Shown here: positions 1-64,000 of the stretch, piece after piece
How positions within the stretch are numbered: position 1 is the first letter of the stretch
Layout: the number at the start of each line of letters is the position of its first letter
Virus record (IMG/VR): IMGVR_UViG_3300042880_000509
Origin: a virus
Lineage: Duplodnaviria > Heunggongvirae > Uroviricota > Caudoviricetes
Length of the DNA: 64,000 bases
Strand: one strand, 5' to 3'
The notes under the pieces: model-generated
The model's database searches: none
What the model was told of the DNA's origin: nothing
Seen by the model: the letters and a program-made list of their open reading frames with translations, nothing else
Position numbers and translations under genes: made by a program

Positions 1-2175
1 TTTTTTATCTTCAACAACATCAACCATAAAGTCATAAAAGTTTTCTGGAAATTCAACACCTCTAGTAAAATAATCAATCATTTTTTTAACCCTTTTTTCC
101 AATGTTTTGTTTTTATTGGTCTCTTCAGTTTCTTCTAATATTGTAGATCCTATTATTCCTTTAAAACTATAATTTATCGTAAAATCTTCAACATCAAGTT
201 TAATTTTTTCACATAATTCTTCTGAAAAATCTCTTAATACATCTCTAATTTCAAATTGTATTTCCCACCAGCTTTCTAGTTCTCTAACATAGTTACCAAA
301 TAAATTATATGGAGTATCATCATCAGTCATAATTAATTCAACAGTTCCTTCTTTAATAGAATAAACAAATTCATGAACATACCCATAATTTTTTACCGAC
401 AGTAGTTCAAATTTAAAATTATATCCCCCAGTTCCTCTTTGAATGTCGTTAGTGGAAAAAGTTTTTTTAGTAAGATATTTTGTTAATAACATTTCCGGAG
501 TTTCATTAAGAATCTTACCTAATCTTTCAATACCATTAACTCTTTGTATTGCCCTTATTAAACCCTCGTTATCAATAATTTTTAACATAGTTGATTTTAA
601 AGATGAACTTTTTTCTTCAGATTCATTTAATGGTTCACCACCAAACATTTTAGATTCTTTTTCCCTTCTTTTTTTTACACCAGGAAATCTGCGGAATGAC
701 CTTGAACTTTCTTTTTTGATTTGTTCTTTTGCTTTGTCCAATTCATTTTGTTTTACATATTTAATAAATTGACTCTTTTTGAAATTACCAATACCCATGT
801 TATACATCATTGAAATCATTGCATTATACATGTCTTGATCTATATCTGGTGTAATCCCGTCTTTTTCCCAATCATCAAGGATTTTATTTAATTGTTCCTT
901 TGTTTTATCAAGATCGTCTCTTAAAACTTCCTCTGCTTGTTTTTTTGTTATCTTTGTTTTACCAACAATAACTTTATTATACTTTGGAATGAATGGATAG
1001 TCTCCTCCGGTATTACCCATACTCTTGTCCCTAAAAATTGCATGACCATATCCTATTGTTTTGGCACCATCACCGATATCATATGCTGTTAAAACAGGTT
1101 CACCTCTATTTTCTATTGATCCCTCTTCATTTTTTATGTGCTGGACCAGTTTTTCATCGTAATCTCTGATTCTTTTTTTTGTTTGTATTTCAGGTTTCTT
1201 TTCGGTCTCTCCTTTTTTTTCACTACCTCCACCACCAGGAGCTTTTATTTGTTCCAAGTTTGGTTCTTCTTTTGTTAGATCATCATAGATATTATTCATT
1301 TGTGTTATTGAAAGTATCCCAACAAATGAATAAATAACATATTTTAAAATCTTATGTTTAATATTGTCACTAACATTTTTTATCTTATCAAATAATGTTT
1401 TGATATATGATATTGCTTGGTCTTTTGTTTTAACCCAATCAAGAGATTTATCAACATTCTTTTTAACTTCAAATTCCCATTCAGCGTCCGGTTTTTTTTC
1501 TTCATTAAGTATTCTACATAACTCAACAACTCTATCAAGATATCTTAAACTTTCTTCGTTCATATCTCTTGTATATTTTCTAAACCTACCAGGATTTGCT
1601 TTGATTGCCGACTTTGGGAATCTTGTTCCAACTCCTTGTCTTCTTGCCATTTTTAATGTTCTACCATATTCATCAAGATCCTTTTTCTTTCTACCTTGAC
1701 AATGTGCTTTTTGAGAAAATCCTTTTGGGTTATTACAATCAATTGATCTTTTATATTTTTCGGACCACTTCTCTGTTAATTCTTCATCTTTATGTTCTGG
1801 AAATATAAATTCAGAAAATGAACTTTTAGTTTCGGGTGTGACGTTTTTTGCAAGTTCTTTCCATTCATCACAATCTACACCACCACCCATCCATTCCCAA
1901 ACTTTAATATTGTTAGGTAAAACAGATTCAATCTTTTTTTTAATCCTTGAAAATTCACTATGTGGTGTGTGAAGTGCGGTAAAGATTGGAAAGATCTTAA
2001 CTTCATTAAAGGTTGGGAAGGCAACAATATAAAAACTACAAACTGACTTATTCGGTCTTACATGTTTTAAAATTAATTTTATTTTCCTTACATCTCGTAA
2101 AGATTTTTCATGTTGTTCTTGAGTGTATTCCTTATCCTCACCTTCTTTTAATATTTTATTCAAATAATCAAACAT
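1..2175 (-). CDS. Large (>725 aa, C-terminus beyond window) protein with internal GH24 T4-lysozyme-like domain; likely virion-associated cell-wall degrading protein
   Basis: Minus-strand ATG at 2175, open to the window edge. Translation contains EEGSIENRGEPVLTAYDIGDGAKTIGYGHAIF, matching the T4 lysozyme E..D..T-IG-GH catalytic motif, and MISMMYNMGIGNFKKSQF (GH24 helix). N-terminus MFDYLNKILKEGEDKE resembles the shared leader. A Gly-rich linker GGGGSEKKGETEKK follows. Confidence 0.7.
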   Translation of the reverse strand, partial: MFDYLNKILKEGEDKEYTQEQHEKSLRDVRKIKLILKHVRPNKSVCSFYIVAFPTFNEVKIFPIFTALHTPHSEFSRIKKKIESVLPNNIKVWEWMGGGVDCDEWKELAKNVTPETKSSFSEFIFPEHKDEELTEKWSEKYKRSIDCNNPKGFSQKAHCQGRKKKDLDEYGRTLKMARRQGVGTRFPKSAIKANPGRFRKYTRDMNEESLRYLDRVVELCRILNEEKKPDAEWEFEVKKNVDKSLDWVKTKDQAISYIKTLFDKIKNVSDNIKHKILKYVIYSFVGILSITQMNNIYDDLTKEEPNLEQIKAPGGGGSEKKGETEKKPEIQTKKRIRDYDEKLVQHIKNEEGSIENRGEPVLTAYDIGDGAKTIGYGHAIFRDKSMGNTGGDYPFIPKYNKVIVGKTKITKKQAEEVLRDDLDKTKEQLNKILDDWEKDGITPDIDQDMYNAMISMMYNMGIGNFKKSQFIKYVKQNELDKAKEQIKKESSRSFRRFPGVKKRREKESKMFGGEPLNESEEKSSSLKSTMLKIIDNEGLIRAIQRVNGIERLGKILNETPEMLLTKYLTKKTFSTNDIQRGTGGYNFKFELLSVKNYGYVHEFVYSIKEGTVELIMTDDDTPYNLFGNYVRELESWWEIQFEIRDVLRDFSEELCEKIKLDVEDFTINYSFKGIIGSTILEETEETNKNKTLEKRVKKMIDYFTRGVEFPENFYDFMVDVVEDKK

Positions 2176-3742
2176 TATTTTCAACCTTGTTTCTTAATAT
2201 TTTAATAAATTCGTTTTGGATTTCTTTAACCAAATCAACAAAAGATTTTTTAGGTGTGTCACTTGTTTGGGTTCCAAGTTTTCCTAACTTACTCATTGCA
2301 ACTTCTATTTGTTTGTCAGAAAGATTACCCCACTTTAATAATTTTCCTTTAATATCATTTAAAAAAGTATCATCACCTACATATGTTGCAATTGGTAATA
2401 GTTCTTCTGGAACATCATCTAATTTTGGTTCTTTTTTATTTCTATATAGATAATTAATTCCTGATATATTTGTTATACATTTGTGTCCACCACTATTTGC
2501 TTTTATAACATCTAAACCACTTACAGTTATTTTATCAAGTAATACTCTTTGTTTTTCAGATAGACTTCTGTATAGCTTTTCAGATACATTATCAAGTATT
2601 TCAAGTAATTTACTTCCACCATCAACTTTGAATGATGGTCTGTCGCTATATATTGCCATTAAGTCTTTTAATGTAAAACCAACTGAACTATATTCTGTTT
2701 CTAATTCTGCAATTCTTTTAAGATCACCGAATGTTATTTTTAAATTACTTAATTCGTTTGAAAATTTATCTAAAACCTCATCTTTGATTTCACCTAGATC
2801 AACACCTTTTAATGCTCTTTCTTTTTTAAATGGATTACAAGATGCTTGGACCATACCCATTGGCATACCAGTAACTAAAAAGTCTGCGTCCGGATTGTTT
2901 TTAAATGGTGTATAACGATCATAAGCTCCAGCTTTTGATGTACCACCAAAACCATATTGTGTAATTATATTTCCAAAAGTTTCAACACCTTTTTCTTTTC
3001 TACTTTGAATATAGTTTTCTTTATTTTTTGTCATCTGTTCAGGATTTGCGTATCCTTTTTCAGTCGCCTCTTTTCTAATGTTATTTAGAATACTAAGTAG
3101 TGATGGTTGTGAATTTAATACTAAACTATCTAAAAACCCTGGTTTATTTTTATATGCTAAAAGTAACTTGTTAACAACAAGACCCATCATCATTTTATTT
3201 CTTTTTAAACTCTCATCTTTGTTGTAATTAAACAAGTAATTCATAACCATTTCTGGTGTTATATCGTGTTTAACAAAGTCAGCAGAGTCAACCGTTGAGA
3301 TTAATAGAATATCTTCAGATGGAAATATCTCTTTTGGTGATATAGATTGAGATATTGTTTCTACATTTGACCTTGACTGTTTAAAGTTTGTTGATGTATT
3401 TTTTTCAACACCGGCTTGCGTATCGTGGTGATCTGTATGTATGACAAACATTGGTTTACCGTGAGCAAAATCAACAAGAACTGGCATCACATCACCTGAA
3501 GCGTCTGGTTTTTTAATTGCAAATTCTTTATTACCATATTGTATTAATTCAGCATCAACAACTTTAATTCCGTTTTGTTCCAAATAATTTTTCATAGCAA
3601 TTGCTGTTGTCACACCATCTAAATCCATGTGATAATAGATCTTTGCTTTCTTATATCTTCTAGCAAGATCTTTTATTCCTCTGATTCCACTCTCAAGAAG
3701 TAATGTTTCTTCTTTAAGTATTTTTCTAATAAGTTCTTTCAT
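2168..3742 (-). CDS. DHH-family phosphoesterase (524 aa) with shared N-terminal leader
   Basis: Motifs HMDLDGVTTAIA (DHH motif I), VLVDFAHG (II), HTDHHD (III) and a C-terminal SGGH (IV). N-terminus MKELIRKILKEET is the leader. Confidence 0.65.
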   Translation of the reverse strand: MKELIRKILKEETLLLESGIRGIKDLARRYKKAKIYYHMDLDGVTTAIAMKNYLEQNGIKVVDAELIQYGNKEFAIKKPDASGDVMPVLVDFAHGKPMFVIHTDHHDTQAGVEKNTSTNFKQSRSNVETISQSISPKEIFPSEDILLISTVDSADFVKHDITPEMVMNYLFNYNKDESLKRNKMMMGLVVNKLLLAYKNKPGFLDSLVLNSQPSLLSILNNIRKEATEKGYANPEQMTKNKENYIQSRKEKGVETFGNIITQYGFGGTSKAGAYDRYTPFKNNPDADFLVTGMPMGMVQASCNPFKKERALKGVDLGEIKDEVLDKFSNELSNLKITFGDLKRIAELETEYSSVGFTLKDLMAIYSDRPSFKVDGGSKLLEILDNVSEKLYRSLSEKQRVLLDKITVSGLDVIKANSGGHKCITNISGINYLYRNKKEPKLDDVPEELLPIATYVGDDTFLNDIKGKLLKWGNLSDKQIEVAMSKLGKLGTQTSDTPKKSFVDLVKEIQNEFIKILRNKVENNV

Positions 3743-3793
3743 ATAAATAATAAATATAAATTAATATCAAATTGTCTATGATATTGATATTTT

Positions 3794-4117
3794 TTGTATA
3801 TTTGTATTATGATAAAGTTAATATTAAAAAACCTATATAGTTTTGTTTTAGAATCTGAAAATGAAAAACAAGAAAAATTAATCGGTAAATGTGTTAATGG
3901 ACATTTCTATAAATTAAATTATGGTTTTTGTAAGTATTGTAACTCAAAAACTAAAACTAAAGAAGTTTTCATACAACCGGTTGTTGAATCTAAAGTAAAA
4001 TCTAAAAAAGATGAACTTATGGAGTCTCTTAACTATTTGAAAAGTAAATCAAAAAGAACTAAACAAGACAATGAGTCTATATACACTCTTGAGATGGTAT
4101 TGAAAAATATGAAATGA
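3794..4117 (+). CDS. Hypothetical small protein with CxxGH...CxxC zinc-ribbon-like motif
   Basis: Plus-strand ORF fills an otherwise empty gap between two minus-strand genes. Contains CVNGH...CKYC. True start may be the internal Met at 3809. Confidence 0.35.
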   Translation: MYICIMIKLILKNLYSFVLESENEKQEKLIGKCVNGHFYKLNYGFCKYCNSKTKTKEVFIQPVVESKVKSKKDELMESLNYLKSKSKRTKQDNESIYTLEMVLKNMK

Positions 4118-4510
4118 TTACCAGTTTCTTTCTGTGTTGGTATTAATTTCTTCCTGGACTCTTACTAATGTTTTAATTTTATACTTTTTGAACATTCTTT
4201 CACCGATTGCGTATCCTATGTTATATAAACCAATTGCGTTTGTCCCACTATAATAATACACATTAATCCACACGATAAACCTTGGGTATTTATTACCGTA
4301 AATATCAAATCTTGATTCTTCTTTATTAATATCATTAATTTCAATTTTATCAATTAAGTTTGCAGCTTCACAATCATCAAATCCCAACCAACCAGGAAAA
4401 GTATCAGCATCCGGATCTTCCTCACAAATACTTTTAATTTCATCAAAGGTTGATAGAACTAATCTTTTAATTGTGTTTGAGAATTGACTTTCAGTTATTA
4501 GAAATTTCAT
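4118..4510 (-). CDS. Hypothetical protein with shared leader (MKFLITESQ...)
   Basis: 130 aa ORF. The N-terminal 20 aa match the leader seen on at least 10 other proteins. Confidence 0.6.
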   Translation of the reverse strand: MKFLITESQFSNTIKRLVLSTFDEIKSICEEDPDADTFPGWLGFDDCEAANLIDKIEINDINKEESRFDIYGNKYPRFIVWINVYYYSGTNAIGLYNIGYAIGERMFKKYKIKTLVRVQEEINTNTERNW

Positions 4511-4555
4511 ACTAATAAGTATTTCTATTGTTGAATAAATTTTTTATACTTTAGT

Positions 4556-4894
4556 ATGTCTTGTTTTAGTTTATACAATTTAACGATTCCAAATGTGAAA
4601 GTTGATCTTAAAGAAGAAAAGGTTAATAGAATTATTACTAATTTTTTAAGAAAAACTAGTAAAGGAAATATAATCGGTATTCGTTCAATAAAATATAAAC
4701 GAACTGTTCTTTATTCTGAAAATGAACCATTTAAAAATGAATTGATTCTTGAGTGTCATTGTAGAGATGGTTTAGGATTTCCAGGTATGAACACTTTACC
4801 CGAAAATATGCACGCAGTACTTAAACCTATCTTGAAAGATTTTTCTGATATAAAACTAGAGTATCATTACTCAATGTACTATTCTCGTGATTAA
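4556..4894 (+). CDS. Hypothetical protein
   Basis: 112 aa plus-strand ORF in a gap between minus-strand genes. Followed by a perfect 16-nt palindrome. Confidence 0.4.
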   Translation: MSCFSLYNLTIPNVKVDLKEEKVNRIITNFLRKTSKGNIIGIRSIKYKRTVLYSENEPFKNELILECHCRDGLGFPGMNTLPENMHAVLKPILKDFSDIKLEYHYSMYYSRD

Positions 4895-4934
4895 CAGATC
4901 CATATGCTTCACAACCAGCTTTTGATGATTTACA

Positions 4935-4950
4935 ACTTGTGATCACAAGT
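4935..4950. terminator. Perfect 16-nt palindrome ACTTGTGATCACAAGT between convergent genes; possible bidirectional terminator
   Basis: Exact inverted repeat read directly. T-rich sequence follows on the plus strand. Confidence 0.3.
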
Positions 4951-4975
4951 AATGTAATTATTAATATTATTTTTT

Positions 4976-5257
4976 TCATATAAATGATTTAGAGTGTATT
5001 TTATATATTAAATATCCTTCAATGTCACGTATCATCTGATCCACTATTGGATATGATTTATTATGACTCACAACCGATCTTGATGATAAGTACTTCATTC
5101 CGTTAGATAGGGTTTTGATTGATACAATGACACCATTTGAGAAATGTATCCTCTTAGGTGTTCTTTTTGTTATTTCAACTTTTTCTCCTCCGGATAAATA
5201 ATAGTCACCAACTTTACCGTTGTAAATAAACAAATTAGATTCTAAATTTAAATTCAT
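4976..5257 (-). CDS. Hypothetical protein
   Basis: 93 aa ORF with non-repetitive composition. Confidence 0.45.
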   Translation of the reverse strand: MNLNLESNLFIYNGKVGDYYLSGGEKVEITKRTPKRIHFSNGVIVSIKTLSNGMKYLSSRSVVSHNKSYPIVDQMIRDIEGYLIYKIHSKSFI

Positions 5258-5436
5258 TGTTCTGTAGTTATAAAGTCCACTAATCCTGGCATATCTTGTT
5301 TAACAAAGTAAAAACAAAATATAAAACCCATTGAAATATAGGTTAAAGGATTTATTCTATTTATGAAAACTCCTTTGTCTTTGAAGTTTTTTAAAATTTT
5401 GGTTTTGAATAAGAATGATTTAATCTGTTTTTTCAT
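5254..5436 (-). CDS. Hypothetical small protein, possible membrane segment
   Basis: 60 aa ORF whose start overlaps the stop of the downstream gene (ATGA). Has a hydrophobic stretch MGFIFCFYFV. Confidence 0.35.
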   Translation of the reverse strand: MKKQIKSFLFKTKILKNFKDKGVFINRINPLTYISMGFIFCFYFVKQDMPGLVDFITTEQ

Positions 5437-5474
5437 ATTTTTTATTTATACAAAGATAATAAAAAATATGAATC

Positions 5475-6395
5475 CTACATCCTGTCTGAATACATTTCGT
5501 AAAACTTTTCTGGCATTTTTAAATGGTCAAGATTTATAGGTTCTGATTGTCCTTTATTTTCCAATCTTTTTATAAATTCACGGATTCTAGGATAACCGCT
5601 CCAGTTTTGCCATTTTGAAATTATTTTTACATTACTAGGTATTGATTCATACGTTTGTTTTGTTGTTGGGTCAATAAGTCCAACAAAGTCAAAATCATCT
5701 TTAATATGTTTCCAAGCTTGTGTTCCTCCAGCAGAAAAACCACTTACAGATTTTATCTTATAATCATTTATTCCATTTTTAGTTAAAACATTTTTTAAAG
5801 TATCCAATGAATTTTCAAAATTACTATAAACTACATTTCTATCCGAAAAATATTTATCACCACCATTATTTTTCATCCATTTTGCACCATAAGTAGAGCT
5901 AGGATAACCGCCCCAAATAACAGTAATATCATCCGAATCGGGATCGTTCATTTCTATAATATATGTTCCACCATTTATTGTTTTACTTTCTTTTTTTGTT
6001 TCTTGTTTTTTTGGTTCTGATTTTTTATTTTTTTCTTCAGTATCTTTTTCTTCTGTTTTTTTTGAGAGTATTGATTTTAATTTTTCAATATCTTCAGTAT
6101 TCATTGTTCCGGTAACTTCTAGTCCTTCTTCTTCTTGGAATTTTTTTACATTTTTTTCTGTTTCATTTCCGTATTTACCATCAATACCAAATTTACCAAA
6201 ACTATAACCTAATTTATCAAGACCGGCTTGAATTGCAGCAACACCTTTAGTAAATGAGTAATTATTCATTCCTTTTCTATGGATTTCTCCACCGTCAATA
6301 ATTTCATCTAAATCATTTATGTAATCTTCAAATGATTTATTTTCAAGTAATCTTATCAATCTAGAAGTTTGACTTTCAGTTAGTATTATTTTCAT
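5475..6395 (-). CDS. Peptidoglycan-binding domain plus serine hydrolase (alpha/beta, G-F-S-A-G nucleophile elbow) with shared leader
   Basis: PG_binding_1-like GLDKLGYSFGKFGIDGKYGNETEKNVKKFQEEEGLEVTG. Lys/Glu-rich linker. C-terminal domain with GFSAGG (GxSxG). N-terminus MKIILTESQTSRLIRLLE. Confidence 0.65.
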   Translation of the reverse strand: MKIILTESQTSRLIRLLENKSFEDYINDLDEIIDGGEIHRKGMNNYSFTKGVAAIQAGLDKLGYSFGKFGIDGKYGNETEKNVKKFQEEEGLEVTGTMNTEDIEKLKSILSKKTEEKDTEEKNKKSEPKKQETKKESKTINGGTYIIEMNDPDSDDITVIWGGYPSSTYGAKWMKNNGGDKYFSDRNVVYSNFENSLDTLKNVLTKNGINDYKIKSVSGFSAGGTQAWKHIKDDFDFVGLIDPTTKQTYESIPSNVKIISKWQNWSGYPRIREFIKRLENKGQSEPINLDHLKMPEKFYEMYSDRM

Positions 6396-6397
6396 AG

Positions 6398-7936
6398 TTA
6401 TGGTTGCATTATTGTTGAAACATATTCATATGTTTCTTTTGGTAATTTATCTTTAAGGTCTTTAAATGATGTCTTGTTTTTTAATGCGTCAAAATAAACT
6501 TGTTTACCTGACTTTGGTGGGTATTGATACCATGCTCCACTATTATATGCGGCAATAGCAAGATCTAATCTTCCTGGGAATCTTCTAACATTTTCTGACA
6601 TTAGTTTTACATAAGCAGGTAAAGCGTCTTCAACCTTACAAGGATCACCTTTACCATATGAAGGCCAAGTTGTTGGCATAAATTGTGCGATACCTCTTGC
6701 TCCGGCTGTAGATGTATTTTTACAACTTATAACAGATGGTGAAAAAGCAGATTCGGCATATAATTGTCTCATGGCATATTTTATTGGGATTCCACCACTT
6801 TCAACCTCTGATTTAAATTTATTAAAATTAACGCCTTGTATATTTTTAAATTGTTCTTCTAAGTTTGATGGTATACTTCTTATTTTCACACCTGGATTTG
6901 TTATAACAAAAGATGTATTTTCTTCTGAACCACCTGACCCTTTTTTAACATCTTCAATTTGTCTACCAGAATATGTTTTAAATATCTTTTGGGTTAATTT
7001 ATCTTGGGTTTTTAAATCAAAAATTCCACTTTCGTTTAATCCATTATTTTTTTGGAATTTAGTAATTGCAACTTTAGTATTTCCATCAAGAATCCCATTA
7101 ATTTCTATTGAGTTATCTTTTGTTACGATAAACAATATTACTTGCATCATTCTTATTTTTTTGTCAGAACTATTTTGGTCAACAACTTCATTAGTTTTTA
7201 AAAATTCAAAGTATCTTTCAAAAAACTTTTTAAACTTTTCTTTTTTATCGTCATTAGTATTACCAGTTGTTTGGGTTTGGTTTGTCTTTTTTGTTTCTTT
7301 GATATAAGTCTCAACATGATCTTTAATTGTTTTGTGGTTTGATGGTCCTATGTGTATTCCATCTCCTGCCGCCCAATTACCATCACCACTTACCGTTGGT
7401 ATTATAATAGCATTTTTAATTTGTGAAGAAAGATCTTTTTGTAATTGGATCATTCTTTCTCTTCCTTTATACATACAATTTTGATCACAAAGGACTCTAC
7501 CATCTGGATATTTAGTTGGTTTTAAATTCTTATCTGTCATAACAGAACCCGCTTCATATCCTAAAAAAACATAAGCCTGACCACCTTGTTCATTAACAAC
7601 ATCTACCATTTTTTGGATGTTTGTTACGGCATTTGATAAATTGGTTCCTACCCAAAAAGCATCATTTGTTCCGCCGTATATGAATACTTTATCGTATTTT
7701 TTTTCTTTTAGTTTTGGTAACATATTACTCAACATCCAGTCTGTTTTTTTTCCTCCTTCAACAACATGAGTAACATTCCAGTCTGGGTGTGCTTTTGATA
7801 ACAAATAATTCCAGGTTTTTCCTCCGGTACTTAAACTGTCGCCAACAAACATGACATTTTCTTTAACTCTATCGTCATTTTCAGTTATTAAATTAACAAG
7901 AAATTTGAATTGGTTTTCAGAGACAAGTATTTTCAT
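6398..7936 (-). CDS. Three-domain cell-wall enzyme: SGNH/GDSL hydrolase, peptidoglycan-binding domain and SLT lytic transglycosylase, with shared leader
   Basis: FVGDSLS (GDS motif) and GGTND (SGNH block III). PG_binding_1-like VAITKFQKNNGLNESG. C-terminal ES...GARGIAQFMPTTW...AAYNSG (SLT family 1). N-terminus MKILVSENQFKFLVNLITE. Confidence 0.75.
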   Translation of the reverse strand: MKILVSENQFKFLVNLITENDDRVKENVMFVGDSLSTGGKTWNYLLSKAHPDWNVTHVVEGGKKTDWMLSNMLPKLKEKKYDKVFIYGGTNDAFWVGTNLSNAVTNIQKMVDVVNEQGGQAYVFLGYEAGSVMTDKNLKPTKYPDGRVLCDQNCMYKGRERMIQLQKDLSSQIKNAIIIPTVSGDGNWAAGDGIHIGPSNHKTIKDHVETYIKETKKTNQTQTTGNTNDDKKEKFKKFFERYFEFLKTNEVVDQNSSDKKIRMMQVILFIVTKDNSIEINGILDGNTKVAITKFQKNNGLNESGIFDLKTQDKLTQKIFKTYSGRQIEDVKKGSGGSEENTSFVITNPGVKIRSIPSNLEEQFKNIQGVNFNKFKSEVESGGIPIKYAMRQLYAESAFSPSVISCKNTSTAGARGIAQFMPTTWPSYGKGDPCKVEDALPAYVKLMSENVRRFPGRLDLAIAAYNSGAWYQYPPKSGKQVYFDALKNKTSFKDLKDKLPKETYEYVSTIMQP

Positions 7937-7985
7937 TATATTGTGTTATTAACAATAAATACTATAAAAAATATAATGTTAAAGT

Positions 7986-8183
7986 TTAGTGATTCAATTT
8001 TACTTTCCAGAAGTTGAAAAGTTCTTTATTGTTATAGTTATTTTTTTTACTGTCCCAACCACACATGTGGCAAAGGTATGGATGTTGATCTTCTTTTTCT
8101 TTACTCCAAGAATGACCACATTTACATTTGATCTTCTCACCAAAAAGTTTTTCAGCTTGTTTTTCTGTGATTAGAATTTTCAT
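7986..8183 (-). CDS. Small Cys/His-rich protein with shared leader
   Basis: MKILITEKQAEKL leader. CKCGH...CHMCGW suggests a zinc-binding fold. Confidence 0.5.
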   Translation of the reverse strand: MKILITEKQAEKLFGEKIKCKCGHSWSKEKEDQHPYLCHMCGWDSKKNNYNNKELFNFWKVKLNH

Positions 8184-9034
8184 AGGTTGTTAAAATTTCC
8201 TTTTTTGATTTTTTTATCGTCCAAAATAAAACATTTGTTTTCAACATCAATTTTATAACTTTTGTTTGGAAATGAAATATAATCACCGGTTGTAATATCA
8301 ACCAACATAATGTTTTCAACCTTCATACCAAGATAATTCTTTGGTAGTGGTGTGTTTAATATTAATTTTCCATCTTCTTCTGACATACCAGTTAATTCCT
8401 TTACTTGGAAACTCTTTCCGTTAATCTCCAAATCAATTCCGTGATCTCTATCTTGTTTAGATCCTGGAGGAAAATATTTGATATCGTATTTAGAGTTTTT
8501 TAATTTGTCAATAACATATTTTTCAGTGATACTTCCTTTATTGTAGGTATTCATATTAGCCCTAATAAGTTCTTTTAAAATAGGACCTTCATTTAATAAC
8601 CTTTCTTTATTATCAACTAACCATTTATAAAAATCTTTTGGTGTTTCACCTTTCTTTTCTTTTTTGAATATGTTTAGCAATCTATCTTTAACAAATTTGT
8701 GACCACCAAAATAATTTAAAATTGACCAACTTGTTAGTTCGTTAAGTGGATGTATGTCAATAATACCGCGTTTACTTTTATCTTCGTTCCAATCCAAATT
8801 ATCTTTATAAATTTCAAACAATAATTTATTTAAAAATTTAGCAAACCTACTATTATTTTGGATAAATTCAATATTTAAATTTCCTGGGTTGTTATCTTCT
8901 GAATCCACAATATTAATATAACCTTCTAATGATTTATCATTATTATTTTGATTAAAGTCAATTTCCATTTGATTTTCTGTTAGTCCCATCAAACTCAAAT
9001 TTCTTTTTATTTCGTTAATTATTGTTTTTTCCAT
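8180..9034 (-). CDS. Hypothetical protein (284 aa)
   Basis: Long ORF in coding-like sequence. Start overlaps the upstream gene stop (ATGA), suggesting translational coupling with the paralog array. Confidence 0.55.
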   Translation of the reverse strand: MEKTIINEIKRNLSLMGLTENQMEIDFNQNNNDKSLEGYINIVDSEDNNPGNLNIEFIQNNSRFAKFLNKLLFEIYKDNLDWNEDKSKRGIIDIHPLNELTSWSILNYFGGHKFVKDRLLNIFKKEKKGETPKDFYKWLVDNKERLLNEGPILKELIRANMNTYNKGSITEKYVIDKLKNSKYDIKYFPPGSKQDRDHGIDLEINGKSFQVKELTGMSEEDGKLILNTPLPKNYLGMKVENIMLVDITTGDYISFPNKSYKIDVENKCFILDDKKIKKGNFNNL

Positions 9035-9705
9035 TATTCAAAATTCTCCTCTTTTAATATTATTGGTTCACCTTTTGTAGTATTTCTTTCAACCCATACA
9101 TGATATAAATAACCATTATTATTTTGATTGTATAATTTTAATACTCCGTTACCACCGGCGTCTTCATCCCAACTATCGGTTTCTAATACTTCACTAATCA
9201 TCATTATTACGTCATAAGCAAAAAATCTGGTGTCTTGACGATTTAATTCCTTATTATTATATGTTATTGTACAGTCAAAATTATTTTCGTGTCCAGAATA
9301 ATCAATTATAAGTTCTTCAAGTTCCATATCTTCCATAAATTTTGATAGTGAATAATAGTCTCTTAATTGTCTCCAATCAAATTTCCTATTATCTTTTGAT
9401 TCTGTATATGTAAAATATTTTGGTATTAACATTATTTCTCTTTTTTTTGGATAAACACTAAAATCAACCCAGTATGCTGGTTCGTGTTTATCTGTTCTAT
9501 TATAAAGTTCTTCACCATAATTGGTTAGTATTGAATGAAAAAACTTTTTAAATATATCAATAATTGTAAATCTATGAGTTCTTTCTGTTACCCAATTTTC
9601 AGGAAAATGCTCAATATCACCAATCAACATATCAATATTTGTTCCTATTGGCCCAATTGGATTAAGGTATGCCATTAGTGCTCTAAATGTTCTTTTTTTT
9701 AACAT
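9034..9705 (-). CDS. Tandem-paralog family member 1 (223 aa), most divergent copy
   Basis: N-terminus MLKKRTFRALMAYLNPIG. Shares the YPKK..I and W-x-DAGGNG motifs with the neighbouring copies. Confidence 0.6.
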   Translation of the reverse strand: MLKKRTFRALMAYLNPIGPIGTNIDMLIGDIEHFPENWVTERTHRFTIIDIFKKFFHSILTNYGEELYNRTDKHEPAYWVDFSVYPKKREIMLIPKYFTYTESKDNRKFDWRQLRDYYSLSKFMEDMELEELIIDYSGHENNFDCTITYNNKELNRQDTRFFAYDVIMMISEVLETDSWDEDAGGNGVLKLYNQNNNGYLYHVWVERNTTKGEPIILKEENFE

Positions 9706-9710
9706 ATTAT

Positions 9711-10388
9711 TTAAGGTAAAGAATCTTCTGTTATTTCAATATCAATTTCATTTGAATCATCGTCCTCAGTATTCCACTCGTGATTAACACTTATTTCATC
9801 TTTTGTAAATACAATATTTCCTTGTGATCCTTCATTTATTTCCCAGCCCCCATATTCTTCGAGTAAATCATAGCAAATATGTTCAATATCTTCATCTATT
9901 TGTCCATTCTTATTTTTAGATGTATAATCACTTTCAATGTATCCGGAATCACCACCACCATTATAACTTATAGTCATATCTTCAATTCCTTCGTGTTCTA
10001 AGAATTTTCTTACTTCCATAAATGTAGAATACATACCATCATCTTCTTCATAATCATCAATATATACTTCATATCCACTATCTGATGTGCCGTATGATGT
10101 AAACCTAACTTGGTTAAAAACAATTTTATTTTCAAACGGATAAATCTCTCCATCAACATAAAAATAATCACTTGCACTTTGTACAGAGCCAGGACCTTCA
10201 TCGTATAATTCATTGGTATATAGTTCAAGAATTGTTTGGAGATGTGATTCAAAATTTGATGTAATATCAACACCGTAATAAATATTTATATCTTCAATAT
10301 GAGTTTCACTTATTGTAATTTCAAAAGGTATTGATTCCTTTTTAAACCCTTTCAGGTATGCCATTAACATTTTAAATTTTTTTTTCAT
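9711..10388 (-). CDS. Tandem-paralog family member 2 (225 aa)
   Basis: MKKKFKMLMAYLKGFKK. Contains IYPFENKIVF, NGGGDSGYIES, GGWEINEGSQGNIVF and HEWNTED. Confidence 0.65.
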   Translation of the reverse strand: MKKKFKMLMAYLKGFKKESIPFEITISETHIEDINIYYGVDITSNFESHLQTILELYTNELYDEGPGSVQSASDYFYVDGEIYPFENKIVFNQVRFTSYGTSDSGYEVYIDDYEEDDGMYSTFMEVRKFLEHEGIEDMTISYNGGGDSGYIESDYTSKNKNGQIDEDIEHICYDLLEEYGGWEINEGSQGNIVFTKDEISVNHEWNTEDDDSNEIDIEITEDSLP

Positions 10389-11086
10389 TATTGGTAAGTA
10401 TCTAAATTTATTTCTAATCTCATATCAGTTGGTTCGTAATCTTGATCTTTGGTAAAACCTTTTACAAAAATACTGTCACCCCAAACTATAATGTTTCCTT
10501 CAGCACCGGCTTCCATATTCCAAAACCTACTATTAGTTATTTTTTGCATAAGTTCATTAGTAATCATCCATAAATCTTCACTCATTTGATTGGTAATTTT
10601 AATTAGTTGTCCATCAAGTTCAAGATCGTAAATATGACCATCATCCCAACGACCATAAAAATCAAATTCAAATTTTACTAGGTCTTCATTATCTTCATAA
10701 AATGATAATATTCTTTCTTTACTTTCTTTTGACATATCACCATAATATGTATCATATTTAAATCTTTCTCTATTTTCAACTTTACATGAAGATGTAAAAA
10801 TAATTTTATTTTCAAATGGATGTATTTCAATATTCAAATACCAATATTCGTCAATATCTAAATCAAGATAGTTATAAAAATCATCCATGTGATTTTTAAT
10901 TAATTCTTCTATGAATTTTTCAAAATGTGATGGTAATAATAGTCTTTTTGTATTTCTTTGTTCATTTGTCACATCAAATCTACCCCAATCTTCAATGTGA
11001 GTCCTATCCATTACAATAGAAGTATCAACAAGATGTCCTTTGAGTCCTCTTAAAAAAGCAAAAAATAATTTTAATCTTTGTTTCAT
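10388..11086 (-). CDS. Tandem-paralog family member 3 (232 aa)
   Basis: MKQRLKLFFAFLRGLKG. Contains IHPFENKIIF and WNMEAGAEGNIIVWG. Shares 1 nt with the neighbouring gene. Confidence 0.65.
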   Translation of the reverse strand: MKQRLKLFFAFLRGLKGHLVDTSIVMDRTHIEDWGRFDVTNEQRNTKRLLLPSHFEKFIEELIKNHMDDFYNYLDLDIDEYWYLNIEIHPFENKIIFTSSCKVENRERFKYDTYYGDMSKESKERILSFYEDNEDLVKFEFDFYGRWDDGHIYDLELDGQLIKITNQMSEDLWMITNELMQKITNSRFWNMEAGAEGNIIVWGDSIFVKGFTKDQDYEPTDMRLEINLDTYQ

Positions 11087-11772
11087 TCTTCTATATTGTC
11101 CGGTGTTACATTTATATTCATTTCTGTCATCTCATGATCTTTGGATTTTGTAAAAAATTCCATTCTTATTGATTTATCTTTCTCAACGTAAATTGTACCG
11201 TAACTACCAGGTCCATCAGTCCACCATCTGTCAAGAATATTTGTCATTAATTGATCTGTTAACTCAATATAATTTATATCGTCATTTATAAAAATATAAA
11301 AATCAAGGTTAACATCTATTTGATCATAATTACCATTAAATTCAAAATTAAATTTATCTTTATCTTTTAGATCTTCATTAAATATTGTATCAACTAAATC
11401 AAGAGTAGTTGTTGATAATTGTGTATTTTTTCTATTTAAACTAAATGTTTGTTGGCCATCATATTCGCTTACTATCTCACATTCGCTTTGAAAATTTATT
11501 CTATTTTGTTTTGGGTAAACATATACAAGTAATGTCCACCATTCACTTTCATCATAATCGTTTTCTCTGTGAAACTTTTGCATATATGATTTTAATATGT
11601 CCTCAAATGTCTCTTGTAATTTTGTTGGTAATTCTATTTCTTTACCTTCTTTGGTTGTAAATTTTAAATCCCAACTTTCCATATGGTTATAGTCAAAATT
11701 GATATATGTATCCAATACATCTGTTTTAAATGCTCTAAAATATGCAAGTAATAATTTTAATTTTTGTTTCAT
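11083..11772 (-). CDS. Tandem-paralog family member 4 (229 aa)
   Basis: MKQKLKLLLAYFRAFKT. Contains VYPKQNRINF and WWTDGPGSYGTIYVE. 4-nt overlap with the neighbouring gene. Confidence 0.65.
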   Translation of the reverse strand: MKQKLKLLLAYFRAFKTDVLDTYINFDYNHMESWDLKFTTKEGKEIELPTKLQETFEDILKSYMQKFHRENDYDESEWWTLLVYVYPKQNRINFQSECEIVSEYDGQQTFSLNRKNTQLSTTTLDLVDTIFNEDLKDKDKFNFEFNGNYDQIDVNLDFYIFINDDINYIELTDQLMTNILDRWWTDGPGSYGTIYVEKDKSIRMEFFTKSKDHEMTEMNINVTPDNIEE

Positions 11773-12437
11773 TCTTCCAGGTCATCTTCTTTAATTTCAA
11801 TTGTATCATGACAATCAACCATTTCTCTCATATTCCATTCGTGAGAAATTACAATTTCCAAATTATTATTTAATTCAATTGTTCCGACAGATCCGTCATC
11901 TATCTCCCAACCACCGTAAGCGTTTTCTAGATTATCATAAAGTGTGTTCCAAATTAATTTATTGTCATCACTATCTGAATGCCAGGTAATGTTTGAACTT
12001 TCACCATCAACTGTTATTGAATCGATATCTCCGCTGTCTCCACCACCACTATATCTTGCTTCAATTATTTCAACACCAGTTGTTTTAAAATAATCTTCTA
12101 ATTCTGGGTTTTTTAATTTTCTTTCATAAGTTTCAGCTTGTGATGTATATTCTTCTGCTTTCATTGAAACCACAATTTTTTTATCTTTCGGGTATATGTC
12201 GGCAATTACATTATAGTAATCGCTTTCACTCCAGCAATCTATATCATTTATTTGATCTTCTATTGACTCTAAAATATCAGTAATAAGGTTAACAATATTT
12301 TTAGGTAGTGATTGTATTTCAACACCAAAAGGCCATTGCCATTCAGTATTACCATCATAATTGTTCCATATAACAGATATTTTGTCCTTTTTGAGTTTAG
12401 ACAAAAAAGACATTAACATTCTAAATTTTCTTTTCAT
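11769..12437 (-). CDS. Tandem-paralog family member 5 (222 aa)
   Basis: MKRKFRMLMSFLSKLKK. Contains IYPKDKKIVV, YSGGGDSGDIDS, GGWEIDDGSVGTIEL and SHEWNMRE. 4-nt overlap with the neighbouring gene. Confidence 0.65.
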   Translation of the reverse strand: MKRKFRMLMSFLSKLKKDKISVIWNNYDGNTEWQWPFGVEIQSLPKNIVNLITDILESIEDQINDIDCWSESDYYNVIADIYPKDKKIVVSMKAEEYTSQAETYERKLKNPELEDYFKTTGVEIIEARYSGGGDSGDIDSITVDGESSNITWHSDSDDNKLIWNTLYDNLENAYGGWEIDDGSVGTIELNNNLEIVISHEWNMREMVDCHDTIEIKEDDLEE

Positions 12438-12450
12438 ATTTTATAAATAC

Positions 12451-12804
12451 TTAGTCATCAAATTTAAGATCAAGTGTTCTCATCATCCACATAGGTTTTT
12501 CTTTGGCTTCAATTGCTTTTATCCATTCTTTTGCCGATGGAATATAATTAAAACAATCTTCTTTTACGTGATCCTCACCAACATATCTGGTATAAACCTT
12601 TTTTCCGTCACTATTTTCAAATGATTCTCCGAATATTTTTTCACATTCAAATATACCTTCTGAATGGTGTCTAAACATTCTGTGTGTTGAATGTCCTATC
12701 CAGGATTTTGTTTGATCAAACCAATTATGGATGTGAATGTAGTCTTCTACTTTTCCCCCGTATTTCTTAACGGAACTTTTTGCATGAATTAATGGGTGTG
12801 CCAT
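12451..12804 (-). CDS. His-rich hypothetical protein (117 aa), first gene of the minus-strand operon containing the paralog array
   Basis: Non-repetitive ORF with multiple His (IHIHNWF, HSTHRMFRHHSEG). Divergent from the plus-strand gene at 12867. Confidence 0.55.
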   Translation of the reverse strand: MAHPLIHAKSSVKKYGGKVEDYIHIHNWFDQTKSWIGHSTHRMFRHHSEGIFECEKIFGESFENSDGKKVYTRYVGEDHVKEDCFNYIPSAKEWIKAIEAKEKPMWMMRTLDLKFDD

Positions 12805-12866
12805 AAGTATTTCTTTTTTTAATAAGTATAGATTTCACAACCCATTTTTGTAGTATTTATATTAAT
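12805..12866. promoter_or_regulatory. Divergent intergenic region between the 12804 (-) and 12867 (+) gene starts; presumed bidirectional promoter region
   Basis: 62-nt AT-rich gap between divergent start codons. No promoter motif was confidently identified. Confidence 0.3.
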
Positions 12867-13559
12867 ATGAAAAACCTTATTAGGAAAATATTAAAAGAAG
12901 AGACATCTGACAGAGCAAAAGAAAAACTTGTAAAGCCATATCTTTCAAAATTTGAAAATGTTGGTTATGTTGAAAACGATGATATACCATATTTTGAATC
13001 TAATAGTTTAAATGAGAATAGTAATCCAGTCAAAAACTTTTGGTTTAAAAAATGGACCAAACAAAAAGAAAAGGGTGAGAATCCATCAATTTATGATATT
13101 GAAAAGTTAGGGTTTTCTAATAAAAGAAATGAGATTGTTCAATACTTTGTAGATTTTATGGGTTACGGTGATGGAAACACAAGATCTAACGCTATTAAAC
13201 AATATCTCTTAAATCATACTTTTACGGAGAAAGAAATTACCGAAATGGATAACTTTGATCAGGGTAAAATTCAAATAAGATTTAATAAAGTTCAATTTTT
13301 AGAAAGTCAAAATAATTACGGTAAAAACTTTTTAGATTTAGATTGCGAATTTGTTGTTTTAAGTGGTTCATTTTATAATAGTGAAGAAGGTGAAACTTAT
13401 AACTTTTCAAGTGACGATAATCCATTTGATGATTTTGTAACATACTTTGAGTTTAAAGAAGAAATAGAACAAGTTGTTGAGAGTTTTGTACATAAAGTTG
13501 TTGAGTTGTTTGGTTTTAATATAAACAATGATTTTGATTATATCAGTGTAAAATGGTAA
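12867..13559 (+). CDS. Hypothetical protein with shared leader (MKNLIRKILKEET)
   Basis: 230 aa. Leader nearly identical to that of the DHH protein. Stop overlaps the next start (TAATG). Confidence 0.6.
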   Translation: MKNLIRKILKEETSDRAKEKLVKPYLSKFENVGYVENDDIPYFESNSLNENSNPVKNFWFKKWTKQKEKGENPSIYDIEKLGFSNKRNEIVQYFVDFMGYGDGNTRSNAIKQYLLNHTFTEKEITEMDNFDQGKIQIRFNKVQFLESQNNYGKNFLDLDCEFVVLSGSFYNSEEGETYNFSSDDNPFDDFVTYFEFKEEIEQVVESFVHKVVELFGFNINNDFDYISVKW

Positions 13560-14134
13560 TGAAAAATTTAATTAAAAAAATATTAAAGGAAGAGGAAGGT
13601 AATAAGGTTGTAAAAAACTATGTTACTAAAATGTTTAAAAAACAAGTTGATTCTGGTTTAACACCACGCATACCATATGAAGATTTACGAAAAAAAAAAC
13701 TTACCCAACATATTGAGCTAATTGATAAATGGTATTTTGAATTTTTGGAAAATCATTATGGTGTTAGTAGTGGTTTTGAAAAAGCTAAAACTTTATATGA
13801 AGAAGCGGTTAAGACTGTTACTGAAAAGGATTTAAAAAGTGTTGACATTGATACTGGCCAAGACAAATTTTTGGTATCAATTCCCTGGATAGAGTTTTAT
13901 GATATAGATTCTGAAAGAAGAAATGTTGTTTTTGGTTTTGCGATAATTGACTGTTATTTAGAAACTGATAATGGAATGAAAACATATGAAGAAATGTTAG
14001 ATAATACGTTTCCAGATTACATGTGGAATGATGTAACTGATATTTTAAGACAACAAATTGAGGAATATGTTCAAATTAGGGGTTACGATTTTGGTCTTGA
14101 TATTCTTGTTTCAGAATCGGTTTGGTCTGATTAA
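13559..14134 (+). CDS. Hypothetical protein with shared leader (MKNLIKKILKEEE)
   Basis: Start taken at the second ATG (13559), overlapping the upstream stop. Followed by a hairpin terminator. Confidence 0.6.
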   Translation: MKNLIKKILKEEEGNKVVKNYVTKMFKKQVDSGLTPRIPYEDLRKKKLTQHIELIDKWYFEFLENHYGVSSGFEKAKTLYEEAVKTVTEKDLKSVDIDTGQDKFLVSIPWIEFYDIDSERRNVVFGFAIIDCYLETDNGMKTYEEMLDNTFPDYMWNDVTDILRQQIEEYVQIRGYDFGLDILVSESVWSD

Positions 14135-14140
14135 AAATAA

Positions 14141-14170
14141 AAAAACCGGACTTTTGATCCGGTTTTAATT
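14141..14170. terminator. Intrinsic terminator hairpin (AACCGGA...TCCGGTT) flanked by A/T runs, between convergent genes
   Basis: Stem of 7 bp with a 7-nt loop. A-run upstream and T-run downstream allow function on both strands. Confidence 0.6.
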
Positions 14171-14419
14171 TTAAAGTGAGTAATTTACTCTTTTATTACC
14201 CAAAGCTTCAATCGCATGTTGTACAGCTTCATCTTTGGTTTTGAAGTTTCCTTTAACTAGTTTTTTTGCATGAAGGATGTTATAAACTGTTGATTTAACA
14301 TCTGGCATTACAAACTTGTACTTTGATTCTTTTTTTGGTTTAAAACTGTCTTTTGCATAAACATCCAAGTAACCAACTTTTGTGATGTAACGTCCTTTGT
14401 TTCCTGATTTTGTTGCCAT
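14171..14419 (-). CDS. Small basic hypothetical protein (82 aa)
   Basis: ORF immediately after the terminator. Lys-rich. Confidence 0.5.
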   Translation of the reverse strand: MATKSGNKGRYITKVGYLDVYAKDSFKPKKESKYKFVMPDVKSTVYNILHAKKLVKGNFKTKDEAVQHAIEALGNKRVNYSL

Positions 14420-14464
14420 TTTTTATTTTTTTGTTTTAATTAATACTTCTACAAATCTACAAAT

Positions 14465-14833
14465 TTATATTTGATCTGACAACATAAAATTTAAAAATTT
14501 TCTAATTGTTCTCATAAATTTTTGTCTTTCTGGGTTATTAACATTTTCAGGACCAAAAAACCAATCACCAACCATATCAGTTTCTTCAACTAACATTTCA
14601 ACAATTTTATATTCCATTTGTTTTTTACTATTAAAAGTATTAAAACCAAACCCAGGAAATCCATCAAAAGTATATTCGGTAACACTTAAAGGTTCAAAAT
14701 CTCCAAAATCACCACCGAGGTTTCTTTTATTTTTTTGAACTCTTCTAATTAAAAAATTAAATATACTAGAATCAAACTCCTCGTTTTGTGAGGAGTTTGA
14801 ATCATTGTTATTTTCTCTTATTCTATATCTCAT
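14465..14833 (-). CDS. Hypothetical protein (122 aa)
   Basis: ORF with a 4-nt start/stop overlap with the upstream gene. Confidence 0.5.
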   Translation of the reverse strand: MRYRIRENNNDSNSSQNEEFDSSIFNFLIRRVQKNKRNLGGDFGDFEPLSVTEYTFDGFPGFGFNTFNSKKQMEYKIVEMLVEETDMVGDWFFGPENVNNPERQKFMRTIRKFLNFMLSDQI

Positions 14834-15372
14834 TTAAGAAATCTTAATTTATAGATTGTTGAGTTAATTAGTTCTTGAACTGTATCAATTTGATTTTGAA
14901 TGTAGCTGTCTTCAACAGAATCTCTATTTTCTTCAATTATATCAAGTAGTCTTTCAAAATAAGAAATTGTTTTCTTTCCATTTCTATATTGTTCTACTTT
15001 GAAAGTTTTGAAATTTTTAATAATTCCATACTTTCCTTGGTATGATTCAACAATCCCATCAAACAATGCTACAACCGCATCATAATAACCATTCAACGCA
15101 ATGTGTTCGGCGTAAGATTTTGTTTGTAAGTGAAACACATGAGCCTGATTTCTTGAGTGTAAGATATTACATACCATTTCACAAAAATCATCATTTGATT
15201 CGTTTTCTACATCATCATCCTCTTCCTCTTGATCATCTTCTTCATCATCAATATCTTCTTCATCCCCTTCGTTTTCATCATCTTCAAAATCCTCATCTTC
15301 TTCATCTTCTTCTTCAAAGATGTTTCTTTTTTTGAGTTCTTCATAAAGTTTTTCTGTTAAATTCTTTTCCAT
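14830..15372 (-). CDS. Highly acidic protein (about 50-aa D/E tract) with a structured C-terminal domain
   Basis: EEDEEDEDFEDDENEGDEEDIDDEEDDQEEEDDDVENESNDD followed by a non-repetitive 120-aa C-terminus. Confidence 0.55.
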   Translation of the reverse strand: MEKNLTEKLYEELKKRNIFEEEDEEDEDFEDDENEGDEEDIDDEEDDQEEEDDDVENESNDDFCEMVCNILHSRNQAHVFHLQTKSYAEHIALNGYYDAVVALFDGIVESYQGKYGIIKNFKTFKVEQYRNGKKTISYFERLLDIIEENRDSVEDSYIQNQIDTVQELINSTIYKLRFLK

Positions 15373-15425
15373 AATTTTATATTTTAATTTATTATAAATA
15401 TTACGGAATTTGTGAATTTAGTAAA

Positions 15426-16124
15426 TTATACTTCAACAAACTCAATTTCATTTGTTTCTGGATCCCAATCAATAGTCAAAGGACGATTACGAAATTCATA
15501 ACGACCATTAAGAACTGCAGCATTTATGTAGTGAGTTGTACCATCAAAAACATAACCATAACCTTCGTGGATGTGACCAAATACGTGGATTTTTGGTTTG
15601 ATTTCTTGAACTTTTAACAACAATTCCTCACAACCAACATTTACATTATCGTATCGTACATAATCTAATTTACCCATTGGTGGTCCGTGAGTGATAAGAA
15701 TGTCAGTATCAACAGGTATCATGTCCCATTTTTCTTTTATCTTTTCACCACGAGGAAGATTGAATGCCCAATTATGAAATTCCGGTTGCCAAGGACTACC
15801 CCAGATTTTAACCATTTTTTCATATTCTTCACCAGCCATCATCCAATCGTCTTGAAGATACTCTATAGTTTTGTAACCGGTAAGGATTCCTTTAACTTTT
15901 TCGTTGTCATCTTGGAACCCAAAATCGTGATTACCACATATGAATACTTTGGTATCGTAGTTATTGATTTTATCATACCACTTAGCGAAGTTTTCTATTT
16001 CAGTAAGATATCCTCGGCTAGTTAAATCACCAGCATGTATTAATATATCACCACCAATCAAGAAACCGTTAAGTTTATCGTGTTTGGTGTGAGTGTCGCT
16101 TATAAATGTGATTCTTTTTTTCAT
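15426..16124 (-). CDS. Calcineurin-like metallophosphoesterase
   Basis: Motifs ISDTHTKHD (DxH), GGDILIHAGDLTSRG (GDxxD), ICGNHD (GNHD/E), ITHGPP and VFGHIHEGYG (GHxH). Confidence 0.8.
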   Translation of the reverse strand: MKKRITFISDTHTKHDKLNGFLIGGDILIHAGDLTSRGYLTEIENFAKWYDKINNYDTKVFICGNHDFGFQDDNEKVKGILTGYKTIEYLQDDWMMAGEEYEKMVKIWGSPWQPEFHNWAFNLPRGEKIKEKWDMIPVDTDILITHGPPMGKLDYVRYDNVNVGCEELLLKVQEIKPKIHVFGHIHEGYGYVFDGTTHYINAAVLNGRYEFRNRPLTIDWDPETNEIEFVEV

Positions 16125-16141
16125 AATACAAATATAGTAAA

Positions 16142-16570
16142 TTATTCTTGATTAATTAAAGTTGATTTGATATTTTGTTCAATTAAAGTTTCAATTCTTC
16201 TTCTACCTTTTTCTCCAACTGGAATTGGGTTACCTTCTTCATCAATATGAACAAATTTTATATTTGTTCTTAATACAATATGTTGTTTTCCGGTATAAAC
16301 ATTATGAGCTCTAGCTTCCATGTATAATGTAATAGATGAGTTTCCGACTTTACTTGGATAACCGTATATTTTTAATAACTGACTTTCTTTTGCTGGTTTT
16401 TCAAAATTACATTTATCTATTGATACTGTAACCATTCTTGGTGTGTCACATAGTTGCATTGCGTAACCAGCAGCTGAAGCGTCAATCCAGGCAAGTAATT
16501 TTCCACCGAAAAGATTTCCGTGAAAACCTAGATCTGATTTTTTAATTGGGTGTGAGTTTAGAAATTCCAT
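16142..16570 (-). CDS. Hotdog-fold acyl-CoA thioesterase (YciA-like)
   Basis: HGNLFGGKLLAWIDASAAGYA matches the YciA/4HBT thioesterase N-terminal signature. Length 142 aa. Confidence 0.65.
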   Translation of the reverse strand: MEFLNSHPIKKSDLGFHGNLFGGKLLAWIDASAAGYAMQLCDTPRMVTVSIDKCNFEKPAKESQLLKIYGYPSKVGNSSITLYMEARAHNVYTGKQHIVLRTNIKFVHIDEEGNPIPVGEKGRRRIETLIEQNIKSTLINQE

Positions 16571-16890
16571 TAGTAAGTATCAATTTGTTTTTTAATTTTA
16601 TTTAATAATTCTTCAGATATATTCTCAACACTTAAAACCTCTTCCAAGAGTTCTTTTATTTCTTTCTTTGATCTTTCTTTTGATTTATGTCTTGTTTTTA
16701 ATTCAACCTGATATAAATGAAATGCTATCTCATCTACAGTTCTAAGCTTAATTAAATACTTTTCAACTCTTTGGTCTAGTTTTCTACTTCTACTAACATC
16801 AACAACTGTTGGTAATGCCTTAAATAGTTCATCTAACCGACCTTTAAGGTATTGTATTTCTCCGAATTTTGAAATTTCTTTATCTGTCAT
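16570..16890 (-). CDS. Hypothetical coiled-coil protein (start reassigned to Met30 of the track ORF)
   Basis: The first 29 codons of the track ORF are F/Y-rich, low-complexity read-through. MTDKEISKFGEIQ looks like a genuine start. Confidence 0.45.
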   Translation of the reverse strand: MTDKEISKFGEIQYLKGRLDELFKALPTVVDVSRSRKLDQRVEKYLIKLRTVDEIAFHLYQVELKTRHKSKERSKKEIKELLEEVLSVENISEELLNKIKKQIDTY

Positions 16891-16981
16891 AACATAAAAA
16901 TAGAATAATTTTACTTTGTAATCAATAAAGAAATTGATCAATTTTAAAATGTGAATATATTTATTAGTTAAAAACATTTAT
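16891..16981. promoter_or_regulatory. Divergent intergenic region (presumed promoters for the 16890 (-) and 16982 (+) genes)
   Basis: About 90-nt AT-rich gap between divergent starts. Confidence 0.3.
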
Positions 16982-17593
16982 ATGAATAGTTGGGTTGAGT
17001 TAGGAGTTGCTTTTACAACAGGTGTGCTGGGTCCTATTTCTGTAATTTTAGTTAAAAATTACATAGATAAGAGAAAGAAAAAACCAGATATGGTTAAAGA
17101 AACTTTAAAAGTTAGTGAATTAATTAATCAAAAAATTGAACATATAAAAGACGAATTTAATGTTGATAGAGTTTGGGTAACCCAATTTCATAATGGTGGT
17201 AACTTCTATCCTACCGGTAAATCAATGGCGAAGTTTTCAGTTATGTATGAATCAGTTAATCCTGGTGTTTCCTCAATTCAAAGTAATTTTCATAATATCC
17301 CAGTTAATTTATTTTCAAAATCAATAAATGAACTTTTACAAAATGACTCAATTGAAATACCTGATTATAAAGATGAGACTATAGGTACGTATGGTTTGAA
17401 ATATATTGCCGAAGAGTCCGGTTGTAAGTCTAGTTACCTTTTTGCAATCAAAACAATTGATGGTAGGTTTATCGGAACATTAGGTCTTGACTATACCAAA
17501 AGAAAAACAAAATTGGATATGGAGTCAATTAACCACCTTATGGTTCATGCGTCATCAATTGGTGGTGTATTAATGACGCATCTTGAACAATAA
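16982..17593 (+). CDS. Hypothetical protein with N-terminal hydrophobic segment (203 aa)
   Basis: ORF. N-terminus GVAFTTGVLGPISVILV is hydrophobic. Confidence 0.55.
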   Translation: MNSWVELGVAFTTGVLGPISVILVKNYIDKRKKKPDMVKETLKVSELINQKIEHIKDEFNVDRVWVTQFHNGGNFYPTGKSMAKFSVMYESVNPGVSSIQSNFHNIPVNLFSKSINELLQNDSIEIPDYKDETIGTYGLKYIAEESGCKSSYLFAIKTIDGRFIGTLGLDYTKRKTKLDMESINHLMVHASSIGGVLMTHLEQ

Positions 17594-17602
17594 GTTATAG
17601 AA

Positions 17603-18208
17603 TTATTTAATATCTGTTGACTCTAATAGAGTGTATGAAAATTTGTTTCCGTGAATTTTAGATGCCTTTTTACATAAAGACATAAATACGTCAAAGTCTT
17701 TTACTCTTTTAAATACCTGACATCCTTCACTCCAATTTTCAACCCATTGTGAATCTTGACCTGCTTTGTGGATGTTAATACCAAAAATACCTGTGTCAGT
17801 TTTTGTTTCTTCAAAAATAAGATCTTTGTTTGCGTCTCTCCAAACAGTTACATTTCCTAATCTCTGACAAAGTGCTTCGTATTTTCCTTGGTGTAAATCA
17901 ATTTTCCACACACCTCTATATTGTCCTGGTACTAACCTTGCAACACCATTTTTATTATGGAATTGTTGAACACCTTTTTTACCTGGGTCACACGTTGCCA
18001 CCCAACAATAGTATTGCCAAACACCTTTTTCATCTTTAAATGATAATGTAAGGTGATCGTCAAATACGTTTGTTACTTTTTTTGCAACTGAAGGTGCGTT
18101 GTTTCTTACTCCTACGATATTCACATCGTAACTTTTGTTTGATGTATCTTCAAACCAAACATAACCTTTGGCTTTTACGGCAGCCTCAACCTGTTCTCTT
18201 GTGTACAT
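17603..18208 (-). CDS. Putative peptidoglycan-active enzyme with YkuD-like (L,D-transpeptidase fold) catalytic motif
   Basis: GINIHKAG...(11 aa)...SEGCQVF fits the YkuD pattern IHGT...S-x-GC-[IV]-[RN], with His then Cys. Weak assignment. Confidence 0.45.
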   Translation of the reverse strand: MYTREQVEAAVKAKGYVWFEDTSNKSYDVNIVGVRNNAPSVAKKVTNVFDDHLTLSFKDEKGVWQYYCWVATCDPGKKGVQQFHNKNGVARLVPGQYRGVWKIDLHQGKYEALCQRLGNVTVWRDANKDLIFEETKTDTGIFGINIHKAGQDSQWVENWSEGCQVFKRVKDFDVFMSLCKKASKIHGNKFSYTLLESTDIK

Positions 18209-18275
18209 AATTTATAATTTTTATTATAAATATATCTTGATTTGAAAAGTAAAGAGTTGGGACATATTTATTAGT
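18209..18275 (+). promoter_or_regulatory. Upstream region of the plus-strand sensor-kinase/lysis operon (presumed promoter)
   Basis: 67-nt AT-rich gap preceding four co-directional, tightly spaced plus-strand genes. No motif called. Confidence 0.3.
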
Positions 18276-19874
18276 ATGATACATTCACGTAAACTAATAT
18301 TATTTTCATCAATATCTTTGATGTTCATATTCCTATTAACTAAAACATTAATTTTATTAAATTTAGTTAGTCCTAGCGACATCACAAGGGTTATTGAAAT
18401 GTTTTGTTTTTTAACATTTTCACCATTATTTTATTTTTTAATGAAAAAACAAAATGTGGACTTGAAAAGTGGTTTATTAAAACAAATTAAAGATAGTGAA
18501 GAATTTATTGATTCCGCAACAATTGTTTCTGTTGCCGATAAGTATGGTAAAATCACATACGTTAATAAAAAATTTGAAGAAGTTTCTGGGTGGTCTTTAG
18601 ATGAGGTTAAAGGTATGGATCATAGTGTTGTTAACTCTGGCTTGCAACCTGATGGGTATTGGGGAAAGATGTATGAGACTGTAATGAAAGGTGAGATATG
18701 GAATGATGTTGTTACAAATAAAGGAAAGTCGGGTGAACTATATTATGTTGATACATACATCAAAGCAAAATTTGATAAGAAGGGTAAGTTAGATGGGTTT
18801 TCATCCATCAGACAAGATGTTACAGAACTTAAAAGAAAAGAAATGGAAATCCGTAATAGAATGAACGCAATAAATAAATCTAATGCTGTTATTGAGTTTG
18901 ATTTAGAAGGAAACATCATTTTTGCTAATGAATTGTTTTTAAATACTATGGGTTATTCTTCGCCGGATGAAGTAATTGGGAAACACCACAGAATTTTTAT
19001 TGATGAAGATCACTTAAAAAGTGAGGAATATTCTATTTTTTGGAAAAAACTAAATGATGGTATATTATTTACTGGTGAAATTACTAGAGTCAAAAAAGAC
19101 GGGTCTTTAGTTTATTTACAAGCAACTTACAACCCAATTATTGGTGTGGATGGTAAGATTTATCGTGTTATGAAAATAGCAACAGACGTAACCAATTCTT
19201 ATGAACAAAAGAAAGAGATAGAAAAGAAAAATACCTATTTAGAACACGCTGCTAAAATATTAAGACACGATATGCACTCTGGTATTAACACATATATGCC
19301 AAGAGGGTTAAGTTCTTTAGAAAGAAGGTTAAGTTCTGAAGATATTACATCGTTAAAGATTGAAGCTCCAATTAGAATGATTAAAGAAGGATTAAAACAT
19401 TCTCAAAAAGTATATAAAGGAGTTTATGAATTTACCAATCTAGTTAAAAAAGATGTTGTTTTAAATAAAACTGAATGTAATTTAAAATCAATTTTATCTG
19501 ATTACCTATCATCAACAGCATATTTAAGTCAAGTAATTATTGAAGACTTACCTACAATAGAAGTAAACGAAGCGTTATTTTGTACCGCAGTTGATAATTT
19601 AATTAGAAACGGTTTAAAATATAACGATTCAGATACCAAATTTGTTAAAATTTATTCCGATGAGAATAATATTTACATACAAGATAACGGTAGAGGAATC
19701 ACACAAGAAGATTTTGATCACTTATCTAAACCATACACAAGAAAAGAAGGGCAAAAAGAATCTGGTACTGGTTTAGGTTTAAATATTTGCGTTGCTATTT
19801 TAGAAGAGCACGGGTTTAATATTACTTGTGAGAAAAATGAAATAGGAACAAAAATGAAAATAAAAATAAAATAA
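18276..19874 (+). CDS. Membrane-anchored sensor histidine kinase with two PAS domains
   Basis: Two N-terminal hydrophobic helices. PAS 1: ATIVSVADKYGKITYVNKKFEEVSGWS...DGFSSIRQDVTE. PAS 2: AVIEFDLEGNIIFANELF...DGKIYRVMKIATDVT. H-box region AAKILRHDMHSG. HATPase_c N-box NLIRNGLKYN, G1 DNGRGI, G2 GTGLGLNI. Confidence 0.8.
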   Translation: MIHSRKLILFSSISLMFIFLLTKTLILLNLVSPSDITRVIEMFCFLTFSPLFYFLMKKQNVDLKSGLLKQIKDSEEFIDSATIVSVADKYGKITYVNKKFEEVSGWSLDEVKGMDHSVVNSGLQPDGYWGKMYETVMKGEIWNDVVTNKGKSGELYYVDTYIKAKFDKKGKLDGFSSIRQDVTELKRKEMEIRNRMNAINKSNAVIEFDLEGNIIFANELFLNTMGYSSPDEVIGKHHRIFIDEDHLKSEEYSIFWKKLNDGILFTGEITRVKKDGSLVYLQATYNPIIGVDGKIYRVMKIATDVTNSYEQKKEIEKKNTYLEHAAKILRHDMHSGINTYMPRGLSSLERRLSSEDITSLKIEAPIRMIKEGLKHSQKVYKGVYEFTNLVKKDVVLNKTECNLKSILSDYLSSTAYLSQVIIEDLPTIEVNEALFCTAVDNLIRNGLKYNDSDTKFVKIYSDENNIYIQDNGRGITQEDFDHLSKPYTRKEGQKESGTGLGLNICVAILEEHGFNITCEKNEIGTKMKIKIK

Positions 19875-19891
19875 AAAACAAAAAAAGAAAA

Positions 19892-20329
19892 ATGATTGAT
19901 TCAATTTTATTGGTGGATGATGAGGATTTATTCCATTTGGTGTTTGAGGATGCTTGTTCGTTATTAGACATAAGTTTGTCTTTAAATGCGTTAAATAGTT
20001 CTGACGAGGCAGCAAAACTATTTCAAAAATGGTTCCAGGATGGTGACAATAATGATAAACCTGAATGTGTGTTTGTTGACTTAAACATAATTGGTAGTTC
20101 TTTTGATGGTATAGAGTTAATTAGAAAAGTTAATTTTGAATATGGTAATCACGTAGTTATTGGTATCATATCATCATCAAACGAACCGGAAGAACAAGCA
20201 AAAGCGCTCCAGGCTGGTGCTCAATTCTGGATTATTAAATCAGATGATATTGAACCTCGTTTAGAAGAGTTCAGAAAAGATTATGATGGGTATAAAAATA
20301 GAACAGCACCATTTAAAGTATATAAATGA
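19892..20329 (+). CDS. Stand-alone response-regulator receiver (REC) domain protein
   Basis: ILLVDDE (acidic pocket), VFVDLNIIG (phospho-acceptor Asp), GIISSS (conserved S/T) and FWIIKS (conserved Lys). No output domain. Confidence 0.75.
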   Translation: MIDSILLVDDEDLFHLVFEDACSLLDISLSLNALNSSDEAAKLFQKWFQDGDNNDKPECVFVDLNIIGSSFDGIELIRKVNFEYGNHVVIGIISSSNEPEEQAKALQAGAQFWIIKSDDIEPRLEEFRKDYDGYKNRTAPFKVYK

Positions 20330-21000
20330 TAAGGTTAGATAAAAATAGTGAAACAGATTTAATTAAACTCTTTGAGTCCAAGAACGTTGGGCTTGAGGGG
20401 AATGTTATTAAATTAATTGAGTCTGATAACGACGAATTTAAAACCTATCTAACTAAATGTACTGATAAAGATAAAGATTCCAGACGTAAACGATTAGAGA
20501 TAACAAAAAAAATACAATTACAAAACAATGAATTATCTGATCTAAACGAACAGAATCAAAAGATGATGGAGGATCTTCAGTCCACACTAAAAGAAGCTGA
20601 AGAACAAAAAGTAAAAATTGAGGCTCAGAATGGTGAGTTAGTCGCTTGGAGAGAAGAGAACGAAAAGATACAACAGGAATTACAAAAGGAGATGATTAAA
20701 TCTGAAAGTGCAAGAATACGTGCCGAAGAAGCAAAGACAAACGCAATCAACGATCTTGACATCCTCCAAAAGAAAAACCAAACGGAATTAATATCAACAA
20801 TTGTAAGGGTTGCCCTTTATATTATTGTTGGTGTTGGTATTGTTACTACCGGAGTATATGTATTCACTATTGTTATGGGTAAAGACACACAAGTTATTAG
20901 TGCCGCTTGGTCAAACATATTTGGTATACTTCTAACAAACGCATTCTCAATTGTGGGAACCATTATGGGTATTAAATACGCAACAGAAAATAAACAATAA
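20326..21000 (+). CDS. Coiled-coil protein with two C-terminal transmembrane helices; possible lysis regulator/holin-like component
   Basis: About 150 aa of heptad-like E/K/Q-rich sequence, then IVRVALYIIVGVGIVTTGVYVFTIVMG and WSNIFGILLTNAFSIVGTIMGI. 4-nt overlap with the REC gene. Lies immediately upstream of the endolysin. Confidence 0.55.
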   Translation: MIRLDKNSETDLIKLFESKNVGLEGNVIKLIESDNDEFKTYLTKCTDKDKDSRRKRLEITKKIQLQNNELSDLNEQNQKMMEDLQSTLKEAEEQKVKIEAQNGELVAWREENEKIQQELQKEMIKSESARIRAEEAKTNAINDLDILQKKNQTELISTIVRVALYIIVGVGIVTTGVYVFTIVMGKDTQVISAAWSNIFGILLTNAFSIVGTIMGIKYATENKQ

Positions 21001-21010
21001 AATAAAAACT

Positions 21011-21835
21011 ATGTTATTAAAAGTAGGATCGAAAGGAGACGATGTAAAAAAACTTCAAGAAAAATTAGGATTAACGGCTGATGGTTCTTTTGGACCTAAA
21101 ACTGAAACGGTGGTAAAAGAATGGCAAACTAAAAACGGATTAACCGCTGATGGTATTGTTGGTGATGGTACTTGGGCTAAAATGTTCGGAACAACTCAAG
21201 TAGTTAAAGAAGATGTTGTGATTACACCAGTTGTAGGACTAAACGTTGAGAAACTAAAAGGTCACATTCCTGATGTTGTTATTGCACAGATAGCGGAAAC
21301 CGCAAAGAAATTTAACATTACAACAAATCTTAGACTTGCTCACTTTTTATCACAATGTGGACATGAGTCAGGAGGATTTAAAGCGGTATCAGAAAATTTA
21401 AACTATTCGGCTGACGGATTAAAAAGAACGTTTGGTAAATACTTTCCTGGTAACTTGGCAGAATCATATGCTAAACAACCAGAAAAGATTGCATCAAGAG
21501 TTTATGCTAACCGTATGAGTAACGGAGATGAAGCGTCAAAAGAGGGTTATAAATTTAGAGGGAGAGGTTATATTCAGTTGACAGGCAAAGGAAACTACAC
21601 AAGTTTTACTAAATTTATTGGTGAAGATTGTGTTGCAAATCCTGATCTTGTTGCTACTAAATACCCATTGGCATCTGCCGCATTTTTCTTTGATTCAAAT
21701 AAACTTTGGTCAATATGTGATAAAGGTGCTGATGATGCTGCGGTAACTGCGGTAACAAAACGAGTAAATGGGGGAACCATAGGACTTGCTGATAGAATCA
21801 AACACTTTAAAGAGTATTATAATTTGTTAAAATAA
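21011..21835 (+). CDS. Endolysin: N-terminal peptidoglycan-binding domain plus GH19 glycoside hydrolase domain
   Basis: PG_binding_1 motif KLQEKLGLTADGSFGPKTETVVKEWQTKNGLTADGIVG. GH19 motifs FLSQCGHESGGF and YKFRGRGYIQLTGKGNY. Start chosen at 21011 (MLLKVGSKGDD). Confidence 0.85.
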   Translation: MLLKVGSKGDDVKKLQEKLGLTADGSFGPKTETVVKEWQTKNGLTADGIVGDGTWAKMFGTTQVVKEDVVITPVVGLNVEKLKGHIPDVVIAQIAETAKKFNITTNLRLAHFLSQCGHESGGFKAVSENLNYSADGLKRTFGKYFPGNLAESYAKQPEKIASRVYANRMSNGDEASKEGYKFRGRGYIQLTGKGNYTSFTKFIGEDCVANPDLVATKYPLASAAFFFDSNKLWSICDKGADDAAVTAVTKRVNGGTIGLADRIKHFKEYYNLLK

Positions 21836-21840
21836 AAAGA

Positions 21841-21868
21841 AAACCCACTTAATCGGTGGGTTTTTTTT
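21841..21868 (+). terminator. Intrinsic terminator after the endolysin (AAACCCAC-TTAATCG-GTGGGTTT plus T8)
   Basis: 8-bp stem followed by TTTTTTTT. Confidence 0.75.
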
Positions 21869-22103
21869 ATGATATAATTTTTATTTCACTATCCGTTTCA
21901 ATAACTACTCTGGCACCACAACTTAATAATGGTTTCTTATCTCCACTACCACAATACTTTATCTTACTCGGTCCAAGTATTTCTACTTCATTACAGTAAG
22001 TATTTGTTTTACCTTCCTTAATTGTAATAACTGGAAGATCTGTGTCCTTTGTTTTATTGGACCTAACGTGGTGTTGGTTAACGTGTATTCGTTTTTTTGA
22101 CAT
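21867..22103 (-). CDS. Small conserved-looking protein (78 aa)
   Basis: ORF containing HVNQHHVRSN...PVITIKEGK...YCNEVEILGPS. Family not identified with certainty. Confidence 0.5.
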   Translation of the reverse strand: MSKKRIHVNQHHVRSNKTKDTDLPVITIKEGKTNTYCNEVEILGPSKIKYCGSGDKKPLLSCGARVVIETDSEIKIIS

Positions 22104-22105
22104 AA

Positions 22106-22738
22106 CTATTCATTATCATAAAACATTCTGTCAGAATCTTCTGTATGCCATTTCTCGTAATCTTCTACATTATAGTTTTCATTACAAACCAGATAGTCAG
22201 GTTTATCTGGAAAAGGTTTGGTAACAAATGAAGGTTCAGACCATTTAATCCTATTGTTTGGTTGAAGGGCAATCTGTCCATTGTCAAGAAGTATAATATG
22301 ATGAGACTTATGTTCATCAGGAGTTTCTGATAATGTAAGATCAGTGTTCATATCATTACTACCCCAGTTAATAGTAGCATAATAACTTCCTTTATACCAC
22401 TTTTTATCTTTAGCATAAAATTCTACGGGAGCGTCTTTTAAATAATTGAGTTGTAACAATGTAAAGTTATACGAGAAACAATTCCATATCTGTAAGTAAT
22501 GAAATGGTAAATCTAAATCTGGTAGTTGAGGTTTGGTCATTAGGGCATGTGAGGGGAGTTTATCTCTAAGCACTCCATTCTCTAATAGTACTTGGAATAA
22601 TGCTGCCTGTCCCGGCATACATCTAACAGAAATTATAACCCCTGGTGTAAATTCTCCTAAACCTTTAGTTTTTTGATATAAATACTCATCCCTAACAAAG
22701 ACCTTCAAAGGAAAAAAATTGTGTTCTATATATGCCAT
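22106..22738 (-). CDS. Hypothetical protein (210 aa)
   Basis: Non-repetitive ORF. No recognised motif. Confidence 0.55.
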   Translation of the reverse strand: MAYIEHNFFPLKVFVRDEYLYQKTKGLGEFTPGVIISVRCMPGQAALFQVLLENGVLRDKLPSHALMTKPQLPDLDLPFHYLQIWNCFSYNFTLLQLNYLKDAPVEFYAKDKKWYKGSYYATINWGSNDMNTDLTLSETPDEHKSHHIILLDNGQIALQPNNRIKWSEPSFVTKPFPDKPDYLVCNENYNVEDYEKWHTEDSDRMFYDNE

Positions 22739-22828
22739 AGTATTTAATAAAATCCTTTACCGGTGTGGATCATCGCGTTTATTCTTTGTTGTTCTAACCA
22801 ACCTAAAAATTTGAATAGCTTTTTCATT

Positions 22829-23146
22829 TTATTCTACTGATTCGCACATATTAGTTATATCGTCTTCAACCTCATCAATCATAGGTTGATTTTCCAATTC
22901 TTCAATTACGATGTTAATTGCTTCTGGATAATGATTTGCACTTCCTGGTTGGAAGTAAATACTGGTAAGACCCAACACTTCATTATTTATGTAATGTCTA
23001 AATTTTCCTTTTGCTTTATTAACTTCCCAGTCCATTGATACATCATTCCAATCTTCTAAAACAAGTCGGTTTCCACCTTTTATCTTGTAATGTAATCTAA
23101 TCAAATTATTATGACTAAATTTTTCTATAAATTCTCTTAGTTTCAT
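22829..23146 (-). CDS. Hypothetical protein (105 aa)
   Basis: ORF. Confidence 0.45.
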   Translation of the reverse strand: MKLREFIEKFSHNNLIRLHYKIKGGNRLVLEDWNDVSMDWEVNKAKGKFRHYINNEVLGLTSIYFQPGSANHYPEAINIVIEELENQPMIDEVEDDITNMCESVE

Positions 23147-23168
23147 TTTATTTATTTTTTAATTTTAT

Positions 23169-23513
23169 TTAAATAATGAATGTTCCTTTTCGGTGTTTAT
23201 CCTCAACCTCACTTGGATCATCATAATATATTGCCATATACTTTGCCAATTTATCAAATGATTCAAATACAAATGTTTGACAACCAACACTAACAATAAA
23301 CCCATTATGTACGTGTTTAATGGTTACATCATATTGAGCTAATTTATCATTCATGTCTACAACAGGCATTGGTCTGCAATCTTCTTCTCTATCATATGCT
23401 TCAAGTGCGGGTTCTTCAACCAGGATAGATTCTTCTAGGTTAATAATACTTTCAACTGCGTCGTGAAATACCCTTCCTAGATCCTCTAATCGTTCTCTTT
23501 GTCTTCTGTTCAT
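23169..23513 (-). CDS. Hypothetical protein (114 aa)
   Basis: ORF. Confidence 0.45.
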   Translation of the reverse strand: MNRRQRERLEDLGRVFHDAVESIINLEESILVEEPALEAYDREEDCRPMPVVDMNDKLAQYDVTIKHVHNGFIVSVGCQTFVFESFDKLAKYMAIYYDDPSEVEDKHRKGTFII

Positions 23514-23514
23514 T

Positions 23515-23745
23515 TTATTTATTTTTTAATTGATTTATAACTTTATTCATATATCCCTCAAGAAGAAAAAGTTTTCTTCTAATACCAATATTATCCATAT
23601 CAGCCAATAACCTCAAATAGTCGTTTAGTTCATCAAGTTGTGTTTGTGGTTCAACTTCCTTTTGAATTTCAAGGTCAGGAAATGTGTTTTTAAGTGCGTT
23701 TTTATGTCTATTTGATAGTTCTTCCATAATTATATTTTTATTCAT
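23515..23745 (-). CDS. Hypothetical protein (76 aa)
   Basis: ORF, 2-nt gap to the neighbouring gene. Confidence 0.4.
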   Translation of the reverse strand: MNKNIIMEELSNRHKNALKNTFPDLEIQKEVEPQTQLDELNDYLRLLADMDNIGIRRKLFLLEGYMNKVINQLKNK

Positions 23746-23998
23746 AAGGTATAATTGATACTTTATATTTCAAGTTAGTTTCGGTGGAAACTAAACCCCA
23801 TACAACTGATAATTCTTCTGGTTTTGCTATAATGGGTGTAACAAAATACCCTTCTACTTTATTTAAAGATTCATCAACAGTTTTAACTAAATCAACTGGT
23901 ATTTTCGTTTCAATTTCTATTTTTTCAAATGATTCGGGACTGTAAAAATCTCCTTTGTAATTTTCCATAATTATACTTTTTCGTAGGTTAATCCCCAT
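23738..23998 (-). CDS. Hypothetical protein (86 aa)
   Basis: ORF with a short overlap with neighbours. Confidence 0.4.
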   Translation of the reverse strand: MGINLRKSIIMENYKGDFYSPESFEKIEIETKIPVDLVKTVDESLNKVEGYFVTPIIAKPEELSVVWGLVSTETNLKYKVSIIPYE

Positions 23999-24264
23999 TT
24001 TTCACTTATCTCAGTGAATTTATCGTTTATTGTTTCTTCTTTAATTCCATTTAAATATGAGAAATCATTCTCAAATTGTAAACCGTGTTCTTGGTTTGCG
24101 TCCGTAATTTTTCGTTTAAGAACGGAAAGTTCGTTTGAAGTATAAAATTCTGTTCCGTGATCAATAATTTTCAGTTCCACAAGGGTCTTATCATCAAAGG
24201 TTTTTATTTGGTGTGTCATATTACTGGGCAATATAAATTTTAGTCGGTCTTTCATTTTCAACAA
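23971..24264 (-). CDS. Hypothetical protein (97 aa)
   Basis: ORF. Confidence 0.4.
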   Translation of the reverse strand: MLKMKDRLKFILPSNMTHQIKTFDDKTLVELKIIDHGTEFYTSNELSVLKRKITDANQEHGLQFENDFSYLNGIKEETINDKFTEISEKWGLTYEKV

Positions 24265-24559
24265 TACTTCCGTTGTCTGAACTGTGCCATTCCATTACTC
24301 TACCGGTGTTTGGTTTCTCTTCACATTTAATCGCATAAAAGATCTGACATCCCGCAATTATAATTTCTTTACCATTTCCACCAACAACCGCATACCAGTT
24401 GGCACTATTCCTGTTGGTTTTAACTCCAAGGATTGCGTCCTCCACGATTTTAACATCACCCCAAACCGCTTGATAGGATAATCCATCTGGTGCTGTAAAG
24501 TATTTTTCTGTTGTTATTAGGTATTTTCCTTCCATACTACTTCTTTTTGAATTGTTCAA
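24221..24559 (-). CDS. Hypothetical protein (112 aa)
   Basis: ORF. Confidence 0.45.
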   Translation of the reverse strand: MNNSKRSSMEGKYLITTEKYFTAPDGLSYQAVWGDVKIVEDAILGVKTNRNSANWYAVVGGNGKEIIIAGCQIFYAIKCEEKPNTGRVMEWHSSDNGSIVENERPTKIYIAQ

Positions 24560-24740
24560 ATAATTGTTGGGTAGTTATAACTCTGTTAGGGTATTTATTA
24601 TCTTGTACTCTACACCAATTAGCAAATTCTAACACTTCTTCCTCACTGTACACTTTTTTAGATTTTCTTTTAGTTTCAATTTTATCTCTTATGGACTTCA
24701 TTCTGTCCTGACATTTTTTCACTAATTCTGCTGTTTTCAT
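24537..24740 (-). CDS. Hypothetical small basic protein (67 aa)
   Basis: ORF. Confidence 0.4.
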   Translation of the reverse strand: MKTAELVKKCQDRMKSIRDKIETKRKSKKVYSEEEVLEFANWCRVQDNKYPNRVITTQQLFEQFKKK

Positions 24741-24857
24741 ATTCTATTTTTTTATTTCTTTTTAAGTATTTTATGGACGAAAAAATGTATTAAATAAACT
24801 GTATTAAAAATTAATATTCCTTGACATATACAAGTTACAATTTTTTCACATATCATG

Positions 24858-25085
24858 TTACTCCGATTTAAAATTAGATATATAATATTGTCCTGCACTA
24901 GAAAAACCATCTCCTCCAGCTGCGCTATTCCAAGCCTCCATTATCTGATCTTCAAACATTTTGTTGGATTGCTCTAATAACAAATCAAGTTGATTTCTAA
25001 ACTCAAGTACATCAATATTTCCTTGTTCTCTTTGTGTCATTAACTCAATTACTTTTAAGTTATACCATTCTACTGCCGTTTTCAT
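24858..25085 (-). CDS. Hypothetical protein (75 aa)
   Basis: ORF. Confidence 0.4.
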   Translation of the reverse strand: MKTAVEWYNLKVIELMTQREQGNIDVLEFRNQLDLLLEQSNKMFEDQIMEAWNSAAGGDGFSSAGQYYISNFKSE

Positions 25086-25106
25086 AATTTTTTATTTTTT
25101 AATTTG

Positions 25107-25225
25107 TAGTCAGGACAGGACTCGAACCCGTACGAATATCTTTACACCTGACCCAACCACAAGGACCAGGATTTCGGTAATATTCACTGTTTTGTCTGTT
25201 GCGTCTACCATTCCGCCACCTGACT
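25107..25225 (-). tRNA. tRNA-like element, non-canonical (about 116-118 nt); type-II (Leu-like) D-arm and canonical T-arm/acceptor but no recognisable anticodon arm
   Basis: Minus-strand read: GTCAGGTGGCGGAATGGTAGACGCA (compare E. coli tRNA-Leu GTGGCGGAATTGGTAGACGCG), then 3' ACGGGTTCGAGTCCTGT-CCTGAC (T-loop GGTTCGAGTCC). The acceptor 5' GTCAGG pairs with the 3' CCTGAC. The 8-mer GTCAGGTG recurs internally. No 7-nt U33-containing anticodon loop was found by eye. Confidence 0.4.
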
Positions 25226-25484
25226 ATAAAGTTACATATTCAATATCTTTTTTACATACAGTCATAAACACATGATGAAAAGTACTCTCTACAGGATTTG
25301 GACCAAAAGGTTGTTTGTGTGTTTTCAACTGCCCGTTAAGTTCTACATCGATAAAATCCTCGTGTAATCTTTCTTTGTATGTACTATCTTTATAAATTTT
25401 CATCTGTGGGTTTTCTTCCCAATTCCACTCTCTAATTACCAACCCTATTTGTCCGTCTTTTAATTTTACTGCTGTTTGTTTCAT
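25224..25484 (-). CDS. Hypothetical protein (86 aa)
   Basis: ORF. Its stop abuts the tRNA-like element. Confidence 0.5.
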   Translation of the reverse strand: MKQTAVKLKDGQIGLVIREWNWEENPQMKIYKDSTYKERLHEDFIDVELNGQLKTHKQPFGPNPVESTFHHVFMTVCKKDIEYVTL

Positions 25485-25508
25485 CTTAATTTATTTTACT
25501 TTTTATTA

Positions 25509-26204
25509 CTAATTTTCTAAATTCATTTTTAAAATTCCAATATGTTTTTTAATTTCATCTCTATATTGTTTAGCGATCACCCAAGGCGCCGTGGTACAAT
25601 TAAAATTATTTTCATTTATAAATTGTTTTACTCTGGTTTGTTCTTCTTCTAACAGATTTATCTGTTTTTTAATTTCTTCGCCCATATTATTTATTTTATT
25701 TAATGTTTCTTGTTTAGGTTCTTCTTGTGGAATGATGATTTTGTAATTCTCGTAAATACCTTCTTTAATAGTACCATCAGCAAATCTATCAATGTATTTA
25801 CCATCTTCCATTCTTTCAATCTCAACACACTCACAACTTGGATTCTTTACAAACCAATTCAAGAACTCATCATCAATAGCTTGAACACCATCTGCAATTA
25901 ACTCTGGGTCTGTTGTTAGAATGATTTTTTTGCAAGCATTTAATACTTCAGTAACTCCATCTTGAAATCTAATTATACCTATATTTGATTTAATTTCTAC
26001 TACTTTATGGACTAATTCTTCAGAACATAAACACCAATCTCCTTCTTTAATTTCTTCATTGGAAGTGATGTAGATATTATAATCTTGAAACCAATCTTCT
26101 TCTATTACATTTTCAAAATCATTATCTATTGTAAATATAGAATCTTTTTTATTGTAAAATAATCTACTTGGTTTTTCTGTTGGTAATAAATGTATGTTTT
26201 TCAT
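25509..26204 (-). CDS. Hypothetical protein, duplicated family (paralog of 29801..30580)
   Basis: The N-terminal 130 aa (MKNIHLLPTEKPSRL...KIILTTDPELIADGVQAIDDEFLNWFVKNPSCECVEI) align with those of the gene at 29801..30580. Confidence 0.6.
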   Translation of the reverse strand: MKNIHLLPTEKPSRLFYNKKDSIFTIDNDFENVIEEDWFQDYNIYITSNEEIKEGDWCLCSEELVHKVVEIKSNIGIIRFQDGVTEVLNACKKIILTTDPELIADGVQAIDDEFLNWFVKNPSCECVEIERMEDGKYIDRFADGTIKEGIYENYKIIIPQEEPKQETLNKINNMGEEIKKQINLLEEEQTRVKQFINENNFNCTTAPWVIAKQYRDEIKKHIGILKMNLEN

Positions 26205-26263
26205 ATTTTTTAAATTTCTTATACAAACTTAAACAATCTATTTTGATTTGAAAAGTATTTTTA

Positions 26264-26293
26264 GTTAAAATGGGTGTAAACCCCTATGAAAAT
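26264..26293 (-). repeat. 30-nt conserved intergenic element (copy 1) upstream of the duplicated gene; contains a GGGT-GTAA-ACCC hairpin
   Basis: GTTAAAATGGGTGTAAACCCCTATGAAAAT is identical at 30645..30674. Both copies lie 60-75 nt upstream of the paralog start codons on the minus strand. Confidence 0.6.
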
Positions 26294-26318
26294 TAGTATA
26301 AATACTGTTCTTAATTTA

Positions 26319-27185
26319 CTATTGACATACCCAATTCCAAGTTGGGAAGTTTTTATTTCTTATCCTATCTCTTACACTACTGTCTGGCATATTAAAATAT
26401 TTTGCAGCTTCAACCGCAGAATTAAATAACAAACCATCAATCATACATTTTTTAGCTTGTGGTTTTGGTGGTTCTATCAATGCGTATTTTTCTTTTCTTT
26501 TTTCATTCGCTAATTTTGATATTTCTTTACCACCAATTCTACCTTTTTTCCATCCCTCTTCAATAATTCTTGGATCATCAGGTAATGTCCTTAAATGTTC
26601 TCCTTTATCATTATAAAACCACAACTTATTTTTGTGTGCGATTGACATTTTTTCTTTTGTTTTGTCAGTGTGTCTGTGATCAGAACTTTTTTTTCTTAAT
26701 ATTTTTAGTGTCTCATCTGTATGTTTTTTTCCGTAGAATGAATTTTTTTCACCGCCATATTTACCAATTCTTGATAAACTAATTTTGTTTCTTTGTTCTT
26801 CTGTAAGTTTTTTACCAAAATTTGGATTATTAGTCCCTCTTATACTTTTAGAATAATCTTCCTTTATTAAATCATATAACCTTGAATTTATTTTATGTCT
26901 TTCTTGGTATTCTCTCTTAACATTACACATATTCCATAATGCAAATCTTAATTTTGTGTTTTTAGGGTAAATTTCACATAAAAGTAAATGACAGATGAAA
27001 TGTTCTCTAGCGGTTAAAACAACTAAATTCCAAACATCATTTGACCCCCCAAGACATTTTGGTATGATGTGATGTGTTTCTGTGTATCCAGTGATAGTTC
27101 TATTTTTACCTCTTTCAACAATACTATTATAAATTTTCAAATAATCCATCGGTTTCCGTATATTATATAAATATATGGAAACCAA
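26319..27185 (-). CDS. Freestanding HNH homing endonuclease with NUMOD-like DNA-binding repeats
   Basis: HNH motif ETHHIIPKCLGGSNDVWNLVVLTAREHFICH. Repeated GKK(L/H)T(E/D)E..-K(I/M)S modules (NPNFGKKLTEEQRNKISLS, NSFYGKKHTDETLKILRKK). Likely start at the internal MDYLKIYNS. Confidence 0.8.
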   Translation of the reverse strand: MVSIYLYNIRKPMDYLKIYNSIVERGKNRTITGYTETHHIIPKCLGGSNDVWNLVVLTAREHFICHLLLCEIYPKNTKLRFALWNMCNVKREYQERHKINSRLYDLIKEDYSKSIRGTNNPNFGKKLTEEQRNKISLSRIGKYGGEKNSFYGKKHTDETLKILRKKSSDHRHTDKTKEKMSIAHKNKLWFYNDKGEHLRTLPDDPRIIEEGWKKGRIGGKEISKLANEKRKEKYALIEPPKPQAKKCMIDGLLFNSAVEAAKYFNMPDSSVRDRIRNKNFPTWNWVCQ

Positions 27186-27193
27186 CGAAAAAC

Positions 27194-28024
27194 CTAAATT
27201 GCCAACTCTAATTTTGAATTTATTTTAGTTATACCGTCAATACCGGTAATCTCAAAATCATCAATTGTATAGTCGTAGAAGTTTTTATTTTCCTTTAAAA
27301 TTAACTTTGGTTGTGTGTCTAATGGTTCCTTGTTTAATAGTTCTGAAACACCATCAAAATGTCTATCATATATATGAAGGTTTTGGACTAAATGACAGAA
27401 CTTACCAACTTTATAACCACAATGTCCCGCAACCATCATTTGTAAAGCCAAATATTGCACTTTATTAATATAACCCGCAACCAAATAATCGTTTGATCTT
27501 TGGACCAACGTCATATCCAAAACCTTATCTTTATCAACTTTTCTAACCGAACAGAGTATTTCATAAGCACAAGGAAATAAACCATTTGTTTCTTCTAAAT
27601 CAACATATTGATACATACTAATAATATGCCTTCTACCAAATGGATCATTAACTAATCCATCAAGTAGTTTATTCATCAAATCATATCTTTTGATTGTTGC
27701 ACCATATCTCTGACCAATACTATTATCTCCAATATTCCATTCTTCCCACCAGTTAATACCCATCTCACGAGCAACATCAAGTGATGAAGTTTGTTTTTGG
27801 TATATCCAAAGTATTTCTTTAATTCCGGTTTTAATTGCAGTATTCCTTAATGTTGTAATTGGAAACTCACCTTTTAAAATATCATATTCTTCAAATACCT
27901 GTGTGATAAACTTTGAGTGTGATGGTGTCCCATCCTCGTATTTTGGTCTTGGGTTTTCATCCCAAGAACCTTCTGACATAATCTTTGATAAGTTCTGAAT
28001 ATAATATTTGTCGGCTTTACTCAT
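27194..28024 (-). CDS. thyA: Thymidylate synthase (ThyA; long T4-td-like form)
   Basis: FPITTLRNTAIKTGIKEILWIYQ. RRHIISMYQ...FPCAYE (catalytic Cys). QRSNDYLVAGYINKVQYLALQMMVAGHCGYKVGKFCHLVQNLHIYDRH matches the ThyA C-terminal block. Confidence 0.9.
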   Translation of the reverse strand: MSKADKYYIQNLSKIMSEGSWDENPRPKYEDGTPSHSKFITQVFEEYDILKGEFPITTLRNTAIKTGIKEILWIYQKQTSSLDVAREMGINWWEEWNIGDNSIGQRYGATIKRYDLMNKLLDGLVNDPFGRRHIISMYQYVDLEETNGLFPCAYEILCSVRKVDKDKVLDMTLVQRSNDYLVAGYINKVQYLALQMMVAGHCGYKVGKFCHLVQNLHIYDRHFDGVSELLNKEPLDTQPKLILKENKNFYDYTIDDFEITGIDGITKINSKLELAI

Positions 28025-28586
28025 AACTTTCTATTGTTTTATCGTTGTATGTCACTGTGATTAGTTTGGTTGGAATATTATAAGGTGTGTTATCTACATT
28101 AGTAGGAACCATCATATTAGCTAAAAGACCGTATTTTTCTTTCCATATTGGGAGGGCTATTTTATACCTTTCTTCCAAACTCAACTCTCGTTCTTCAATT
28201 TTTAATCCCCACTTTTCAGAGAACTCTTTATTGGTTTTACATTTATCGATGAACTCTTCTTTCGATAAAAGTTTTATTAGATCCACTTTAAGACGTTTTC
28301 GTTGACTTCTCAATCTATTAACTTCTTCTTTCTGTAATTCTCTTTGTCTTATAATTTCCTTTTTATAGTTCTCATAAGCCTCATTCAATAAATCTGGTTG
28401 TTCCTCATTATAATGTTCCAATTGATTTTCGTTGAAGATATGTAATAATCCGTATTCATCCATTTCACCAATCACCCGGATGTCGCCATTAATTGTTTCA
28501 AATACACCTACAATTGTACAAGGAAATTTATAACCTTTTGGTTTGTGAGCCTTGTCTCCCACTTTAAATTTTGTTTCTTTATTCAT
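28017..28586 (-). CDS. Hypothetical protein (189 aa) with central coiled-coil
   Basis: ORF. 8-nt overlap with thyA. Confidence 0.5.
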   Translation of the reverse strand: MNKETKFKVGDKAHKPKGYKFPCTIVGVFETINGDIRVIGEMDEYGLLHIFNENQLEHYNEEQPDLLNEAYENYKKEIIRQRELQKEEVNRLRSQRKRLKVDLIKLLSKEEFIDKCKTNKEFSEKWGLKIEERELSLEERYKIALPIWKEKYGLLANMMVPTNVDNTPYNIPTKLITVTYNDKTIESYE

Positions 28587-28594
28587 CTTTTATT

Positions 28595-28822
28595 TTATTT
28601 GTATATTGATGGTCTTGAATTAAGTCTTTGACTCAATAATGTTTCCTTGAAGCACTTAACAAATTCTTCTTTTATGTCTTCAACAACATTATCATTACCC
28701 CACACCATTACATCTTTTTTAACCCTATCTTTCCAGTGATAATTTGTTGGGTAGTTATATAAAAGGAAGTTCTCCATTTCTTCCATAGTAAATGAAAGTT
28801 CTATTTTAATTTGTTCACTCAT
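28595..28822 (-). CDS. Hypothetical protein (75 aa)
   Basis: ORF. Confidence 0.4.
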   Translation of the reverse strand: MSEQIKIELSFTMEEMENFLLYNYPTNYHWKDRVKKDVMVWGNDNVVEDIKEEFVKCFKETLLSQRLNSRPSIYK

Positions 28823-29306
28823 AATCTTTATAATAGTATTTGTCTAATAATTCTCTACATTTTTTTGTAACATATTCCAATGTCCAATTTTGTTTAAAAC
28901 CATCTTTAAATCCTTCTTCACCTTTTGAAATCCATTCAATTGCAAATGCGAAGTTTTCAAAATCTTTTTCCATTTGGCTAAGGTAAGAATTTGTTTCAAG
29001 TAATTCTGTAATATCATAACCATTCTTATGTAACCATAAAACCACTTTGGAATTATCAAAATGTAATATGCAATTGTCCTGACCATCGTGAAACTCAATG
29101 CCTATAATTGAACGGCCACCAAATGTTATTTGTTGTTTACCATTTTCAGTAATCACCGGTTCAAATGATAGTTTCTTAAACCAATAATATTTCTCATTTG
29201 GATAGACAAATTTTAAAATATCTTTTGCTTCGTCTTCTGTTAGTTCTTTAATGTTTTTCATATTTATTTCATTAAAATTCGTGTTTTCCTGGTTTAATTT
29301 TTCCAT
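28815..29306 (-). CDS. Hypothetical protein (163 aa)
   Basis: ORF. Confidence 0.5.
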   Translation of the reverse strand: MEKLNQENTNFNEINMKNIKELTEDEAKDILKFVYPNEKYYWFKKLSFEPVITENGKQQITFGGRSIIGIEFHDGQDNCILHFDNSKVVLWLHKNGYDITELLETNSYLSQMEKDFENFAFAIEWISKGEEGFKDGFKQNWTLEYVTKKCRELLDKYYYKDYE

Positions 29307-29559
29307 CCAGAATATCTTTCATAACTTTTGGTTGGTAATCTTCAAGTAATTGTTTTTGCGTTACTTCCCACCCAATTGGTGGTAATGAATAATCTTCAAA
29401 ATATGTATACCTGATCATTCCTTGAATGTTTTCACCACACTCTTTAACTTCTTCGGTTTCGTGGATTGTTGCCTCAAATTTACCTTCCCCAATATGTTTA
29501 ATTGTGTAACCCATCTTCATCTTTGCTTTGTTATTTAATACCAATTCCCTCTCCGTCAA
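29272..29559 (-). CDS. Hypothetical protein (95 aa; may start at the internal Met, 29523)
   Basis: ORF. Uncertainty over the start comes from a possible small overlapping gene at 29531..29710. Confidence 0.4.
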   Translation of the reverse strand: MTERELVLNNKAKMKMGYTIKHIGEGKFEATIHETEEVKECGENIQGMIRYTYFEDYSLPPIGWEVTQKQLLEDYQPKVMKDILDGKIKPGKHEF

Positions 29560-29710
29560 GGTATATTAACTTTACCGTTTCACCATCACCTATAATTGTT
29601 AAAGTGGGATATTCATCATCTGGAACAGGATGGGTGGGTTTTATTTCATAACGATATTCATAACAAAGTTTATCCACTTTATCAAGAAACTCTTTCATTT
29701 TATTTGTCAT
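29531..29710 (-). CDS. Possible small ORF (59 aa) in an otherwise unannotated 240-nt gap
   Basis: Manual translation gives MTNKMKEFLDKVDKLCYEYRYEIKPTHPVPDDEYPTLTIIGDGETVKLIYLDGEGIGIK. It falls below the track's 60-aa cutoff. Confidence 0.3.
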   Translation of the reverse strand: MTNKMKEFLDKVDKLCYEYRYEIKPTHPVPDDEYPTLTIIGDGETVKLIYLDGEGIGIK

Positions 29711-29800
29711 CTCTTAAATTTTGATTTGAATTTCATCCACACTATTTCAGGATAATTCCATAACCACCAAAAAAATATATAAAATTTTTTCATCAGTCAA

Positions 29801-30580
29801 TCATTTTATATGTTGTTTCTTTTTAAATTGTTCAAATGATTCTTCATTTATTGTAAAGCTCATTACACCAAGTGCTTTAGCAACAGATATTTCAATTGCA
29901 TTCTTTAGTTCTTCCTCACTATACATTCTTTCAGATTGGTATTTAGCACCTAACCTAACTCCATCATAAAAAGATAAATCTATATCATCTTGTAATCCCT
30001 TTTGGTAAGTTCTTTCAGCAGCTTCTTCAAGTGTTTCATCTTTACTAGTACCTGACTTCTCTCTCATCTCTTGTAAGTCCTTAGTAACTTTTTCCTTGTT
30101 TGTTAAAAGATATTCCCTAAGTGCTAATTTAGCATTTTCTAGTGTAGGATCTTGTTTAGGTTTTTCTTGTGGAATGATGATTTTTAGAAAAGAAGTAATT
30201 TCGGAAATATCACTTAAAACGCCACTATGATATTTTCTAATCTCTACAAACTCACAACTTGGATTCTTTACAAACCATTCTAAGAACTCATCATCAATAC
30301 TCTGAACACCCTCTTCAATTAACTCTTGGTCTGTTGTTAGAATAATTTTCTTACCATTATAATTAACACCTGATACTAAACAATATATATTACTATCCTC
30401 ACCTAAATAATATTCGTCAAATTTAATTTCTTCATCAGAAGTTATGTATAAATGATAATTCTTACAATGTCCTTTTGGTGTGTTAGTTAATCCATTAGTA
30501 TAAAGTTTAATGGATGAACTCCCACCAGGTTTAGTTAACCTACTTGGTTTTTCTGTTGGTAATACGTGTATGTTTTTCAT
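29801..30580 (-). CDS. Hypothetical protein, duplicated family (paralog of 25509..26204)
   Basis: MKNIHVLPTEKPSRL...KIILTTDQELIEEGVQSIDDEFLEWFVKNPSCEFVEI. The C-terminal half diverges from the paralog. Confidence 0.6.
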   Translation of the reverse strand: MKNIHVLPTEKPSRLTKPGGSSSIKLYTNGLTNTPKGHCKNYHLYITSDEEIKFDEYYLGEDSNIYCLVSGVNYNGKKIILTTDQELIEEGVQSIDDEFLEWFVKNPSCEFVEIRKYHSGVLSDISEITSFLKIIIPQEKPKQDPTLENAKLALREYLLTNKEKVTKDLQEMREKSGTSKDETLEEAAERTYQKGLQDDIDLSFYDGVRLGAKYQSERMYSEEELKNAIEISVAKALGVMSFTINEESFEQFKKKQHIK

Positions 30581-30644
30581 ATTTCTTATTTTTTAATTGT
30601 TAAGACAAAATTAGGAAAAATATTTGGTTTTAAAAAATTTTTTT

Positions 30645-30674
30645 GTTAAAATGGGTGTAAACCCCTATGAAAAT
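30645..30674 (-). repeat. 30-nt conserved intergenic element (copy 2)
   Basis: Identical to 26264..26293. Flanking bases are also similar over about 45 nt. Confidence 0.6.
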
Positions 30675-30686
30675 AAGGATAAACCC

Positions 30687-31013
30687 CTACTCCTTTTCTA
30701 TTTCTATTTCCGGTTTAACTTTAGTTGGTTTGTGTCCTCGTTTTTTTGAAACAAATTTTTCTTGGAACTTTTTATCTTTCTCAAAGATTTCAATAAATTC
30801 CTCCAATGTAAATTCTCTTACTTTATACTCATTTGGGTCGTCCATCAAATAATCATAATCTGGTTCTTCCAATGTTTTACAAAACTCAAGATATCTTTCA
30901 TAAGATTTTTTAAGTTTTTCATAATCTGTATCGTCTTCAATAACGATTTTTACTGGTTCAGGGAATAACATATTCATTCCAATTCCCAAATTTACTTCTA
31001 TTACTTTTTCCAT
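30687..31013 (-). CDS. Hypothetical acidic protein (108 aa)
   Basis: ORF. Confidence 0.45.
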   Translation of the reverse strand: MEKVIEVNLGIGMNMLFPEPVKIVIEDDTDYEKLKKSYERYLEFCKTLEEPDYDYLMDDPNEYKVREFTLEEFIEIFEKDKKFQEKFVSKKRGHKPTKVKPEIEIEKE

Positions 31014-31036
31014 ATTTAAATTATAATTTATTTATA

Positions 31037-32305
31037 TTATAAAAACAACTTTTTTGATTGTTTTTCTCTGTGAAATTTAATCGCAAAACGGTGAACTTCT
31101 TCCTGGATTTTACCAAACAAAGTAAAGTTTATATCATCTTTTATGTTAAACTCGGATCCATCAATTTTATGTATGATTGATGATTTGTGATTTGAATCTT
31201 TTGAAATTGAAATAAGGTCAACTTGGTCTAAAATTCCAAGATTTTCAAATACTTTTCTGGCAACACCTAATTGACCTTTACCACCATCAATGATTACAAG
31301 ATCCGGAAGTTTTTGTTTTTCATCAAGTAATCTTTTGAATCTACGGTTTAATACCTCATCAAATGATTGGTAGTCATCAACACCGGTAAAACTTCTAATG
31401 ATATATTTACGGTACTCTGATTTATCCGGAGTTTCATTTTTAAATCTAACTGATGCTGCAACATTTGAATCGCCCTGGTTGTGTGAGTTATCAAATGCTT
31501 CAATTGATACTGGAATGTTTTTAAGACCCAGAACATTTTTAATATCAAAAGCTTTTTTGTTATATTTCTGTAATCTTATAACATTCAACTTACTATCAAT
31601 ACTTTCCAAACTTGTAAGTTTTGATAATAAGTCTTGTGCTTTTTCAAACTCCAGATTGTCAGAGTAATACTTCATAGACTTCTTCAACTTTGTTTTAAGA
31701 CTGGAAATATCAAGTGATAGAACTTTTTTCACATCACGAATAATCTCATTGTAATAAAACTTTTTGATGTTATTCACGCAAGGAGCATTACATCTTCCCA
31801 AGTGAAATTCCAAACAGGTCTTGAACTTTTCTTTTGTGATATTTTCTTCCGTTAAATCATAAGAACAACTACGAAGTTCAAAGACATCGTGAATAAGATT
31901 ATAGATCTCACGACATAACATTCCGGAAGTAAAATCCAAACTTACTCTGTCGTCTTGTTTGTCTCTTACAATCTCTAGTTTTGGAAATTCTTCTTCTGTA
32001 AAGCACAAAGACCATTTTCTGGTCTTATCATCTTTTCCTTTGATGTTGAACTTTGGTTTGTATAACTTGATTAGTTCTTCTTCTAGGATAATTGCTTCTT
32101 GTTCTGATGATGTAATCTTGAACTCAACATCAACAATGTTTTCAACAAGGGTTTTTGTTTTGCCTGTATGATTTTTTTGAAAATAAGATGAAACCCTTTT
32201 TGGTAAAAACTTGGACATACCAACATAGATGATTTGTTCTTTGTCGTTTTTGAACAAATAACAACCTGCATTTTTTGGTATGTCTTTAAGTTTTTCTAAT
32301 ATCAT
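31037..32305 (-). CDS. UvrC-like nuclease (GIY-YIG domain plus UvrC RNase-H-like endonuclease domain), lacking the C-terminal HhH region
   Basis: GIY-YIG motif GCYLFKN...IIYVGMSKFLPKRVSSYF. UvrC-homology region LIKLYKPKFN. Cys-rich motif RSCSY...GRCNAPCV. C-terminal IEAFDNSH...YRKY...DDYQSFDEV...PDLVIIDGGKGQL. Only 422 aa compared with about 610 for bacterial UvrC. Confidence 0.8.
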   Translation of the reverse strand: MILEKLKDIPKNAGCYLFKNDKEQIIYVGMSKFLPKRVSSYFQKNHTGKTKTLVENIVDVEFKITSSEQEAIILEEELIKLYKPKFNIKGKDDKTRKWSLCFTEEEFPKLEIVRDKQDDRVSLDFTSGMLCREIYNLIHDVFELRSCSYDLTEENITKEKFKTCLEFHLGRCNAPCVNNIKKFYYNEIIRDVKKVLSLDISSLKTKLKKSMKYYSDNLEFEKAQDLLSKLTSLESIDSKLNVIRLQKYNKKAFDIKNVLGLKNIPVSIEAFDNSHNQGDSNVAASVRFKNETPDKSEYRKYIIRSFTGVDDYQSFDEVLNRRFKRLLDEKQKLPDLVIIDGGKGQLGVARKVFENLGILDQVDLISISKDSNHKSSIIHKIDGSEFNIKDDINFTLFGKIQEEVHRFAIKFHREKQSKKLFL

Positions 32306-32317
32306 TTAACAAAGATA

Positions 32318-32548
32318 CTAAAAAATATCTTCCAAAGTGTCTGTATCACAAAATATTGTTCCACAATTTTTACAGGCCATAATTTCAAATGGTTTGACTT
32401 TGTATGTATCAGTTCTTCTCATTGTTTCAAATACTACTTTACCTGTGTATTGACAATTTGGACATTCAATAGTTTCTGTTCTTGAGATTTCTTCAGATTG
32501 TTCTTCATTTAAGTTTTCTTGTTCTTCTGGTGTGTTTAATTCTTCCAT
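32318..32548 (-). CDS. Zinc-ribbon protein (76 aa)
   Basis: CPNC...(27 aa)...CKNC. Confidence 0.5.
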   Translation of the reverse strand: MEELNTPEEQENLNEEQSEEISRTETIECPNCQYTGKVVFETMRRTDTYKVKPFEIMACKNCGTIFCDTDTLEDIF

Positions 32549-32570
32549 TTTTTATTTTTATTTTAGTTTA

Positions 32571-32777
32571 TTAAAACATTAAACCGACTAGTAAACCAAT
32601 ACCAAATCCGGCTAACATTAAAAGACCTGCTAGAGCTATAATATATTTTTTGAGTTTACCAAACTGAAAAATGTCAGTTGGTTTCGGAACTAGGTTTTTA
32701 TAAGCGTTTGGTTGTAGATTATTCATCATCTCATTGAGATTCTTCATCATGTTTGGGTCAAACATATTTTTATTCAT
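32571..32777 (-). CDS. Small membrane protein (68 aa)
   Basis: C-terminal helix IIALAGLLMLAGFGIGLLVGLMF. Confidence 0.45.
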   Translation of the reverse strand: MNKNMFDPNMMKNLNEMMNNLQPNAYKNLVPKPTDIFQFGKLKKYIIALAGLLMLAGFGIGLLVGLMF

Positions 32778-32778
32778 A

Positions 32779-33006
32779 TCAATTATTTATTACAATGTTA
32801 TTTTGTATTAGATCTCTTCTTTTAAAATCTATTTTGGTTTTTAAGTCAACAATAAACGGTAAAGATAACATACCATCATAATCTTCTTTTTTCATTTGAT
32901 TTTTAAAATTTTCAATCAACTTTTCACAAGTTACCAATTGATCCCATGTGTTGGAAGATTTAATAATATTTTCAATCCACTTTTTAATTTGATATTTTTC
33001 TGTCAT
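32779..33006 (-). CDS. Small protein, paralog of 33313..33540
   Basis: KKWIENIIKSSNTWDQLVTCEKLIENFKNQ aligns with NWIEKIIDSCETIEQTFTAKRLIRNFRKQ. Confidence 0.45.
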   Translation of the reverse strand: MTEKYQIKKWIENIIKSSNTWDQLVTCEKLIENFKNQMKKEDYDGMLSLPFIVDLKTKIDFKRRDLIQNNIVINN

Positions 33007-33310
33007 TTTTTATTATTTTATAATTGTTCAACTTTAACCATTCTAAAAAATCAAGCGCTGTCCATTTATCTGGATCCAGTTCACCTAATGGTCCGTCTCC
33101 GAACTGATCAATAAATCCTTGTAAATAATCTTGTTCAATTTCAAACCCACCTTCTTCACTTTTAATTATTTTAGTTCTAACCATTTCAATAGCACAAGGT
33201 TCACACTGAACGGACCTTTTATCTCCGTGAAATTGTTCTTTACAGGTTACGCATTTACACATATAGTCACCAGGCGCAAAACCACCGATTGGGTATTTTA
33301 TTTCTTCCAT
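32984..33310 (-). CDS. Cys-rich (zinc-binding) protein (108 aa)
   Basis: CKCVTCKEQFHGDKRSVQCEPC. Confidence 0.5.
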   Translation of the reverse strand: MEEIKYPIGGFAPGDYMCKCVTCKEQFHGDKRSVQCEPCAIEMVRTKIIKSEEGGFEIEQDYLQGFIDQFGDGPLGELDPDKWTALDFLEWLKLNNYKIIKNDRKISN

Positions 33311-33312
33311 TA

Positions 33313-33540
33313 TTATTTTAATAATTCTCTTCTTTTATTTTCTATACTCTCTTCAAGTGGCCAAATTACATCATATTGATATGTATTCCAATATTTATCT
33401 GGAGTATTTTTCATCAATTGTTTTCTAAAGTTTCTAATTAATCTCTTAGCGGTAAATGTTTGTTCTATTGTTTCACAAGAATCAATTATCTTTTCAATCC
33501 AGTTTGATACGTCTCCGTAGTGTGTGCTTCTATTTTCCAT
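33313..33540 (-). CDS. Small protein, paralog of 32779..33006
   Basis: See 32779..33006. Confidence 0.45.
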   Translation of the reverse strand: MENRSTHYGDVSNWIEKIIDSCETIEQTFTAKRLIRNFRKQLMKNTPDKYWNTYQYDVIWPLEESIENKRRELLK

Positions 33541-33560
33541 AAGTCAAAGATACAAAACTT

Positions 33561-33600
33561 TTTTTAAAAAAACAAACCCCAACTTTTAGAATTGGGGTTA
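33561..33600 (-). terminator. Intrinsic terminator (AACCCCAA...TTGGGGTT plus T-run on the minus strand)
   Basis: 8-bp stem. Minus-strand downstream sequence is TTTGTTTTTTTAAAAAAAG. Confidence 0.65.
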
Positions 33601-33604
33601 AATA

Positions 33605-33856
33605 TTATTTCTCAATAGGTTTGACCATCTTTATATTGACGGTTGGTGTGTCCATCCATTGTCCGTTACACATTTTTATGGTACTCATTCCACTTTCATA
33701 TGATAATACCTGTGTTGCTTCAATTTGTGATCCGTCATTTAATATTACTAACTCATCACAAACTTTATCATTTTGGATTGAGATGTACACAAACCAACTA
33801 AATAATACAGATGTTAATATTATAAATAAAATTATAAAACTAAAATTTCTTATCAT
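33605..33856 (-). CDS. Small membrane protein (83 aa), co-transcribed with the SPFH protein
   Basis: N-terminal helix FSFIILFIILTSVLFSWFVYISI. 2-nt gap to the SPFH gene. Confidence 0.5.
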   Translation of the reverse strand: MIRNFSFIILFIILTSVLFSWFVYISIQNDKVCDELVILNDGSQIEATQVLSYESGMSTIKMCNGQWMDTPTVNIKMVKPIEK

Positions 33857-33857
33857 A

Positions 33858-34805
33858 TTATTTAATGTTTAAAAATGTTCCTGATCCACCCGCAACTGTT
33901 GTAGGAAGTTTTCCGTCCCAACTTTGTGCTTTCAAATATTCAACATAAAGAGGAGTTATTTCTTTTTGTTTTAATTTCATTGCCAAGGCCAAAGCTTGTG
34001 CGTCAATTATAACTTTTGCCGAATCACCACGGGCAATCGCGATTTTTTCTTGAGCTTCAGCTTCAGCAACTAACTTACGTTGTGTTGCAGCTTGTGCTTC
34101 CTGGACTGCTTTTGTTTTACCTTCAATTGCCTTTTGAAGAGACTCTGGCGGTGTGATATTAGTTCTTAACTGTGATACTTCAAACCATTTAGATAATCTT
34201 TTATTACACTCAGCAACAATTGCAGCTTCAAATTCTTCACGTTTATTAAAAATTGCATCTACCTCCCACTTATTGGCCACGTCATTCACTGAACTAACAA
34301 TCGCATTCATTAACCATCCTTGTTCAATTTGTTTTATATCCAATCTCAAGTTCTCAAACATATTCCCGATTGCTGTTGGTTTAAGTGAGTAGTTAAAACT
34401 TGGTTTAATTGTTGCTGCGAACCCACCTTTTGTAATTACAGTTTGATCCTTGTATTCAATATGTTGTTGGAATGTTGGAAACTCTAACATCTGTTCAGTC
34501 CAGGTATTATACATTACCCAACCAGTTTTATATTCATAACTTGATACACCTCGTTTGTCTCCAGTCAAATTAACTTTGATTCCAACGTGTCCTGCATCAA
34601 CTCTTTCAAGTGCGAATGGTTGAATACTAGAAATTACAATGCCTAACACAAAGATACCAATTGGTTTGAGTATCCACATTGTGTTAAACATTTGTTTACT
34701 ATCGCCCCATCTGTCTGTTCCTGTTACATACATTCGGTCTCTTGTTGTAAATACCACAAACCCGGCAATTACCAATCCTAAAATAAAAATTAAAGTACTA
34801 ATCAT
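33858..34805 (-). CDS. SPFH/Band-7 (HflK/C-prohibitin-like) membrane protein
   Basis: N-terminal TM helix, then ERVDAGHVGIKVN... and a long Ala/Gln/Glu-rich coiled region (KAVQEAQAATQRKLVAEAEAQEKIAIARGDSAKVIIDAQA) typical of the PHB domain and its C-terminal helix. Confidence 0.75.
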   Translation of the reverse strand: MISTLIFILGLVIAGFVVFTTRDRMYVTGTDRWGDSKQMFNTMWILKPIGIFVLGIVISSIQPFALERVDAGHVGIKVNLTGDKRGVSSYEYKTGWVMYNTWTEQMLEFPTFQQHIEYKDQTVITKGGFAATIKPSFNYSLKPTAIGNMFENLRLDIKQIEQGWLMNAIVSSVNDVANKWEVDAIFNKREEFEAAIVAECNKRLSKWFEVSQLRTNITPPESLQKAIEGKTKAVQEAQAATQRKLVAEAEAQEKIAIARGDSAKVIIDAQALALAMKLKQKEITPLYVEYLKAQSWDGKLPTTVAGGSGTFLNIK

Positions 34806-35004
34806 TTTTTTCTTCTTTTTTGTTAAATAATTTTATTGTTTCGTTTATTACATACATAAGGACCCCAACCAACCCAACGAAACTTAACAGTTGGAGGAAC
34901 CCGTTTACTTCTCTGCTGACGATGTATTCGCCAAACATTGTTCCGATTGCGATGAAGCCTAACCACATCAAAAAAACTTTAAAAAACTTCATTTTATTTT
35001 CCAT
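34798..35004 (-). CDS. Small membrane protein (68 aa)
   Basis: Two hydrophobic helices (FKVFLMWLGFIAIGTMFG, LLSFVGLVGVLMYVI). Confidence 0.45.
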   Translation of the reverse strand: MENKMKFFKVFLMWLGFIAIGTMFGEYIVSREVNGFLQLLSFVGLVGVLMYVINETIKLFNKKEEKND

Positions 35005-35006
35005 AT

Positions 35007-35405
35007 TTAATCATTTATAAAAACACAATTCTTAAACTCATAAACTTGTCCGGATCTTGAAGATATTACATCCAATTCAATACTATATCCGATAATGTTT
35101 AATTTTTCCGCCTTAAAGTTTTTACCTATTCCTATTGCTTTTAAATCAAATGGTGGATCAAATACAATCCCCTGTCTATATGATATCCTTTTAACAGTAT
35201 CGGTCCAAGTTGATAATCCGTATTTTCCTTTATACCTAAACTTTCTACCAACAAATCTTGGAATATCAAAACTTTCATCTTCAACATCTTTTGATAGTGG
35301 ATTTTTCTCACCTGTTAATTCTTCGTAATACGGATTAAGTTCTCCTGTGTATGGGTCGTGTGTTGGTATATTATTCATTATAAAGTCTATATAAACTTTC
35401 AGCAA
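35007..35405 (-). CDS. Hypothetical protein (132 aa)
   Basis: ORF. Confidence 0.5.
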   Translation of the reverse strand: MLKVYIDFIMNNIPTHDPYTGELNPYYEELTGEKNPLSKDVEDESFDIPRFVGRKFRYKGKYGLSTWTDTVKRISYRQGIVFDPPFDLKAIGIGKNFKAEKLNIIGYSIELDVISSRSGQVYEFKNCVFIND

Positions 35406-35556
35406 CTAATTTTAATCTTTTCTCAAGTTCGTTAACTTTTTTTCTATCTTCATCAGATATTTCAAAATTCTTTTGTTTAATATCTGAAATTTCATTGATG
35501 ATTTTTGTGTGCATTGTCATCAACTTTCCTTGTAATTCTCTTTTGTCTTGTGCCAT
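35371..35556 (-). CDS. Small coiled-coil protein (61 aa)
   Basis: ORF. Confidence 0.35.
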   Translation of the reverse strand: MAQDKRELQGKLMTMHTKIINEISDIKQKNFEISDEDRKKVNELEKRLKLVAESLYRLYNE

Positions 35557-35559
35557 ATC

Positions 35560-35847
35560 TTATTTTTTTACAATAGCTTTTGTGAGCTGGTTTATCAGTC
35601 CTTGGACTTCTCCGAAATTATTGAACCGGATTTGTGGATCGGTATTAAAAACCTCAACATACCAATTGTCTTCTTTTATTTCTTCATTTGTTGGTGTGAT
35701 AAATGTCAACCCATCAACAATATCAAGGGCATAGTAATACGAATCATCTTCATCGTGTTCTTTAATTTCTTCACTTTTAAAACCTAAAAGTATTAATTCT
35801 CTTTCTGTCATATTATTTTGTTTCAACAATGTTATAAGTTCCTTCAA
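35560..35847 (-). CDS. Hypothetical protein (95 aa)
   Basis: ORF. Confidence 0.45.
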   Translation of the reverse strand: MKELITLLKQNNMTERELILLGFKSEEIKEHDEDDSYYYALDIVDGLTFITPTNEEIKEDNWYVEVFNTDPQIRFNNFGEVQGLINQLTKAIVKK

Positions 35848-36076
35848 TTACCCCATAAGATGATTCTTCCTGAAACTGGTATGTTTCAGCAACATCACTA
35901 GAATCCATAGGTCTTGTTAAGTACCAGACTTGAGTTTCTTTCCAAGTCACTGTAACTAACTTTCTTCCTTTAGGTAGGTTGATTGTTCCTTTTCCACCCC
36001 AAGTTTTTACTCTTTCGTTCTCCGTACAAGATGTTATCATAACACCCATTAAAACCGTTAAAAATACTTTTTTCAT
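35813..36076 (-). CDS. Small lipoprotein (lipobox ITSC)
   Basis: MKKVFLTVLMGVMITSCTE is a signal peptide with a lipobox Cys. Confidence 0.55.
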   Translation of the reverse strand: MKKVFLTVLMGVMITSCTENERVKTWGGKGTINLPKGRKLVTVTWKETQVWYLTRPMDSSDVAETYQFQEESSYGVIEGTYNIVETK

Positions 36077-36327
36077 TTTATTAATTTTACTTTTATTATT
36101 TCACCTTTTCTATTTGTCTTATATTTCATTCTAAACGTGTCAACTAATATTGCGTTTTGTTCTTTCAGATACAAACAATTCCATTCACAACTATCATGAT
36201 GGTATAAATGTACATGTATTTCTTTTAATTTACCACACCTCAAATAGGTTATATCTTTGTAATTCCAATTTGAACAACTGGATAATACCAACAATACAAG
36301 TATAAGGATTTTATTTATCATAATCAA
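36073..36327 (-). CDS. Small lipoprotein (lipobox LSSC)
   Basis: MIMINKILILVLLVLSSCSNW. Confidence 0.55.
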   Translation of the reverse strand: MIMINKILILVLLVLSSCSNWNYKDITYLRCGKLKEIHVHLYHHDSCEWNCLYLKEQNAILVDTFRMKYKTNRKGEIIKVKLIK

Positions 36328-36539
36328 TTAGTTTGTTTAATTACGTATGGAGGACTAATTCTTACTTCACTACTATCGCTATTAAAGTAGTATACCGTAT
36401 CACCATCAAAACTAATTGTGTCTGTGTACCAGATTGCTGGATGTGGTCCTTCTTTAGTTTCAACAGTTCCTTCTATCTTATATTTGTATTCAGTCTGAGT
36501 ACAAGAAGTTAAAAATAATAATGCTAATAATTTTTTCAT
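36324..36539 (-). CDS. Small lipoprotein (lipobox LTSC)
   Basis: MKKLLALLFLTSCTQ. Confidence 0.55.
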   Translation of the reverse strand: MKKLLALLFLTSCTQTEYKYKIEGTVETKEGPHPAIWYTDTISFDGDTVYYFNSDSSEVRISPPYVIKQTN

Positions 36540-36802
36540 ATATCTCTTGATGTTAATTCGTTTAATATTTCTTCAACTTTTAGTTCACATTCTTTTATTT
36601 TTTTTGTGTGTAAAATGTATATCCCAATAATTAAAACCCAAAAAATAACAAAAAATAAAACAGTTGTAAGGTTAAAAATTAAAAGAATAGACTGTATAAT
36701 ACCCAAAATTGAAATTACAATCTGTGACCAGCAATGTGTATCCATTTTACGAACTTCAATGTATGCCATATCAATTAATTCACTATCCGTTAGATTCTTC
36801 AT
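36536..36802 (-). CDS. Small membrane protein (88 aa)
   Basis: Two TM helices (IVISILGIIQSILLIF, VLFFVIFWVLIIGIYIL). Confidence 0.5.
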   Translation of the reverse strand: MKNLTDSELIDMAYIEVRKMDTHCWSQIVISILGIIQSILLIFNLTTVLFFVIFWVLIIGIYILHTKKIKECELKVEEILNELTSRDI

Positions 36803-37037
36803 TTTTATTTTCTTTTGTGATTTTTTTGTGTTTAGTATAAAATTTCATCAATATCCCAATTAACTCTGGAATATTATCAAAGGCCCATCTTTCTGTTTCT
36901 ATAACATAGAAATCACCACCACCACCATCTTGAGTTTTAATTGTAAGATATTGTTCTTCACTACTACAACAATCTGCTTCTTGTGTGAAAGTCATCTGTA
37001 GTTCTTGATTTAAAAGATATGTTTTCTTATCTGTCAT
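36783..37037 (-). CDS. Hypothetical protein (84 aa)
   Basis: ORF. Confidence 0.4.
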   Translation of the reverse strand: MTDKKTYLLNQELQMTFTQEADCCSSEEQYLTIKTQDGGGGDFYVIETERWAFDNIPELIGILMKFYTKHKKITKENKNEESNG

Positions 37038-37139
37038 GGTTTATTCTTTAGACAAATATAATTCTTTTTTTTTGATTACACAAGTTTTATAATAATTTCC
37101 TAAGTAAAACAATTTAAATGTTTTTGTAAGTCCGAGTGT

Positions 37140-37346
37140 TTAATCCCGTGTAGATCCAACGAGTTCGTCTTTGAATAGTTCTTTTGTAAAAATGTTGTTC
37201 TTTGGGTCGTGTTCACCAAGATTGTATCCGGTAAAGGTACCATCATCAAAAGCAAACTTAACCATTAAAAAACCAAGTTCTGACACATAGATCTTATCTA
37301 GCTTACCAACTCCTTTTGGTGTTTCAATTAAAACTTCTTTTATCAT
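37140..37346 (-). CDS. Hypothetical protein (68 aa)
   Basis: ORF. Confidence 0.4.
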   Translation of the reverse strand: MIKEVLIETPKGVGKLDKIYVSELGFLMVKFAFDDGTFTGYNLGEHDPKNNIFTKELFKDELVGSTRD

Positions 37347-37648
37347 ATCACGTAAGTTATAACACCATTTTCTTCAACTACTTCTAAAACCCCATCATTT
37401 TCTGAAAGTTTTTCTAATTGATCTGGAGTTAAATTCACACTATCTGGTCCTTGAAACACTTTAAATGGTTGTGTTAATTTTAATCTTGAATCTGTAATCA
37501 AATTCAAAGTCATTTCATTTTCGCATTCAACCAAAGTTGGGTATTGTCCTCCAACTGTAACAATTACCTTATCACCAACATTAATTTCATCAAGAGATGC
37601 TAGGTATGGTTTTTCATCAACGATGAATAATTTTACTTTCTTTGTCAT
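37343..37648 (-). CDS. Hypothetical protein (101 aa)
   Basis: ORF. Confidence 0.45.
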   Translation of the reverse strand: MTKKVKLFIVDEKPYLASLDEINVGDKVIVTVGGQYPTLVECENEMTLNLITDSRLKLTQPFKVFQGPDSVNLTPDQLEKLSENDGVLEVVEENGVITYVI

Positions 37649-38031
37649 TTTTCAATATTAAAATTTAATAGAGTTTCAACTTCTTGATTTTTTGTTTCAA
37701 CAATTGGTCCCCACTCTCCTTTATACGTTATACCTCTTACAGGTTTATTATCAATCCAAACATATTCTTCATCTTCAGAACATCTTGGTTTATCAGTTAT
37801 CAAATCATTAAACTTAAATCCGTGTCTCCATAACCAGGCGAGTGTAGTTCCTTTATCTTTATATTCTCTGGCGGTAAAGAAAACTATTTTATTTCCTTCA
37901 TCATAAAGTTTATTTATTTCTTCTTTGGATCCTTCGTATGGTTTTGCGATTGGGTATAGATAGCTATCCTCATTTTTAATGTCGTCACATACAGTTCCAT
38001 CAATGTCAATTAAATAAACTCTTTTTTTCAT
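37645..38031 (-). CDS. HAD-superfamily phosphatase (small, 128 aa)
   Basis: Motif I LIDIDGTV (DxDGT). Motif II VFFTAR. Confidence 0.55.
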   Translation of the reverse strand: MKKRVYLIDIDGTVCDDIKNEDSYLYPIAKPYEGSKEEINKLYDEGNKIVFFTAREYKDKGTTLAWLWRHGFKFNDLITDKPRCSEDEEYVWIDNKPVRGITYKGEWGPIVETKNQEVETLLNFNIEK

Positions 38032-38342
38032 AACCTCAAATCGTTTTTAGCGTTCATAGTTATAATATAATCCATTAAATTTTTAACTAAAGAATCGGCA
38101 TCAACTTTTTCGTATAATTCTGGGTATCTGTCTTGAAGTAGTTTATTCTCTTCATACTCTCTACAACTTGAGAGGATGTCTGAAAGCATTGATCTTAACA
38201 TATGTTCTTTATCATATGTATCTTCAACTTTTCTTTCCAATACTTGACCTTCAAGTTCTTGAGTATATTCAATAAGTTCTTGGACTTCAGGTTTTTCAAG
38301 AAGATCAGGTCGTCTACGAAATAGTTGTTTTATGTTTTTCAT
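38028..38342 (-). CDS. Hypothetical protein (104 aa)
   Basis: ORF. Confidence 0.45.
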   Translation of the reverse strand: MKNIKQLFRRRPDLLEKPEVQELIEYTQELEGQVLERKVEDTYDKEHMLRSMLSDILSSCREYEENKLLQDRYPELYEKVDADSLVKNLMDYIITMNAKNDLRL

Positions 38343-38884
38343 TCCAAAAACTTTAATATTTTTTCTTTAATACCTGATTGTTTTATTCCTTCGTTGTGTG
38401 GTCGTTTACAATGAATAAAGTTCTCAAGTCCCCAACCATCTCGTTTTGACATATCAAGATCATCAACAGCAACCCAATTTGTTACTTCCGGATGTTCTTT
38501 TAACCAATGTAAAATTTCAATATGTCGTTCGTATTCTATTTTATTAAAATATGGTAAAAGAAAATCATCCGGCAATTTACCTTCACGAAATAGAACACTA
38601 CAAAATGCTGTTATATCAATTGGTGGTTTAATTCCACGAGTAACAAACATTTCTTTTATTTGTTCTAATGTTCCGTGTTTTTTCCAATCAGATGAAATAA
38701 CTAATTCACAACCGGTTTTTTCTACGATTTCATTTAATACTTTAACAGCTTTTTGATTGAAGCTGTCCATTCGGATATCCATGGGAGTTTCCGGATTTGA
38801 GTCAAATCCTTTTTTCTTGTATCGTCCGCCCCATTCAGAAGAAAGACAAATTACACCATCGTGATCTAAGAACATTACTTTCAT
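38339..38884 (-). CDS. Putative HAD-like phosphatase (181 aa)
   Basis: N-terminal MFLDHDGVI fits DxDG[TV]. The rest is unassigned. Confidence 0.4.
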   Translation of the reverse strand: MKVMFLDHDGVICLSSEWGGRYKKKGFDSNPETPMDIRMDSFNQKAVKVLNEIVEKTGCELVISSDWKKHGTLEQIKEMFVTRGIKPPIDITAFCSVLFREGKLPDDFLLPYFNKIEYERHIEILHWLKEHPEVTNWVAVDDLDMSKRDGWGLENFIHCKRPHNEGIKQSGIKEKILKFLE

Positions 38885-38921
38885 AGATACAAAGATAATA
38901 AATTAAAATTGAATTTACAAA

Positions 38922-39650
38922 TTAATAAATGTTAAACTTAATTGGTATGTTTAACCTTGATCTAACATTCACTTTATTAATTCTACCTGGAATCCATTTA
39001 GGCGAACTTTTAATTACCCTTCTTGCTTCTCTGTCTACTTCAAAGCTAACCCCTTTTGTTACTTTTACATCACCAATACTTCCATCAGTTTCAACTATAA
39101 ACATAACATATACAGTTCCTTGATCCCCATTCTCAATTGCAATCTCAGGATATTTCATTTCCTTTAAAAGATATTTTTTCCATTCCTCATATCCTCCAGG
39201 AAATTCAGCTTCAATATCAGGAAAATCCTCAACCTTATCTGGAGCCACAACAGGGACAGGATCTACATTAACAAGTACAGTTGTATCTCCTTTTGGTAAA
39301 CCTAAATCAACAAAAGGATTGTTATCGGTGGGTCCGGTGTTTGATGTAGTGTCAACATCACTATTTAAATCCAAAGTTTCATCTTTTTGTGATTCTGATT
39401 GTGGTTGTGGTTGTTCTTTTGGTGGTTCAACAACTGGTGGTTTTTCGGTTGCGTCAACCAATAAATTGGTGTTTTCGGGTGATAATCTTTTGAATTTTTC
39501 TTCAATTGGTTCTGTTTTTCCGTATGAGACTGCAGCTAAAACAATCCCGCTAATAAAACAAAGACCAGCCATAAAATTACCTAATTTTTTTTCTTCTAAA
39601 TTGTGATTACTTTTCTTTTCCATAACTATTATTTTCGTTATGGAATACAA
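38922..39650 (-). CDS. TonB-like protein: N-terminal TM anchor, Pro-rich spacer, TonB C-terminal domain
   Basis: TM helix LGNFMAGLCFISGIVLAAV. Spacer KPPVVEPPKEQPQPQSESQ. C-terminus EFPGGYEEWKKYLLKEMKYPEIAIENGDQGTVYVMFIVETDGSIGDVKVTKGVSFEVDREARRVIKSSPKWIPG matches the TonB_C signature. Confidence 0.6.
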   Translation of the reverse strand: MYSITKIIVMEKKSNHNLEEKKLGNFMAGLCFISGIVLAAVSYGKTEPIEEKFKRLSPENTNLLVDATEKPPVVEPPKEQPQPQSESQKDETLDLNSDVDTTSNTGPTDNNPFVDLGLPKGDTTVLVNVDPVPVVAPDKVEDFPDIEAEFPGGYEEWKKYLLKEMKYPEIAIENGDQGTVYVMFIVETDGSIGDVKVTKGVSFEVDREARRVIKSSPKWIPGRINKVNVRSRLNIPIKFNIY

Positions 39651-39668
39651 TTAGAGTGCCAAGAATCT

Positions 39669-39971
39669 TTATTCTTGTGGTTTAACACCAACTAAATCAA
39701 TACAATCTACTCCGAATTTACATTTGATCCAATCTTTAACAAAATCATATGTTTCGGAGTAATCAGTTTTAAATATTTTAAGTATTGGATCAATAACAAC
39801 ATCAGAATTACAAAAAATCATATCGTGTTTTTCTTCATAAAGAAATATATTTTTTTTGGAGTTTTTTAACTTCAAGGTTTTGTATTTACCATCCTTAAAT
39901 TCAGACAATGTCAGATCACCAAACCTACGGTTAAGGAATTTTTCTACAAGTATTTTTTCTTTATCGGTCAT
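39669..39971 (-). CDS. Hypothetical protein (100 aa)
   Basis: ORF. Confidence 0.45.
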   Translation of the reverse strand: MTDKEKILVEKFLNRRFGDLTLSEFKDGKYKTLKLKNSKKNIFLYEEKHDMIFCNSDVVIDPILKIFKTDYSETYDFVKDWIKCKFGVDCIDLVGVKPQE

Positions 39972-39983
39972 TTAGTTTAACTA

Positions 39984-40018
39984 AATAAACCCCCACTTTT
40001 TACGTTGGGGGTTTTTAT
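39984..40018. terminator. Bidirectional intrinsic terminator (AAACCCCCAC-TTTTTACG-TTGGGGGTTT with T/A runs on both sides)
   Basis: 9-10 bp G/C-rich stem, which is rare in this AT-rich sequence. TTTTTAT follows on the plus strand and TTTATTT on the minus. Confidence 0.7.
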
Positions 40019-40186
40019 GAGTTGAGTCGATTATGTCTATCTGTTTTAAATGAATTTTAAGATTTGACACGAAGACCTTTGAATTGTTGACTTTTGAGTT
40101 TTGACTGGTTAATCAAATCATATTATCAAGAAGTTCTGAACAATTGTAGTTTTTTAATAAACAAAAATCTATCAACTCAATATTTA
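40019..40186 (-). promoter_or_regulatory. Non-coding gap with three spaced GTCAA/TTGAC direct repeats; candidate regulatory region
   Basis: TTGAC occurs at 40064, 40087 and 40101. No ORF is present. The largest gene-free stretch adjacent to a strong terminator. Confidence 0.25.
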
Positions 40187-40627
40187 TTACCCAATCTGGG
40201 TTGCGATATTATGTTCGTCTAACTCGTCTTGGAGTTGTTCAATTCTTGACTCCAAGAACTTAATCTCATTATCTCTTTCTACCACTGAAATCTCAGAGTT
40301 TTTAGTAACTGTTGATTCAGATCTACGGCTGTAAAAATCAGTGTCAACACCTTCAGCACAGTCCATCATTTTAAGATGTTTAATTAATGATTTTAATTCT
40401 GCCATTAAGAAAATCTTATCATACACCGGAGCGTTTGCTCTATGTATTTGTGTTTTTAACACGTTTATTTCTTCTATTTTTTTATAAACCTGACCCAAGG
40501 TTTCTTTTGAGGAATATGGTCTTTGGTTACCTTCAATAACTGTGTTATTGATTACCATTCTTTGAACTAATTGGTTTAGTTCCTGAACCAACTTATTCTT
40601 TTGTTTTAGTGCGTTTTTTATATTCAT
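40187..40627 (-). CDS. Coiled-coil hypothetical protein (146 aa)
   Basis: ORF. Confidence 0.5.
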   Translation of the reverse strand: MNIKNALKQKNKLVQELNQLVQRMVINNTVIEGNQRPYSSKETLGQVYKKIEEINVLKTQIHRANAPVYDKIFLMAELKSLIKHLKMMDCAEGVDTDFYSRRSESTVTKNSEISVVERDNEIKFLESRIEQLQDELDEHNIATQIG

Positions 40628-40651
40628 AATTCAATTATAGATTTTTTATTT

Positions 40652-40993
40652 TTAATAGTCAACATCTTTTGTTAAACAAATTTCGGTTTTTGCTAAATCA
40701 TTATAAACCCAAATATCCCAACCTAATCCACCGGTTGATTTGAAGGTGTAATCAAAGTTGCCATACTTACCATAAACACCTCTAATATGTCCCATCCAAT
40801 TATTTAATATTTCAACCTCATTTGGATGAATAGTAAATGTCATTGGTACAAATTTGTTATCAACTTCTTTTTTTTCTTGGTATTTTTTTGTGGTTTCCTC
40901 ACTTGTAAAATATGAAAGGTCTACAATTCTTTCCTCCATCTTTGAAAGTCTCTCATTTTCTTTTTCAATAATTTTTTCTTCAAACTTACTCAT
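40652..40993 (-). CDS. Hypothetical protein (113 aa)
   Basis: ORF. Confidence 0.5.
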   Translation of the reverse strand: MSKFEEKIIEKENERLSKMEERIVDLSYFTSEETTKKYQEKKEVDNKFVPMTFTIHPNEVEILNNWMGHIRGVYGKYGNFDYTFKSTGGLGWDIWVYNDLAKTEICLTKDVDY

Positions 40994-41002
40994 ATAAAAA
41001 TT

Positions 41003-41590
41003 TTAATCATTATTTTTTATAACTTCAATAACTTTTAAGGACCAGGGATCAAAAAAGTTATCAGTTTTACAAATTTCAATTGTATTTGTTAGTGCGTTAA
41101 AGTAAATGTCACCGTTTTTAATTGGTTCCATAAGTTTTTTTAGATATCTTTTTCCTTCATATTCAACATAAAGTTTTTCATTTCTATGTTCATCACAAAG
41201 GGTATAAACCCACCCATTAATTTTGTGTTGTTCTCCAGGTTCACCACACACTTCACAAACTTGGAATGTTTCTCTTTCGGCTTCAGCAACAAAATAAAAT
41301 CCATTTTCTGGTAGGTTATCCAAAAATATACTCATACCACCAAATTTTTCTTTTACATTAATAAAACTTTTATCCCAACCAAGTTTTATTAAAACTTCAA
41401 ATAATCTTTGTACTATACCCAACCAACCATTACCAATTCCAAATTGATTTCGTTTAAGGATTGGTCCTTTATCTACCCTATATGTTCTTTGAAGTCCCTC
41501 AATTTTTTCAAGGAAGTTTTCAAACTCTGCGTCTGTTCTATGATTATTGTTCATTCGTATTCCCATCTTTTCTTTGGTGTCTAACAACAC
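41003..41590 (-). CDS. Hypothetical protein with CxxC...C..H motif (195 aa)
   Basis: CEVCGEPGEQHKINGWVYTLCDEH. Confidence 0.5.
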   Translation of the reverse strand: MLLDTKEKMGIRMNNNHRTDAEFENFLEKIEGLQRTYRVDKGPILKRNQFGIGNGWLGIVQRLFEVLIKLGWDKSFINVKEKFGGMSIFLDNLPENGFYFVAEAERETFQVCEVCGEPGEQHKINGWVYTLCDEHRNEKLYVEYEGKRYLKKLMEPIKNGDIYFNALTNTIEICKTDNFFDPWSLKVIEVIKNND

Positions 41591-41975
41591 TTAAAGCATT
41601 TGATAGTGTCCAGTAAGCATCCCAAAATCCACCACGGTCATCAAGGAAGATATTTGCATACAACTTTCCGTTAACACCATAAGGTTTATTCCATTCTGGG
41701 TGCATTTCATTTACTCCGTGTACTTCAATACCTAAAGCTTCAACCTGTTCTTTTCCTTTCTGTAATTGATCCTTACTTCTTGCAGTATTTATCAAAAAGT
41801 ATATACCTTCTTCTTGACACTCCAAAATTAAATCAACCATTTTTTTACAGTTTTCTTTAAGTTCTTCATTGTAAGGAATGATTGTATCATCAAGATCACA
41901 AGCTATAATAATCTTACCATTTCTCAACCATTCCTTGACTAATCTGTTTGTATAAAAATTTGCGTGATGTCTCAT
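41544..41975 (-). CDS. HAD-like phosphatase (143 aa)
   Basis: IIACDLDDTII (DxDxT motif I). FLINTARS (motif II). Confidence 0.5.
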   Translation of the reverse strand: MRHHANFYTNRLVKEWLRNGKIIIACDLDDTIIPYNEELKENCKKMVDLILECQEEGIYFLINTARSKDQLQKGKEQVEALGIEVHGVNEMHPEWNKPYGVNGKLYANIFLDDRGGFWDAYWTLSNALSVVRHQRKDGNTNEQ

Positions 41976-41991
41976 TTTACAAATATATTAA

Positions 41992-43029
41992 TTAATTTCC
42001 AAACCCTACTTTACCACCACCTTTAATTGTTGGTGTTTTTTTCAACCCTTCAAGATTATCAATTGTTTCTTCAAAAGTTCTACCCATAACAATAACAGAA
42101 ATTACAACTTCTTTTAAGTGCGACAAAGACATTCCTTCAGTTTTTTTAATCCACTCTTCAATATCAATACCTTTCAAATCATCCTCACTTAATTTGTGTT
42201 CAATATATGCTCTTCTAATATCTTCATTTGGGAGTTCCACTTTATATCTTCTATCAAAACGAGATGGTCTATTTGTAATTCTTTCCTGTAGTTTCTCCGG
42301 GTAGTTTGTTGTTGCAATATAAACAACACCTTCAATTTGTTTTACACCATCAAGAATGTTTAATAATCTGGCGGTCTGACTTCTTCCTTCACCAGCGAGT
42401 GAATCAATATCTTCTAATAAAACAATTAATGGTCTGTTAGGTTCAATTTTTCTAAATGTTGCAATAAATGATGTAAACCTTTCAACATCTTCTTCATCTT
42501 TAACATTGATCACAATACCATCTTTTTCAATTATTTGTTGCGATATTAGTTGAATGATACCTGACTTACCACAACCTGGTTCACCATACATCAATATACC
42601 TCTTTTGTGGATATAGTTATACTTCTTATAGTTGTCCGCTCTATTCCAGAAATTATCAATATCTTTTAAAATGTCTGTAATTTCATATGACGGTAAATGG
42701 TATAACTCATCTGTCTTGAATGGTTGTTTCTTAACAGTATATGTTGATAGACTACTATTCCAGCCTATTTCATAAACACCGGCAGGAACCTTTGGTACTG
42801 TTTGGTACGCTGGAGCGTATTCATTATTTTTTAAATTACTCCAACAAGAAGGAATATCTAAATCTTTTTTTTCTTCTTCAACCGGTTTACTGATAATAGG
42901 TTCGTCCATTCTTTCATCATCAGTATATTCTACCGTTTCTTCAATATATTCTTCACTCATATTATTTTTTATTAAAATTTTTCTTAATTCTTTTTTCCAG
43001 TTTATTTCCATTGTTCTAACGTATTCCAA
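41992..43029 (-). CDS. AAA+ ATPase (classic AAA family)
   Basis: Walker A ILMYGEPGCGKSG. Walker B LIVLLEDIDSL. Sensor/second region of homology ILDGV...ATTNYPEKL...RPSRFDRR. Confidence 0.8.
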   Translation of the reverse strand: MEYVRTMEINWKKELRKILIKNNMSEEYIEETVEYTDDERMDEPIISKPVEEEKKDLDIPSCWSNLKNNEYAPAYQTVPKVPAGVYEIGWNSSLSTYTVKKQPFKTDELYHLPSYEITDILKDIDNFWNRADNYKKYNYIHKRGILMYGEPGCGKSGIIQLISQQIIEKDGIVINVKDEEDVERFTSFIATFRKIEPNRPLIVLLEDIDSLAGEGRSQTARLLNILDGVKQIEGVVYIATTNYPEKLQERITNRPSRFDRRYKVELPNEDIRRAYIEHKLSEDDLKGIDIEEWIKKTEGMSLSHLKEVVISVIVMGRTFEETIDNLEGLKKTPTIKGGGKVGFGN

Positions 43030-43253
43030 TCTTCTTTTTTCATTGCCACCCTAATACCGTCAATTGTTACAAATACCTCATCTGTAAAAACCATTGGGTC
43101 TTCCATTTTTGTGGGGTCTATTTTAATTTTATTGTAATAGACACTCTCATTTGCAAACCTAACTAATACTTCAACTTTCTCTGACATAACTTTTGTGAAA
43201 TGATATATGTTCTTCAATTTGTTTTTCCAATTCCTCTTTAGCAATTTCAACAC
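43002..43253 (-). CDS. Hypothetical small protein (83 aa; possibly starting at the internal Met)
   Basis: ORF overlapping the end of 43171..44310. Confidence 0.35.
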   Translation of the reverse strand: MLKLLKRNWKNKLKNIYHFTKVMSEKVEVLVRFANESVYYNKIKIDPTKMEDPMVFTDEVFVTIDGIRVAMKKEDWNTLEQWK

Positions 43254-44310
43254 GAATTTTTAAATCTTCATCAAATTTCTTTTTTTCTTCCATTATTTCT
43301 TCCGTTTCAGATTCAACATCTTCTTCGTATGGTTCAAGAACGGGCATTGGTATTAATCTTGCGGTTCTTCTTAAACGACGAAGTGCTGGTGCTGGTGCGT
43401 CTATATATCCTGGTAATTCATCCGATATCTTCATTTCTTCTACACAAAGATTATCTTCCGGTAATGATCCATTGTATTTTCTCATTTCATTTTTTTCATC
43501 TTCAGAAAATAACCTATAATTTGGAATTGTTGTTGGTGATTTTAAATCACATTCCATTAAAATTATCTGGAGGATATTCATTGGAAGACCGGTCTGTATT
43601 GTATCAATTTGTTTATCTTCCTGGTTATATGTTTTAAACACATATTGTTCGTGATCATCCATCATTTCATATGGTTGTGGGAAACTTCTATAAAAAGCAA
43701 ACTTTTTATTTTCTTTTTTATCAATAAGATAAATTAAGATTCCTCTTGAATGGTTGTAGAAATAACCGGGATCATTAATCATTGCTGTACACCATTTTGT
43801 TTGATACCCATATGAACAAGATGACGCATAGGTCAATGGTTTAAAAATCATATAATTATCGTCTTCAAAAATCTTGTGAATTTCTTTTTTTGATTTTTTA
43901 AACAACTCACGATTCTTGGCTTCAAATAATTGTGTTTCCAACATATCCCAGGAATCGTATTTACTGATGTCTTTTTCATCAATCACACCTTTTTCCATTA
44001 ATTCTGTAAACTCAACAAATCTTTCCATACTATTCCAAGTAAATACGAAATCACAAAAAAAGATTCTTGATAACATGTTTTCAAAAGAATTATTTGGTAC
44101 AACTCTTTCTAATGGAGGTTGGTTTGTTTCTTGTATTCTAAATTTTCTATTTTCATCTTGTTCTTTTTGCCACGATTCAATTCTTTTATTAATCATTTTA
44201 ACCAAAAACTGTGAATATTTTTTGGTTTTACTTGTATCAAATCTTTCCAACATATTGGCAAGATTTAAATTTAAAATTTCATTTTCTTTTTTTAATTTCT
44301 TAATTCCCAT
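43171..44310 (-). CDS. Hypothetical protein (379 aa), paralog of 54542..55603; acidic C-terminal tail
   Basis: Shared block FEDDNYMIFKPLTYASSCSYGYQTKWCT vs HEDDTWLVLTPLSFDASRVYGSNTKWCT. N-terminal blocks are also similar. Confidence 0.6.
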   Translation of the reverse strand: MGIKKLKKENEILNLNLANMLERFDTSKTKKYSQFLVKMINKRIESWQKEQDENRKFRIQETNQPPLERVVPNNSFENMLSRIFFCDFVFTWNSMERFVEFTELMEKGVIDEKDISKYDSWDMLETQLFEAKNRELFKKSKKEIHKIFEDDNYMIFKPLTYASSCSYGYQTKWCTAMINDPGYFYNHSRGILIYLIDKKENKKFAFYRSFPQPYEMMDDHEQYVFKTYNQEDKQIDTIQTGLPMNILQIILMECDLKSPTTIPNYRLFSEDEKNEMRKYNGSLPEDNLCVEEMKISDELPGYIDAPAPALRRLRRTARLIPMPVLEPYEEDVESETEEIMEEKKKFDEDLKIRVEIAKEELEKQIEEHISFHKSYVRES

Positions 44311-44506
44311 TTTCTTCTTTATTTTCTATTAAACAACTTCCTAACACATATAACTGAAATAATACGAATATAACAATCATAAAAAAATTATTCCAGATTG
44401 TCCAATTCAAAGGATTAAATTCATCCTGAAAAAAACATATAATTGCATACCAAAAAAATTCTTTGGCAAAAAACTCTTGTTTATTAAGTTTATGTTGATT
44501 TTCCAC
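44300..44506 (-). CDS. Small membrane protein (68 aa)
   Basis: Hydrophobic FFWYAIICFF...FFMIVIFVLFQLYVLG. Confidence 0.35.
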   Translation of the reverse strand: MENQHKLNKQEFFAKEFFWYAIICFFQDEFNPLNWTIWNNFFMIVIFVLFQLYVLGSCLIENKEENGN

Positions 44507-44748
44507 TATCTTAAAACAAAAGGATGAATAATAACCACAATTTGCTCAACTCTACCTTCCTGTGGTATTATGGCTCTATCTTCTTTTACAATAATATCCA
44601 TAAATCCAAGATCTTCTTTTAATCTATTGGCTTGGATTTCAACTTCTTTTTTTGCTTCTTCTTCATTTTTAAAGAACCCAAAATATGAATCACAATTTCC
44701 GGTTTTATCACAAACTCCAAAAATCACTTCTCTTGCTGGTTTTATCAT
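44506..44748 (-). CDS. Hypothetical protein (80 aa)
   Basis: ORF. Confidence 0.45.
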   Translation of the reverse strand: MIKPAREVIFGVCDKTGNCDSYFGFFKNEEEAKKEVEIQANRLKEDLGFMDIIVKEDRAIIPQEGRVEQIVVIIHPFVLR

Positions 44749-44885
44749 AATCTATTTGCTATTTGTTTTATTAATAATTCTTCTTCATTTGTTAATCGGT
44801 AATAAGAGTTCCATATTTTACTTAAATCGTCTCTTAATTCTTTTTCTCCGTTTGATTCTTCATCACCCCTAACAATTTTTCTTAT

Positions 44886-44944
44886 TCATCTTTAAAACCT
44901 TGTTTTTCAGTTGTTTTTAAATGGGTGTTGATATATATTAGTTA
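44886..44944 (-). repeat. 59-nt intergenic repeat, copy 1 (begins exactly at the stop codon of the methyltransferase gene)
   Basis: TCATCTTTAAAACCTTGTTTTTCAGTTGTTTTTAAATGGGTGTTGATATATATTAGTTA on the plus strand. The copy at 50801..50859 differs at one position. Confidence 0.7.
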
Positions 44945-45736
44945 GTTGCAATACTGCGAAGCCCTCCGAACAGCAACATCGTAATATTGTTTTTCCTTTT
45001 CTATTCCAATTGATTTGCGATTTAATTTGATACAAGCCAAATTGGTAGTTCCTGAACCCATTGTATTATCCAATACCATATCACCTTCGTTTGTGTATGA
45101 TTTCACAAGCATTTCAAGTAAAGCAAGCGGCTTCTGAGTTGGATGTATCGTTCCATCAAGCTTTGTTTTTTGTTTATCTGAAGCAAAAACTTGTACACTT
45201 CTTGGGTATCTGTCAGTTTCTCCACCACCACTTACATCTTGCTTTACTTTCCCATACACTTCTGTTTTATTACAAACTTCGGCTTTCTTGGTATAGGTAT
45301 TTACAGGCTTATGTCCTTCTGTTTTTTGTGGATTAAACTTTGGGGTTTTATTGTAAAATACTAAAATATTTTCGTGTGCTTTCATAGGCATTTTCTTTGC
45401 ATTAAAATATCCTGTTGCTTGTGTTTTCTCCCAAATCCATTCGTATTTTAACCATTCCAAATTTGAGCAACCAAGCACTTTATCAAATGGTGTTTGTGCA
45501 AATAAAACTACCACTCCATTATCTTTTAGTATTCTTTTGTATTGCTCCCAAAGTTTATTTAAGTCTAAAACAGAATCCCATTTGCAGTTAGTAGTTCCAT
45601 AAGGCAAATCGCAAATAATAGCATCAATTGATTTATCATCAATAAAAGGAAAAACATCAAAGCAATCAGCTTTCACAAAAGTACTGCCACTAACACGTGT
45701 TTGGCAAAATGGCTGTTCAGTAATTCTATCAATCAT
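44942..45736 (-). CDS. DNA methyltransferase (N6-adenine/N4-cytosine family, beta-class order)
   Basis: Motif IV DAIICDLPYGT (DPPY-like) is N-terminal. The C-terminal AdoMet motif VLDNTMGSGTT places it in PF01555-like architecture. Confidence 0.8.
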   Translation of the reverse strand: MIDRITEQPFCQTRVSGSTFVKADCFDVFPFIDDKSIDAIICDLPYGTTNCKWDSVLDLNKLWEQYKRILKDNGVVVLFAQTPFDKVLGCSNLEWLKYEWIWEKTQATGYFNAKKMPMKAHENILVFYNKTPKFNPQKTEGHKPVNTYTKKAEVCNKTEVYGKVKQDVSGGGETDRYPRSVQVFASDKQKTKLDGTIHPTQKPLALLEMLVKSYTNEGDMVLDNTMGSGTTNLACIKLNRKSIGIEKEKQYYDVAVRRASQYCN

Positions 45737-45919
45737 TCGTTCTTAATTTTAAAGTTTAGTAATTCTATTTAAGTTCTGGTTCAGCCACTTCGCCAAGCCC
45801 GATAACGTTATAACCATTCGGCCATATTATTTTTATCACTTCTACCCATTTGGTCATAAACCTCATCCAAATAAACATCTATTCTAACGTAACTCATTTT
45901 TTATCTTTTTACAAAGTTA

Positions 45920-45958
45920 ATAAAAAAAAGTGACTCAACCAAGTTAATGGGAGTCACC
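45920..45958 (-). terminator. Intrinsic terminator overlapping the last codons of the RNA ligase gene (GTGACTC...GAGTCAC plus T8)
   Basis: 7-bp stem with a 14-nt loop. The minus strand continues with TTTTTTTT. Confidence 0.65.
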
Positions 45959-47077
45959 TACGTTATTTTTTTCACCATATATCAAGTAATCAGGATTTAT
46001 TACCTTACTTACTTTTCTACGGTCACCAGTTATAGATTTAACAACAACACCTTCGTGTGGTACTTTGGTGCCTTCTATGTTATTATTGAAGACGAATTTA
46101 TCTTGTTCTTCTTTATTCCAATTACCCTGGTATAACAATTCAACTTGTGGTAATTGTAAACAATCAAAATGTACGGTTTCATTTATGTAAGGCTGGTATA
46201 CACCATCAACTTCAACATCAAACCCGGCGAATTTAACATCAGTTAAACCGTACTCATAGTTTTTTTGTATACCAGCTCCATATATCTCACCATATATTAC
46301 AACACCTTCAGTTAGGTCAGATGGTTCGTAAGTATCTTTTACGTGATCCCACAATTTACCTCTTATGTCGTATGTGCTACCAACAGTTTTCCATACATCG
46401 GTGTCATAGAAGCCTTGAGAATCGGATCCTTTCTCAACATTATGTGAGCCGTAAACATATTCAAATGCAACCCATTGATTTCCGAAAAACATTTTAACAC
46501 GGTCCCATAGAGAAAGTTTTTTCTTTCTAACTATTCCGTAACGAGCATTGGTTCCGTGAAGTTTACGAGTTATAACAACTTCGTCTTCTTCACTAAACAT
46601 ATCCGGAACATTCTTCTGGTTTGGAAATTTGTAATAAACATGGAAGTTAGGGTTTTGATGGTATTTTACTTTACGTCCACCAACACTTAACTGAACGGTT
46701 TTAACTGGTGGTTCGTATTTAGTTATACCAAGTATTCCCATCATATCATCGCCTTCGTTTACGTTATTCTCCAAAGATTTTGGAGCTAAGTACTTGAATG
46801 GTATTAACAAACATTCAGAGTAAACACCACGAAGTTTTACGGTTCTAACTCTTTGCCCTTTACGAAGGTAATTAGTTACACCCATTAAATCAGATAAATC
46901 CTGTGGTATTACAGCATCGGTAGTTGCTACAACAACCTTATCACCAACCTGGTATTCTCCTTTTTTAGTTATGGCGTTCCATCCACCAACAGTTACTAAT
47001 TCTATATTATCAGCACCCGGTATTTCAGACACGGATCCTATTTTTCCTACGTATGCAACACTATTTAAATTTTTCAT
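45944..47077 (-). CDS. RNA ligase (Rnl2-like nucleotidyltransferase) with N-terminal tRNA-binding OB-fold (Myf/Trbp111-like) domain
   Basis: N-terminus AYVGKIGSVSEIPGADNIELVTVGGW...KGEYQVGDKVVVA matches the tRNA_bind fold. Motif I KLHGTN (Rnl2 KIHGTN). EGVVIYGE, GFDV and a C-terminal PHEGVVVKS...RRKVSKV (motifs IV/V). Confidence 0.6.
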   Translation of the reverse strand: MKNLNSVAYVGKIGSVSEIPGADNIELVTVGGWNAITKKGEYQVGDKVVVATTDAVIPQDLSDLMGVTNYLRKGQRVRTVKLRGVYSECLLIPFKYLAPKSLENNVNEGDDMMGILGITKYEPPVKTVQLSVGGRKVKYHQNPNFHVYYKFPNQKNVPDMFSEEDEVVITRKLHGTNARYGIVRKKKLSLWDRVKMFFGNQWVAFEYVYGSHNVEKGSDSQGFYDTDVWKTVGSTYDIRGKLWDHVKDTYEPSDLTEGVVIYGEIYGAGIQKNYEYGLTDVKFAGFDVEVDGVYQPYINETVHFDCLQLPQVELLYQGNWNKEEQDKFVFNNNIEGTKVPHEGVVVKSITGDRRKVSKVINPDYLIYGEKNNVGDSH

Positions 47078-47079
47078 TT

Positions 47080-47340
47080 TTATATATTTTCAAATTCTTC
47101 TTTTACTGAATCAATTTCTTCTTTCAATCTTTCAAGTTCTTTGGATAACATCTCTTTAATGGCTCCTTTGTTATAAAGACTAACCTCATCTTTTCTTGGA
47201 AAAGATCCTCCTATTGAGTAACCAATTGTCACACCTAAAGAACAAGATTTTAACGCAGATTCCAATTTATACTTCTGTCTTTCCAACCTATCAAGATCTT
47301 CTTTAATTTTTTTTGCTTTTTCAAATTTTTCTAATTCCAT
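47080..47340 (-). CDS. Small coiled-coil protein (86 aa)
   Basis: ORF. Heptad-rich. Confidence 0.45.
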   Translation of the reverse strand: MELEKFEKAKKIKEDLDRLERQKYKLESALKSCSLGVTIGYSIGGSFPRKDEVSLYNKGAIKEMLSKELERLKEEIDSVKEEFENI

Positions 47341-47495
47341 CAGTCATTCATTTTTAAACTAGGTGTTAATAACAAGGCAAAAAGACACATAGCACTTCCT
47401 GTAAAGTAAACCGCGGTTCCTATTAATCCAAAGAAACCTAAATAAATCAAACTAATTCCTAAATATTTCATATCACAAAGGTATAAATAATTTTT

Positions 47496-48305
47496 TTAAT
47501 TATCACTATCTTCTTCAAAATTTATCAATAAATCAAACTCTTTTTCTTTTCTTTTTTCTTCCACCCTCTTTAAAGAAATATTAAAATAATCCATACTATT
47601 CTCAATTCCGATAAAGTTTCGGTTGGTATTTATACAAGCAATTCCTGTTGTACAACTACCAAATGTATTATCTAAAATAGTATCACCATCATTACTGTAT
47701 GAGTTTATCAACCATTCAATCAATTCAACAGGTTTTTGTGTGCTATGTAATTGGTCTTGTCTTCTCCATTTTTGTTGAAAAAATTGTACAGTTGAAGGAT
47801 ACCTAAATCCATCATTAATAGTTTCACTTTCAGAAATTACACCAAGTTTATGATTGTTTGGTTTATCTCCTTTATTCGCTTTTCGCTTTCTATAATATGG
47901 TTTGCCTTCTTCAAGTTGTGGATTATAAACAACTTTACCTTTACCAAATATTAAAATGTTTTCGTGTTTTTGAACAGGTCTATATTTAGCGGTAAATGAA
48001 CTACCACTTTTAGATTTGTGCCAAATTATTTCATACTTATACATTTTTTCATTCGATAATGCTAATTTGTAAGCAAACAAACCTGTTCCAAATAAAGCAA
48101 TAGCACCATCATCTTTTATAATCCTTTTATATTGTTCCCAAAGTTGTTCAAATGGAATTACAATATCCCAATAGTTTTTAGTTGAACCATAAGGTAAATC
48201 ACAGCAAATAAAGTCAATACTTTTATCAGGTATCAATTTCATTTGTTCTATTGTATCTCCGTATCTTAAATCTATTGTCATAATTTTATTCAACGTCGTC
48301 TTCAA
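47496..48305 (-). CDS. DNA methyltransferase, second copy of the same family
   Basis: DFICCDLPYGST and ILDNTFGSCTT. About 35-40% identical by eye to 44942..45736 over conserved blocks. Confidence 0.8.
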   Translation of the reverse strand: MKTTLNKIMTIDLRYGDTIEQMKLIPDKSIDFICCDLPYGSTKNYWDIVIPFEQLWEQYKRIIKDDGAIALFGTGLFAYKLALSNEKMYKYEIIWHKSKSGSSFTAKYRPVQKHENILIFGKGKVVYNPQLEEGKPYYRKRKANKGDKPNNHKLGVISESETINDGFRYPSTVQFFQQKWRRQDQLHSTQKPVELIEWLINSYSNDGDTILDNTFGSCTTGIACINTNRNFIGIENSMDYFNISLKRVEEKRKEKEFDLLINFEEDSDN

Positions 48306-48804
48306 AATATTTCTTCATAGATCTTGGTTCGGTAAAATCCCACTTCTTACTTTCAAATTCTTCAATCCATTCTTTCAAATCTTCTCTTGTCCATATTGGC
48401 CCAAAAGAAGGTCTGTATTGGAATGGTACATTATCTTTATTTTCCCACTCATCAAGTCGTTGTGTTACATCATCAATAAAGTTTTTAGTTTTAGTGTGTT
48501 TAATCCACTCTCTGTAATCGTCTTCAGATTTAATAAACATAACATCACCATAATTATAAAACTCCATTTCAGGAAATTCCAAATTGGGGTTGTTGGTATA
48601 AACATCAACAATACCATTGTCACCGTAATATGAATCACAAAGTTCTCTTAAAGCATATATACTACTTGGTCTTTCTTCCCATACACTACCGAACTGACGT
48701 ACAGAACAAATATACAAATAACCATCTTCATAAGAATTTATTTTATATTCAATTTTATTTCGTAATGAAATAAGTTCGTCCATTGTTAGTTTATCTAAGT
48801 TCAT
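48286..48804 (-). CDS. Hypothetical protein (172 aa)
   Basis: ORF. Confidence 0.5.
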   Translation of the reverse strand: MNLDKLTMDELISLRNKIEYKINSYEDGYLYICSVRQFGSVWEERPSSIYALRELCDSYYGDNGIVDVYTNNPNLEFPEMEFYNYGDVMFIKSEDDYREWIKHTKTKNFIDDVTQRLDEWENKDNVPFQYRPSFGPIWTREDLKEWIEEFESKKWDFTEPRSMKKYFEDDVE

Positions 48805-49049
48805 ATTATTTGTGAGCTATTTGCGTTTCTAATTAATCTAATTTTTTCAATTATTTCTTCAGGTGTTTCTTCAACTTTGAATCCTCCGTTATTATGTGTT
48901 GTTACACCAACCACAGTATGTTTTTTTGATGTTGGTTCTCCTTGATGCCACATTTGACTTGCCTTTACTTCGTAAAAATGTCCAATTTCATTAATATTAA
49001 CATAAATGAAACTATCGTCTTTATGGGATGTTAATTTAATTATTTTCAT
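48801..49049 (-). CDS. Hypothetical protein (82 aa)
   Basis: ORF. Confidence 0.45.
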   Translation of the reverse strand: MKIIKLTSHKDDSFIYVNINEIGHFYEVKASQMWHQGEPTSKKHTVVGVTTHNNGGFKVEETPEEIIEKIRLIRNANSSQII

Positions 49050-49054
49050 CTTTT

Positions 49055-49468
49055 TTATTTATACACACCATGCTCTGTCATCTCGGCGTTTGTTTGTTCT
49101 ACAATTTCAATTAACTTTTCAAGACAAGCAAGTTCTGCTTCTTCATATGAATCATAAACTTCTGAAGTCCAACTTCCCCAATTTGCCCACCATTTAGTTT
49201 CATCATATTTTTCAATTCTGATATGGATATTATACTTCTCTCTAAACCATCTAAATGCTTGTGAGTAGGTTGGTGCCGATGTAAAATGTTCAGGAATTTC
49301 AGAGTTCTTACAAGTGGCAAAACCTGTTCTAATATACTCATCTCTATCATCAACACCACAAGGTTTTTCTTCAAAGTTCTCTACTTGATAAAAAGCAAAA
49401 CAAGGACCATTATACCCAAGTTTTTTCATCCTTAATGCAAGTGAGTATATAACAAATTCTTTTTCCAT
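49055..49468 (-). CDS. Hypothetical protein (137 aa; start reassigned to MEKEF)
   Basis: The first about 90 codons of the track ORF overlap the upstream gene out of frame and look like read-through. MEKEFVIYSLALRMKKLGYNGPC reads as a genuine start. Confidence 0.5.
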   Translation of the reverse strand: MEKEFVIYSLALRMKKLGYNGPCFAFYQVENFEEKPCGVDDRDEYIRTGFATCKNSEIPEHFTSAPTYSQAFRWFREKYNIHIRIEKYDETKWWANWGSWTSEVYDSYEEAELACLEKLIEIVEQTNAEMTEHGVYK

Positions 49469-49469
49469 A

Positions 49470-49883
49470 TCACAAAGATAAATGTTTTTTTGCATTTTCC
49501 AAAAATAATTCAATATTTTTTTTACCAACAGGATTTGCCGAATGGACCAAATATTCCGGCAATGGTTGGTTCTCATCCGCACAGTATTCAACAAGAAATT
49601 TAGCACAGTCAAGTCCAGTTTTTTCTTTGATGTTGTCGTAATCCAAAGTTCCTTTGGTTGCAACATTTCTAAAATATTCATCCATTGCAGTATCACCAAG
49701 ATCGTGATCAAATGAAACAAATTCAGGAGCACCATTTACTTCTAAGTATTGTACGAACTCGTCATAGTTTCTTACAACATCCCAATCATTCTCCCAATAA
49801 AATTTATTATGTTTATCCGGAACCAATCCAATTGCGTCTTTTGGTGAACGCACATCATCCAAGAACAATTTATTATTTTTCAT
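49470..49883 (-). CDS. Hypothetical protein (137 aa)
   Basis: ORF. Confidence 0.55.
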   Translation of the reverse strand: MKNNKLFLDDVRSPKDAIGLVPDKHNKFYWENDWDVVRNYDEFVQYLEVNGAPEFVSFDHDLGDTAMDEYFRNVATKGTLDYDNIKEKTGLDCAKFLVEYCADENQPLPEYLVHSANPVGKKNIELFLENAKKHLSL

Positions 49884-50145
49884 TTTCTAATTCTTTTAGT
49901 TGTTTTTGTAAAGGTTCCATATAAGATTCAAAAGTTTCAAATCCTACACCATCATTGAAATGGGTTCTTAATTGGTTTAACTGTTCAATCTTTGCTTTAA
50001 TTTTTTCAACTTGGACCCATTTTGATTCTCTAACAAAATTTGCTATTTGAAATGGTAGTTCTTCGTAATCGTTTGACCAAAGTTCACCTAATTCTTCATC
50101 TTTTTTAAAGCACCAACCCATAGCTTCATCTTCAAGTGTTTTCAT
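49873..50145 (-). CDS. Hypothetical protein (90 aa)
   Basis: ORF. Confidence 0.45.
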   Translation of the reverse strand: MKTLEDEAMGWCFKKDEELGELWSNDYEELPFQIANFVRESKWVQVEKIKAKIEQLNQLRTHFNDGVGFETFESYMEPLQKQLKELENEK

Positions 50146-50158
50146 CTTCTAATCTCTT

Positions 50159-50692
50159 TTAAATTTCTTCATAAAATCCATTTTCTTCGTCATCTTTCAT
50201 CATTTGAATCAACCTAGCTTCTCTCGAATACTTTCGTATAAGTTTGAATATCTCTGTAATATCTGTAAATTCAGATACAGGACTATCGTTTCTACCAGGA
50301 AGAAATATTAAAGTGAATCCGTGGTTTGCTTGAAATCTTTCTGTAACTCTAATTCCACAGATTTCATCAATATAAACCCAAGGAAAGTTTCCTGATAGTT
50401 TTACGTCAATACCAATTTTTTTCAATCTTTCAACAAACCTTGTGATTTTATCACCGGTTAGTTTTGTTGGGCTTTCTTTTTCCATATAAGTTCCAAATTT
50501 AGTTTCTTTTGTTTTCATACTAGAATTTTTCCATTCTTTCCAAACATCAAAGTCTTTAAGTTTTTCTAAAAACTCATCATCCATTTCTTTGGCCTTTCTA
50601 AATAGAGTGTCCGTATATTCTTTATCTTCTTTATTTAAGTAAGGATATAGAGTGTCTTTTAACCATTCTACTGTTGTCTGTTTTACTTCCAT
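50159..50692 (-). CDS. Hypothetical protein (about 177 aa, start at MEVKQTT)
   Basis: ORF. The upstream 15 codons overlap the terminator. Confidence 0.5.
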   Translation of the reverse strand: MEVKQTTVEWLKDTLYPYLNKEDKEYTDTLFRKAKEMDDEFLEKLKDFDVWKEWKNSSMKTKETKFGTYMEKESPTKLTGDKITRFVERLKKIGIDVKLSGNFPWVYIDEICGIRVTERFQANHGFTLIFLPGRNDSPVSEFTDITEIFKLIRKYSREARLIQMMKDDEENGFYEEI

Positions 50693-50720
50693 ATTACAAA
50701 GATATAAAACTTTTTTTAAT

Positions 50721-50753
50721 AAAACAAAAAACCCCAATTTTTATTTTTGGGGC
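50721..50753 (-). terminator. Intrinsic terminator (CCCCAA-AAATAAAAA-TTGGGG plus T-run on the minus strand)
   Basis: 6-bp G/C stem. Minus-strand TTTTTTGTTTT follows. Confidence 0.6.
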
Positions 50754-50800
50754 TGGTGTTTTCAATTTTTAATCACAAATTTTGTAATAATTTGTCTTAG

Positions 50801-50859
50801 TCATCTTTAAAACCTTGTTTTTCAGTTGTTTTTGAATGGGTGTTGATATATATTAGTTA
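50801..50859 (-). repeat. 59-nt intergenic repeat, copy 2 (begins exactly at the stop codon of the Cys-rich protein gene)
   Basis: 58/59 identical to 44886..44944. Confidence 0.7.
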
Positions 50860-51153
50860 TGCCCCATTGTAGTGGACACAACCGAAGTGACTGTGAAACC
50901 TTAGACTATTTGCCAAAAATCGAGCATTTGACTTCTTGTCTTTATCAGTATCCCCAGCCACAAATCTTTCAATCAATTCTTCGCTCATCATTGATACTTG
51001 CTCTATGACAATTGGATTATCACATTTACCAATACCTTCATCGCCATCCCATCCTTTATCTCGCCAAAAACGACAAGAAGAACAACGGGGCATAACAGCA
51101 CCTAAACAAGATGGCTGGCTTTCTGTTTCTAATGAAGTTTTTTCTGTATTCAT
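50857..51153 (-). CDS. Cys-rich small protein (98 aa) in a locally GC-richer segment
   Basis: CLGAVMPRCSSCRFW...GKCDNP...HSHFGCVHY. Local base composition is visibly less AT-rich than the flanks. Confidence 0.5.
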   Translation of the reverse strand: MNTEKTSLETESQPSCLGAVMPRCSSCRFWRDKGWDGDEGIGKCDNPIVIEQVSMMSEELIERFVAGDTDKDKKSNARFLANSLRFHSHFGCVHYNGA

Positions 51154-51200
51154 AATTTAGTTTCGAGGTGTAATCAGCCACCTCGTTTAGCTGCAATCCG

Positions 51201-51470
51201 TTAGTGAGAATAAAGAAGAATATAGATTTTATCATCTTCTGGTAGTTTTATATAACCAACATCTTCCATAATAGGAATACCAGATTTTATTTTATCATGT
51301 AAATTTGATATTTCAGATAAAGATGATAAAATCTTCTTGTATTTTTTACCACCGATTTTAATCGTTTCTTCTTTACTCTCACTAACATCAGATATATTCA
51401 ATTTTTCCTTTGAATTTTCAATTAAGAAGTCCTTAAATTTGTTAATTTCTTTTCTCATTTCGTGTTCCAT
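51201..51470 (-). CDS. Hypothetical protein (89 aa)
   Basis: ORF. Confidence 0.45.
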   Translation of the reverse strand: MEHEMRKEINKFKDFLIENSKEKLNISDVSESKEETIKIGGKKYKKILSSLSEISNLHDKIKSGIPIMEDVGYIKLPEDDKIYILLYSH

Positions 51471-51946
51471 AATTTTCTTTTATATATAAATATCAGAAAA
51501 CCTAAATATATCTGAGCATCGTTAGGTTCAATCATTAATTTGTTTTGAGTTTATTTCTTTTTTCATATAATACATTGCAAAACCACACCAAATTAATTGT
51601 AGTGTTAAATAAATAATTATTCCTTTTTCCATACTTATATTTTTTACAAAGGTAAAACAAATTAATGACAAAACCTAACAAATGATAAACAACATTAAAA
51701 CGATTGTTTATCATCGGACGTTAGAGATAATATTAAAAATCCAAAAACGATTTTAAGAATTCATTTCTACTTTCCATATCTTCTATATGACTTTGTATTT
51801 TGGTATTGATATGAAATCATTGTACCATTTAAAATTATCTAAATCCTCGTCCTTCATTGTAACTAAAAGACTTTGGTATTCCATACCACTCTCATAATAG
51901 TTTTCAACAAACCATGCGATTCTTTCTTCGTATGTCAATTCAGTTT

Positions 51947-52129
51947 TCATACCATTTTATTTTTACTTCCATAACATTCTAATTTTTTATCTTTAACATT
52001 CCATAAATCTTTTTTCCCTTCTGTCATATGACAATTGTGTTTCTTACCGGTTCTATCGGCAAAATCAACAATCATATCGTTGTGACGATTACGAATAAAG
52101 TGAGGACATTCTTTACAGGGTTTTTTCAC
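51947..52129 (-). CDS. Small Cys/His-rich protein (60 aa)
   Basis: CKECPHF...HNCHM...LECYG. Confidence 0.4.
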   Translation of the reverse strand: MKKPCKECPHFIRNRHNDMIVDFADRTGKKHNCHMTEGKKDLWNVKDKKLECYGSKNKMV

Positions 52130-52165
52130 CTTACAAAGGTAAGAAACTAATTTGAATTAAACAAA

Positions 52166-52600
52166 TTATTTTGGTGTGATTCTATATTTGAAGAAGGGTA
52201 TGTTTGTTTTTACTTTTTTTACATCGTGATGATCATTATAATCCATCTTAACCATTTCTTCATAATCAATGGTGTATTTGTTGTCATTATAATTTGATGT
52301 TAATTCATCGCCTTTTTTAATATCTTTGATTGTTTTACCATAAATTTTATTACCAACTTTGGTATTTTTGATATTTGGATCAAAACTATGATTAAGGTAT
52401 CTAACCGGTTCTCCACCAAAATAGGACCCATCTTTGATTATAACATAAAGATATTCAGTATTTTTTTTAATATCTTCTTTAGCAAAAACACCTTTTCCGG
52501 CAATTTTACTTTTTTTTACTTCAATTTTATCATAAAAAGAATTATCTAACTTTTTTTTATTAGTCTCCTCAGTTAAAATTCTTTTTATAATTGATTTCAT
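52166..52600 (-). CDS. SET-domain protein (putative protein-lysine methyltransferase) with shared leader
   Basis: SKIAGKGVFAKEDIKKNTEY (GxG motif), RYLNHSFDPN (NHSxxPN) and GDELTSNY (ELxxxY). N-terminus MKSIIKRILTEET. Confidence 0.65.
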   Translation of the reverse strand: MKSIIKRILTEETNKKKLDNSFYDKIEVKKSKIAGKGVFAKEDIKKNTEYLYVIIKDGSYFGGEPVRYLNHSFDPNIKNTKVGNKIYGKTIKDIKKGDELTSNYNDNKYTIDYEEMVKMDYNDHHDVKKVKTNIPFFKYRITPK

Positions 52601-52611
52601 AATAATAAATA

Positions 52612-53847
52612 TTATGATCTACGAAAATTATATGTGGTTTGAATCGGCCTTTTACCATATCTTTTTTCCATAAGTTTTTGGTGTAGTTCCCAATCTAATA
52701 TAGATTCATTTGTTTGTTCTTTTTCATCTGGGATTAATGAATAAACTTTTGATATTCTTTTAATTAGTTTTGTTGCAACATAATTAAATCTTTCACATTC
52801 ATCTTTAAAAAAGTCCATCTCTCTATCAGCGTATTTTGTAACGTGATTTTTATATTTTTTAAGAACTTTTGATTTATCTTCTGTTGGTTCTTTTCCACCA
52901 AAAAGTTGTGATAAAGGTCCCATTTTTGAAAACATTTGTTCTTCGTGTGACAATACCATATTTTCAAAAAACCCAACTTTAAGACCTGATAAGTTAATAT
53001 AAACCAATTCTAAGACTATTTTTATATTTTCTTCGGGTGAGTTTTCTTTTGGTTTTTCTCCAGCATGTTCAAGTAATTCAAATACTTTATCCATTTGATT
53101 ATATAAACTTTGAATCAAGTATTCAAATGAAAAGTTTTGTATTTTTTTTAATTCTTTAATTGTTTCATCTTTCATTATAAACTCATAAAACTTTTCTTTT
53201 GTTATTCCATTTTGTATCATTCTTGATGCAATCTCTGTCGGCCTAACAACATTTTCTTCGTTCTGAATAAAATAACTATATCTCATAAATTCATTTATAA
53301 CTGGTATTCCAAAATTTAACCTTCCAGATGCGTATGTCTGATAATCGGCGGTATTGCCGGCCAAACCTTTTGACTTTTTAGTTCTTCTAAATCTGTGCAT
53401 TAATTCGTGGGCCATTATAGAAGTATTATGTATTTTTTGTTCTATAAAAACCATATATAAATCACTTGCTTCCCAACCTTCAGGAACTACGAAATGGATG
53501 TGTAAATCTATTGTTGATGTTTCTTTATTTAATTGCATCAATATACCTTCATCAAAATCAAATTCATTTCCAACACCCATAGCGGCAATTACAGGTTCAA
53601 CACCTTCGTAACCCTCTAATTCATCAACTCTAACAATTAAATTTAAATGTGTAAAATTTACATCAGAAACAGTTAAATCAATTTTAATATCCTCAAACAA
53701 ATATTCTTCTTTATCGGTTGAGTTTATTTCCTTTAATTTATCTTTAACAATATTGTATAATACTCTGGCTTCGTTTAGAATATTTTCTGGAACACCTGCA
53801 GCTTCTTTAATTAATTTCAATTGACTTTCTGTTATAATGATTTTCAT
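52612..53847 (-). CDS. Putative zinc metalloprotease (HEXXH) with shared leader
   Basis: SIMAHELMHRF, a single HExxH. N-terminus MKIIITESQLKLIKE. Length 411 aa. Confidence 0.55.
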   Translation of the reverse strand: MKIIITESQLKLIKEAAGVPENILNEARVLYNIVKDKLKEINSTDKEEYLFEDIKIDLTVSDVNFTHLNLIVRVDELEGYEGVEPVIAAMGVGNEFDFDEGILMQLNKETSTIDLHIHFVVPEGWEASDLYMVFIEQKIHNTSIMAHELMHRFRRTKKSKGLAGNTADYQTYASGRLNFGIPVINEFMRYSYFIQNEENVVRPTEIASRMIQNGITKEKFYEFIMKDETIKELKKIQNFSFEYLIQSLYNQMDKVFELLEHAGEKPKENSPEENIKIVLELVYINLSGLKVGFFENMVLSHEEQMFSKMGPLSQLFGGKEPTEDKSKVLKKYKNHVTKYADREMDFFKDECERFNYVATKLIKRISKVYSLIPDEKEQTNESILDWELHQKLMEKRYGKRPIQTTYNFRRS

Positions 53848-53873
53848 AATAATAAATATAATGGAGTTGTGAT

Positions 53874-54527
53874 TTAACCCACAACTCCAATTAAATCATC
53901 TAGGTGGTGATCTCCAGACATATCTGATCCTACTGGTCTTTTATCCATCATTTTAATGATATCGTCAATACTATATGGATCCATACCATTTCCATCCATT
54001 CCAACATCCAATCTTTTTCCGTTACCAAATTTCTTTTCTCTACCTAAATGTACGTGACCGTGCAAATGGATTACGCCTTTATTTAGACCATGCCAGCTCT
54101 GTAATGGATAATGACATAAAACAAAGTTTCTATCATTTATTTTAACTTCAAGGTAGTGGTTTACACTTAAAAACTTACGTTGTATGGCCATTCTATCATT
54201 TTCAATATGGTGATCGTGATTTCCTAATATAAGATGAATGTTTTTACAAACCAATCTATCAAGAAATAATCCGATATTATCAAAACCACCAAATGAAACA
54301 TCGCCTAACATTATTAGTGTGTCGTCTTGTCCTACCATATTGTTAATGCCATCAATAAGTCTTTCGTTCATTTGTTCAATAGTTTCAAAATCCCTCACCG
54401 AATCAACTGGTATTTGTCCATCCTGGGTTCTCCAGTTTGTTACACCTCGTACAATATTTTTGTGTCCGTAATGTGTATCCGATGTTATGAATACTTTTCC
54501 TGTTGTTAATATTTTTTTAAAACTCAT
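53874..54527 (-). CDS. Calcineurin-like metallophosphoesterase (second one in the window)
   Basis: VFITSDTHYGH, IMLGDVSFGG, LILGNHDHH, HLHGHVH. Confidence 0.8.
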   Translation of the reverse strand: MSFKKILTTGKVFITSDTHYGHKNIVRGVTNWRTQDGQIPVDSVRDFETIEQMNERLIDGINNMVGQDDTLIMLGDVSFGGFDNIGLFLDRLVCKNIHLILGNHDHHIENDRMAIQRKFLSVNHYLEVKINDRNFVLCHYPLQSWHGLNKGVIHLHGHVHLGREKKFGNGKRLDVGMDGNGMDPYSIDDIIKMMDKRPVGSDMSGDHHLDDLIGVVG

Positions 54528-54541
54528 AATTTTTTTTATTC

Positions 54542-55603
54542 CTAATAATTAATTGTTCCACCAGTAAATGAAGTTATTGGTCTTACGTCATGTTCTGACA
54601 CTAAACTTGGTGTTGTATGATTAAAATATGTTAAATAATCATTAATATCCATAGTCATATTTCTAGGATAGTCTGTAATTCTTCTTCTTATAACAGTTTC
54701 TCCATTCACAATTTGTTCAGTTTGTTCTTCTGTTGGTAAATCATCGTTTGGTCCTACTGGTGCCATATACGGTTCAGATATCCACGTGCTTTTATAACGA
54801 TTAAGATCCATTAAACTTCTTATTCTGTCAACTATGTTTGAATGGTCAGTTGTTTCATTATTGCCTTGGTAAGTATTAATTATATCTGAAACAGAAACTG
54901 GTTTATTTCTTTTTTTACCATAAATCAAATCAATTGTTCTTTCATTTTTTTGTAATTCTTTTCTAATCTTTAAAAAGATTTCATCCGGAATAAAATTCAC
55001 AAACATTGGACTAACTTCACTATCGTCCGCGGTCCAAGCTTGGAATTTATCATCACCGTAATCTCTTGAAAAAGCTATTTTAGTATCAGTTTTTTTATTA
55101 ATACAATAAACTAACCTATGTGTTTTTAAATATTTGTCCCAATATCTTTCTTGTGTTGTACACCATTTTGTATTTGATCCATAAACTCTTGAGGCATCAA
55201 AACTTAAAGGTGTTAATACTAACCAGGTATCATCTTCGTGTATTTTCAAAATTTGTTTTTCAACTTCTTTTTGTTTTTCAATATCTTTGGCAATCTTAAC
55301 TTGTTCGTTTAACTCTTTAAAATTTTTATATTTACTAATGTCTTTTTCTTTTATTCTATTAGCTCTTGAGTGTCTTTCAAATTCATTTAAAACTTCAATT
55401 TCATTTGAACCGAACAAAAATACTCCCAGATAACCTTTAAGCTCATCCAAATTTGGACTGTAATATTGGTTATCCCTTTTAAAGTTTTTAATTAAAAACT
55501 CGGTATACTTGTAAGTGCCAGTCGGATCTAATGATGTTATGATATCAATTAATGATACATTTAAATCCGGATGTTGTTCTTTAAGTTTGTCTAATCTACT
55601 CAT
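54542..55603 (-). CDS. Hypothetical protein (353 aa), paralog of 43171..44310
   Basis: See 43171..44310. Confidence 0.6.
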   Translation of the reverse strand: MSRLDKLKEQHPDLNVSLIDIITSLDPTGTYKYTEFLIKNFKRDNQYYSPNLDELKGYLGVFLFGSNEIEVLNEFERHSRANRIKEKDISKYKNFKELNEQVKIAKDIEKQKEVEKQILKIHEDDTWLVLTPLSFDASRVYGSNTKWCTTQERYWDKYLKTHRLVYCINKKTDTKIAFSRDYGDDKFQAWTADDSEVSPMFVNFIPDEIFLKIRKELQKNERTIDLIYGKKRNKPVSVSDIINTYQGNNETTDHSNIVDRIRSLMDLNRYKSTWISEPYMAPVGPNDDLPTEEQTEQIVNGETVIRRRITDYPRNMTMDINDYLTYFNHTTPSLVSEHDVRPITSFTGGTINY

Positions 55604-55992
55604 AACTTTACTTCAAATCTATTTTTCATTTGTTCTATTTTATCTTCTGGAACATTGTGAACATTTGTTCCTCCGTGTCTATTTTCAACAATTATAGTAA
55701 AAACTTTATAACCATATTTTTTTGCTAATTCAAAATATTTTTCTAACTCCCATTCTTGTGTAAAGGTGTTAGAAACAACTATTTTATCCACATTTAATAC
55801 CATATCCCCTTCTACTCGGTTTTGACACCATTCGTGTGCTAGTTTAATTTTGGATCCGTCAAATTTATATTCTCCCGAAATTGGATCTATAAAAAACATA
55901 TCAGCTTCGTAGTGTCTCCCACCTAATGTTTTAGCAAATGTTGATTTTCCTGATCCTACAACCCCTCTAACACAGTATAATATTTTTTCCAT
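55600..55992 (-). CDS. Small P-loop kinase (AAA_33/polynucleotide-kinase-like)
   Basis: Walker A GVVGSGKST four residues from the N-terminus. 130 aa. Resembles the T4 Pnk kinase module and zeta-toxin/AAA_33 kinases. Confidence 0.6.
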   Translation of the reverse strand: MEKILYCVRGVVGSGKSTFAKTLGGRHYEADMFFIDPISGEYKFDGSKIKLAHEWCQNRVEGDMVLNVDKIVVSNTFTQEWELEKYFELAKKYGYKVFTIIVENRHGGTNVHNVPEDKIEQMKNRFEVKL

Positions 55993-56026
55993 ATTACAAA
56001 ATTAAGAAATAAAGTTTAATAAAACA

Positions 56027-56058
56027 AGAAAGGGAACAAATTTGTTCCCTTAATTTGG
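56027..56058 (-). terminator. Intrinsic terminator (AGGGAACAA-AT-TTGTTCCCT plus T-run on the minus strand)
   Basis: 9-bp stem. Minus-strand TTCTTGTTTTATT follows. A second imperfect hairpin (GTCGACATT/AATGTCAAC) lies at 56059-56080. Confidence 0.6.
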
Positions 56059-56110
56059 GTCGACATTGAATGTCAACTCTCCACCACCTTGTTTTTATAG
56101 AACAAGGAAA

Positions 56111-56401
56111 CTAGTTTGTAACCAACGCCTCAATCTTACTCTTAACCTGTTCGGTTATTGATATTTCTTTTGTATTTGTAACTATAATACAGTCAACCAA
56201 AGTTTTTGCTGGTATGTTTACATAAAATGTATCTCCATTAAAAAAAGATAAATTTTCTTTTAACTCAACACTTGCATGGACCATTTTCAAAAACAATCTA
56301 AATTGTGTTTGATCCATAAATGTTTCATTCAATAACTCACCAAAGTTTTCGTGTAATATTCTTATGTTAAATCCTATTTTCATAATACAAATATAGAACA
56401 A
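56111..56401 (-). CDS. Hypothetical protein (96 aa)
   Basis: ORF. Confidence 0.45.
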   Translation of the reverse strand: MFYICIMKIGFNIRILHENFGELLNETFMDQTQFRLFLKMVHASVELKENLSFFNGDTFYVNIPAKTLVDCIIVTNTKEISITEQVKSKIEALVTN

Positions 56402-56410
56402 ATTTTAATA

Positions 56411-56453
56411 TAAAACAAAAAATCCCATGAATTATTTTACTAATCTATGGGAT
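56411..56453 (-). terminator. Intrinsic terminator after the Nudix gene (ATCCCAT...ATGGGAT, long loop, T-run)
   Basis: 7-bp stem. Minus-strand TTTTTTGTTTT follows. Confidence 0.45.
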
Positions 56454-56544
56454 TATTTTTTTAGTAACCAACTAATAAATTTGAAAGGGGTGGTTTTTTT
56501 GTTTTGTGTATTATAAATACATCTAAATTTTCAAAAATTCAATT

Positions 56545-56964
56545 TTAATTGAAGATTTTTTCAATTATTTTCTTTAATTGATCATTATTTTTGTTAATTG
56601 GTATCTCATCTTTACCAAAATACTCACACATAGTGTGTTCGTGTCCATCTTTTGCTTTTTCAAGATCTGGTTCCAACTTACTTTTTGAGTTATGGTAAAA
56701 TACAAACATTACACCTTTTTTATCTTTTAGATTGTTTTTATAGATATGTAATAACCCTGCCAGATCTAGCTTACCATTTATTTTTAAATTGGTCTCTTCT
56801 TTAAATTCTCTTAAAGCACCATCCTTTGGGTCCTCACCTTTTTCTAGGTGTCCTGAAGGAACTGACCACTCATTTGGTAACGACTCCTTTGGTCCTCTTT
56901 TACAAAGAAGAACTTTATCTCTGTATTTTACTATTATACCACCGTATCTTTTGAATTGACTCAT
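56545..56964 (-). CDS. Nudix hydrolase (139 aa; start reassigned to MSQFKRYGG)
   Basis: Nudix box GHLEKGEDPKDGALREFKEETNL (G-x5-E-x7-REUxEExGU). The upstream 70 codons of the track ORF are low-complexity read-through. Confidence 0.75.
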   Translation of the reverse strand: MSQFKRYGGIIVKYRDKVLLCKRGPKESLPNEWSVPSGHLEKGEDPKDGALREFKEETNLKINGKLDLAGLLHIYKNNLKDKKGVMFVFYHNSKSKLEPDLEKAKDGHEHTMCEYFGKDEIPINKNNDQLKKIIEKIFN

Positions 56965-56974
56965 ATTTATAAAT

Positions 56975-57322
56975 ATGGAATTAGTTATAAATAATAATTT
57001 ATTTAATGTAAAGACTGTCATGACCCGAAAAGATATTGAAAGGGGTATGATGGGTAAAAAATTCAATAAAGATTTTAATGGTATGTTATTTTTAATGGAT
57101 GATAAAGAACATTCTTTCTGGATGAAGGATTGTATTACATCACTTGATATAATCTTTATTAAAAATAATAAGATAACCAAAATCCATAAAAATTGTAAAC
57201 CGTGTAGAACTGATGATTGTGAAAGATATACCGGTAAAGGTGATATGATCTTAGAAATAAATGGTGGTGACTGCGATAAATACGATATTGTTGTTGGTGA
57301 TAAACTAATTTTCCAGGATTAA
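56975..57322 (+). CDS. DUF192-like protein (COG1430 family)
   Basis: MLFLMDDKEHSFWMKDCITSLDIIFIKNNKITKI...CKPC...ILEINGG matches the DUF192 signature. Lone plus-strand gene. Confidence 0.5.
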   Translation: MELVINNNLFNVKTVMTRKDIERGMMGKKFNKDFNGMLFLMDDKEHSFWMKDCITSLDIIFIKNNKITKIHKNCKPCRTDDCERYTGKGDMILEINGGDCDKYDIVVGDKLIFQD

Positions 57323-57973
57323 TTATTTTATACTCACAGTATTATCTAATATATTTGGGTTTTCAATTAATTTATCCGGAGTTGTTTTAACCATTAAAGC
57401 TGTCCCACTTTTAGATTTAGTTGCCAACTTATTTGTATAATTATCAATCAAATTATCAAATCTTACAATAGAAGTATATGTTCCAGCTTTCAACTTTTCA
57501 TAATGGTTTCCTGTGATTTTATTTAAAAAAGTTAATGAATAATCAGGAACCGATTTTGAAAGTTTTTTATCGGAATACTTAACCCATGTTTTATCATCTT
57601 GTTTAATATTCTTATCCATTTTAGAAATCGCTCCTTTGATTGCCCTTTCAAGAATTTCAATATTTTTGAATTTACACTCAATTTTAATTATGTATTCAGT
57701 ATAATTTTCAGTTATAATAACATTTGAAATTCCCTCTTCTTTTGATAAATGTTCTTTGAATGTTTTAATATTCTCTTTTATTTCAGGAAGTTTCATAACC
57801 TTTTTCCCATCCAAACTATCTAAAGCAAGTATTGATGTTACACTTGTTTTACTTTGACTTAAATTGATTGTGTATTTAAAAACACCACTACCATCAAGGT
57901 TTAATTTTATGTCGTCAATAATTTCAACACAAGAAGTTAAGGTAAAGATTAAAAGTAGATAAAGGTATTTCAT
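57323..57973 (-). CDS. Lipoprotein (216 aa)
   Basis: MKYLYLLLIFTLTSCVE is a signal peptide with a lipobox. Confidence 0.6.
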   Translation of the reverse strand: MKYLYLLLIFTLTSCVEIIDDIKLNLDGSGVFKYTINLSQSKTSVTSILALDSLDGKKVMKLPEIKENIKTFKEHLSKEEGISNVIITENYTEYIIKIECKFKNIEILERAIKGAISKMDKNIKQDDKTWVKYSDKKLSKSVPDYSLTFLNKITGNHYEKLKAGTYTSIVRFDNLIDNYTNKLATKSKSGTALMVKTTPDKLIENPNILDNTVSIK

Positions 57974-58227
57974 TTTTGTTCTAATTGGTTGATGTGATGT
58001 TCCAAATACCAGGCCGCTTTCTTCAAATCTTCCAATTCTTTTTCTTTATTTTTTTTACCAGCTCTTGAGATATATTTTACCGTATTACCTAAAGCAAATC
58101 CTAATTGCCAGGCATCTATCACTTTTATTGCTTCGTAAAGATTTTCTTCACCACCATAATGATTTGGGTGGTTTACCATTTCATTTTCAGAATTATGTTT
58201 CTTGTGTTTTCCCATAGTGCGTTTCAA
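57970..58227 (-). CDS. DUF3310-like small phage protein
   Basis: VNHPNHYGGEENLYEAIKVIDAWQLGFALGNTVKYISRAGKK...LEDLKKAAWYLE matches the DUF3310 signature common in phages. Confidence 0.55.
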   Translation of the reverse strand: MKRTMGKHKKHNSENEMVNHPNHYGGEENLYEAIKVIDAWQLGFALGNTVKYISRAGKKNKEKELEDLKKAAWYLEHHINQLEQK

Positions 58228-58969
58228 TAACTTGTTTTTGGCTCACATATGAAATCAATTTTCTTTTGAAAAGTGGTAATAATGTTTCATTTATTGGAAA
58301 ATTTCCTCTACTTATCATTTCAACCACCGGAAGTTTTGATTTACCTTCTGTGTTCCATTGACTAAATGTAGTTATTATTTTGGGTATTGTCAAATCATTT
58401 TTTTCTTCACCATAAATAAGATTAACAACTACTTTGTTTTCTGGTGATCCTTTGGCCGCTGGTTTATTCTCATATTCCCAAACAAATAATTTATTTATTT
58501 CTTTATCAAAATAATAAAAATAACCTTTTGATGATAAAACATTTTTAATGTTCTTTTTAACTTTCAAATGAATACTATCAAAAACTAATTCCCAAACCGA
58601 TTTTGCAATTCCAAAATACTCAAACATTCTTGGTGCTGAGTAAGTTAAAATCTTAATAAATTCTTCATACTCATCATGTGACATTTGTGGTACTTCTTTT
58701 ATTTTAAGATCCTTAACAAGTAACTCATCATCAACCGATGTAAATCTTTTTGTTGTATATAAGAGTTTTTTATCTTTGACTAAAGTTTGTAAGTTTGCTA
58801 AATGTAATGACAACTCAATAAAACTTGGATATAACTCCATTTTATCTAGTTTTTCACCCATTTTTTGGAAGTATGATAGTAACTTGTATTCTTTGTGTTC
58901 TCTGTCAATTGGTTTTTCAAACATCCAGTCGGTGCTCATCAAAAATTCTATTTTCTTTTTTCTTGCCAT
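58193..58969 (-). CDS. Hypothetical protein (258 aa)
   Basis: ORF. Confidence 0.55.
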   Translation of the reverse strand: MARKKKIEFLMSTDWMFEKPIDREHKEYKLLSYFQKMGEKLDKMELYPSFIELSLHLANLQTLVKDKKLLYTTKRFTSVDDELLVKDLKIKEVPQMSHDEYEEFIKILTYSAPRMFEYFGIAKSVWELVFDSIHLKVKKNIKNVLSSKGYFYYFDKEINKLFVWEYENKPAAKGSPENKVVVNLIYGEEKNDLTIPKIITTFSQWNTEGKSKLPVVEMISRGNFPINETLLPLFKRKLISYVSQKQVIETHYGKTQET

Positions 58970-59007
58970 TTGACATAATAATAATCATTTAATATAACCT
59001 GTAAATA

Positions 59008-60534
59008 TTAATTAGTTCTCATTACAATATAATCATTACCATTTATTCTTATTTCGTCATAACCTCCATCGTAACTATTTAAAACATTACCATAATCAGC
59101 GTCATTAACTAATTGTTCTTTTAACTTTCTGGTGTCAATATAATCTCCAATATCATAACCATAATTTTTTAACCAACGATATGGGTCGTCACCGATCTCA
59201 TCATCTAGATAGTTTTCAACAGCATCATTAATACTATCTTCATCTGGATCACCATCTGGATTATCTTTTATTTCTTGGATTTCATATTCAATGTCTGATA
59301 TTCTACTTTCTTTATCATCTTGTTGGTCACTAGTATCTTCATCATCATATATTTTGTTAGGATCTACTCTCACACCATCTTTATCTAAAACCCAATTACC
59401 ACCTTCATTATAATATTGGAACCCATTATCTTCTTCATCCGTAAAATCAAATACATTGCCATCCTCTTTAGTTTGGTATTTAATTGGAAATCTTACACCG
59501 GTATTTTCAAAGATATATTTTTCCATTTCAAGTAACCAAATTTCTTCTTTTTGACTTCTACTTAATTCTTTATCCACCCCATAGTCTTCAGGAGAATCTC
59601 TAATCCAATCTTCAACAACATGTCTAAATTGGTCTTTAATTTCTTCTTCGTCAATGTAGTAGGAAAGATAATCTTTGGAAAAATAATCCGTTGGTCTTTC
59701 TATAATCTCTTCATAATAATCTTCAACTGATTGATCTGCTTCATCTATTGTTCCAACAGCATATTCTTGACCAGTTGATAAAGATTCAAAAGAAGTCATG
59801 TTATAATGACTACCACTTGGATATAAATCATAAACATCAACTTTATCTGTTAATAATTCTTCCATCTCTTCATTTAAATTATCTATCCTTTCTTCAATTG
59901 CCGACCACTCATCATCATAACTTTCTTCTCCAGCATCAAGATTTTTTTGTTGTTCTTCTAATTCAGTAATTTCAATTTTTATTTCATTAACTCTTTCTTT
60001 TTCTTCATCCTTTAACACTTCAAGGTCACCTTGTTGTTCGGCATATTCAAAAGCAGCATGCGCCTTTTCTCCTTCTTCATCCGTATCATTTAAATTCCAT
60101 TCATCGTCTTCTCTTTTAGAATCCTGCTCTCTTTCCTTAACTTTTTGTCTTCTTGCTTTCATCACACCGTCATATGGTGTTTGGAAATAACTACTATATC
60201 CGGTAATTTCAACATTGTCTAAAGATTTAATGTTAGTATAGCTAATATCAATGTTTCCAATAACTTTAATTGGTCCAAGATCTGTTAAAAATTTTTGATG
60301 TCTAAAAGTTCTTAAATCAAGATTACCAACAATTACTAGTTTTTTTCCTTTAAATCTGGATAATCTAGGAATTGCTTGTGATTTATAATAAACAGCTTTT
60401 AAAAAATCATAATATTGTTGGGGGGTAATTCTTACTTCCTCCAATTCTTCCTCCTTTATTAATCTTTTAATTCTTTTAATTAAAAATGACTCTGTTATTT
60501 TTGATAACTTTTTCATATAATAATAAATACCCAA
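59008..60534 (-). CDS. Large acidic protein (508 aa) with leader-like N-terminus
   Basis: MKKLSKITESFLIKRIKRLIKEEE combines both leader variants. Asp/Glu-rich throughout. Confidence 0.6.
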   Translation of the reverse strand: MGIYYYMKKLSKITESFLIKRIKRLIKEEELEEVRITPQQYYDFLKAVYYKSQAIPRLSRFKGKKLVIVGNLDLRTFRHQKFLTDLGPIKVIGNIDISYTNIKSLDNVEITGYSSYFQTPYDGVMKARRQKVKEREQDSKREDDEWNLNDTDEEGEKAHAAFEYAEQQGDLEVLKDEEKERVNEIKIEITELEEQQKNLDAGEESYDDEWSAIEERIDNLNEEMEELLTDKVDVYDLYPSGSHYNMTSFESLSTGQEYAVGTIDEADQSVEDYYEEIIERPTDYFSKDYLSYYIDEEEIKDQFRHVVEDWIRDSPEDYGVDKELSRSQKEEIWLLEMEKYIFENTGVRFPIKYQTKEDGNVFDFTDEEDNGFQYYNEGGNWVLDKDGVRVDPNKIYDDEDTSDQQDDKESRISDIEYEIQEIKDNPDGDPDEDSINDAVENYLDDEIGDDPYRWLKNYGYDIGDYIDTRKLKEQLVNDADYGNVLNSYDGGYDEIRINGNDYIVMRTN

Positions 60535-60598
60535 AACTTGACAAATATGAATGGTGTATGATATTTATAATAAAATAAACATAATAAAAACAATTGTT

Positions 60599-60742
60599 AT
60601 GGGATGTGGCTGCAAAAACAAAGGAAATCAACAAGCTGCTCAAACAGCTAGACCAGTTCAGGAACAAAAAAATACCGTTCCTAATCAAACTGTTCAAGAT
60701 TCAGTTAAAAAAATAGTTGAGAAATACTATAATAAAAAATAA
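60599..60742 (+). CDS. Possible small peptide (47 aa, MGCGCKNKG...) followed by a strong terminator
   Basis: The internal ATG of the track ORF gives a compact peptide. A hairpin plus T7 lies immediately downstream. Confidence 0.3.
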   Translation: MGCGCKNKGNQQAAQTARPVQEQKNTVPNQTVQDSVKKIVEKYYNKK

Positions 60743-60764
60743 TTTCCTTTGCGCAAAGAAAACT

Positions 60765-60793
60765 AAAGGTGGATAATTTTCCACCTTTTTTTG
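60765..60793 (+). terminator. Intrinsic terminator (AGGTGGA-TAATTT-TCCACCT plus T7), preceded by the palindrome TTTGCGCAAA
   Basis: 7-bp stem followed by TTTTTTT. Confidence 0.7.
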
Positions 60794-60805
60794 TATTTAT
60801 AATAT

Positions 60806-61915
60806 ATGGCAAGTTTAGATAGATTTATTGAGTGGTTTCATTCCGGCTATGATGAAGATTTTGAAAAGGTTTTAAAAGTATTTAAAAGAACCAGAAATTT
60901 TTTAAAATTGGTTGCTAGTCGTAAAATGCAAGATAAGATTGATATTGGTTATATTCCAAATAGAGAATTTAAAAATGATCCGGAACTTTTTAATTACCTA
61001 GGTGAAAATGGGTTTTTAGACAATGTAAGTTATACAAATATTTATGAAGAACAAAAAAATTACTACCTACTTTGGTTAATTGAAAAGGATCAAACTGAGG
61101 GTTTAAAATTTATATGTGACAATATATTATCTGATGTTGAAATAAGGTCAGACGGTTACTGGTTAAAGTTAGCTGGAAGAGAAGAGCTTGCAGAATTTTT
61201 TAGAAGCTATAGTAGAGAGACAAGTCCGGAAGATATTGCAAAACAAGTTTTCAGTGAAGAAGGTTTAGATTATGGTAGGTTTTGGGACACATCAGATGAT
61301 GTCTATGTGGATGTCATTGAAACTCTTGATGGTGCAAATACGGAAATTCTTAAAAAATACATAATTAGACATATTGGAAACCAGGATTTAAACATTGAGA
61401 ATTATAGTGCTGATTTTTTTCATGAACTTATGAAATCTCAAGGAAGAGAAGATTTTTTTCAAATAACGGACAATGATGTAAAAAATTTAATTGATGATTC
61501 GGAAGCTATGAATGAATTACTTGATGGTGATTTATCTGAGTTGGAGGGTGAGTTATATTCTATTCATAGTAACGCATACAATGCTGCTTATGAATCCGAA
61601 GTATATGATCTTGTAATGGGAGGTCTTGGTGAGTATTTTTCATCTAGAATTAATGAGGTTGAAAAACAGATTGGTGAAAAAACAAGATATATTCCATATA
61701 TTAAAATAAGTGATTTTTACAATAATGTTATGACTTTTTTAAATGAATATAAAGGTTATACAGATACATTAGAATATTATGGTAATTATACTGAAATGAT
61801 GAAACAATTATTTAATGATGGTACATATGAACCTATTGATTTTAGAATCCCTGAATATGCTGACTGGAGTTTAATTGATAAGTACATAAATGAAATTTTT
61901 CCAGATTATATATAA
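60806..61915 (+). CDS. Hypothetical protein (369 aa)
   Basis: ORF. First gene of a plus-strand block. Confidence 0.55.
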   Translation: MASLDRFIEWFHSGYDEDFEKVLKVFKRTRNFLKLVASRKMQDKIDIGYIPNREFKNDPELFNYLGENGFLDNVSYTNIYEEQKNYYLLWLIEKDQTEGLKFICDNILSDVEIRSDGYWLKLAGREELAEFFRSYSRETSPEDIAKQVFSEEGLDYGRFWDTSDDVYVDVIETLDGANTEILKKYIIRHIGNQDLNIENYSADFFHELMKSQGREDFFQITDNDVKNLIDDSEAMNELLDGDLSELEGELYSIHSNAYNAAYESEVYDLVMGGLGEYFSSRINEVEKQIGEKTRYIPYIKISDFYNNVMTFLNEYKGYTDTLEYYGNYTEMMKQLFNDGTYEPIDFRIPEYADWSLIDKYINEIFPDYI

Positions 61916-62892
61916 TGAATTTAGATAATTTAATAACTGGTTTAAACCAAGGAGATAACAAGGCTGTTAATAGAATTAGGGATATGTTTGGTTCTCTAAC
62001 CAAGTTTGTTAAATATTATGTAAAAAAAAGAAAAAAATTAACGGAAATAAATCTTAACAGTTATTGGCAACAGTGTAATTCTGATGAAGAACGCTATTTT
62101 AACACACTTTGTTTAGATATATTAAATGAAGCTGGTCCAAGTTATTTTATTCATTATTTATCGGATGTTGTTTACGAAAATGAAACGTATTATGTTACAC
62201 CTTGGCATTTAAAAGATTTATCCTCTTTATTTTTAAGAAACGAATCGGAAATTGTTGATAGTGTTTTTGATAGTGACAATTACGAACATTTTAATATTGA
62301 ACCTAGATATATTAATTACTACTACGATATTGTAAACATTCTTAATGATAGGAACAAAAAATACTTAAAAGAAAGGATTTTAGAACTAACAGATGGTCAT
62401 AATTTTAGTGAGGATGATTTTGAGAACCCGCCTTATGATTATTTTGTTGAAAAGGAATATTTTAAAATTTCTGAAAATATTGACGATATATTAAAAATAA
62501 GTGATTTATTTAATGAAATTATGGAATTAGAACCTCTATTTAATATAAAACTTGAGATGGAAAATTTGTATAATTACGCATACAATGAATCCTGGGGTGA
62601 GGTTATGTTTAAAAGGATTTTTGATTCAATGTCTGATATTTTTTATCCTGATTTTACTTGGGAGGGTGACAAACCAAAAATTAGAATAGTTGACTTTCCA
62701 GGATTTTTAAGAACATTTTTTAATTGTGCAGACGAAGAAAATATAATAGATCAGTATGATTTTATATCATTTCTTTATACGATTATGGGTCTCGGTTGTA
62801 TTGAACGCCCAGATTTTAGAACCCTTGATTATCCCCCAACAGATAAAGTTGATGAGTATATCAACGATTTATTTATTGATTATCTCTCCTAA
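61915..62892 (+). CDS. Hypothetical protein (325 aa)
   Basis: ORF. Start overlaps the upstream stop (ATGA). Confidence 0.55.
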   Translation: MNLDNLITGLNQGDNKAVNRIRDMFGSLTKFVKYYVKKRKKLTEINLNSYWQQCNSDEERYFNTLCLDILNEAGPSYFIHYLSDVVYENETYYVTPWHLKDLSSLFLRNESEIVDSVFDSDNYEHFNIEPRYINYYYDIVNILNDRNKKYLKERILELTDGHNFSEDDFENPPYDYFVEKEYFKISENIDDILKISDLFNEIMELEPLFNIKLEMENLYNYAYNESWGEVMFKRIFDSMSDIFYPDFTWEGDKPKIRIVDFPGFLRTFFNCADEENIIDQYDFISFLYTIMGLGCIERPDFRTLDYPPTDKVDEYINDLFIDYLS

Positions 62893-62942
62893 CTATTTAA
62901 TTATTTAATTAAAACCTATATCCATTATAAAAAAAATGGAAT

Positions 62943-63638
62943 ATGAGAAAAATTAACAAAAATTCAAGAAGAGGTATTGTAAATTTACTTGCCGATTTTA
63001 TTCTTACAAGAATAGACAAAAAAGAAAACTCAATTATCCAGGTTACAGATTGTGAAGCTTTTATGGTTATTCATGGTCAAACAACATCAAAAGATGTTCT
63101 GGATCTGGATAAGATTAAAGCTGACTTCTTTGAGTGGTTCAAAGACATACTAGATGAGGTTGGAATTGAAAACATAAATACTATTGATATTATCAGATAC
63201 GATCAAGAAGTTAATAGTATTGAAAAAGGTTGGGTTAATGTAAATAAGGAGGTCTTTGTTGAGGAACTAGAACCGGTCCATGAGTTAAACGTATCTTCAG
63301 AATTTCCTTATGGGTATAGTTTAAATTGTGGTCGCTTAATGACATACTACTCACACTATGTTTTTAACCATATGTATAGTTTAATGGGTGTTGATAATGT
63401 AAAGTTTTATTTTACAAAGGAAGAAGATGAAAATGAAGATCTTAAAATAAAGATTGTTTCTGATTCCAAATATAATAAAGACATTATTAACTCTTTGGTT
63501 TTAGATGTATTTTCCTTTGATCTAGAAAACTTTAAAGACTATGTTAAGGATTATGACCTATTACAAGATATTCTCTTTCCTGGTAAAGATAAACCCTACA
63601 CAAAACAAGATAAGTTAGAACACGTAATAGTATTTTAA
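62943..63638 (+). CDS. Hypothetical protein (231 aa)
   Basis: ORF. Confidence 0.55.
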   Translation: MRKINKNSRRGIVNLLADFILTRIDKKENSIIQVTDCEAFMVIHGQTTSKDVLDLDKIKADFFEWFKDILDEVGIENINTIDIIRYDQEVNSIEKGWVNVNKEVFVEELEPVHELNVSSEFPYGYSLNCGRLMTYYSHYVFNHMYSLMGVDNVKFYFTKEEDENEDLKIKIVSDSKYNKDIINSLVLDVFSFDLENFKDYVKDYDLLQDILFPGKDKPYTKQDKLEHVIVF

Positions 63639-63698
63639 TAAAACCTCCGGTTTGGAATGTTTTTTTATCTTTTAATGTATTTATTAAAAAACGCATTA

Positions 63699-64000
63699 AT
63701 GAATAAAGATAGGTTTTTACAACTTTTAGAGTCTAAACTAGGTAATGTTAAGCCATTACTTAATGAAACCTATGTTAATTATGCCGGTCAAACACAAAAT
63801 GTTGGAACCGTTGACCCTTATGGTGGCATGGCTAAAGTTGACACAAAAAACGGTACAGTAACATTAAATATACGAGTTGATTTTGAAGCTCAAGAGGATG
63901 GGGGATGGCCAGAAATGAGATTATCTAAAGGAACAACTTTTAAAAAACAAAATAACGGCACACTAGTTAGCTCAAATCAAACATATCAACTTGTTTCTGA
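63699..64000 (+). CDS. Hypothetical protein, partial (continues past window end)
   Basis: ATG at 63699 (MNKDRFLQLLESKLGN...). Open to the window edge. Confidence 0.45.
   Translation, partial: MNKDRFLQLLESKLGNVKPLLNETYVNYAGQTQNVGTVDPYGGMAKVDTKNGTVTLNIRVDFEAQEDGGWPEMRLSKGTTFKKQNNGTLVSSNQTYQLVS

Follow-up and report, generated by a model that had tools for sequence, protein, structure and literature searches.

Three consecutive plus-strand genes in a 64-kb stretch of DNA (hereafter the window) of a large, uncultured phage encode a sensor histidine kinase (HK), a stand-alone receiver (REC) and a coiled-coil membrane protein with a C-terminal transmembrane (TM) hairpin (CCTM), and on balance these probably constitute one phage-encoded signalling pathway, with the hairpin as its output, that modulates host lysis. 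The module is best read as a regulator of lysis timing gated by redox/energy state, which would be antiholin-like rather than the holin; the nature of the signal, an effect on lysis and the direction of that effect are what we infer. The locus was compared with 80 related viral contigs carrying the three genes (trio loci) and with a sister set of 281 IMG/VR relatives carrying fusion proteins. The phages with these sensor modules probably infect Bacteroidota.

The HK-REC-CCTM locus and its sensor kinase

Four open reading frames are present on the plus strand at 18276–19874 (HK), 19892–20329 (REC), 20326–21000 (CCTM) and 21011–21835 (endolysin), with intergenic gaps of 17, −4 (an ATGA overlap) and 10 nt, in agreement with the initial annotation, which had described four plus-strand genes spaced by at most 18 nt. 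The domains that it had named were confirmed by Pfam, which gave two PAS domains and HATPase_c for HK, Response_reg for REC, and PG_binding_1 plus Glyco_hydro_19 for the endolysin. For near-identical contigs, the gene calls made independently by JGI match at REC, CCTM and the endolysin, while those for HK start at an internal ATG, unlike the start at 18276. The strong terminator that had been proposed was also found, as a bidirectional intrinsic terminator at 21840–21864 (stem AAAACCCAC / GTGGGTTTT, T-runs on both strands) located between the convergent genes of the endolysin (plus) and a 78-aa protein (minus). The view of the genes as a plus-strand island was broadly right, as the GC skew flips at 18–22 kb, but the upstream gene p203 is on the plus strand too. 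The four genes did not, however, hold up as one operon unit: HK-REC-CCTM is the conserved unit, invariant in 76/76 loci reaching far enough, whereas the endolysin in the trio relatives lies downstream, divergent upstream or several genes off, or is absent within 8 kb. The window surroundings consist of nucleotide-metabolism and accessory genes with no obvious late region, which counts against the lysis reading.

HK (532 aa) comprises a 2-TM anchor, PAS1, PAS2, DHp and CA. The anchor (residues 1–55; 18276–18440, plus strand) is formed by two hydrophobic helices with a loop of ~10 residues between them, and holds no periplasmic sensor domain. It is real coding sequence, as in 30 distinct homologues the frame is intact and the two hydrophobic segments are retained, and variation among them in this region is least at codon position 2; some lineages, with HK forms of 475 and 641 aa, are devoid of it. 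PAS1 (residues ~77–190; 18504–18845, plus strand) is of the FAD/redox type by homology, its best PDB matches being the FAD-PAS of MmoS (3EWK, E 1e-22), Aer (8DIK, 2e-16) and NifL (2GJ3, 2e-7), and its GMDHSVVNSG resembles GQDHRIVNSG of MmoS, that is, the DH..VNSG segment of flavin-binding PAS domains. PAS2 (residues ~204–310; 18885–19205, plus strand) matches PAS_9/PAS_3 of Pfam, carries a GKHH motif and is of the same type as the PAS domains of the fusion proteins. By sequence, all PAS domains of HK and the fusions fall together with those of the FAD/redox sensors MmoS, Aer and NifL, and those of HK are predicted to bind flavin. Light had been listed among the possible PAS-sensed signals; because PAS2 has no LOV cysteine (the equivalent of GXNCRFLQ is GKHHRIFID, residue 235; LOV matches were weak), light sensing is unlikely.

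The DHp-CA core (19206–19868, plus strand) aligns over ~214 residues with HK853 (3DGE), which places the putative phospho-acceptor H331 (RHDMHSG; codon 19266–19268) on the phospho-His of that protein, and the H-box RHDMHSGINTY is invariant in all 64 HK-family ORFs. HATPase_c (PF02518) scored 59.7 bits, with the N, G1 and G2 boxes recognised as NLIRNGLKYN at residue 441, DNGRG at 470 and GTGLGL at 497. No HisKA-family match (Pfam HisKA, PF00512) was obtained on residues 301–440 at E≤10, and the DHp domain is divergent in sequence. Apart from a HisKA match, HK has the sequence features of a class I sensor histidine kinase, and kinase activity is predicted.

REC (145 aa) matched Response_reg (PF00072) at 33.7 bits (cutoff 30.2). 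Among 45 distinct sequences, no variation is seen at D9, D10, the phospho-acceptor D63 (codon 20078–20080, plus strand), S94 or K116, while identity across the clade ranges from 77 to 99%. The spacings D63-S94-K116 are 31 and 22 residues, near the 30 and 22 at the matching positions of CheY. No output domain was detected in its 145 aa, which are REC only, and the nearest natural structures are the single-domain response regulators 3ILH and 4ZYL.

Two DNA elements precede HK on the plus strand. The distal one, AAAGTAAAGAGTT (18246–18258), has one exact match in the window and is kept upstream of HK in related loci. In the 80 loci, its core AAGTAAA[ATG]AGT precedes only HK (23), f36 (9/9) and the endolysin (3), and not one of 1248 other genes has it upstream. 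The proximal element, ATATTTATT (18264–18272), lies 3 nt before the HK start codon; it stands directly before the HK ATG in most loci, and the same arrangement is found before f36 in relatives and before a few other window genes. The f36 product is a small 2-TM protein of lysis cassettes, belonging to the 2-TM group f36/f7.

CCTM and its membrane hairpin in trio and fusion loci

CCTM (224 aa) is composed of an N-terminal element (residues 1–35) carrying an invariant EGN, a coiled-coil helix and two hydrophobic C-terminal helices that form the TM hairpin; in the AF2 model, residues 36–184 are one unbroken helix. No family for it was found in Pfam, PHROG or NCBIfam. The CCTM start overlaps the REC stop, and an overlap of −4 or −1 nt is kept in 73/75 loci. 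The hairpin (residues 154–221; 20785–20988, plus strand) appears to be the conserved output element, as it is the best-conserved part in both architectures, with ~65% identity between CCTM and the PAS fusions. TM2 is invariant in W..N..GILLTN.FSI.GTI.G.KY, including a small/polar stripe of N197, G200, T204, S208, G211 and G215. Among 1.84e9 proteins the hairpin was represented by 98 cluster representatives, and in every one it is C-terminal.

In the sister set, two PAS domains are fused directly to this hairpin (PAS-PAS-coiled coil-hairpin). Both are copies of the HK PAS2 type and best match MmoS, Aer and NifL (3EWK at 1.7e-10). None of 84 fusion loci carries a REC, a DHp-CA or the CCTM N-domain, while REC and the CCTM N-domain co-occur in all 76 trio loci. 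The kinase- and receiver-free fusions together with this strict co-occurrence suggest a pathway from sensor through REC to CCTM, with the hairpin as output. Consistently, these two observations and the overlap of the REC and CCTM genes favour the initially suggested action of the receiver on the membrane protein, and a direct REC-CCTM contact is predicted.

Some lineages further encode an additional kinase (HK2) that has a signal peptide and an extracytoplasmic domain of ~200 aa, plus a secreted protein of 205 aa (f19). The H-box of HK2 is the same as that of HK, therefore HK2 probably feeds the same REC. Complete two-component systems had been called rare in phages, which is true of deposited genomes, but the system described here is abundant in metagenomic viral contigs. 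Neither 50,697 deposited phage genomes nor the literature searched yielded a comparable system.

In the proposed mechanism, HK would be held in the inner membrane by its 2-TM hairpin without a periplasmic domain, and its cytoplasmic Aer/NifL/MmoS FAD-type PAS domains would sense redox or energy conditions in the infected cell. HK would then autophosphorylate on H331 and transfer the phosphate to D63 of REC. Phosphorylated REC would bind the cytoplasmic N-terminal element of CCTM, the synthesis of which may be kept in step with that of REC by translational coupling; the signal would run along the continuous helix of ~150 residues to TM1, and the invariant TM1/TM2 hairpin would repack. In the membrane, the lysis machinery would be the target of the hairpin, which would most likely serve as an antiholin-like brake or trigger for a candidate holin, and lysis by the GH19 endolysin (and p201) would be advanced or delayed by the host energy state. 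In the sister phages, the steps from sensing to CCTM binding would be merged in one PAS-PAS-coiled coil-hairpin protein.

Linkage to lysis genes and alternative explanations

The 21011–21835 product has, by its sequence, the catalytic and the cell-wall-binding domain of a GH19 endolysin (PF00182, Glyco_hydro_19, 37.5 bits; PF01471, 50.5 bits; phrog_181, E 1e-67). Divergent from HK lies p201 (17603–18208, minus strand; phrog_3000), which corresponds to the C-terminal half of the two-domain 'endolysin' phrog_33083, and the homologues of which are fused to PG_binding_1 and adjoin Phage_holin_4_1; it is a probable second peptidoglycan-acting protein. The p203 product (16982–17593, plus strand) has an N-terminal TM helix and a conserved domain of ~175 aa, and was assigned to no family in Pfam and PHROG searches. 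In relatives it goes with the endolysin, in the orders 'LYS p203' and 'LYS FUS p203', and whether it is part of the lysis/sensor group is uncertain.

Counting GH19, GH24, M15, p201 and Phage_holin_4_1 as lysis genes, at least one was located within ±2 genes of the module in 42/64 trio loci and 66/73 fusion loci, compared with 6/1484 ORFs more than four genes away. The linked partners include four endolysin types, Phage_holin_4_1 and the small 2-TM family; one relative (L208) has HK-REC-CCTM-orf179-f36-M15-holin4_1 on a single strand, and fusion genes closely abut their neighbours, with a median spacing of 1 nt after f36 and of 10 nt before the endolysin. This strong linkage, repeated across rearranged architectures and distinct phage lineages, argues for the functional tie to lysis that had first been read from the endolysin junction, although in about one third of trio loci no recognised lysis gene occurs within three genes. 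Many lysis cassettes contain no sensor at all. In L089 vs. L190, the fusion is present or absent between f36 and the endolysin, with flanks of 64–93% identity. Such close cassettes with and without the sensor gene show that the sensor is accessory, and the module is thus read from the gene orders as an accessory insert in lysis cassettes, which are complete even where it is missing. An accessory hairpin module and a holin share one cassette in the relatives L087, L089, L110, L167 and L208, while no holin family was identifiable in the window. This leaves CCTM there with a merely putative partner and weighs against the lysis reading, as does the absence of any match between the hairpin and holins or antiholins.

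It could be argued that CCTM, or the PAS-hairpin fusion, is itself the holin, with a hairpin that oligomerises and frees the endolysin once the sensor registers a drop in host energy, but we consider this unlikely. CCTM does have two C-terminal TM helices, and its gene stops 10 nt short of the endolysin, where holins are classically encoded, with no other holin family identifiable within 64 kb; the small/polar stripe of TM2 may also be likened to glycine-zipper pinholins, and the best holin match, Phage_holin_9, reached 15.6 bits, below the cutoff of 27. However, no homology of the hairpin to holins, antiholins or co-occurring membrane proteins was detected, with no significant match to any holin family, and CCTM vs. 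the co-occurring holin-like families gave HHalign probabilities of <3%. A bona fide Phage_holin_4_1 and/or an f36/f7 2-TM protein is moreover present in many fusion and trio loci. Since closely related cassettes run without the module, CCTM or the fusion is not an essential holin there, and the accessory status of the module makes CCTM likelier a regulator than a holin.

Accessory status would also fit a host-physiology or host-signalling 'moron', in which HK and REC engage in cross-talk with pathways of the host or CCTM targets a conserved membrane complex of the host, the adjacency to lysis genes being an insertion preference. Lysis cassette borders are known insertion sites of accessory genes, so adjacency alone could mislead; the third of trio loci without nearby lysis genes, the abundant accessory metabolic genes in the window region, and a TM2 that is invariant despite varying holin-like neighbours, as a conserved host target would imply, point the same way. 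Nevertheless, this explanation appears rather improbable: the fusions have neither kinase nor receiver, so that the conserved function cannot consist in cross-talk with regulators of the host, and the module recurs at many cassette positions, with four endolysin types, in separate phage lineages and with junctions of 1–10 nt, while a private motif is common to HK, f36 and the endolysin. Least probable, and in our view very much so, is a superinfection or competition sensor, which would answer a second infection or damage to the envelope with lysis inhibition or exclusion, in the manner of T4 LIN. The extracytoplasmic domain of HK2 and the secreted f19 of some lineages would suit it, as would the precedent of T4 RI, a periplasmic antiholin sensor (PMC8385771); however, the window HK has only a 10-residue loop in place of a periplasmic domain, and several lineages have fully cytoplasmic sensors (the 475- and 641-aa HK forms and the fusions).

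Beyond the preferred lysis-timing regulator, the modules may represent an unrecognised class of lysis-clock regulators built on a sensor-coupled hairpin, in one-component (PAS-PAS-hairpin) and His-Asp phosphorelay forms and sometimes with a periplasm-sensing kinase, a proposal held tentatively and with slightly less than even confidence. If true, the virus would gauge the respiratory/energy state of its host, and possibly envelope events, and set lysis time post-translationally; a phage-encoded phosphorelay whose output is directed at lysis and is not transcriptional would be without precedent.

Comparison with known systems

The closest solved relatives of PAS1 and the fusion PAS domains are Aer (8DIK), NifL (2GJ3) and MmoS (3EWK), with E values from 1e-22 to 1e-5. 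Like that of Aer, the sensor is cytoplasmic yet membrane-anchored; the outputs of the three (chemotaxis signalling, NifA inhibition and MmoQ, respectively) differ from the REC/CCTM hairpin proposed here, where flavin binding is a prediction. REC itself resembles single-domain response regulators of the CheY-FliM and DivK type in being REC-only with a full phospho-acceptor pocket, and as a REC-only protein its output must be a protein-protein contact; unlike in those systems, the putative target is a new membrane protein with a coiled coil, the gene of which overlaps that of REC. No description of a REC-only protein paired with a coiled-coil membrane protein was found in the literature searched, and we know of no such pairing from overlapping genes.

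Among systems that control lysis, the LytSR two-component system governs the holin-like/antiholin-like lrgAB/cidAB in Staphylococcus and Streptococcus (PMC8805020, PMC6997555) and likewise connects a two-component system with membrane proteins of the holin/antiholin type and with membrane energisation. It is, however, bacterial and transcriptional, with a LytTR DNA-binding domain in LytR, whereas the present system is phage-encoded, its REC has no output domain, and its tie to the membrane protein would be protein-protein. A LytSR-type lysis-controlling system was rejected for this locus, as the receiver has no DNA-binding domain. The lysis cassette of Yersinia entomophaga is under a PhoB-like regulator (PMC10101115), so that a response-regulator-type protein governs a holin-endolysin cassette, as proposed here; that cassette belongs to a bacterial chromosomal secretion system under transcriptional control, in contrast to a phage-encoded relay that would act post-translationally. 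With the holin-antiholin pairs S105/S107 of lambda and LydA/LydB of P1 (PMC9025707), the proposed system would share lysis-cassette membrane proteins that act as the lysis timer and are responsive to how far the membrane is energised, but their antiholins are small, without sensor domains or phosphorelay, and unrelated in sequence to the 224-aa CCTM with its long cytoplasmic helix.

In T4 lysis inhibition, the holin T is controlled by the antiholins RI, a periplasmic sensor, and RIII, which is cytoplasmic (PMC8385771, PMC6832632). There is no sequence or domain similarity to the present module; the T4 proteins bind directly, with no kinase, receiver or PAS domain, and respond to superinfection, whereas here the signal is probably the cytoplasmic redox/energy state and the holin partner is putative. 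As proposed here, both occur in large lytic phages, both would regulate lysis post-translationally at the membrane, and in both, accessory phage proteins would link what is sensed to the triggering of the holin and thereby shift lysis timing; phages with HK-REC-CCTM may thus time lysis by the energy state of the host.

The kinase, receiver and hairpin unit

The four plus-strand ORFs that the initial annotation assigned to one operon were recovered at its positions, with gaps of 17, −4 (an ATGA overlap) and 10 nt. They encode a sensor histidine kinase (HK, 18276–19874), a stand-alone receiver (REC, 19892–20329), a protein with a coiled coil and a C-terminal transmembrane (TM) hairpin (CCTM, 20326–21000), and an endolysin (21011–21835). 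Pfam searches bore out the predicted domains, namely two PAS domains and HATPase_c in the 532-aa HK, Response_reg in the 145-aa REC (33.7 bits, cutoff 30.2), and PG_binding_1 plus Glyco_hydro_19 in the last gene, an endolysin at 1e-67 in PHROGs; the 224-aa CCTM had no Pfam match. The terminator proposed to close the cassette corresponds to a GC-stem hairpin at 21840–21864, which carries T-runs on both sides and faces a convergent gene.

Pfam HisKA did not match the DHp region of the kinase even at E ≤ 10, so its kinase status was based on the alignment of the DHp-CA core with HK853 over ~214 residues, which places H331 (RHDMHSG) on the phospho-His; the N, G1 and G2 boxes claimed earlier were all present. 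JGI gene calls on near-identical contigs put the kinase start at an internal ATG. Across 30 distinct homologues, the reading frame ahead of that ATG is retained together with its two hydrophobic segments, and codon position 2 is the least variable, indicating that the 2-TM anchor is real; its loop is only ~10 residues long, which leaves no periplasmic sensor domain. In REC, D9, D10, D63, S94 and K116 are invariant.

ORF clustering of 80 related viral loci found HK-REC-CCTM (hereafter the trio) in all 76 that extend far enough. REC showed the highest identity across loci (77–99%) and CCTM the lowest of the three (43–96%), and the REC stop and CCTM start overlapped, by 4 nt in 60 of 75 loci and by 1 nt in 13. 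The conserved unit is therefore made up of the first three genes of the proposed operon, without the fourth: the endolysin gene may follow the trio directly, precede it in either divergent or same-strand orientation, lie 1–4 genes off, or be absent within 8 kb.

The kinase input also varied, with 2TM-PAS-PAS (the window), 2TM-GAF-PAS-PAS (707 aa) and single-PAS forms, and GAF-PAS-PAS (641 aa) and PAS-PAS (475 aa) forms that carry no TM helix. The TM-less sensors of several lineages argue for a cytoplasmic signal. In many loci the gene of a secreted 205-aa protein (f19) precedes one for a second kinase, HK2, which bears a signal peptide and an extracytoplasmic region of ~200 aa. HK2 has an identical H-box, RHDMHSGINTY being invariant in 64/64 distinct HK and HK2 ORFs, and looks like a second, periplasmic input to the same receiver. 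In the examples at L037 7482–11418, L052 8001–11532 and L081, the extracytoplasmic region is a coiled coil.

The PAS fusion and the probable signal

A CCTM alignment, used to scan 185,579 species genomes, gave only eight matches, on MAG contigs from eight different phyla; these were taken to be mis-binned phage, and cellular CCTM homologues were thus rejected. Four of the eight contigs encode a ~370-aa fusion protein in which a pair of PAS domains, both resembling HK PAS2 in type, is followed by a short coiled coil and then by the CCTM hairpin with its invariant TM2 (STWSNMFSVLLTNAFSIVGTIMGIKYA); the protein has neither DHp-CA nor REC. Its relatives in IMG/VR numbered 281. No REC, kinase core or CCTM N-terminal domain was found in 84 fusion loci (797 kb), whereas REC and the CCTM N-domain occur together in 76/76 trio loci. 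An exhaustive search with the hairpin only, over 1.84 billion cluster representatives, returned 98 representatives of two length classes (130–260 and 360–371 aa), with the hairpin C-terminal in every one. As PAS is attached directly to the hairpin in the fusions, and REC and the CCTM N-domain co-occur, Rosetta-stone logic suggests that the hairpin is the output and that REC acts on the CCTM N-terminus; the kinase, REC and CCTM N-domain together would then be functionally equivalent to direct PAS attachment.

In the AF2 model of CCTM (pLDDT 71, pTM 0.30), whose topology is a trivial helix and hairpin, residues 36–184 form one continuous helix, a coiled coil running into TM1, with TM2 following after a tight turn. 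The small and polar residues that make up an invariant stripe on TM2 (N197, G200, T204, S208, G211 and G215) may be a helix-packing face rather than part of a mere anchor.

PAS1 is nearest to the FAD-binding PAS of MmoS (3EWK, 1e-22), Aer and NifL, and the PAS domains of the fusion group with the same set. A redox or energy state, read through putative flavin binding, is the most economical guess for the signal. Light, which had also been suggested, is unsupported because PAS2 is only weakly LOV-like and lacks the photoactive cysteine.

Linkage to lysis genes and the upstream motif

Lysis genes in the related loci were recognized as Phage_lysozyme (GH24; 146 bits), Peptidase_M15_3 (70 bits) and, for family f52 and an L087 homologue, Phage_holin_4_1 (27–28 bits, cutoff 22.2). 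The f36 and f7 proteins, ~85 aa long with two TM helices and charged tails, belong to a single family (HHalign probability 98%). The minus-strand neighbor of HK, p201 (17603–18208), matched the C-terminal half of a two-domain, GH24-containing endolysin (phrog_33083) and was also found fused to PG_binding_1; it behaves like a peptidoglycan hydrolase module. A recognized lysis gene lay within two genes of the fusion in 66 of 73 loci (29/36 distinct architectures) and of the trio in 42 of 64 (13/18 distinct architectures), compared with 6 of 1484 ORFs beyond four genes away. Fusion loci were typically ordered f36-fusion-GH19-holin4_1, f36-fusion-p201-holin4_1-f31, fusion-f36-GH24-p201, GH19-fusion-holin4_1 or p201-fusion-f36, with operon-tight junctions (median gaps of 1 nt from f36 to the fusion and 10 nt from the fusion to GH19). 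Trio loci typically read p201(−)|HK-REC-CCTM-GH19, GH19(−)|HK-REC-CCTM or GH24-p201-holin4_1-HK-REC-CCTM, and a separate ~75-kb lineage carries HK-REC-CCTM-orf179-f36-M15-holin4_1-370aa on the same strand with overlapping junctions.

Several neighbors of these cassettes have features of their own. The p201 family (phrog_3000; L012 4022–4816 and L085 8693–9502) adjoins Phage_holin_4_1 and has a conserved H..G...SEGCQVF segment but no Pfam family. The gene p203 (16982–17593, +) encodes a protein with a single TM helix near its N-terminus and a ~175-aa domain that is highly conserved, a topology like that of T4 holin T, and accompanies the endolysin in relatives (endolysin-p203 and endolysin-fusion-p203); it had no family match, and its AF2 model (pLDDT 44.7) was too poor for judging p203 as a possible holin. 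The 370-aa protein directly after Phage_holin_4_1 in a marine-type cassette (L208 5427–6539) contains a long coiled coil as well as several TM segments, and the 133-aa protein at that position in L087 combines a signal peptide with a TM helix at its C-terminus. The two proteins are candidate spanin-like components; we know of no spanins described for the hosts of these phages.

Many homologous cassettes are sensor-free, made up of f36, one or more endolysins and holin4_1. Between L089 and L190, the flanking genes are 64–93% identical and in the same order, the sole difference being whether a fusion gene separates f36 from the endolysin. The lysis cassette is thus found complete in the module's absence, which favors a modulator (antiholin-like or trigger) over an essential holin; the module is accessory and hence probably regulatory. 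Tblastn and profile searches over the 64 kb detected no known holin family in the window; small 2-TM ORFs lie at 34798–35004 and 36536–36802. The hairpin matched only Phage_holin_9 among holin families, below threshold, and HHalign was negative against f36, f7, Phage_holin_4_1 and the families f31, f24 and f17. On large contigs of the window type, a pattern-limited IMG/VR scan, a weak negative, found a canonical holin (Phage_holin_4_1) in the L012–16 lineage only.

A conserved bipartite motif precedes HK, consisting of AAAGTAAA[T/G]AGTT, a variable spacer, and ATATTTATT 3–4 nt before the ATG; its distal element has one exact match in the window. The motif core occurred 42 times in 1.18 Mb of trio loci vs. 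about 10 times in shuffled sequence. Twenty-three cores precede HK, nine precede f36 (9/9 f36 genes) and three precede the endolysin, whereas none was found upstream of the other 1248 genes; the remaining 7/42 are not upstream of any called gene, those in L017 and L070 marking uncalled HK starts. In several loci a terminator lies immediately 5′ of HK, indicating that HK starts its own transcription unit, which appears from the shared motif to be co-regulated with lysis genes. A scan for sigma-70 promoters returned fewer sites than in shuffles.

In the window, ATATTTATT lies 4–17 nt before the start codons of four genes, 2168–3742 (site 3749–3757, −), 52612–53847 (53851–53859, −), p203 (16957–16965, +) and HK (18264–18272, +). 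It may serve as a −10-like promoter element or mark leaderless starts. Over the whole window it occurs 8 times, not above chance (6.9 expected). In the three most divergent trio loci (L073, L074 and L077), a perfect palindrome, GTGGACTATTTATA...TATAATAGTCCAC, replaces the AAAGTAAATAGTT motif ~60–100 nt before HK and could be an operator or a hairpin.

Likely host, proposed lysis-timing role and known systems

At 29% GC, the window is crowded with small ORFs. Besides PHROG-only families, its products include RNA ligase, thymidylate synthase, a homing endonuclease and two DNA methyltransferases; no structural genes or tRNAs were found in it. No deposited phage was similar at the DNA level, and there was no near-identical genome. 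In IMG/VR the kinase has at least 110 relatives, on viral contigs that reach 304 kb. The source phages are, with moderate confidence, large, Bacteroidota-infecting phages from lakes. The host assignment is based on a CHU_C type IX secretion sorting domain encoded on related contigs, the nearest cultured endolysin relatives (Flavobacterium and Cellulophaga phages), the A-rich leaders of all four genes, which read directly show no Shine-Dalgarno sequence, and the MAG bins holding such contigs, which include Saprospira and Flavobacteriales. The CHU_C domain is C-terminal in a ~735-aa phage protein with PKD-like repeats (f25; L041 4357–6564 and relatives), which suggests a Bacteroidota host whose T9SS is exploited by the phage.

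Other genes were noted in passing. A ~620-aa protein a few genes from the trio (L059 14083–15945 and 17 other loci) reads by eye as a full-length DnaK/Hsp70 chaperone (GIDLGTTNS). In the window, all on the minus strand, a tandem array of five genes of 222–232 aa with overlapping junctions (9034–12437) includes at least two that cluster as paralogues, and JGI gives faint DUF6878 matches on corresponding genes; a second cell-wall-active set (5475–7936), which may be an entry lysin, comprises a 306-aa protein with PG-binding-like matches and one of 512 aa that matches, at its C-terminus, lytic domains of virion-associated/endolysin PHROGs (phrog_669 and phrog_342). The RNA ligase (phrog_968) lies between two paralogous DNA methyltransferases (phrog_67, 1e-69 and 1e-71; 44942–48305), and the homing endonuclease (phrog_655) directly adjoins thymidylate synthase (26319–28024), a classic mobile-endonuclease location. 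A 180-aa protein (14830–15372) has an extremely acidic N-terminal half with E and D runs, and its L216 counterpart is DUF5856 (JGI).

In the best-supported model, held at somewhat better than even confidence and built on sequence comparison, a cytoplasmic redox/energy sensor would drive phosphotransfer from H331 to D63, and phosphorylated REC would bind the CCTM N-terminus; in the sister phages, the PAS domains would act directly in place of the phosphorelay. Either way, the signal would reset packing of the conserved membrane hairpin, and thereby modulate holin triggering and lysis timing. That CCTM is itself the gated holin would accord with the lack of a known holin family in the window, but complete cassettes exist without the module, and we regard this as unlikely. 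Still less probable is a host-directed accessory module merely inserted near lysis genes, and a superinfection or envelope sensor of the T4 lysis-inhibition type, to which the HK2/f19 variants would point, is very improbable.

When to lyse is the chief life-history choice that a lytic phage makes and, T4 lysis inhibition aside, is generally attributed to a holin clock that runs autonomously. If the modulation model is true, phages actively read host physiology to time lysis, through a sensor dedicated to the lysis cassette. Lake viromes hold the system in abundance (hundreds of contigs), so in natural populations of Bacteroidota it could influence when cells burst and carbon is released. Sensor-bearing and sensor-free cassettes, 80–90% identical, make up a natural experiment. 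Synthetic biology would gain a compact, redox-gated membrane switch, and single-domain response regulators a new effector family.

No REC or CCTM homologue was found in 50,697 deposited phage genomes, and a full-text literature search found no description of a phage lysis module gated by a two-component system or PAS; a jumbo-phage survey mentions only a divergent NAD-linked REC, never kinase-paired (PMC7824862). The HK, REC, PAS and endolysin are ordinary parts, while the novelty lies in the effector family, in how the parts are wired together and in the existence of matched forms with one component or two, and there is a substantial chance that the module represents a new class of lysis regulator. 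Functionally, the nearest systems are the T4 RI/RIII antiholins, which have no sensor domains or phosphorelay, and the LytSR-lrg/cid circuit, which is bacterial and transcriptional; both differ from the module in architecture.

Follow-up and report, generated by a model that had tools for sequence, protein, structure and literature searches.

In tmRNA, the 5′ and 3′ ends of the molecule form a tRNA-like domain with a functional non-tRNA segment between them, and the RNA is aminoacylated without an anticodon. The same topology is found in a 119-nt element on the minus strand of the window, as the whole 64,000-nt stretch of phage DNA analysed here (Caudoviricetes, IMG/VR record IMGVR_UViG_3300042880_000509) is called in the following. 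The two differ in that tmRNA has the alanine identity pair G3-U70, where the phage element has U-A at 3-70, and in that tmRNA lacks a D-stem, is longer than 250 nt and contains pseudoknots and a tag reading frame. Species 1 and 2 of phage T4 (rnaC and rnaD) resemble the element as small stable phage RNAs encoded in a tRNA cluster beside a GIY-YIG gene, segB. Like the element, rnaC combines a canonical T-arm (CCGGGUUCGAAUCCCGG) with an acceptor-type stem that encloses non-tRNA sequence; unlike it, rnaC is without a tRNA-Leu D-arm and has a 47-nt 5′ extension, and we know of no series of rnaC variants in which a constant shell carries variable inserts. To our knowledge, none of tmRNA, the Y RNAs, T4 species 1 and 2 and the viral 3′ tRNA-like structures is a constant shell with hundreds of type-conserved payloads. 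The closest analogue for how the phage element would work is the tRNA scaffold of Ponchon and Dardel, in which the RNA of interest reportedly replaces the anticodon arm and the chimera is processed and stabilised as a tRNA in bacteria; the scaffold, a tool for recombinant RNA expression that was employed in PMC3753655, is engineered, whereas the element is natural. No natural counterpart of this scaffold with hundreds of payloads was described in the literature searched.

The determinants of E. coli tRNA-Leu are A73, A15-U48, G18G19 and A20a, and E. coli LeuRS still charges variants that lack both the anticodon arm and the variable arm (PMC9976931). According to the summary given there of the work of Larkin et al. 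[quoted passage not shown] The phage family described below keeps the same features and replaces the same two arms; the minimal substrates are laboratory deletions without an insert, whereas the phage elements are natural genes that resemble them by sequence only. YrlA RNAs, some of which are phage-encoded, contain a tRNA-like module with D-, T- and acceptor-like arms that is recognised by tRNA enzymes, the RNA ends forming the Ro-binding stem at the anticodon position and the 'acceptor' being a closed stem-loop (PMC4201824). The topology of the phage element is the reverse, as its RNA ends form the acceptor stem. Rfam scans of the element and related loci gave no YrlA match, and no Ro/TROVE gene or domain was found among the subset of window ORFs scanned. 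GOLLD and ROOL are large phage ncRNAs that occur close to tRNA islands, and the linker of GOLLD sometimes contains tRNAs (PMC12286853). A GOLLD RNA directly adjoins a tRNA and a family element in one contig (L179). GOLLD and ROOL are, however, conserved, cage-forming RNAs of 400-800 nt or more, whereas the phage elements are about 75-210 nt long and their variable part is not conserved family-wide.

Layout and detection of the tRNA-like gene

The gene extends on the minus strand from A1 at position 25225 to the discriminator A73 at 25107. Three features of canonical tRNAs are present, namely an acceptor stem of 7 bp with discriminator, a D-arm with G18G19 and a T-arm with a T-Psi-C loop. The 5′ strand of the acceptor stem, AGTCAGG (AGUCAGG in the RNA), is located at 25225-25219 and is followed by U8 and G9 (25218-25217) and by the D-arm, which reads GCG-GAATGGTAGA-CGC in DNA letters (25216-25201). 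Taken together with U8 and G9 (25201-25218), this is the D-arm of a class-II tRNA-Leu, GCG-GAAUGGUAGA-CGC, with A14, A15, G18G19 and A20a, and its sequence is the same as that of the D-arm of a functional cyanophage tRNA-Leu(UAA). An insert of 69 nt (25132-25200) replaces the anticodon arm and the variable arm. It is followed by the T-arm ACGGG-TTCGAGT-CCTGT (RNA ACGGG-UUCGAGU-CCUGU; 25131-25115), by the 3′ strand of the acceptor stem, CCTGACT (RNA CCUGACU; 25114-25108), and by A73. The assignments were made from the sequence, with additional support from family covariation for the acceptor stem and from both the tRNA model alignment (RF00005) and family covariation for the T-arm. An earlier reading of the letters of this stretch (the sequence-only reading) had described a type-II D-arm and a canonical T-arm without an anticodon arm; this was correct, and the sequence was confirmed on the minus strand. 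Its pairing of the 3′ acceptor strand with a 5′ GTCAGG also held, but not in extent: because A25225 pairs with T25108, the stem comprises 7 bp and not 6. The CAGAC...GTCAG pairing that it had offered for the middle part is without comparative support.

ARAGORN in its default mode reported no tRNA anywhere in the window, and Rfam with standard filters gave no match for the element. With relaxed filters, applied to positions 24900-25450, RF00005 matched at 35.5 bits (gathering threshold 29; E = 8e-6), the alignment spanning 25225-25107 with 52 nt skipped in the anticodon arm. A family covariance model (R1), which was built from 59 relatives with the window copy left out, scored 81.2 bits on the element (E about 2e-20) and found no second copy over the window. 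A relaxed Rfam scan at E up to 10 returned nothing within the element beyond tRNA, and no group I match. A tmRNA or two-piece tmRNA was rejected, as neither the tmRNA mode of ARAGORN nor the relaxed Rfam scan found one at the locus. The only ARAGORN call at the locus was made in intron mode, as Thr(GGT) with a 26-nt intron at 30/31 and a 30-nt variable arm, and is implausible. The default modes of ARAGORN and Rfam overlook elements of this family or label short ones as odd tRNAs; the family model is usable for their annotation and avoids miscalls as tRNAs, pseudo-tRNAs or intron-containing tRNAs.

The shared tRNA shell in uncultured phages

The first pattern search found the shell in 59 viral contigs, and a metagenome scan found it in at least 120 contigs; the metagenome and genome scans demanded an exact 25-nt 5′ half, so that their sampling is biased. 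More than 200 copies of the shell come from contigs of uncultured phages, mostly from freshwater metagenomes, and the at least 213 elements carry at least 169 distinct inserts of 23-161 nt in at least 148 similarity clusters. Insert lengths in the viral contigs are continuous from 24 to 112 nt, and most inserts have 40-90 nt. The consensus shell reads AGUCAGG-UG-GCGGAAUGGUAGACGC ... ACAGG-UUCRANU-CCUGU-CCUGACU-A, with the insert between the two parts and with U(-1) and C74 at the outer edges, and the window copy conforms to it with a single difference at one T-stem position (ACGGG, forming a G-U pair). With the family model, members reach 45-90 bits, whereas T4 rnaC scores 25.5 bits, compared with 29.5 for T4 tRNA-Leu and 29.0 for T4 tRNA-Ser. 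Some genomes contain several copies. Some elements sit in tRNA clusters, and there are arrays of 3-6 elements that directly follow one another or are interspersed with tRNAs, without intervening ORFs. The 2.5-kb region around the window element had no blastn match in cultured phages, where queries with the element and its joined halves retrieved generic tRNA pieces only; matches in cyanophages S-H35 and S-B64 were rejected as relatives, being ordinary unannotated tRNA-Leu(UAA) genes. The family is large and apparently undescribed: a full-text literature search found no prior description of such a shell/insert family, and a survey of viral structured RNAs mentions uncharacterised candidates overlapping tRNAs.

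In an unbiased set, which was chosen solely by D-arm and T-loop sequence, the pair cells of the shell are paired in 98.9% of cases, versus 32-40% with the partners slid. Two-sided changes were observed at all seven acceptor pairs and at three of the five T-stem pairs, values that were reached in none of 500 shuffles. Shell and acceptor sequence vary far less than do the bodies of the canonical tRNAs that element-bearing contigs also encode, and the canonical tRNA-Leu genes among these have different bodies. The shell, which includes U8/A14 besides the three arms, A15-U48, G18G19 and A73, is a selected RNA structure common to hundreds of elements in uncultured phages. A degenerate tRNA, one of four explanations considered in the sequence-only reading, is contradicted by the strong purifying selection and by the compensatory changes. 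A relic integration site, another of the four, is at odds with halves that are in register and covary as RNA, with a conserved unit whose ends are the RNA ends, and with the distribution of the exact 25-nt 5′ half, which a scan of 185,579 species genomes recovered from 8 MAG contigs only. For the same distribution, mimicry of a host tRNA-Leu was rejected.

The positions kept in the shell are those by which tRNA-Leu is recognised in E. coli. A15, G18G19 and A20a are invariant, U48, which is the last insert position, is present in 95% of the family, and the discriminator is A in 131 of 148 representatives. The T-loop TTCRA is conserved, and the tertiary pairs G18-U55, G19-C56 and U54-A58 can form at the level of sequence. 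The conserved features match the E. coli LeuRS identity set, under rules that come from E. coli and Aquifex and may not be those of the hosts. The 3′ trailer of the window copy (25086-25106, minus strand) consists of C74 and an A-rich stretch of 20 nt up to the ATG of the next ORF at 25085, and CCA is not encoded. C74 followed by an A-rich run occurs in 144 of 148 family members, and the same N73-C-A/T-A-A trailer is found in 345 canonical tRNAs of the same contigs. U(-1) precedes the element in 122 of 148 members, and leader and trailer of the elements match those of the real tRNAs of these phages.

A decoding tRNA with a short intron, whether of the bulge-helix-bulge type, of group I or of a new type, and perhaps joined by a phage RNA ligase, would account for the intron-mode call of ARAGORN and for the Rnl2/Rnl5-type RNA ligase gene located about 20 kb away at 45944-47077, besides which no other tRNA-specific gene was found among the scanned window proteins. 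This explanation is close to refuted. Applied to 55 relatives, the intron mode called 31 different anticodons and placed the intron anywhere between positions 30 and 39, and an anticodon stem-loop (5-bp stem, 7-nt loop, U33 and R37) is present at positions 27-43 in none of 148 insert types. Anticodon-type stem-loops anywhere in the inserts number 7, versus 7.9 expected by chance, and are thus without excess. Inserts of 23-27 nt are too short for an anticodon arm plus a variable region, and no group I or other ribozyme match was found in the element or in 20 related loci. An intron or insertion in a decoding tRNA, as the sequence-only reading had proposed among its four explanations, fails on these inconsistent calls and on exons that cannot rebuild an anticodon arm. 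An ordinary tRNA overlooked by software was rejected for the absence of that arm. The RNA cannot read codons.

Structure and exchange of the inserts

The inserts are more structured than their dinucleotide shuffles (mean z = -0.76, p = 7e-16), and compensatory changes preserve their hairpins in diverged pairs (m38/m64, m110/m108 and m82/m140). Inserts with 94-100% identity were found in contigs that are unrelated to each other over the 250-nt flanks, the homology starting at -2/-3 and stopping at +3/+4. The same insert was also found in different shells (L135 versus L143 and L155; L013 versus L084). No motif shared by the inserts was found: only the junction positions are constrained, and k-mer enrichment is weak. 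T-arm-like hairpins are a minor feature (7 versus 2.4 expected), and Rfam families gave no match among the inserts of 20 related loci at E up to 0.5. The inserts are structured and kept within each type, and differ in nearly every element. Shell and insert are inherited and exchanged as one unit, the edges of which are the RNA ends.

These properties bear on an explanation in which the shell alone is functional. The RNA would be a tRNA-Leu mimic, charged or not, that titrates or exploits LeuRS, EF-Tu, Leu/Phe-tRNA protein transferase, a tRNA-targeting toxin or a defence nuclease, while the insert merely avoids decoding and folds compactly. The coincidence of the conserved positions with the LeuRS identity set, the replacement of just those parts that LeuRS can spare and the constancy of the shell, acceptor included, are in its favour, and several copies per genome would raise the dose. 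A decoy, however, has no need of at least 148 different structured inserts of 23-161 nt. Conservation within each insert type is 88-100% even where the contexts are unrelated, compensatory changes occur, and insert types move from one shell to another. A spacer without use should be shortened by deletion bias, but most inserts keep 40-90 nt. A function of the shell alone is considered unlikely.

Identical elements with sharp boundaries and unrelated flanks would also be produced by selfish or relic DNA, that is, by a miniature mobile element, a homing or recombination hotspot, or a decayed tRNA-Leu or att site kept at the DNA level. When the window is compared with L062, its closest relative, the break in similarity falls exactly within the element. 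The element is also preceded, at a distance of 1.1 kb, by a gene for a GIY-YIG/NUMOD3 homing endonuclease, comparable to SegB in the T4 tRNA cluster. The acceptor stem, the T stem and the insert hairpins, however, show compensatory changes, a signature of selection at the RNA level, and the tertiary pair U48-A15 and the processing context of U(-1) and C74 are conserved as well. Neither target-site duplications nor an associated transposase or integrase were found, and copies of a MITE are alike internally, whereas in the phage elements the interior is the part that differs. An origin as selfish or relic DNA is judged highly improbable.

The insert of the window copy is unlike any of 168 other inserts. 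It recurs only in an identical contig, L058, and no diverged homologues were found in the viral collection searched. Its A-rich 5′ segment, AACAGACAAAACAGU (25186-25200, minus strand), is predicted to be unpaired in constrained and unconstrained folds. The remainder is predicted to form a two-tier hairpin (25134-25185, minus strand; MFE -14.5 kcal/mol), with an outer stem GAAUAUU/GAUAUUC (25185-25179 with 25140-25134), an inner stem CCUGGUCC/GGGUCAGG (25170-25163 with 25154-25147) and a loop UUGUGGUU (25162-25155). Because the insert is a singleton with no diverged homologue, this fold is a prediction without covariation support, and the predicted stability (z = -0.67) is unremarkable. The internal repeat of an 8-mer that had been noticed in the sequence-only reading is present, as GTCAGGTG occurs again at 25152-25145; this copy of GUCAGGUG (25145-25152, minus strand) has the same letters as acceptor positions 2-9. 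Because of it, the unconstrained fold of the window copy pairs the insert with the 3′ acceptor strand, so that the GUCAGGUG repeat competes with the acceptor stem. An internal acceptor copy of at least 6 nt was found in no more than 7 of 148 inserts, the longest match averages 3.97 nt versus 3.85 nt in shuffles, and 146 of 148 relatives retain the acceptor stem when folded without constraints. As it is not shared by the family, the repeat was rejected as a designed alternative fold. The window contains no antisense target of the window insert, its A-rich segment included, and none of any insert was found within the fetched loci.

Genomic setting and proposed function

The window element is tightly placed between two ORFs of the same strand. 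U(-1), A1 and G2 (25224-25226, minus strand) form the UAG stop codon of an upstream ORF of 86 aa (25224-25484), and a downstream ORF of 75 aa (24858-25085, minus strand) starts 21 nt past the element. Throughout the family, elements are packed between same-strand ORFs with gaps of mostly 5-22 nt: an ORF ends within 60 nt upstream of the element in 51 of 138 cases, the next ORF mostly starts 8-22 nt downstream, and all 40 model matches in unbiased loci are co-oriented with the anchoring gene. The junction TAG closes an ORF in only 8 of 109 cases, and a stop codon overlapping position 1 was rejected as a general regulatory device for this rarity. No partner protein family co-occurs within 4 kb. 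The most frequent neighbour is a family of small ORFs that was found at only 20 of 188 loci; one of its members is a window ORF, most likely the 75-aa ORF as judged from a sequence motif. The flanking ORFs and a neighbouring 231-aa protein gave no informative match in Pfam, PHROG, PADLOC or PDB.

The very short gaps and the uniform orientation, together with an upstream stop codon that overlaps position 1 and an ATG only 21 nt off in the window, would be expected of a cis-acting processing signal in polycistronic phage mRNA. Cuts by RNase P and a 3′ endonuclease would then part the cistrons and set mRNA ends, stability or relative expression, with the excised RNA as a by-product. A type-specific conserved insert, A73 and A15-U48 would, however, all be superfluous for a processing signal, and the arrays of elements lying back to back or among tRNAs have no ORFs to separate. 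Identical elements, moreover, adjoin unrelated genes, and the overlap with a stop codon is rare. We regard a cis-acting role as improbable.

The reading preferred here is that the product of the locus is a small, non-decoding RNA of tRNA-Leu ancestry, in which a constant tRNA shell carries a variable payload; its probability is put at roughly 0.55. A tRNA-derived regulatory RNA had been the closest of the four explanations of the sequence-only reading, from which a large family with constant shell and hypervariable inserts was invisible, as one window only was at hand. As a small RNA with a payload, the element would be co-transcribed with the flanking ORFs and cleaved by RNase P between U(-1) and A1. 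The 3′ end would be trimmed at A73 or C74, and CCA would be added by host enzymes, as for the real tRNAs of the phage. The L-shaped shell would give the RNA stability and defined ends. Charging with leucine and binding of EF-Tu may be possible, since all parts needed by LeuRS are kept and only unneeded parts are replaced. The insert would be the effector, acting on a host or phage target as a protein-binding, RNA-binding or decoy module. A shell that serves stability only would leave the constancy of AGUCAGG unexplained; this constancy may point to a partner that recognises the sequence or to frequent exchange of the element.

A more far-reaching version, which is offered tentatively and is on balance doubtful, is that of a natural 'tRNA display'. 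The leucine-tRNA shell, by providing processing, stability and perhaps leucylation or EF-Tu binding, would present a huge repertoire of exchangeable structured RNA modules, serving as decoys, aptamers or regulators directed at host factors, for example those of RNA-guided or RNA-sensing defence, and cassettes of about 120 nt would be swapped between phages.

If this is true, the elements would be an RNA counterpart to the hypervariable accessory-gene repertoires of phages and a natural precedent of the engineered tRNA scaffold. If the preferred reading of a shell with a payload is right, phage tRNA regions would harbour a large class of accessory RNAs that is hidden from standard annotation, the tRNA scaffold would have arisen in nature before it did in biotechnology, and the family may comprise a set of aminoacylated RNAs outside decoding. 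With hundreds of natural insert swaps on one shell, the family makes the role of T4-type stable tRNA-like RNAs testable.

The tRNA-like element and its gene context

The window is phage DNA with a G+C content of 29.6% and encodes an endolysin-type protein, an AAA+ ATPase with clamp-loader-like matches, an RNA ligase, a thymidylate synthase, two DNA methylases, a GIY-YIG/NUMOD3 homing endonuclease and many small ORFs. On the minus strand, from 25225 to 25107, the sequence was read as AGTCAGG-TG-GCG-GAATGGTAGA-CGC-[69 nt]-ACGGG-TTCGAGT-CCTGT-CCTGACT-A. This corresponds to a 7-bp acceptor stem, U8, G9, a 3-bp class-II D-stem, a tRNA-Leu-type D-loop, a canonical T-arm and a discriminator A (the shell), with an insert of 69 nt in place of the anticodon and variable arms. 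The acceptor pairing noted in the sequence-only reading is present, its length having been counted one base pair too short there. The D-arm sequence containing GAATGGTAGA is identical in the functional tRNA-Leu(UAA) of cyanophage S-H35.

The ARAGORN and covariance-model searches proposed in the sequence-only reading gave different outcomes. ARAGORN in default mode detected no tRNA anywhere in the window, and its intron mode made a call that is not credible: Thr(GGT), interrupted at 30/31 by an intron of 26 nt, with a variable arm of 30 nt. With normal filters, Rfam gave no match in the whole window at a permissive E-value; when 24900-25450 was searched alone with relaxed filters, the tRNA model RF00005 matched with 35.5 bits (gathering threshold 29, E = 8e-6), skipping 52 nt at the place of the anticodon arm. 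A family covariance model, built from 59 relatives with the window copy left out, scored the element at 81.2 bits and the rest of the window at no more than 11 bits. The claim of a tRNA-like element therefore stands, beyond chance.

The element takes up the whole space between two minus-strand ORFs. U(-1), A1 and G2 form the UAG with which an 86-aa ORF (25224-25484) ends, and the ATG of the next ORF (25085) lies 21 nt past the discriminator. A promoter or terminator of its own would find no space here. The insert of the window copy is predicted to fold into a 15-nt A-rich unpaired 5′ segment followed by a two-tier hairpin; for a singleton insert of ordinary stability (z = -0.67), this fold is a prediction only. 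The acceptor stem was lost in the unconstrained fold of 2 of 148 elements, among them the window copy because of its internal GUCAGGUG repeat.

Several other genes of the window are unusual auxiliary genes, encoding a PAS-domain histidine kinase (18276-19874, plus strand) and, on the minus strand, a protein matching phrog_3704 (22106-22738; annotated 'ferredoxin' in PHROGs), a UvrC-like endonuclease with GIY-YIG and RNase H domains (31037-32305), an SPFH/Band-7 protein (33858-34805) and a TonB C-terminal domain protein (38922-39650), the last of which suggests a Gram-negative host. Five consecutive minus-strand ORFs of 222-232 aa (9034-12437) are mutually diverged paralogues (21-34% identity, E down to 5e-27); the one of them that was searched against Pfam (9034-9705) had no match.

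A family with a constant shell

In a first pattern search of IMG/VR, in which the D-arm of the window element had to be followed by its T-loop 57-87 nt later, 59 contigs were found. About two thirds of these have the whole shell AGTCAGGTGGCGGAATGGTAGACGC ... ACAGGTTCGAGTCCTGTCCTGACTA in common, but the contigs have unrelated sequences between its halves. When the full shell served as pattern, the length of the middle varied continuously from 24 to 112 nt, and an anticodon arm was absent even from middles of tRNA length. The exact 25-nt 5′ half occurs in at least 120 metagenome contigs; among 185,579 species genomes it was confined to 8 contigs, all from MAGs, most of them short and taxonomically unrelated. 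Of 50,697 deposited phage genomes, none had both halves together. An invariant 5′ half was a condition of the metagenome and genome searches. No such condition accounts for the nearly invariant 3′ half, or for the prevalence of AGTCAGG in the first set, whose contigs were chosen by D-arm and T-loop only. The pooled total amounts to at least 213 elements with at least 169 distinct inserts (23-161 nt) in at least 148 similarity clusters, here termed types; the sole match of the window insert, among the pooled elements and IMG/VR, is an identical IMG/VR contig.

Loci not fetched via the element were obtained through relatives of the 231-aa protein encoded just upstream of it (25509-26204, minus). 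In 26 of these 77 loci the family model gave 40 hits, all on the strand of the anchoring gene, and 18 loci held a hit above 44 bits. The 231-aa protein has 344 relatives in IMG/VR and a paralogue of 48% identity 4 kb away (29801-30580, minus), and no informative match in Pfam, PHROG, PADLOC or PDB.

Covariation was assessed in the 31 distinct shells of the unbiased first set with positions taken blindly. Pair cells were paired in 98.9% of cases vs 32-40% when the 3′ partners were slid by 1-3 columns, and both-sided changes were seen in 7/7 acceptor pairs and 3/5 T-stem pairs (acceptor stems AGTCAAG/CTTGATT, AGTGTGG/CCACACA and GGGACCG/CGGTCCC; T-stem GAAGG/CCTTC). None of five covariation measures was reached by any of 500 shuffles. 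Across the 148 types, position 26 is U or A in 92%, position 48, the last insert base, is U in 95% and faces the invariant A15, and the discriminator is A in 131. The shell is thus a selected RNA structure, and its junction positions are constrained as tRNA tertiary structure demands. A shell serving stability would leave the constancy of the acceptor sequence unexplained, which points to a sequence-specific partner or frequent exchange instead.

Selection on the inserts and modular inheritance

The absence of a canonical anticodon arm, reported from the sequence alone, holds for the family. A 5-bp stem with a 7-nt loop carrying U33 and R37 was found at positions 27-43 in none of the 148 insert types, which rules out a decoding tRNA, and such hairpins anywhere in the inserts were at chance level (7 observed vs 7.9 expected from shuffles). 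The suggestion of a tRNA interrupted by an intron or insertion is contradicted as well: in intron mode, ARAGORN assigned 31 different anticodons to 55 relatives and placed the intron at positions ranging from 30 to 39, the shortest inserts (23-27 nt) are too small for an anticodon arm, and the inserts tested matched no ribozyme or other Rfam family.

Rather than filler, the inserts are functional parts. As a class they exceed dinucleotide-matched shuffles in folding stability (mean z = -0.76, n = 142, p = 7e-16), and compensatory hairpin changes separate diverged copies of one type: GAGA/TCTC to ATGA/TCAT (inserts m38/m64), TCTG/CAGA to TCCG/CGGA (m110/m108) and AGCAC/GTGCT to AACAC/GTGTT (m82/m140). 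T-arm-like hairpins (GGGTTCGATTCCC, GTGGTTCGATTCCAC, ACGGTTTGAGTCCGT) lie within some inserts (contig L207:607-1636; also L212 and L214), in 7 inserts of the whole family vs 2.4 ± 1.6 expected, and could represent T-loop tertiary motifs or tRNA-like modules nested in the insert.

Many contig pairs share inserts of 94-100% identity within unrelated 250-nt flanks, the homology extending from 2-3 nt before position 1 to 3-4 nt past the discriminator, and one insert may be joined to different acceptor stems (L135 vs L143/L155; L013 vs L084). Because of these shared inserts, swapped shells and sharp limits, an RNA-shaped unit of about 120 nt is seen to persist and to be exchanged as a module. L062, the contig of the window phage's closest relative, has about 97% DNA identity over the upstream ORF and the 5′ shell; identity collapses at insert base 1, is back at the 3′ shell and is gone downstream. 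This break falls inside the element, and an I-TevI-like GIY-YIG/NUMOD3 homing endonuclease gene (26319-27185, minus) lies nearby, between thymidylate synthase and the element region, recalling SegB inside the T4 tRNA cluster. L062 also carries a tRNA with UCA anticodon (1934-2010; ARAGORN 'SeC', Rfam tRNA 62 bits), which would read UGA; phages of this group may thus recode or suppress a stop codon.

Processing, leucine identity and annotation

U(-1), which bacterial RNase P prefers, is present in 122/148 elements, and C74 followed by an A-rich run in 144/148; the identical trailer type occurs on 345 canonical tRNAs of the same contigs. The elements are usually packed in same-strand gene strings with gaps of mostly 5-22 nt, and about a quarter have a canonical tRNA within 500 nt. 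Arrays are formed by 4 standard-shell copies in L172 (4.5 kb) and 4 over-long tRNA-model hits in L183 (1.2 kb). In L179, a 1.3-kb freshwater metagenome contig, a family element (291-382) and a tRNA (532-602) adjoin a full-length GOLLD RNA (617-1024, minus; RF02032, 266 bits, E = 6e-75), a phage RNA found near tRNA islands (PMC12286853).

E. coli LeuRS needs A73, the A15-U48 trans-Levitt pair, G18G19, A20a and the D/T-loop tertiary pairs, and still charges tRNA-Leu variants without anticodon and variable arms (PMC9976931). Since the family keeps this set and replaces the dispensable arms, leucylation is plausible, by E. coli rules which may not be those of the host. The acceptor stems of canonical tRNA-Leu genes in the same contigs are unrelated to the shell, which is therefore not simply the phage's decoding tRNA-Leu.

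The nearest classical case is T4 rnaC (species 1 RNA; T4 locus L158:2410-2501), a stable RNA of a phage tRNA cluster with a T-arm and an acceptor-type stem. Its 3′ two-thirds can be drawn as a tRNA-like domain (8-bp stem ACGGAACG/CGUUUCGU, canonical T-arm) behind a 47-nt 5′ extension. The Rfam tRNA model did not match it (best, tRNA-Sec, 17.5 bits), and its family-model score, no better than that of ordinary class-II tRNAs, rules out membership. tmRNA is similar to the element in topology but not in identity, size or reading frame, whereas in YrlA Y RNAs the topology is reversed. Engineered tRNA scaffolds and minimal tRNA-Leu substrates are the closest analogues of its proposed mode of action.

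We propose that the element would be co-transcribed with neighbouring genes, excised by RNase P, trimmed at the 3′ end and provided with CCA; the L-shaped shell would be stable, perhaps leucylated, and the insert may act as effector on some target. No partner protein co-occurred within 4 kb of the elements, no antisense site was found in the window or the fetched loci, and the adjoining proteins had no informative annotation. The RNA ligase encoded about 20 kb from the element (45944-47077, minus; PF09414, N-terminal PHA02142 OB-fold domain, phrog_968) may be connected with the repair or maturation of tRNA-like RNAs.

The locus holds a genuine tRNA-derived non-coding RNA gene under selection. 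It belongs to a large family that combines a constant tRNA-Leu-type shell with a hypervariable insert and is apparently undescribed (no description in the searchable literature or Rfam 15). Because of speed filters, whole-window Rfam scans miss it even at E up to 1, and it is found only with a short stretch or with filters off; short-insert relatives in other contigs are labelled tRNAs by ARAGORN, with anticodons that are arbitrary (Cys ACA, Tyr AUA and Met CAU among others). Public phage annotations probably miss or mislabel elements of this family.

Follow-up and report, generated by a model that had tools for sequence, protein, structure and literature searches.

Mosaic paralogues, a repeated intergenic cassette and a predicted homing endonuclease beside thyA in a variable region of an uncultivated phage genome

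Organisation of the locus

The stretch of phage DNA analysed here (the window, 64,000 nucleotides) contains two paralogous genes, A and B, which are each preceded by a copy of an intergenic cassette and are separated by 3,596 nt holding an HNH/NUMOD3 endonuclease gene, the thymidylate synthase gene thyA, five small ORFs and a 28-codon mini-ORF. The first-pass annotation of the sequence had described a 3.6-kb interval with the endonuclease, thyA and the five small ORFs, which is confirmed here. The region is a hyperplastic, probably early part of the genome of an uncultivated phage, and the host probably belongs to the freshwater Flavobacteria, as suggested by six of ten genome matches being Flavobacterium or Flavobacteriales MAGs. 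The features of the locus are as follows.

24537..24740, minus strand: o67, a free-standing copy of the paralogue B C-terminal module (module HMM E=1.5e-13), with direct repeats D9 and D20
25509..26204, minus strand: paralogue A, 231 aa, a beta-rich N-terminal domain followed by a C-terminal helical hairpin
26208..26311, minus strand: cassette copy 1, with an optional left arm, the GGGGTTTACACCC mini-hairpin core and T-run, and promoter arm P1 (nhmmer E=6e-27)
26224-26231, minus strand: -7 box of cassette copy 1, TAAGTTTG, a TAnnTTTG match
26264..26293, no strand assigned: exact 30-nt repeat, copy 1 (cassette core)
26307..27193, minus strand: HNH module, an 887-nt insertion from the thyA stop codon to the cassette
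26319..27185, minus strand: ORF of the free-standing homing endonuclease (HNH/NUMOD3), which probably begins with the ATG at 27149
27194..28024, minus strand: thyA (PF00303, E=3e-61), with two classes of recombination junction inside
28017..29710, minus strand: five small ORFs (o189, o75, o163, o95, o59), each present, absent, multiplied or reordered in relatives
29707..29793, minus strand: 28-codon hydrophobic mini-ORF, conserved, the right flank of the B-module indel, overlooked in the first-pass annotation
29794..30686, minus strand: B module, an 893-nt indel composed of cassette copy 2 and paralogue B
29801..30580, minus strand: paralogue B, 259 aa, with N-terminal anchors as in A, other variable segments and a C-terminal 'YSEEE...FEQFKKK' module
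30590..30693, minus strand: cassette copy 2, with a degenerate B-type half-core, an extra A-type core and a promoter arm (nhmmer E=8.5e-21)
30606-30613, minus strand: -7 box of cassette copy 2, TAATTTTG, a TAnnTTTG match
30645..30674, no strand assigned: exact 30-nt repeat, copy 2
30648-30667, minus strand: extra A-type core of cassette copy 2, an extra 22-nt unit relative to B orthologues
30670-30689, minus strand: degenerate B-type half-core of cassette copy 2, with a TAG that serves the ORF upstream as stop codon
30687..31013, minus strand: o108, the conserved left flank of the variable region
31037..32305: UvrC-like gene, upstream of o108

Paralogues A and B

The A and B proteins have an N-terminal domain in common (48% identity over 167 aa, BLASTP E=3e-35) and part ways after about residue 166/144, in keeping with the shared and then diverging sequences noted in the first-pass annotation. 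A tblastn search of the 64-kb window returned no third copy. At the DNA level the two genes are only 69-75% identical overall. As direct repeats they extend over about 490 nt (69% identity), along which the similarity is not uniform, with patches at 87-97%, the conserved patches of A against B being at 87-94%, alternating with stretches at 38-46% and variable parts that are unalignable. Identical residues share a codon at 62 of 75 positions, where 38.7 would be expected.

Both genes belong to a protein family found in Bacteroidota phages, with 8,791 clusters at 50% identity, 4,210 of these at E<=1e-30, which has no annotation in Pfam, PADLOC or named phages and is often multi-copy, with two to six copies within 20 kb or less at 14 of 79 loci. 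Its members consist of four short, DNA-conserved anchors that alternate with variable segments and end in alternative C-terminal modules. Among 68 homologues the variable segments come in 18-29 types each and every segment pair shows all four combinations, and natural chimeras exist in which an A-type V2 is joined to a B-type C-terminus (P0057-59). The anchors are kept even at synonymous sites (the same codon in 77.7% vs 58.5% expected), and their codon choice is position-specific (both from 71 distinct anchor copies). As judged from these alignments, variable segments and C-terminal modules appear to reassort freely through recombination, and the combination of anchors with reassorting segments argues that A and B are mosaics with shared anchors rather than the products of a recent duplication.

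The interval between A and B

The B module and the HNH module are separate indels, each with clean junctions of its own. Three relatives (L103, L109 and L168) carry 16 nt (TAAACGATTAAAGATT) where the window has the B module. The cassette lies at one side only of this indel, so that the B module resembles a moron more than an exchange between two cassettes; like a moron, it takes the place of a few nucleotides between genes that are adjacent in relatives, but its regulatory part is a conserved, repeated cassette common to many genes, which classic morons do not need. The small ORFs differ gene by gene in every relative, and their order is altered in L156. The interval thus reads as an assemblage of genes gained and lost independently of each other, not as a single mobile block. 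Of the earlier proposal of a mobile or recently rearranged cassette, recent and repeated rearrangement is upheld by the indels in relatives, and the single mobile cassette is not, as these indels are independent. The comparison with related genomes for presence and absence that had been recommended in the first-pass annotation yielded abundant indel polymorphism, and the arrangement is therefore not an invariant one.

The HNH module and thyA

The HNH ORF matches the profiles phrog_655 'homing endonuclease' (E=7e-57) and NUMOD3 (E=2e-16, in three stretches), and in addition Pfam HNH (E=0.012) and I-TevI_DNA-bd (E=4e-5), both of which fall short of the curated cut-offs; its product is a predicted endonuclease. 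The module is missing in L103 and L109, where the thyA TAG directly meets the cassette, and in four further relatives (L100, L110, L113 and L133) a GIY-YIG gene is found at its junction. HNH and GIY-YIG genes adjoin an identical 171-nt thyA 3' end. Towards this end, thyA identity climbs to 100% at about position 27,350 (27,300-27,400; four contigs) or about 27,806 (four contigs), past which the relatives are 100% identical through HNH and A, and the HNH-A-o86 block is 100% identical even beside thyA alleles at only 86-98%. The block that was transferred recently starts within thyA, includes HNH and A and reaches at least 2.3 kb past A, and its limits are therefore not the repeats.

It is proposed that the free-standing endonuclease gene, which separates the thyA stop codon from the cassette, is an insertion that recently spread along with flanking DNA. 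The target of the protein would probably be the last ~150 bp of thyA or the thyA/cassette junction. The junctions within thyA resemble co-conversion, but homologous recombination of the ordinary kind, in the conserved gene that comes first beside a variable region, could suffice to produce them, with no need of an endonuclease. In L190-L195 a divergent thyA is split by a related HNH-type ORF, and no group I intron was detectable.

The arrangement is reminiscent of the free-standing homing endonucleases of T-even phages (mobE in nrdA/nrdB, the seg genes) and of the td/I-TevI system (review PMC2988022). As in these systems, the HNH gene has NUMOD3 and I-TevI-like DNA-binding modules, is intergenic beside a conserved gene of nucleotide metabolism and is polymorphic for presence and absence, its site being taken by a GIY-YIG gene in some relatives; the tracts reaching into its neighbour may represent co-conversion. 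The thyA (td) gene is the classic target; here the predicted endonuclease is encoded by a free-standing gene downstream of thyA and outside any intron.

The intergenic cassette

The cassette is an intergenic element of about 100 nt which, at the motif level, consists of a GGGG-loop-CCCC core with a T-run, followed some 31-32 nt on by TAnnTTTG. The window holds two copies only, before A and B, and the 27-nt core has exactly two matches there at up to three mismatches (0.00 expected from shuffles). The identical 30-nt sequence that had been reported ahead of both genes is indeed present at 26264-26293 and 30645-30674, within a 61-nt stretch at 87% identity (repeat D2). B orthologues elsewhere carry one core variant which differs from that of the window, and the exact identity is confined to this lineage, where an A-type core was probably added to B's own cassette.

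TAnnTTTG is the -7 box of Flavobacterium sigma-A, located at -12 to -5 (PMC9723704), and is enriched upstream of starts (18 observed vs 8.9 expected). The -33 element of the P1 arm is TTTC/TTTT rather than TTTG, and the P2 arm reads TTTG-N20-TATATTTG. The promoter arm is a putative Bacteroidota sigma-A promoter with a T-rich -33 region. The hairpin of copy 1 is weak (4 bp, dG -4.7 kcal/mol, z=-0.4) and the cassette hairpin was not called by a terminator scan; together with the T-run it may form an attenuator or a protein-binding site, and its activity as a terminator is putative.

The relatives, all of them metagenomic contigs and many probably from one lake system, hold 25 distinct cassette copies. 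In these the P1 arm precedes at least 12 different downstream genes behind at least eight different upstream flanks, and the contexts are reticulate, in that a single flank can precede three different genes and two different flanks lead to gene A. One relative (L088) contains up to four or five copies in about 6 kb (5.9 kb). The stretch in which L088 and L082 are homologous to the window begins at 26289, within the cassette core, and L082 is otherwise unrelated to the window; with L103 the cassette alone is common at this point, placed between thyA and a different gene. Homology breakpoints between relatives hence coincide with cassette edges, and the upstream element does mark recombination junctions, in line with the suggestion of the first-pass annotation that the repeats may mark a recently rearranged cassette. 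The core stem is retained while the loop is inverted (TTTA/TAAA), its variants being all G-C and so without covariation, one with an extended TAGGG/CCCTA stem, and in several contexts the TAG of the core also supplies the upstream gene with its stop codon. The occurrence of near-identical copies between many genes suggests that the cassette is a homology patch for gene-module exchange, and modules may be swapped at this homology in the manner of the PeSL cassettes of T4-type phages. A causal role in recombination would fit these patterns; junctions at the cassette edges could also stem from selection for intact genes rather than from preferential crossing-over.

The nearest precedent for the cassette is provided by the PeSLs (promoter-early stem-loops; Arbiol et al. 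2010, PMC2839356; Comeau et al. 2014, PMC4122927), in which a promoter is paired with a GGGG...CCCC stem-loop and which bring about indels in hyperplastic regions (PMC2839356). Both are small composite intergenic elements with a host-type promoter, putative in the cassette, and a short G-tract/C-tract stem-loop, both are repeated before many unrelated small ORFs in hyperplastic regions (here in the relatives), both have sub-classes, and in both cases related phages differ by indels or replacements whose breakpoints lie at the element. They differ in that the cassette promoter is of the Bacteroidota type (TAnnTTTG -7 box) instead of having sigma-70 -35/-10 elements, in copy number (two in this genome, four or five at most within 6 kb in relatives), in the reuse of the core TAG as a stop codon, and in that promoter and terminator roles and mini-circle formation are putative for the cassette, the first two being suggested by motif matches. 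Given the promoter type, and since none of the largest ORFs of the window proved to be a T4-like hallmark gene, the cassette would be an analogue or variant of the PeSLs and not a member.

Alternative explanations

The first-pass annotation had interpreted A, B and their upstream elements as the direct repeats of a segmental duplication, bracketing HNH and thyA as one duplicated, deleted or mobilised cassette. Direct repeats of the required kind are present, with patches of up to 97% and 30 nt exact, PeSL-element recombination can excise intervening ORFs as circles (PMC2839356), and L191 repeats the layout with one family member on each side of thyA, in different alleles. However, no o108-(A/B)-o86 deletion product was found in any of about 200 loci, the variation of B, of HNH and of every small ORF is independent, with separate junctions, the recently shared block does not stop at the repeats, the paralogues are mosaic with unalignable parts, and B orthologues lack the exact 30-nt identity. 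The model of copies bracketing one deletable segment is already largely refuted, and it is improbable that it explains the locus. Even less credible is that the shuffling is an artefact of metagenome assembly, in which contigs of co-occurring strains were misjoined, either within thyA or at the ~100-nt repeat. Chimeric contigs are known to arise from repeats and from mixtures of strains, and the comparison data consist entirely of short-read metagenomic contigs, yet the thyA junction near 27,350 recurs across samples and sources (L085 from NCBI, L086, L087 and L089), cassette contexts recur in L094/L103, L092/L096 and L116-L121, the exact shared stretches of ~80-100 nt are shorter than a typical read, and both cassette copies are present in the window itself.

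A regulatory explanation deserves more weight, while still being rather unlikely. The shared core may serve mainly to co-regulate A and B, either as an operator bound by a regulator of phage or host origin or as a promoter element specific to the phage, and its link to junctions would then be incidental. The core forms a near-palindrome (GGGGTTTACCCC; some variants have the loop inverted), as would be expected for a dimeric binder, A and B are its sole carriers in this genome, ACACCCATT is found nine times vs 0.74 expected, with two other intergenic repeats among these occurrences, and the RNA hairpin is thermodynamically weak. On the other hand, B orthologues have a different core variant, which implies that co-regulation via an identical site is not conserved, the cassette stands before at least 12 unrelated genes in relatives, and the window encodes no homologue of the L082-type sigma factor. 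A regulatory role would moreover be compatible with the cassette acting as a recombination linker too.

The observed anatomy, indels, junctions, reticulation and identity steps are thus probably the outcome of three separate processes, namely diversification of a mosaic A/B family, movement of a portable hairpin-promoter cassette and a homing insertion of HNH beside thyA.

Implications for phage plasticity

A more speculative proposal is that the A/B family is a system of combinatorial diversification peculiar to Bacteroidota phages. The four anchors would be built-in recombination sites, three structural segments and the C-terminal module would be swapped among paralogues and co-infecting phages, and the hairpin-promoter cassette would move whole genes between slots and unrelated backbones. 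In the gp38 adhesins of T4-superfamily phages, conserved glycine-rich motifs bound hypervariable segments and are thought to be small recombination sites. The A/B family likewise alternates short conserved motifs with swap-prone segments, but is unrelated to gp38 in sequence, fold, function and its non-structural genomic location, is multi-copy and swaps whole C-terminal modules too. The anchor-and-segment architecture makes the family a candidate arms-race factor; if the proposal is true, A/B would be a fast-evolving host-interaction, takeover or counter-defence factor, shuffled by a mechanism analogous to T4 PeSLs and gp38 adhesins and yet independent of them. In any case, the analysis exposes a family of ~8,800 clusters that deserves characterisation, and the thyA 3' junction, with its HNH, GIY-YIG, empty and split-thyA states, represents a natural experiment in homing-endonuclease turnover.

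Records of modular shuffling via small regulatory cassettes have until now come mostly from T4-type coliphages and their relatives, and no paper linking PeSLs with Flavobacterium phages was found in the literature searched. A clear analogue based on a promoter as different as that of the Bacteroidota would provide a concrete, testable element for freshwater Flavobacterium phages, and would point to terminator-promoter linkers as a convergent and general route to plasticity of phage genomes.

The A/B gene pair and its family

The first-pass annotation had described two genes, A and B, that share an N-terminal region and then diverge, and both are real open reading frames.

25509..26204, minus strand: gene A, ORF of 231 aa
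29801..30580, minus strand: gene B, ORF of 259 aa

That description is borne out by an alignment of 167 residues at 48% identity (E=3e-35), beyond which the two proteins are divergent. No third copy was found in the 64-kb window (29.6% GC) by tblastn and self-blastn. In the codon alignment, DNA identity reaches 87-94% in three patches (A residues 1-16, 92-130 and 156-166) and falls to 38-46% between them, which is the random level. Identical residues in the conserved patches share their codon at 62 of 75 positions, compared to 38.7 expected with saturated synonymous sites. Neither uniform divergence nor a simple duplication fits this pattern, and the A/B pair is a mosaic. Searches of 50,697 phage records by megablast (24.5-31.5 kb) and by tblastn with protein A gave no match and therefore no annotated relative to use; all comparison sequences (contigs with L numbers) are metagenomic contigs.

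A word-indexed search for homologs returned at least 8,000 candidates, and an exhaustive profile search placed 8,791 clusters at 50% identity in the family, 4,210 of them with E<=1e-30. The proteins have no significant match in Pfam, no meaningful match in PADLOC and no match in a sequence search of the PDB. Their sole profile match is a PHROG of unknown function, the BFVD matches are exclusively uncharacterised phage proteins, and a structure model of the N-domain matches generic small barrels only. An alignment of 40 homologs contains four near-invariant anchors (MKNIHLLPT-KPSRL, NIYITSDEEIKEGDW, KKIILTTDQDLI-DGVQAIDDEFLEWFVKNPSCE and YKIIIPQEEPKQ) separated by variable segments in discrete alternative forms and followed by alternative C-terminal modules, with the N-domain doubled in some proteins. 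The four variable parts of 68 parsed homologs fall into 29, 28, 18 and 27 types, and for every pair of parts all four combinations of some two types are found. Three homologous proteins (P0057-59) join the second variable segment of A to the C-terminal module of B, which also occurs on its own in the window.

24537..24740: free-standing copy of the B C-terminal module (E=1.5e-13)

The longest anchor is conserved at the DNA level: 71 distinct copies from diverse contigs are 79% identical and use the same codon in 77.7% of cases versus 58.5% expected, with a position-specific synonymous choice (e.g. GAC versus GAT, AAG versus AAA). The multi-copy state is common in the family, two to six copies lying within 20 kb in 14 of 79 loci.

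Other paralogs and an opposite-strand block

Further paralogs of the window comprise a tandem array of four ORFs of about 225 aa (9711..12437, minus strand; 20-34% identity), two DNA methyltransferases (44942..45736 and 47496..48281; 44%) and an unknown pair of about 360 aa (43171..44310 and 54542..55603; 30%). At 18276..21835 (plus strand), several genes run in the opposite direction within DNA that is otherwise phage-like. This block, 99.5% conserved in L081, may represent a phage-borne two-component system.

18276..19874, plus strand: PAS-domain histidine kinase
19892..20329, plus strand: receiver-domain protein
between the receiver-domain protein and the lysin, plus strand: unknown ORF
21011..21835, plus strand: PG_binding+GH19 lysin

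The predicted hairpin-promoter cassette

The 30-nt element reported upstream of both genes was confirmed, being identical at 26264-26293 and 30645-30674 inside 61 nt of 87% identity, and its 27-nt core has two matches in the window at up to three mismatches against 0.00 expected. The element lies within a cassette of about 100 nt, of which an nhmmer profile finds two copies only in the window (E=6e-27 and 8.5e-21; next match E=0.73). Related contigs hold 25 distinct copies with recognisable sub-modules, namely an optional left arm (AGTATTTACACYGAT..), a mini-hairpin core and one of two predicted promoter arms, P1 or P2. The core occurs as GGGGTTTACCCCC, GGGGTTTACACCC, the loop-inverted GGGGTAAACCCCC and TAGGGGTTTACCCTA (5-bp stem), and all stem variants consist of G-C pairs. 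Arm P1 is a T-rich -33 region followed by TAAGTTTG, and arm P2 is TTTG-N20-TATATTTG. The motif TAnnTTTG is the sigma-A -7 box of Flavobacterium, situated at -12..-5 (PMC9723704). It is enriched upstream of start codons in the window (18 versus 8.9 expected) and lies 27 nt from the ATG in copy A (TAAGTTTG) and 33 nt in copy B (TAATTTTG); a sigma-70 promoter scan was uninformative (55 found versus 56 expected).

The hairpin of copy A is weak (dG -4.7 kcal/mol, z=-0.4) and folding of the copy A intergenic region is not significant (z=-0.9 and -0.4), while the better fold of copy B (z=-2.7) is due solely to an extra half-core. The core was not called in a terminator scan, and tRNA and Rfam scans gave no match in the window. 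The hairpin may act as an attenuator or as a protein-binding palindrome. The TAG of the core doubles as the stop codon of the upstream gene in several contexts. Termination of the upstream gene as the sole role of the core was rejected, since the small ORF o108 is not followed by such an element in genomes that lack the B module, which implies that the core travels with the downstream gene.

Several other intergenic signals were observed in the window. In nine genes (3797, plus strand; 16136, 32317, 33552, 38897, 41987, 50704, 56004 and 56395, minus strand) a TAnnTTTG box starts 12-13 nt before the ATG, and given its placement at -12..-5 these genes are predicted to have leaderless mRNAs, far exceeding the 5.5% reported for F. 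psychrophilum. A second class of composite repeat (33535-33597, 50687-50752 and 56375-56438, minus strand) combines a CCCC...GGGG terminator hairpin and T-run, an A-rich stretch and a TATNTTTG box right before the ATG. An intergenic repeat of 75 nt (44870-44944 and 50785-50859, minus strand; 95% identical) holds CAACACCCATT[T/C]AAAAAC, resembling the cassette core, and about 560 nt past its first copy (44311-44870) are devoid of a minus-strand ORF. The sequence ACACCCATT occurs nine times in the window versus 0.74 expected.

Mobility and origin of the cassette

In an independent scan with arm P1 alone, the arm stood before 12 or more distinct genes and after eight or more distinct upstream flanks. 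One and the same flank can lead to three different genes, and two flanks lead to gene A. Homology between L088 and the window starts at 26289, within the cassette core. L082 has only the cassette, A and the small ORF o86 in common with the window (99%), with a 71-aa gene inserted between cassette and A. Its remaining 9 kb are unrelated, with genes for a sigma factor and a resolvase; no such sigma factor was found in the window. The upstream element is a portable cassette. Its nearest known counterpart is the PeSL of T4-type phages, in which a promoter and a GGGG...CCCC stem-loop flank ORFans and mediate indels (PMC2839356, PMC4122927), whereas the cassette described here is built on a predicted Bacteroidota promoter. 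In two relatives the cassette directly follows an apparent tRNA-gene 3' end (GGTTCGAGTCCTGTCCTGACTACA; L095:150-200, and L088 upstream of the cassette before MEKEFVPYEL).

The exact repeat has its own history. B orthologues (L101, L102, L110, L007) carry one B-type core, TAGGGGTTTACCCTATATTTT, beginning at the o108 stop codon, and in copy B of the window a degenerate B-type core precedes an additional unit of 22 nt that equals the core of A. The 30-nt identity is therefore a lineage-specific addition, which would have arisen through tandem duplication of the core or through conversion from the A cassette.

The thyA region

The interval between A and B spans 3,596 nt and, as first annotated, contains an HNH (HNH/NUMOD3) endonuclease, thyA and five small ORFs. 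It further holds a mini-ORF. The order on the minus strand is UvrC-like gene, o108, cassette and B, mini-ORF, o59, o95, o163, o75, o189, thyA, HNH, cassette, A and o86.

30686..29794, minus strand: B module, 893 nt, in the place of 16 nt that separate the o108 stop from the mini-ORF in L103, L109 and L168
29707..29793, minus strand: conserved hydrophobic mini-ORF of 28 codons (MKKFYIFFWWLWNYPEIVWMKFKSKFKR), with an ATGA overlap with the start of the next gene
27193..26307, minus strand: HNH module, 887 nt, an insertion relative to L103 and L109 whose ends fall precisely at the thyA TAG and the cassette

In L103, L109 and L168 the mini-ORF is kept and comes immediately after o108. The presence and copy number of the small ORFs vary in essentially every relative, and their order is altered in L156. 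Genes like o189 reach up to four tandem copies. The o189 family (28017..28586, minus strand; L101:3097-5627) is also mosaic, with separate matches for its N- and C-terminal halves, and its tandem copies in relatives lie upstream of thyA.

The first-pass annotation had suggested that A and B may mark a mobile or recently rearranged segment, open to deletion or duplication by recombination. Hyperplasticity of the region and the position of the repeated element at recombination junctions support this in part. The A/B pair, however, does not form the limits of a mobile cassette: the o108-(A/B)-o86 deletion product predicted by recombination between A and B was found in none of about 200 loci, and B and HNH are separate indels. 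In the divergent L191, other alleles of the A/B family again flank thyA, one on each side. The two slots around thyA are recurrent, but the pair does not move as a unit.

The junction at the thyA stop holds the HNH gene in the window, L102, L127/128/162 and L130, and a GIY-YIG gene (MIIYKTTNLVNQKFYVGKD) in L100, L110, L113 and L133; in L103 and L109 it is free of endonuclease genes. The thyA 3' end of L100 and L113 equals that of the window over 171 nt. The GIY-YIG ATG (L100:1486-1600, L110:6828-6950, L133:2186-2400; also L113) is preceded by a hairpin, GGTAAGGAGGTAATACC, which would sequester AGGAGG and recalls the translational control of T4 endonucleases. A divergent thymidylate synthase in L190:10796-12868, and likewise in L191-L195, is broken into ORFs of 152 and 254 aa by two others, one of 56 aa and one HNH-like, of 206 aa, with 37% identity to the HNH of the window; no Rfam match to a group I intron was found in the split gene of L190 at E<0.01. 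L192 has an additional thyA-like ORF of 384 aa upstream.

The block HNH-A-o86-o75b-o67 (the last two being small ORFs) has 100% protein identity in ten contigs, in which the adjacent thyA is only 86-98% identical. In bins of 100 nt, identity climbs to 100% from 72-86% at about 27,350 (L085/86/87/89) and from 84% at about 27,806 (L080/81/83/84), and in all eight contigs it then remains at 100% across HNH, the cassette and A and for at least another 2.3 kb. Such steps match the pattern of the co-conversion tracts described for free-standing homing endonucleases (PMC2988022); ordinary homologous recombination could also produce them. The locus is best described as a PeSL-like cassette of a hairpin and a predicted Bacteroidota promoter that serves two members of a very large mosaic phage gene family and lies next to a putative thyA-associated homing-endonuclease hotspot.
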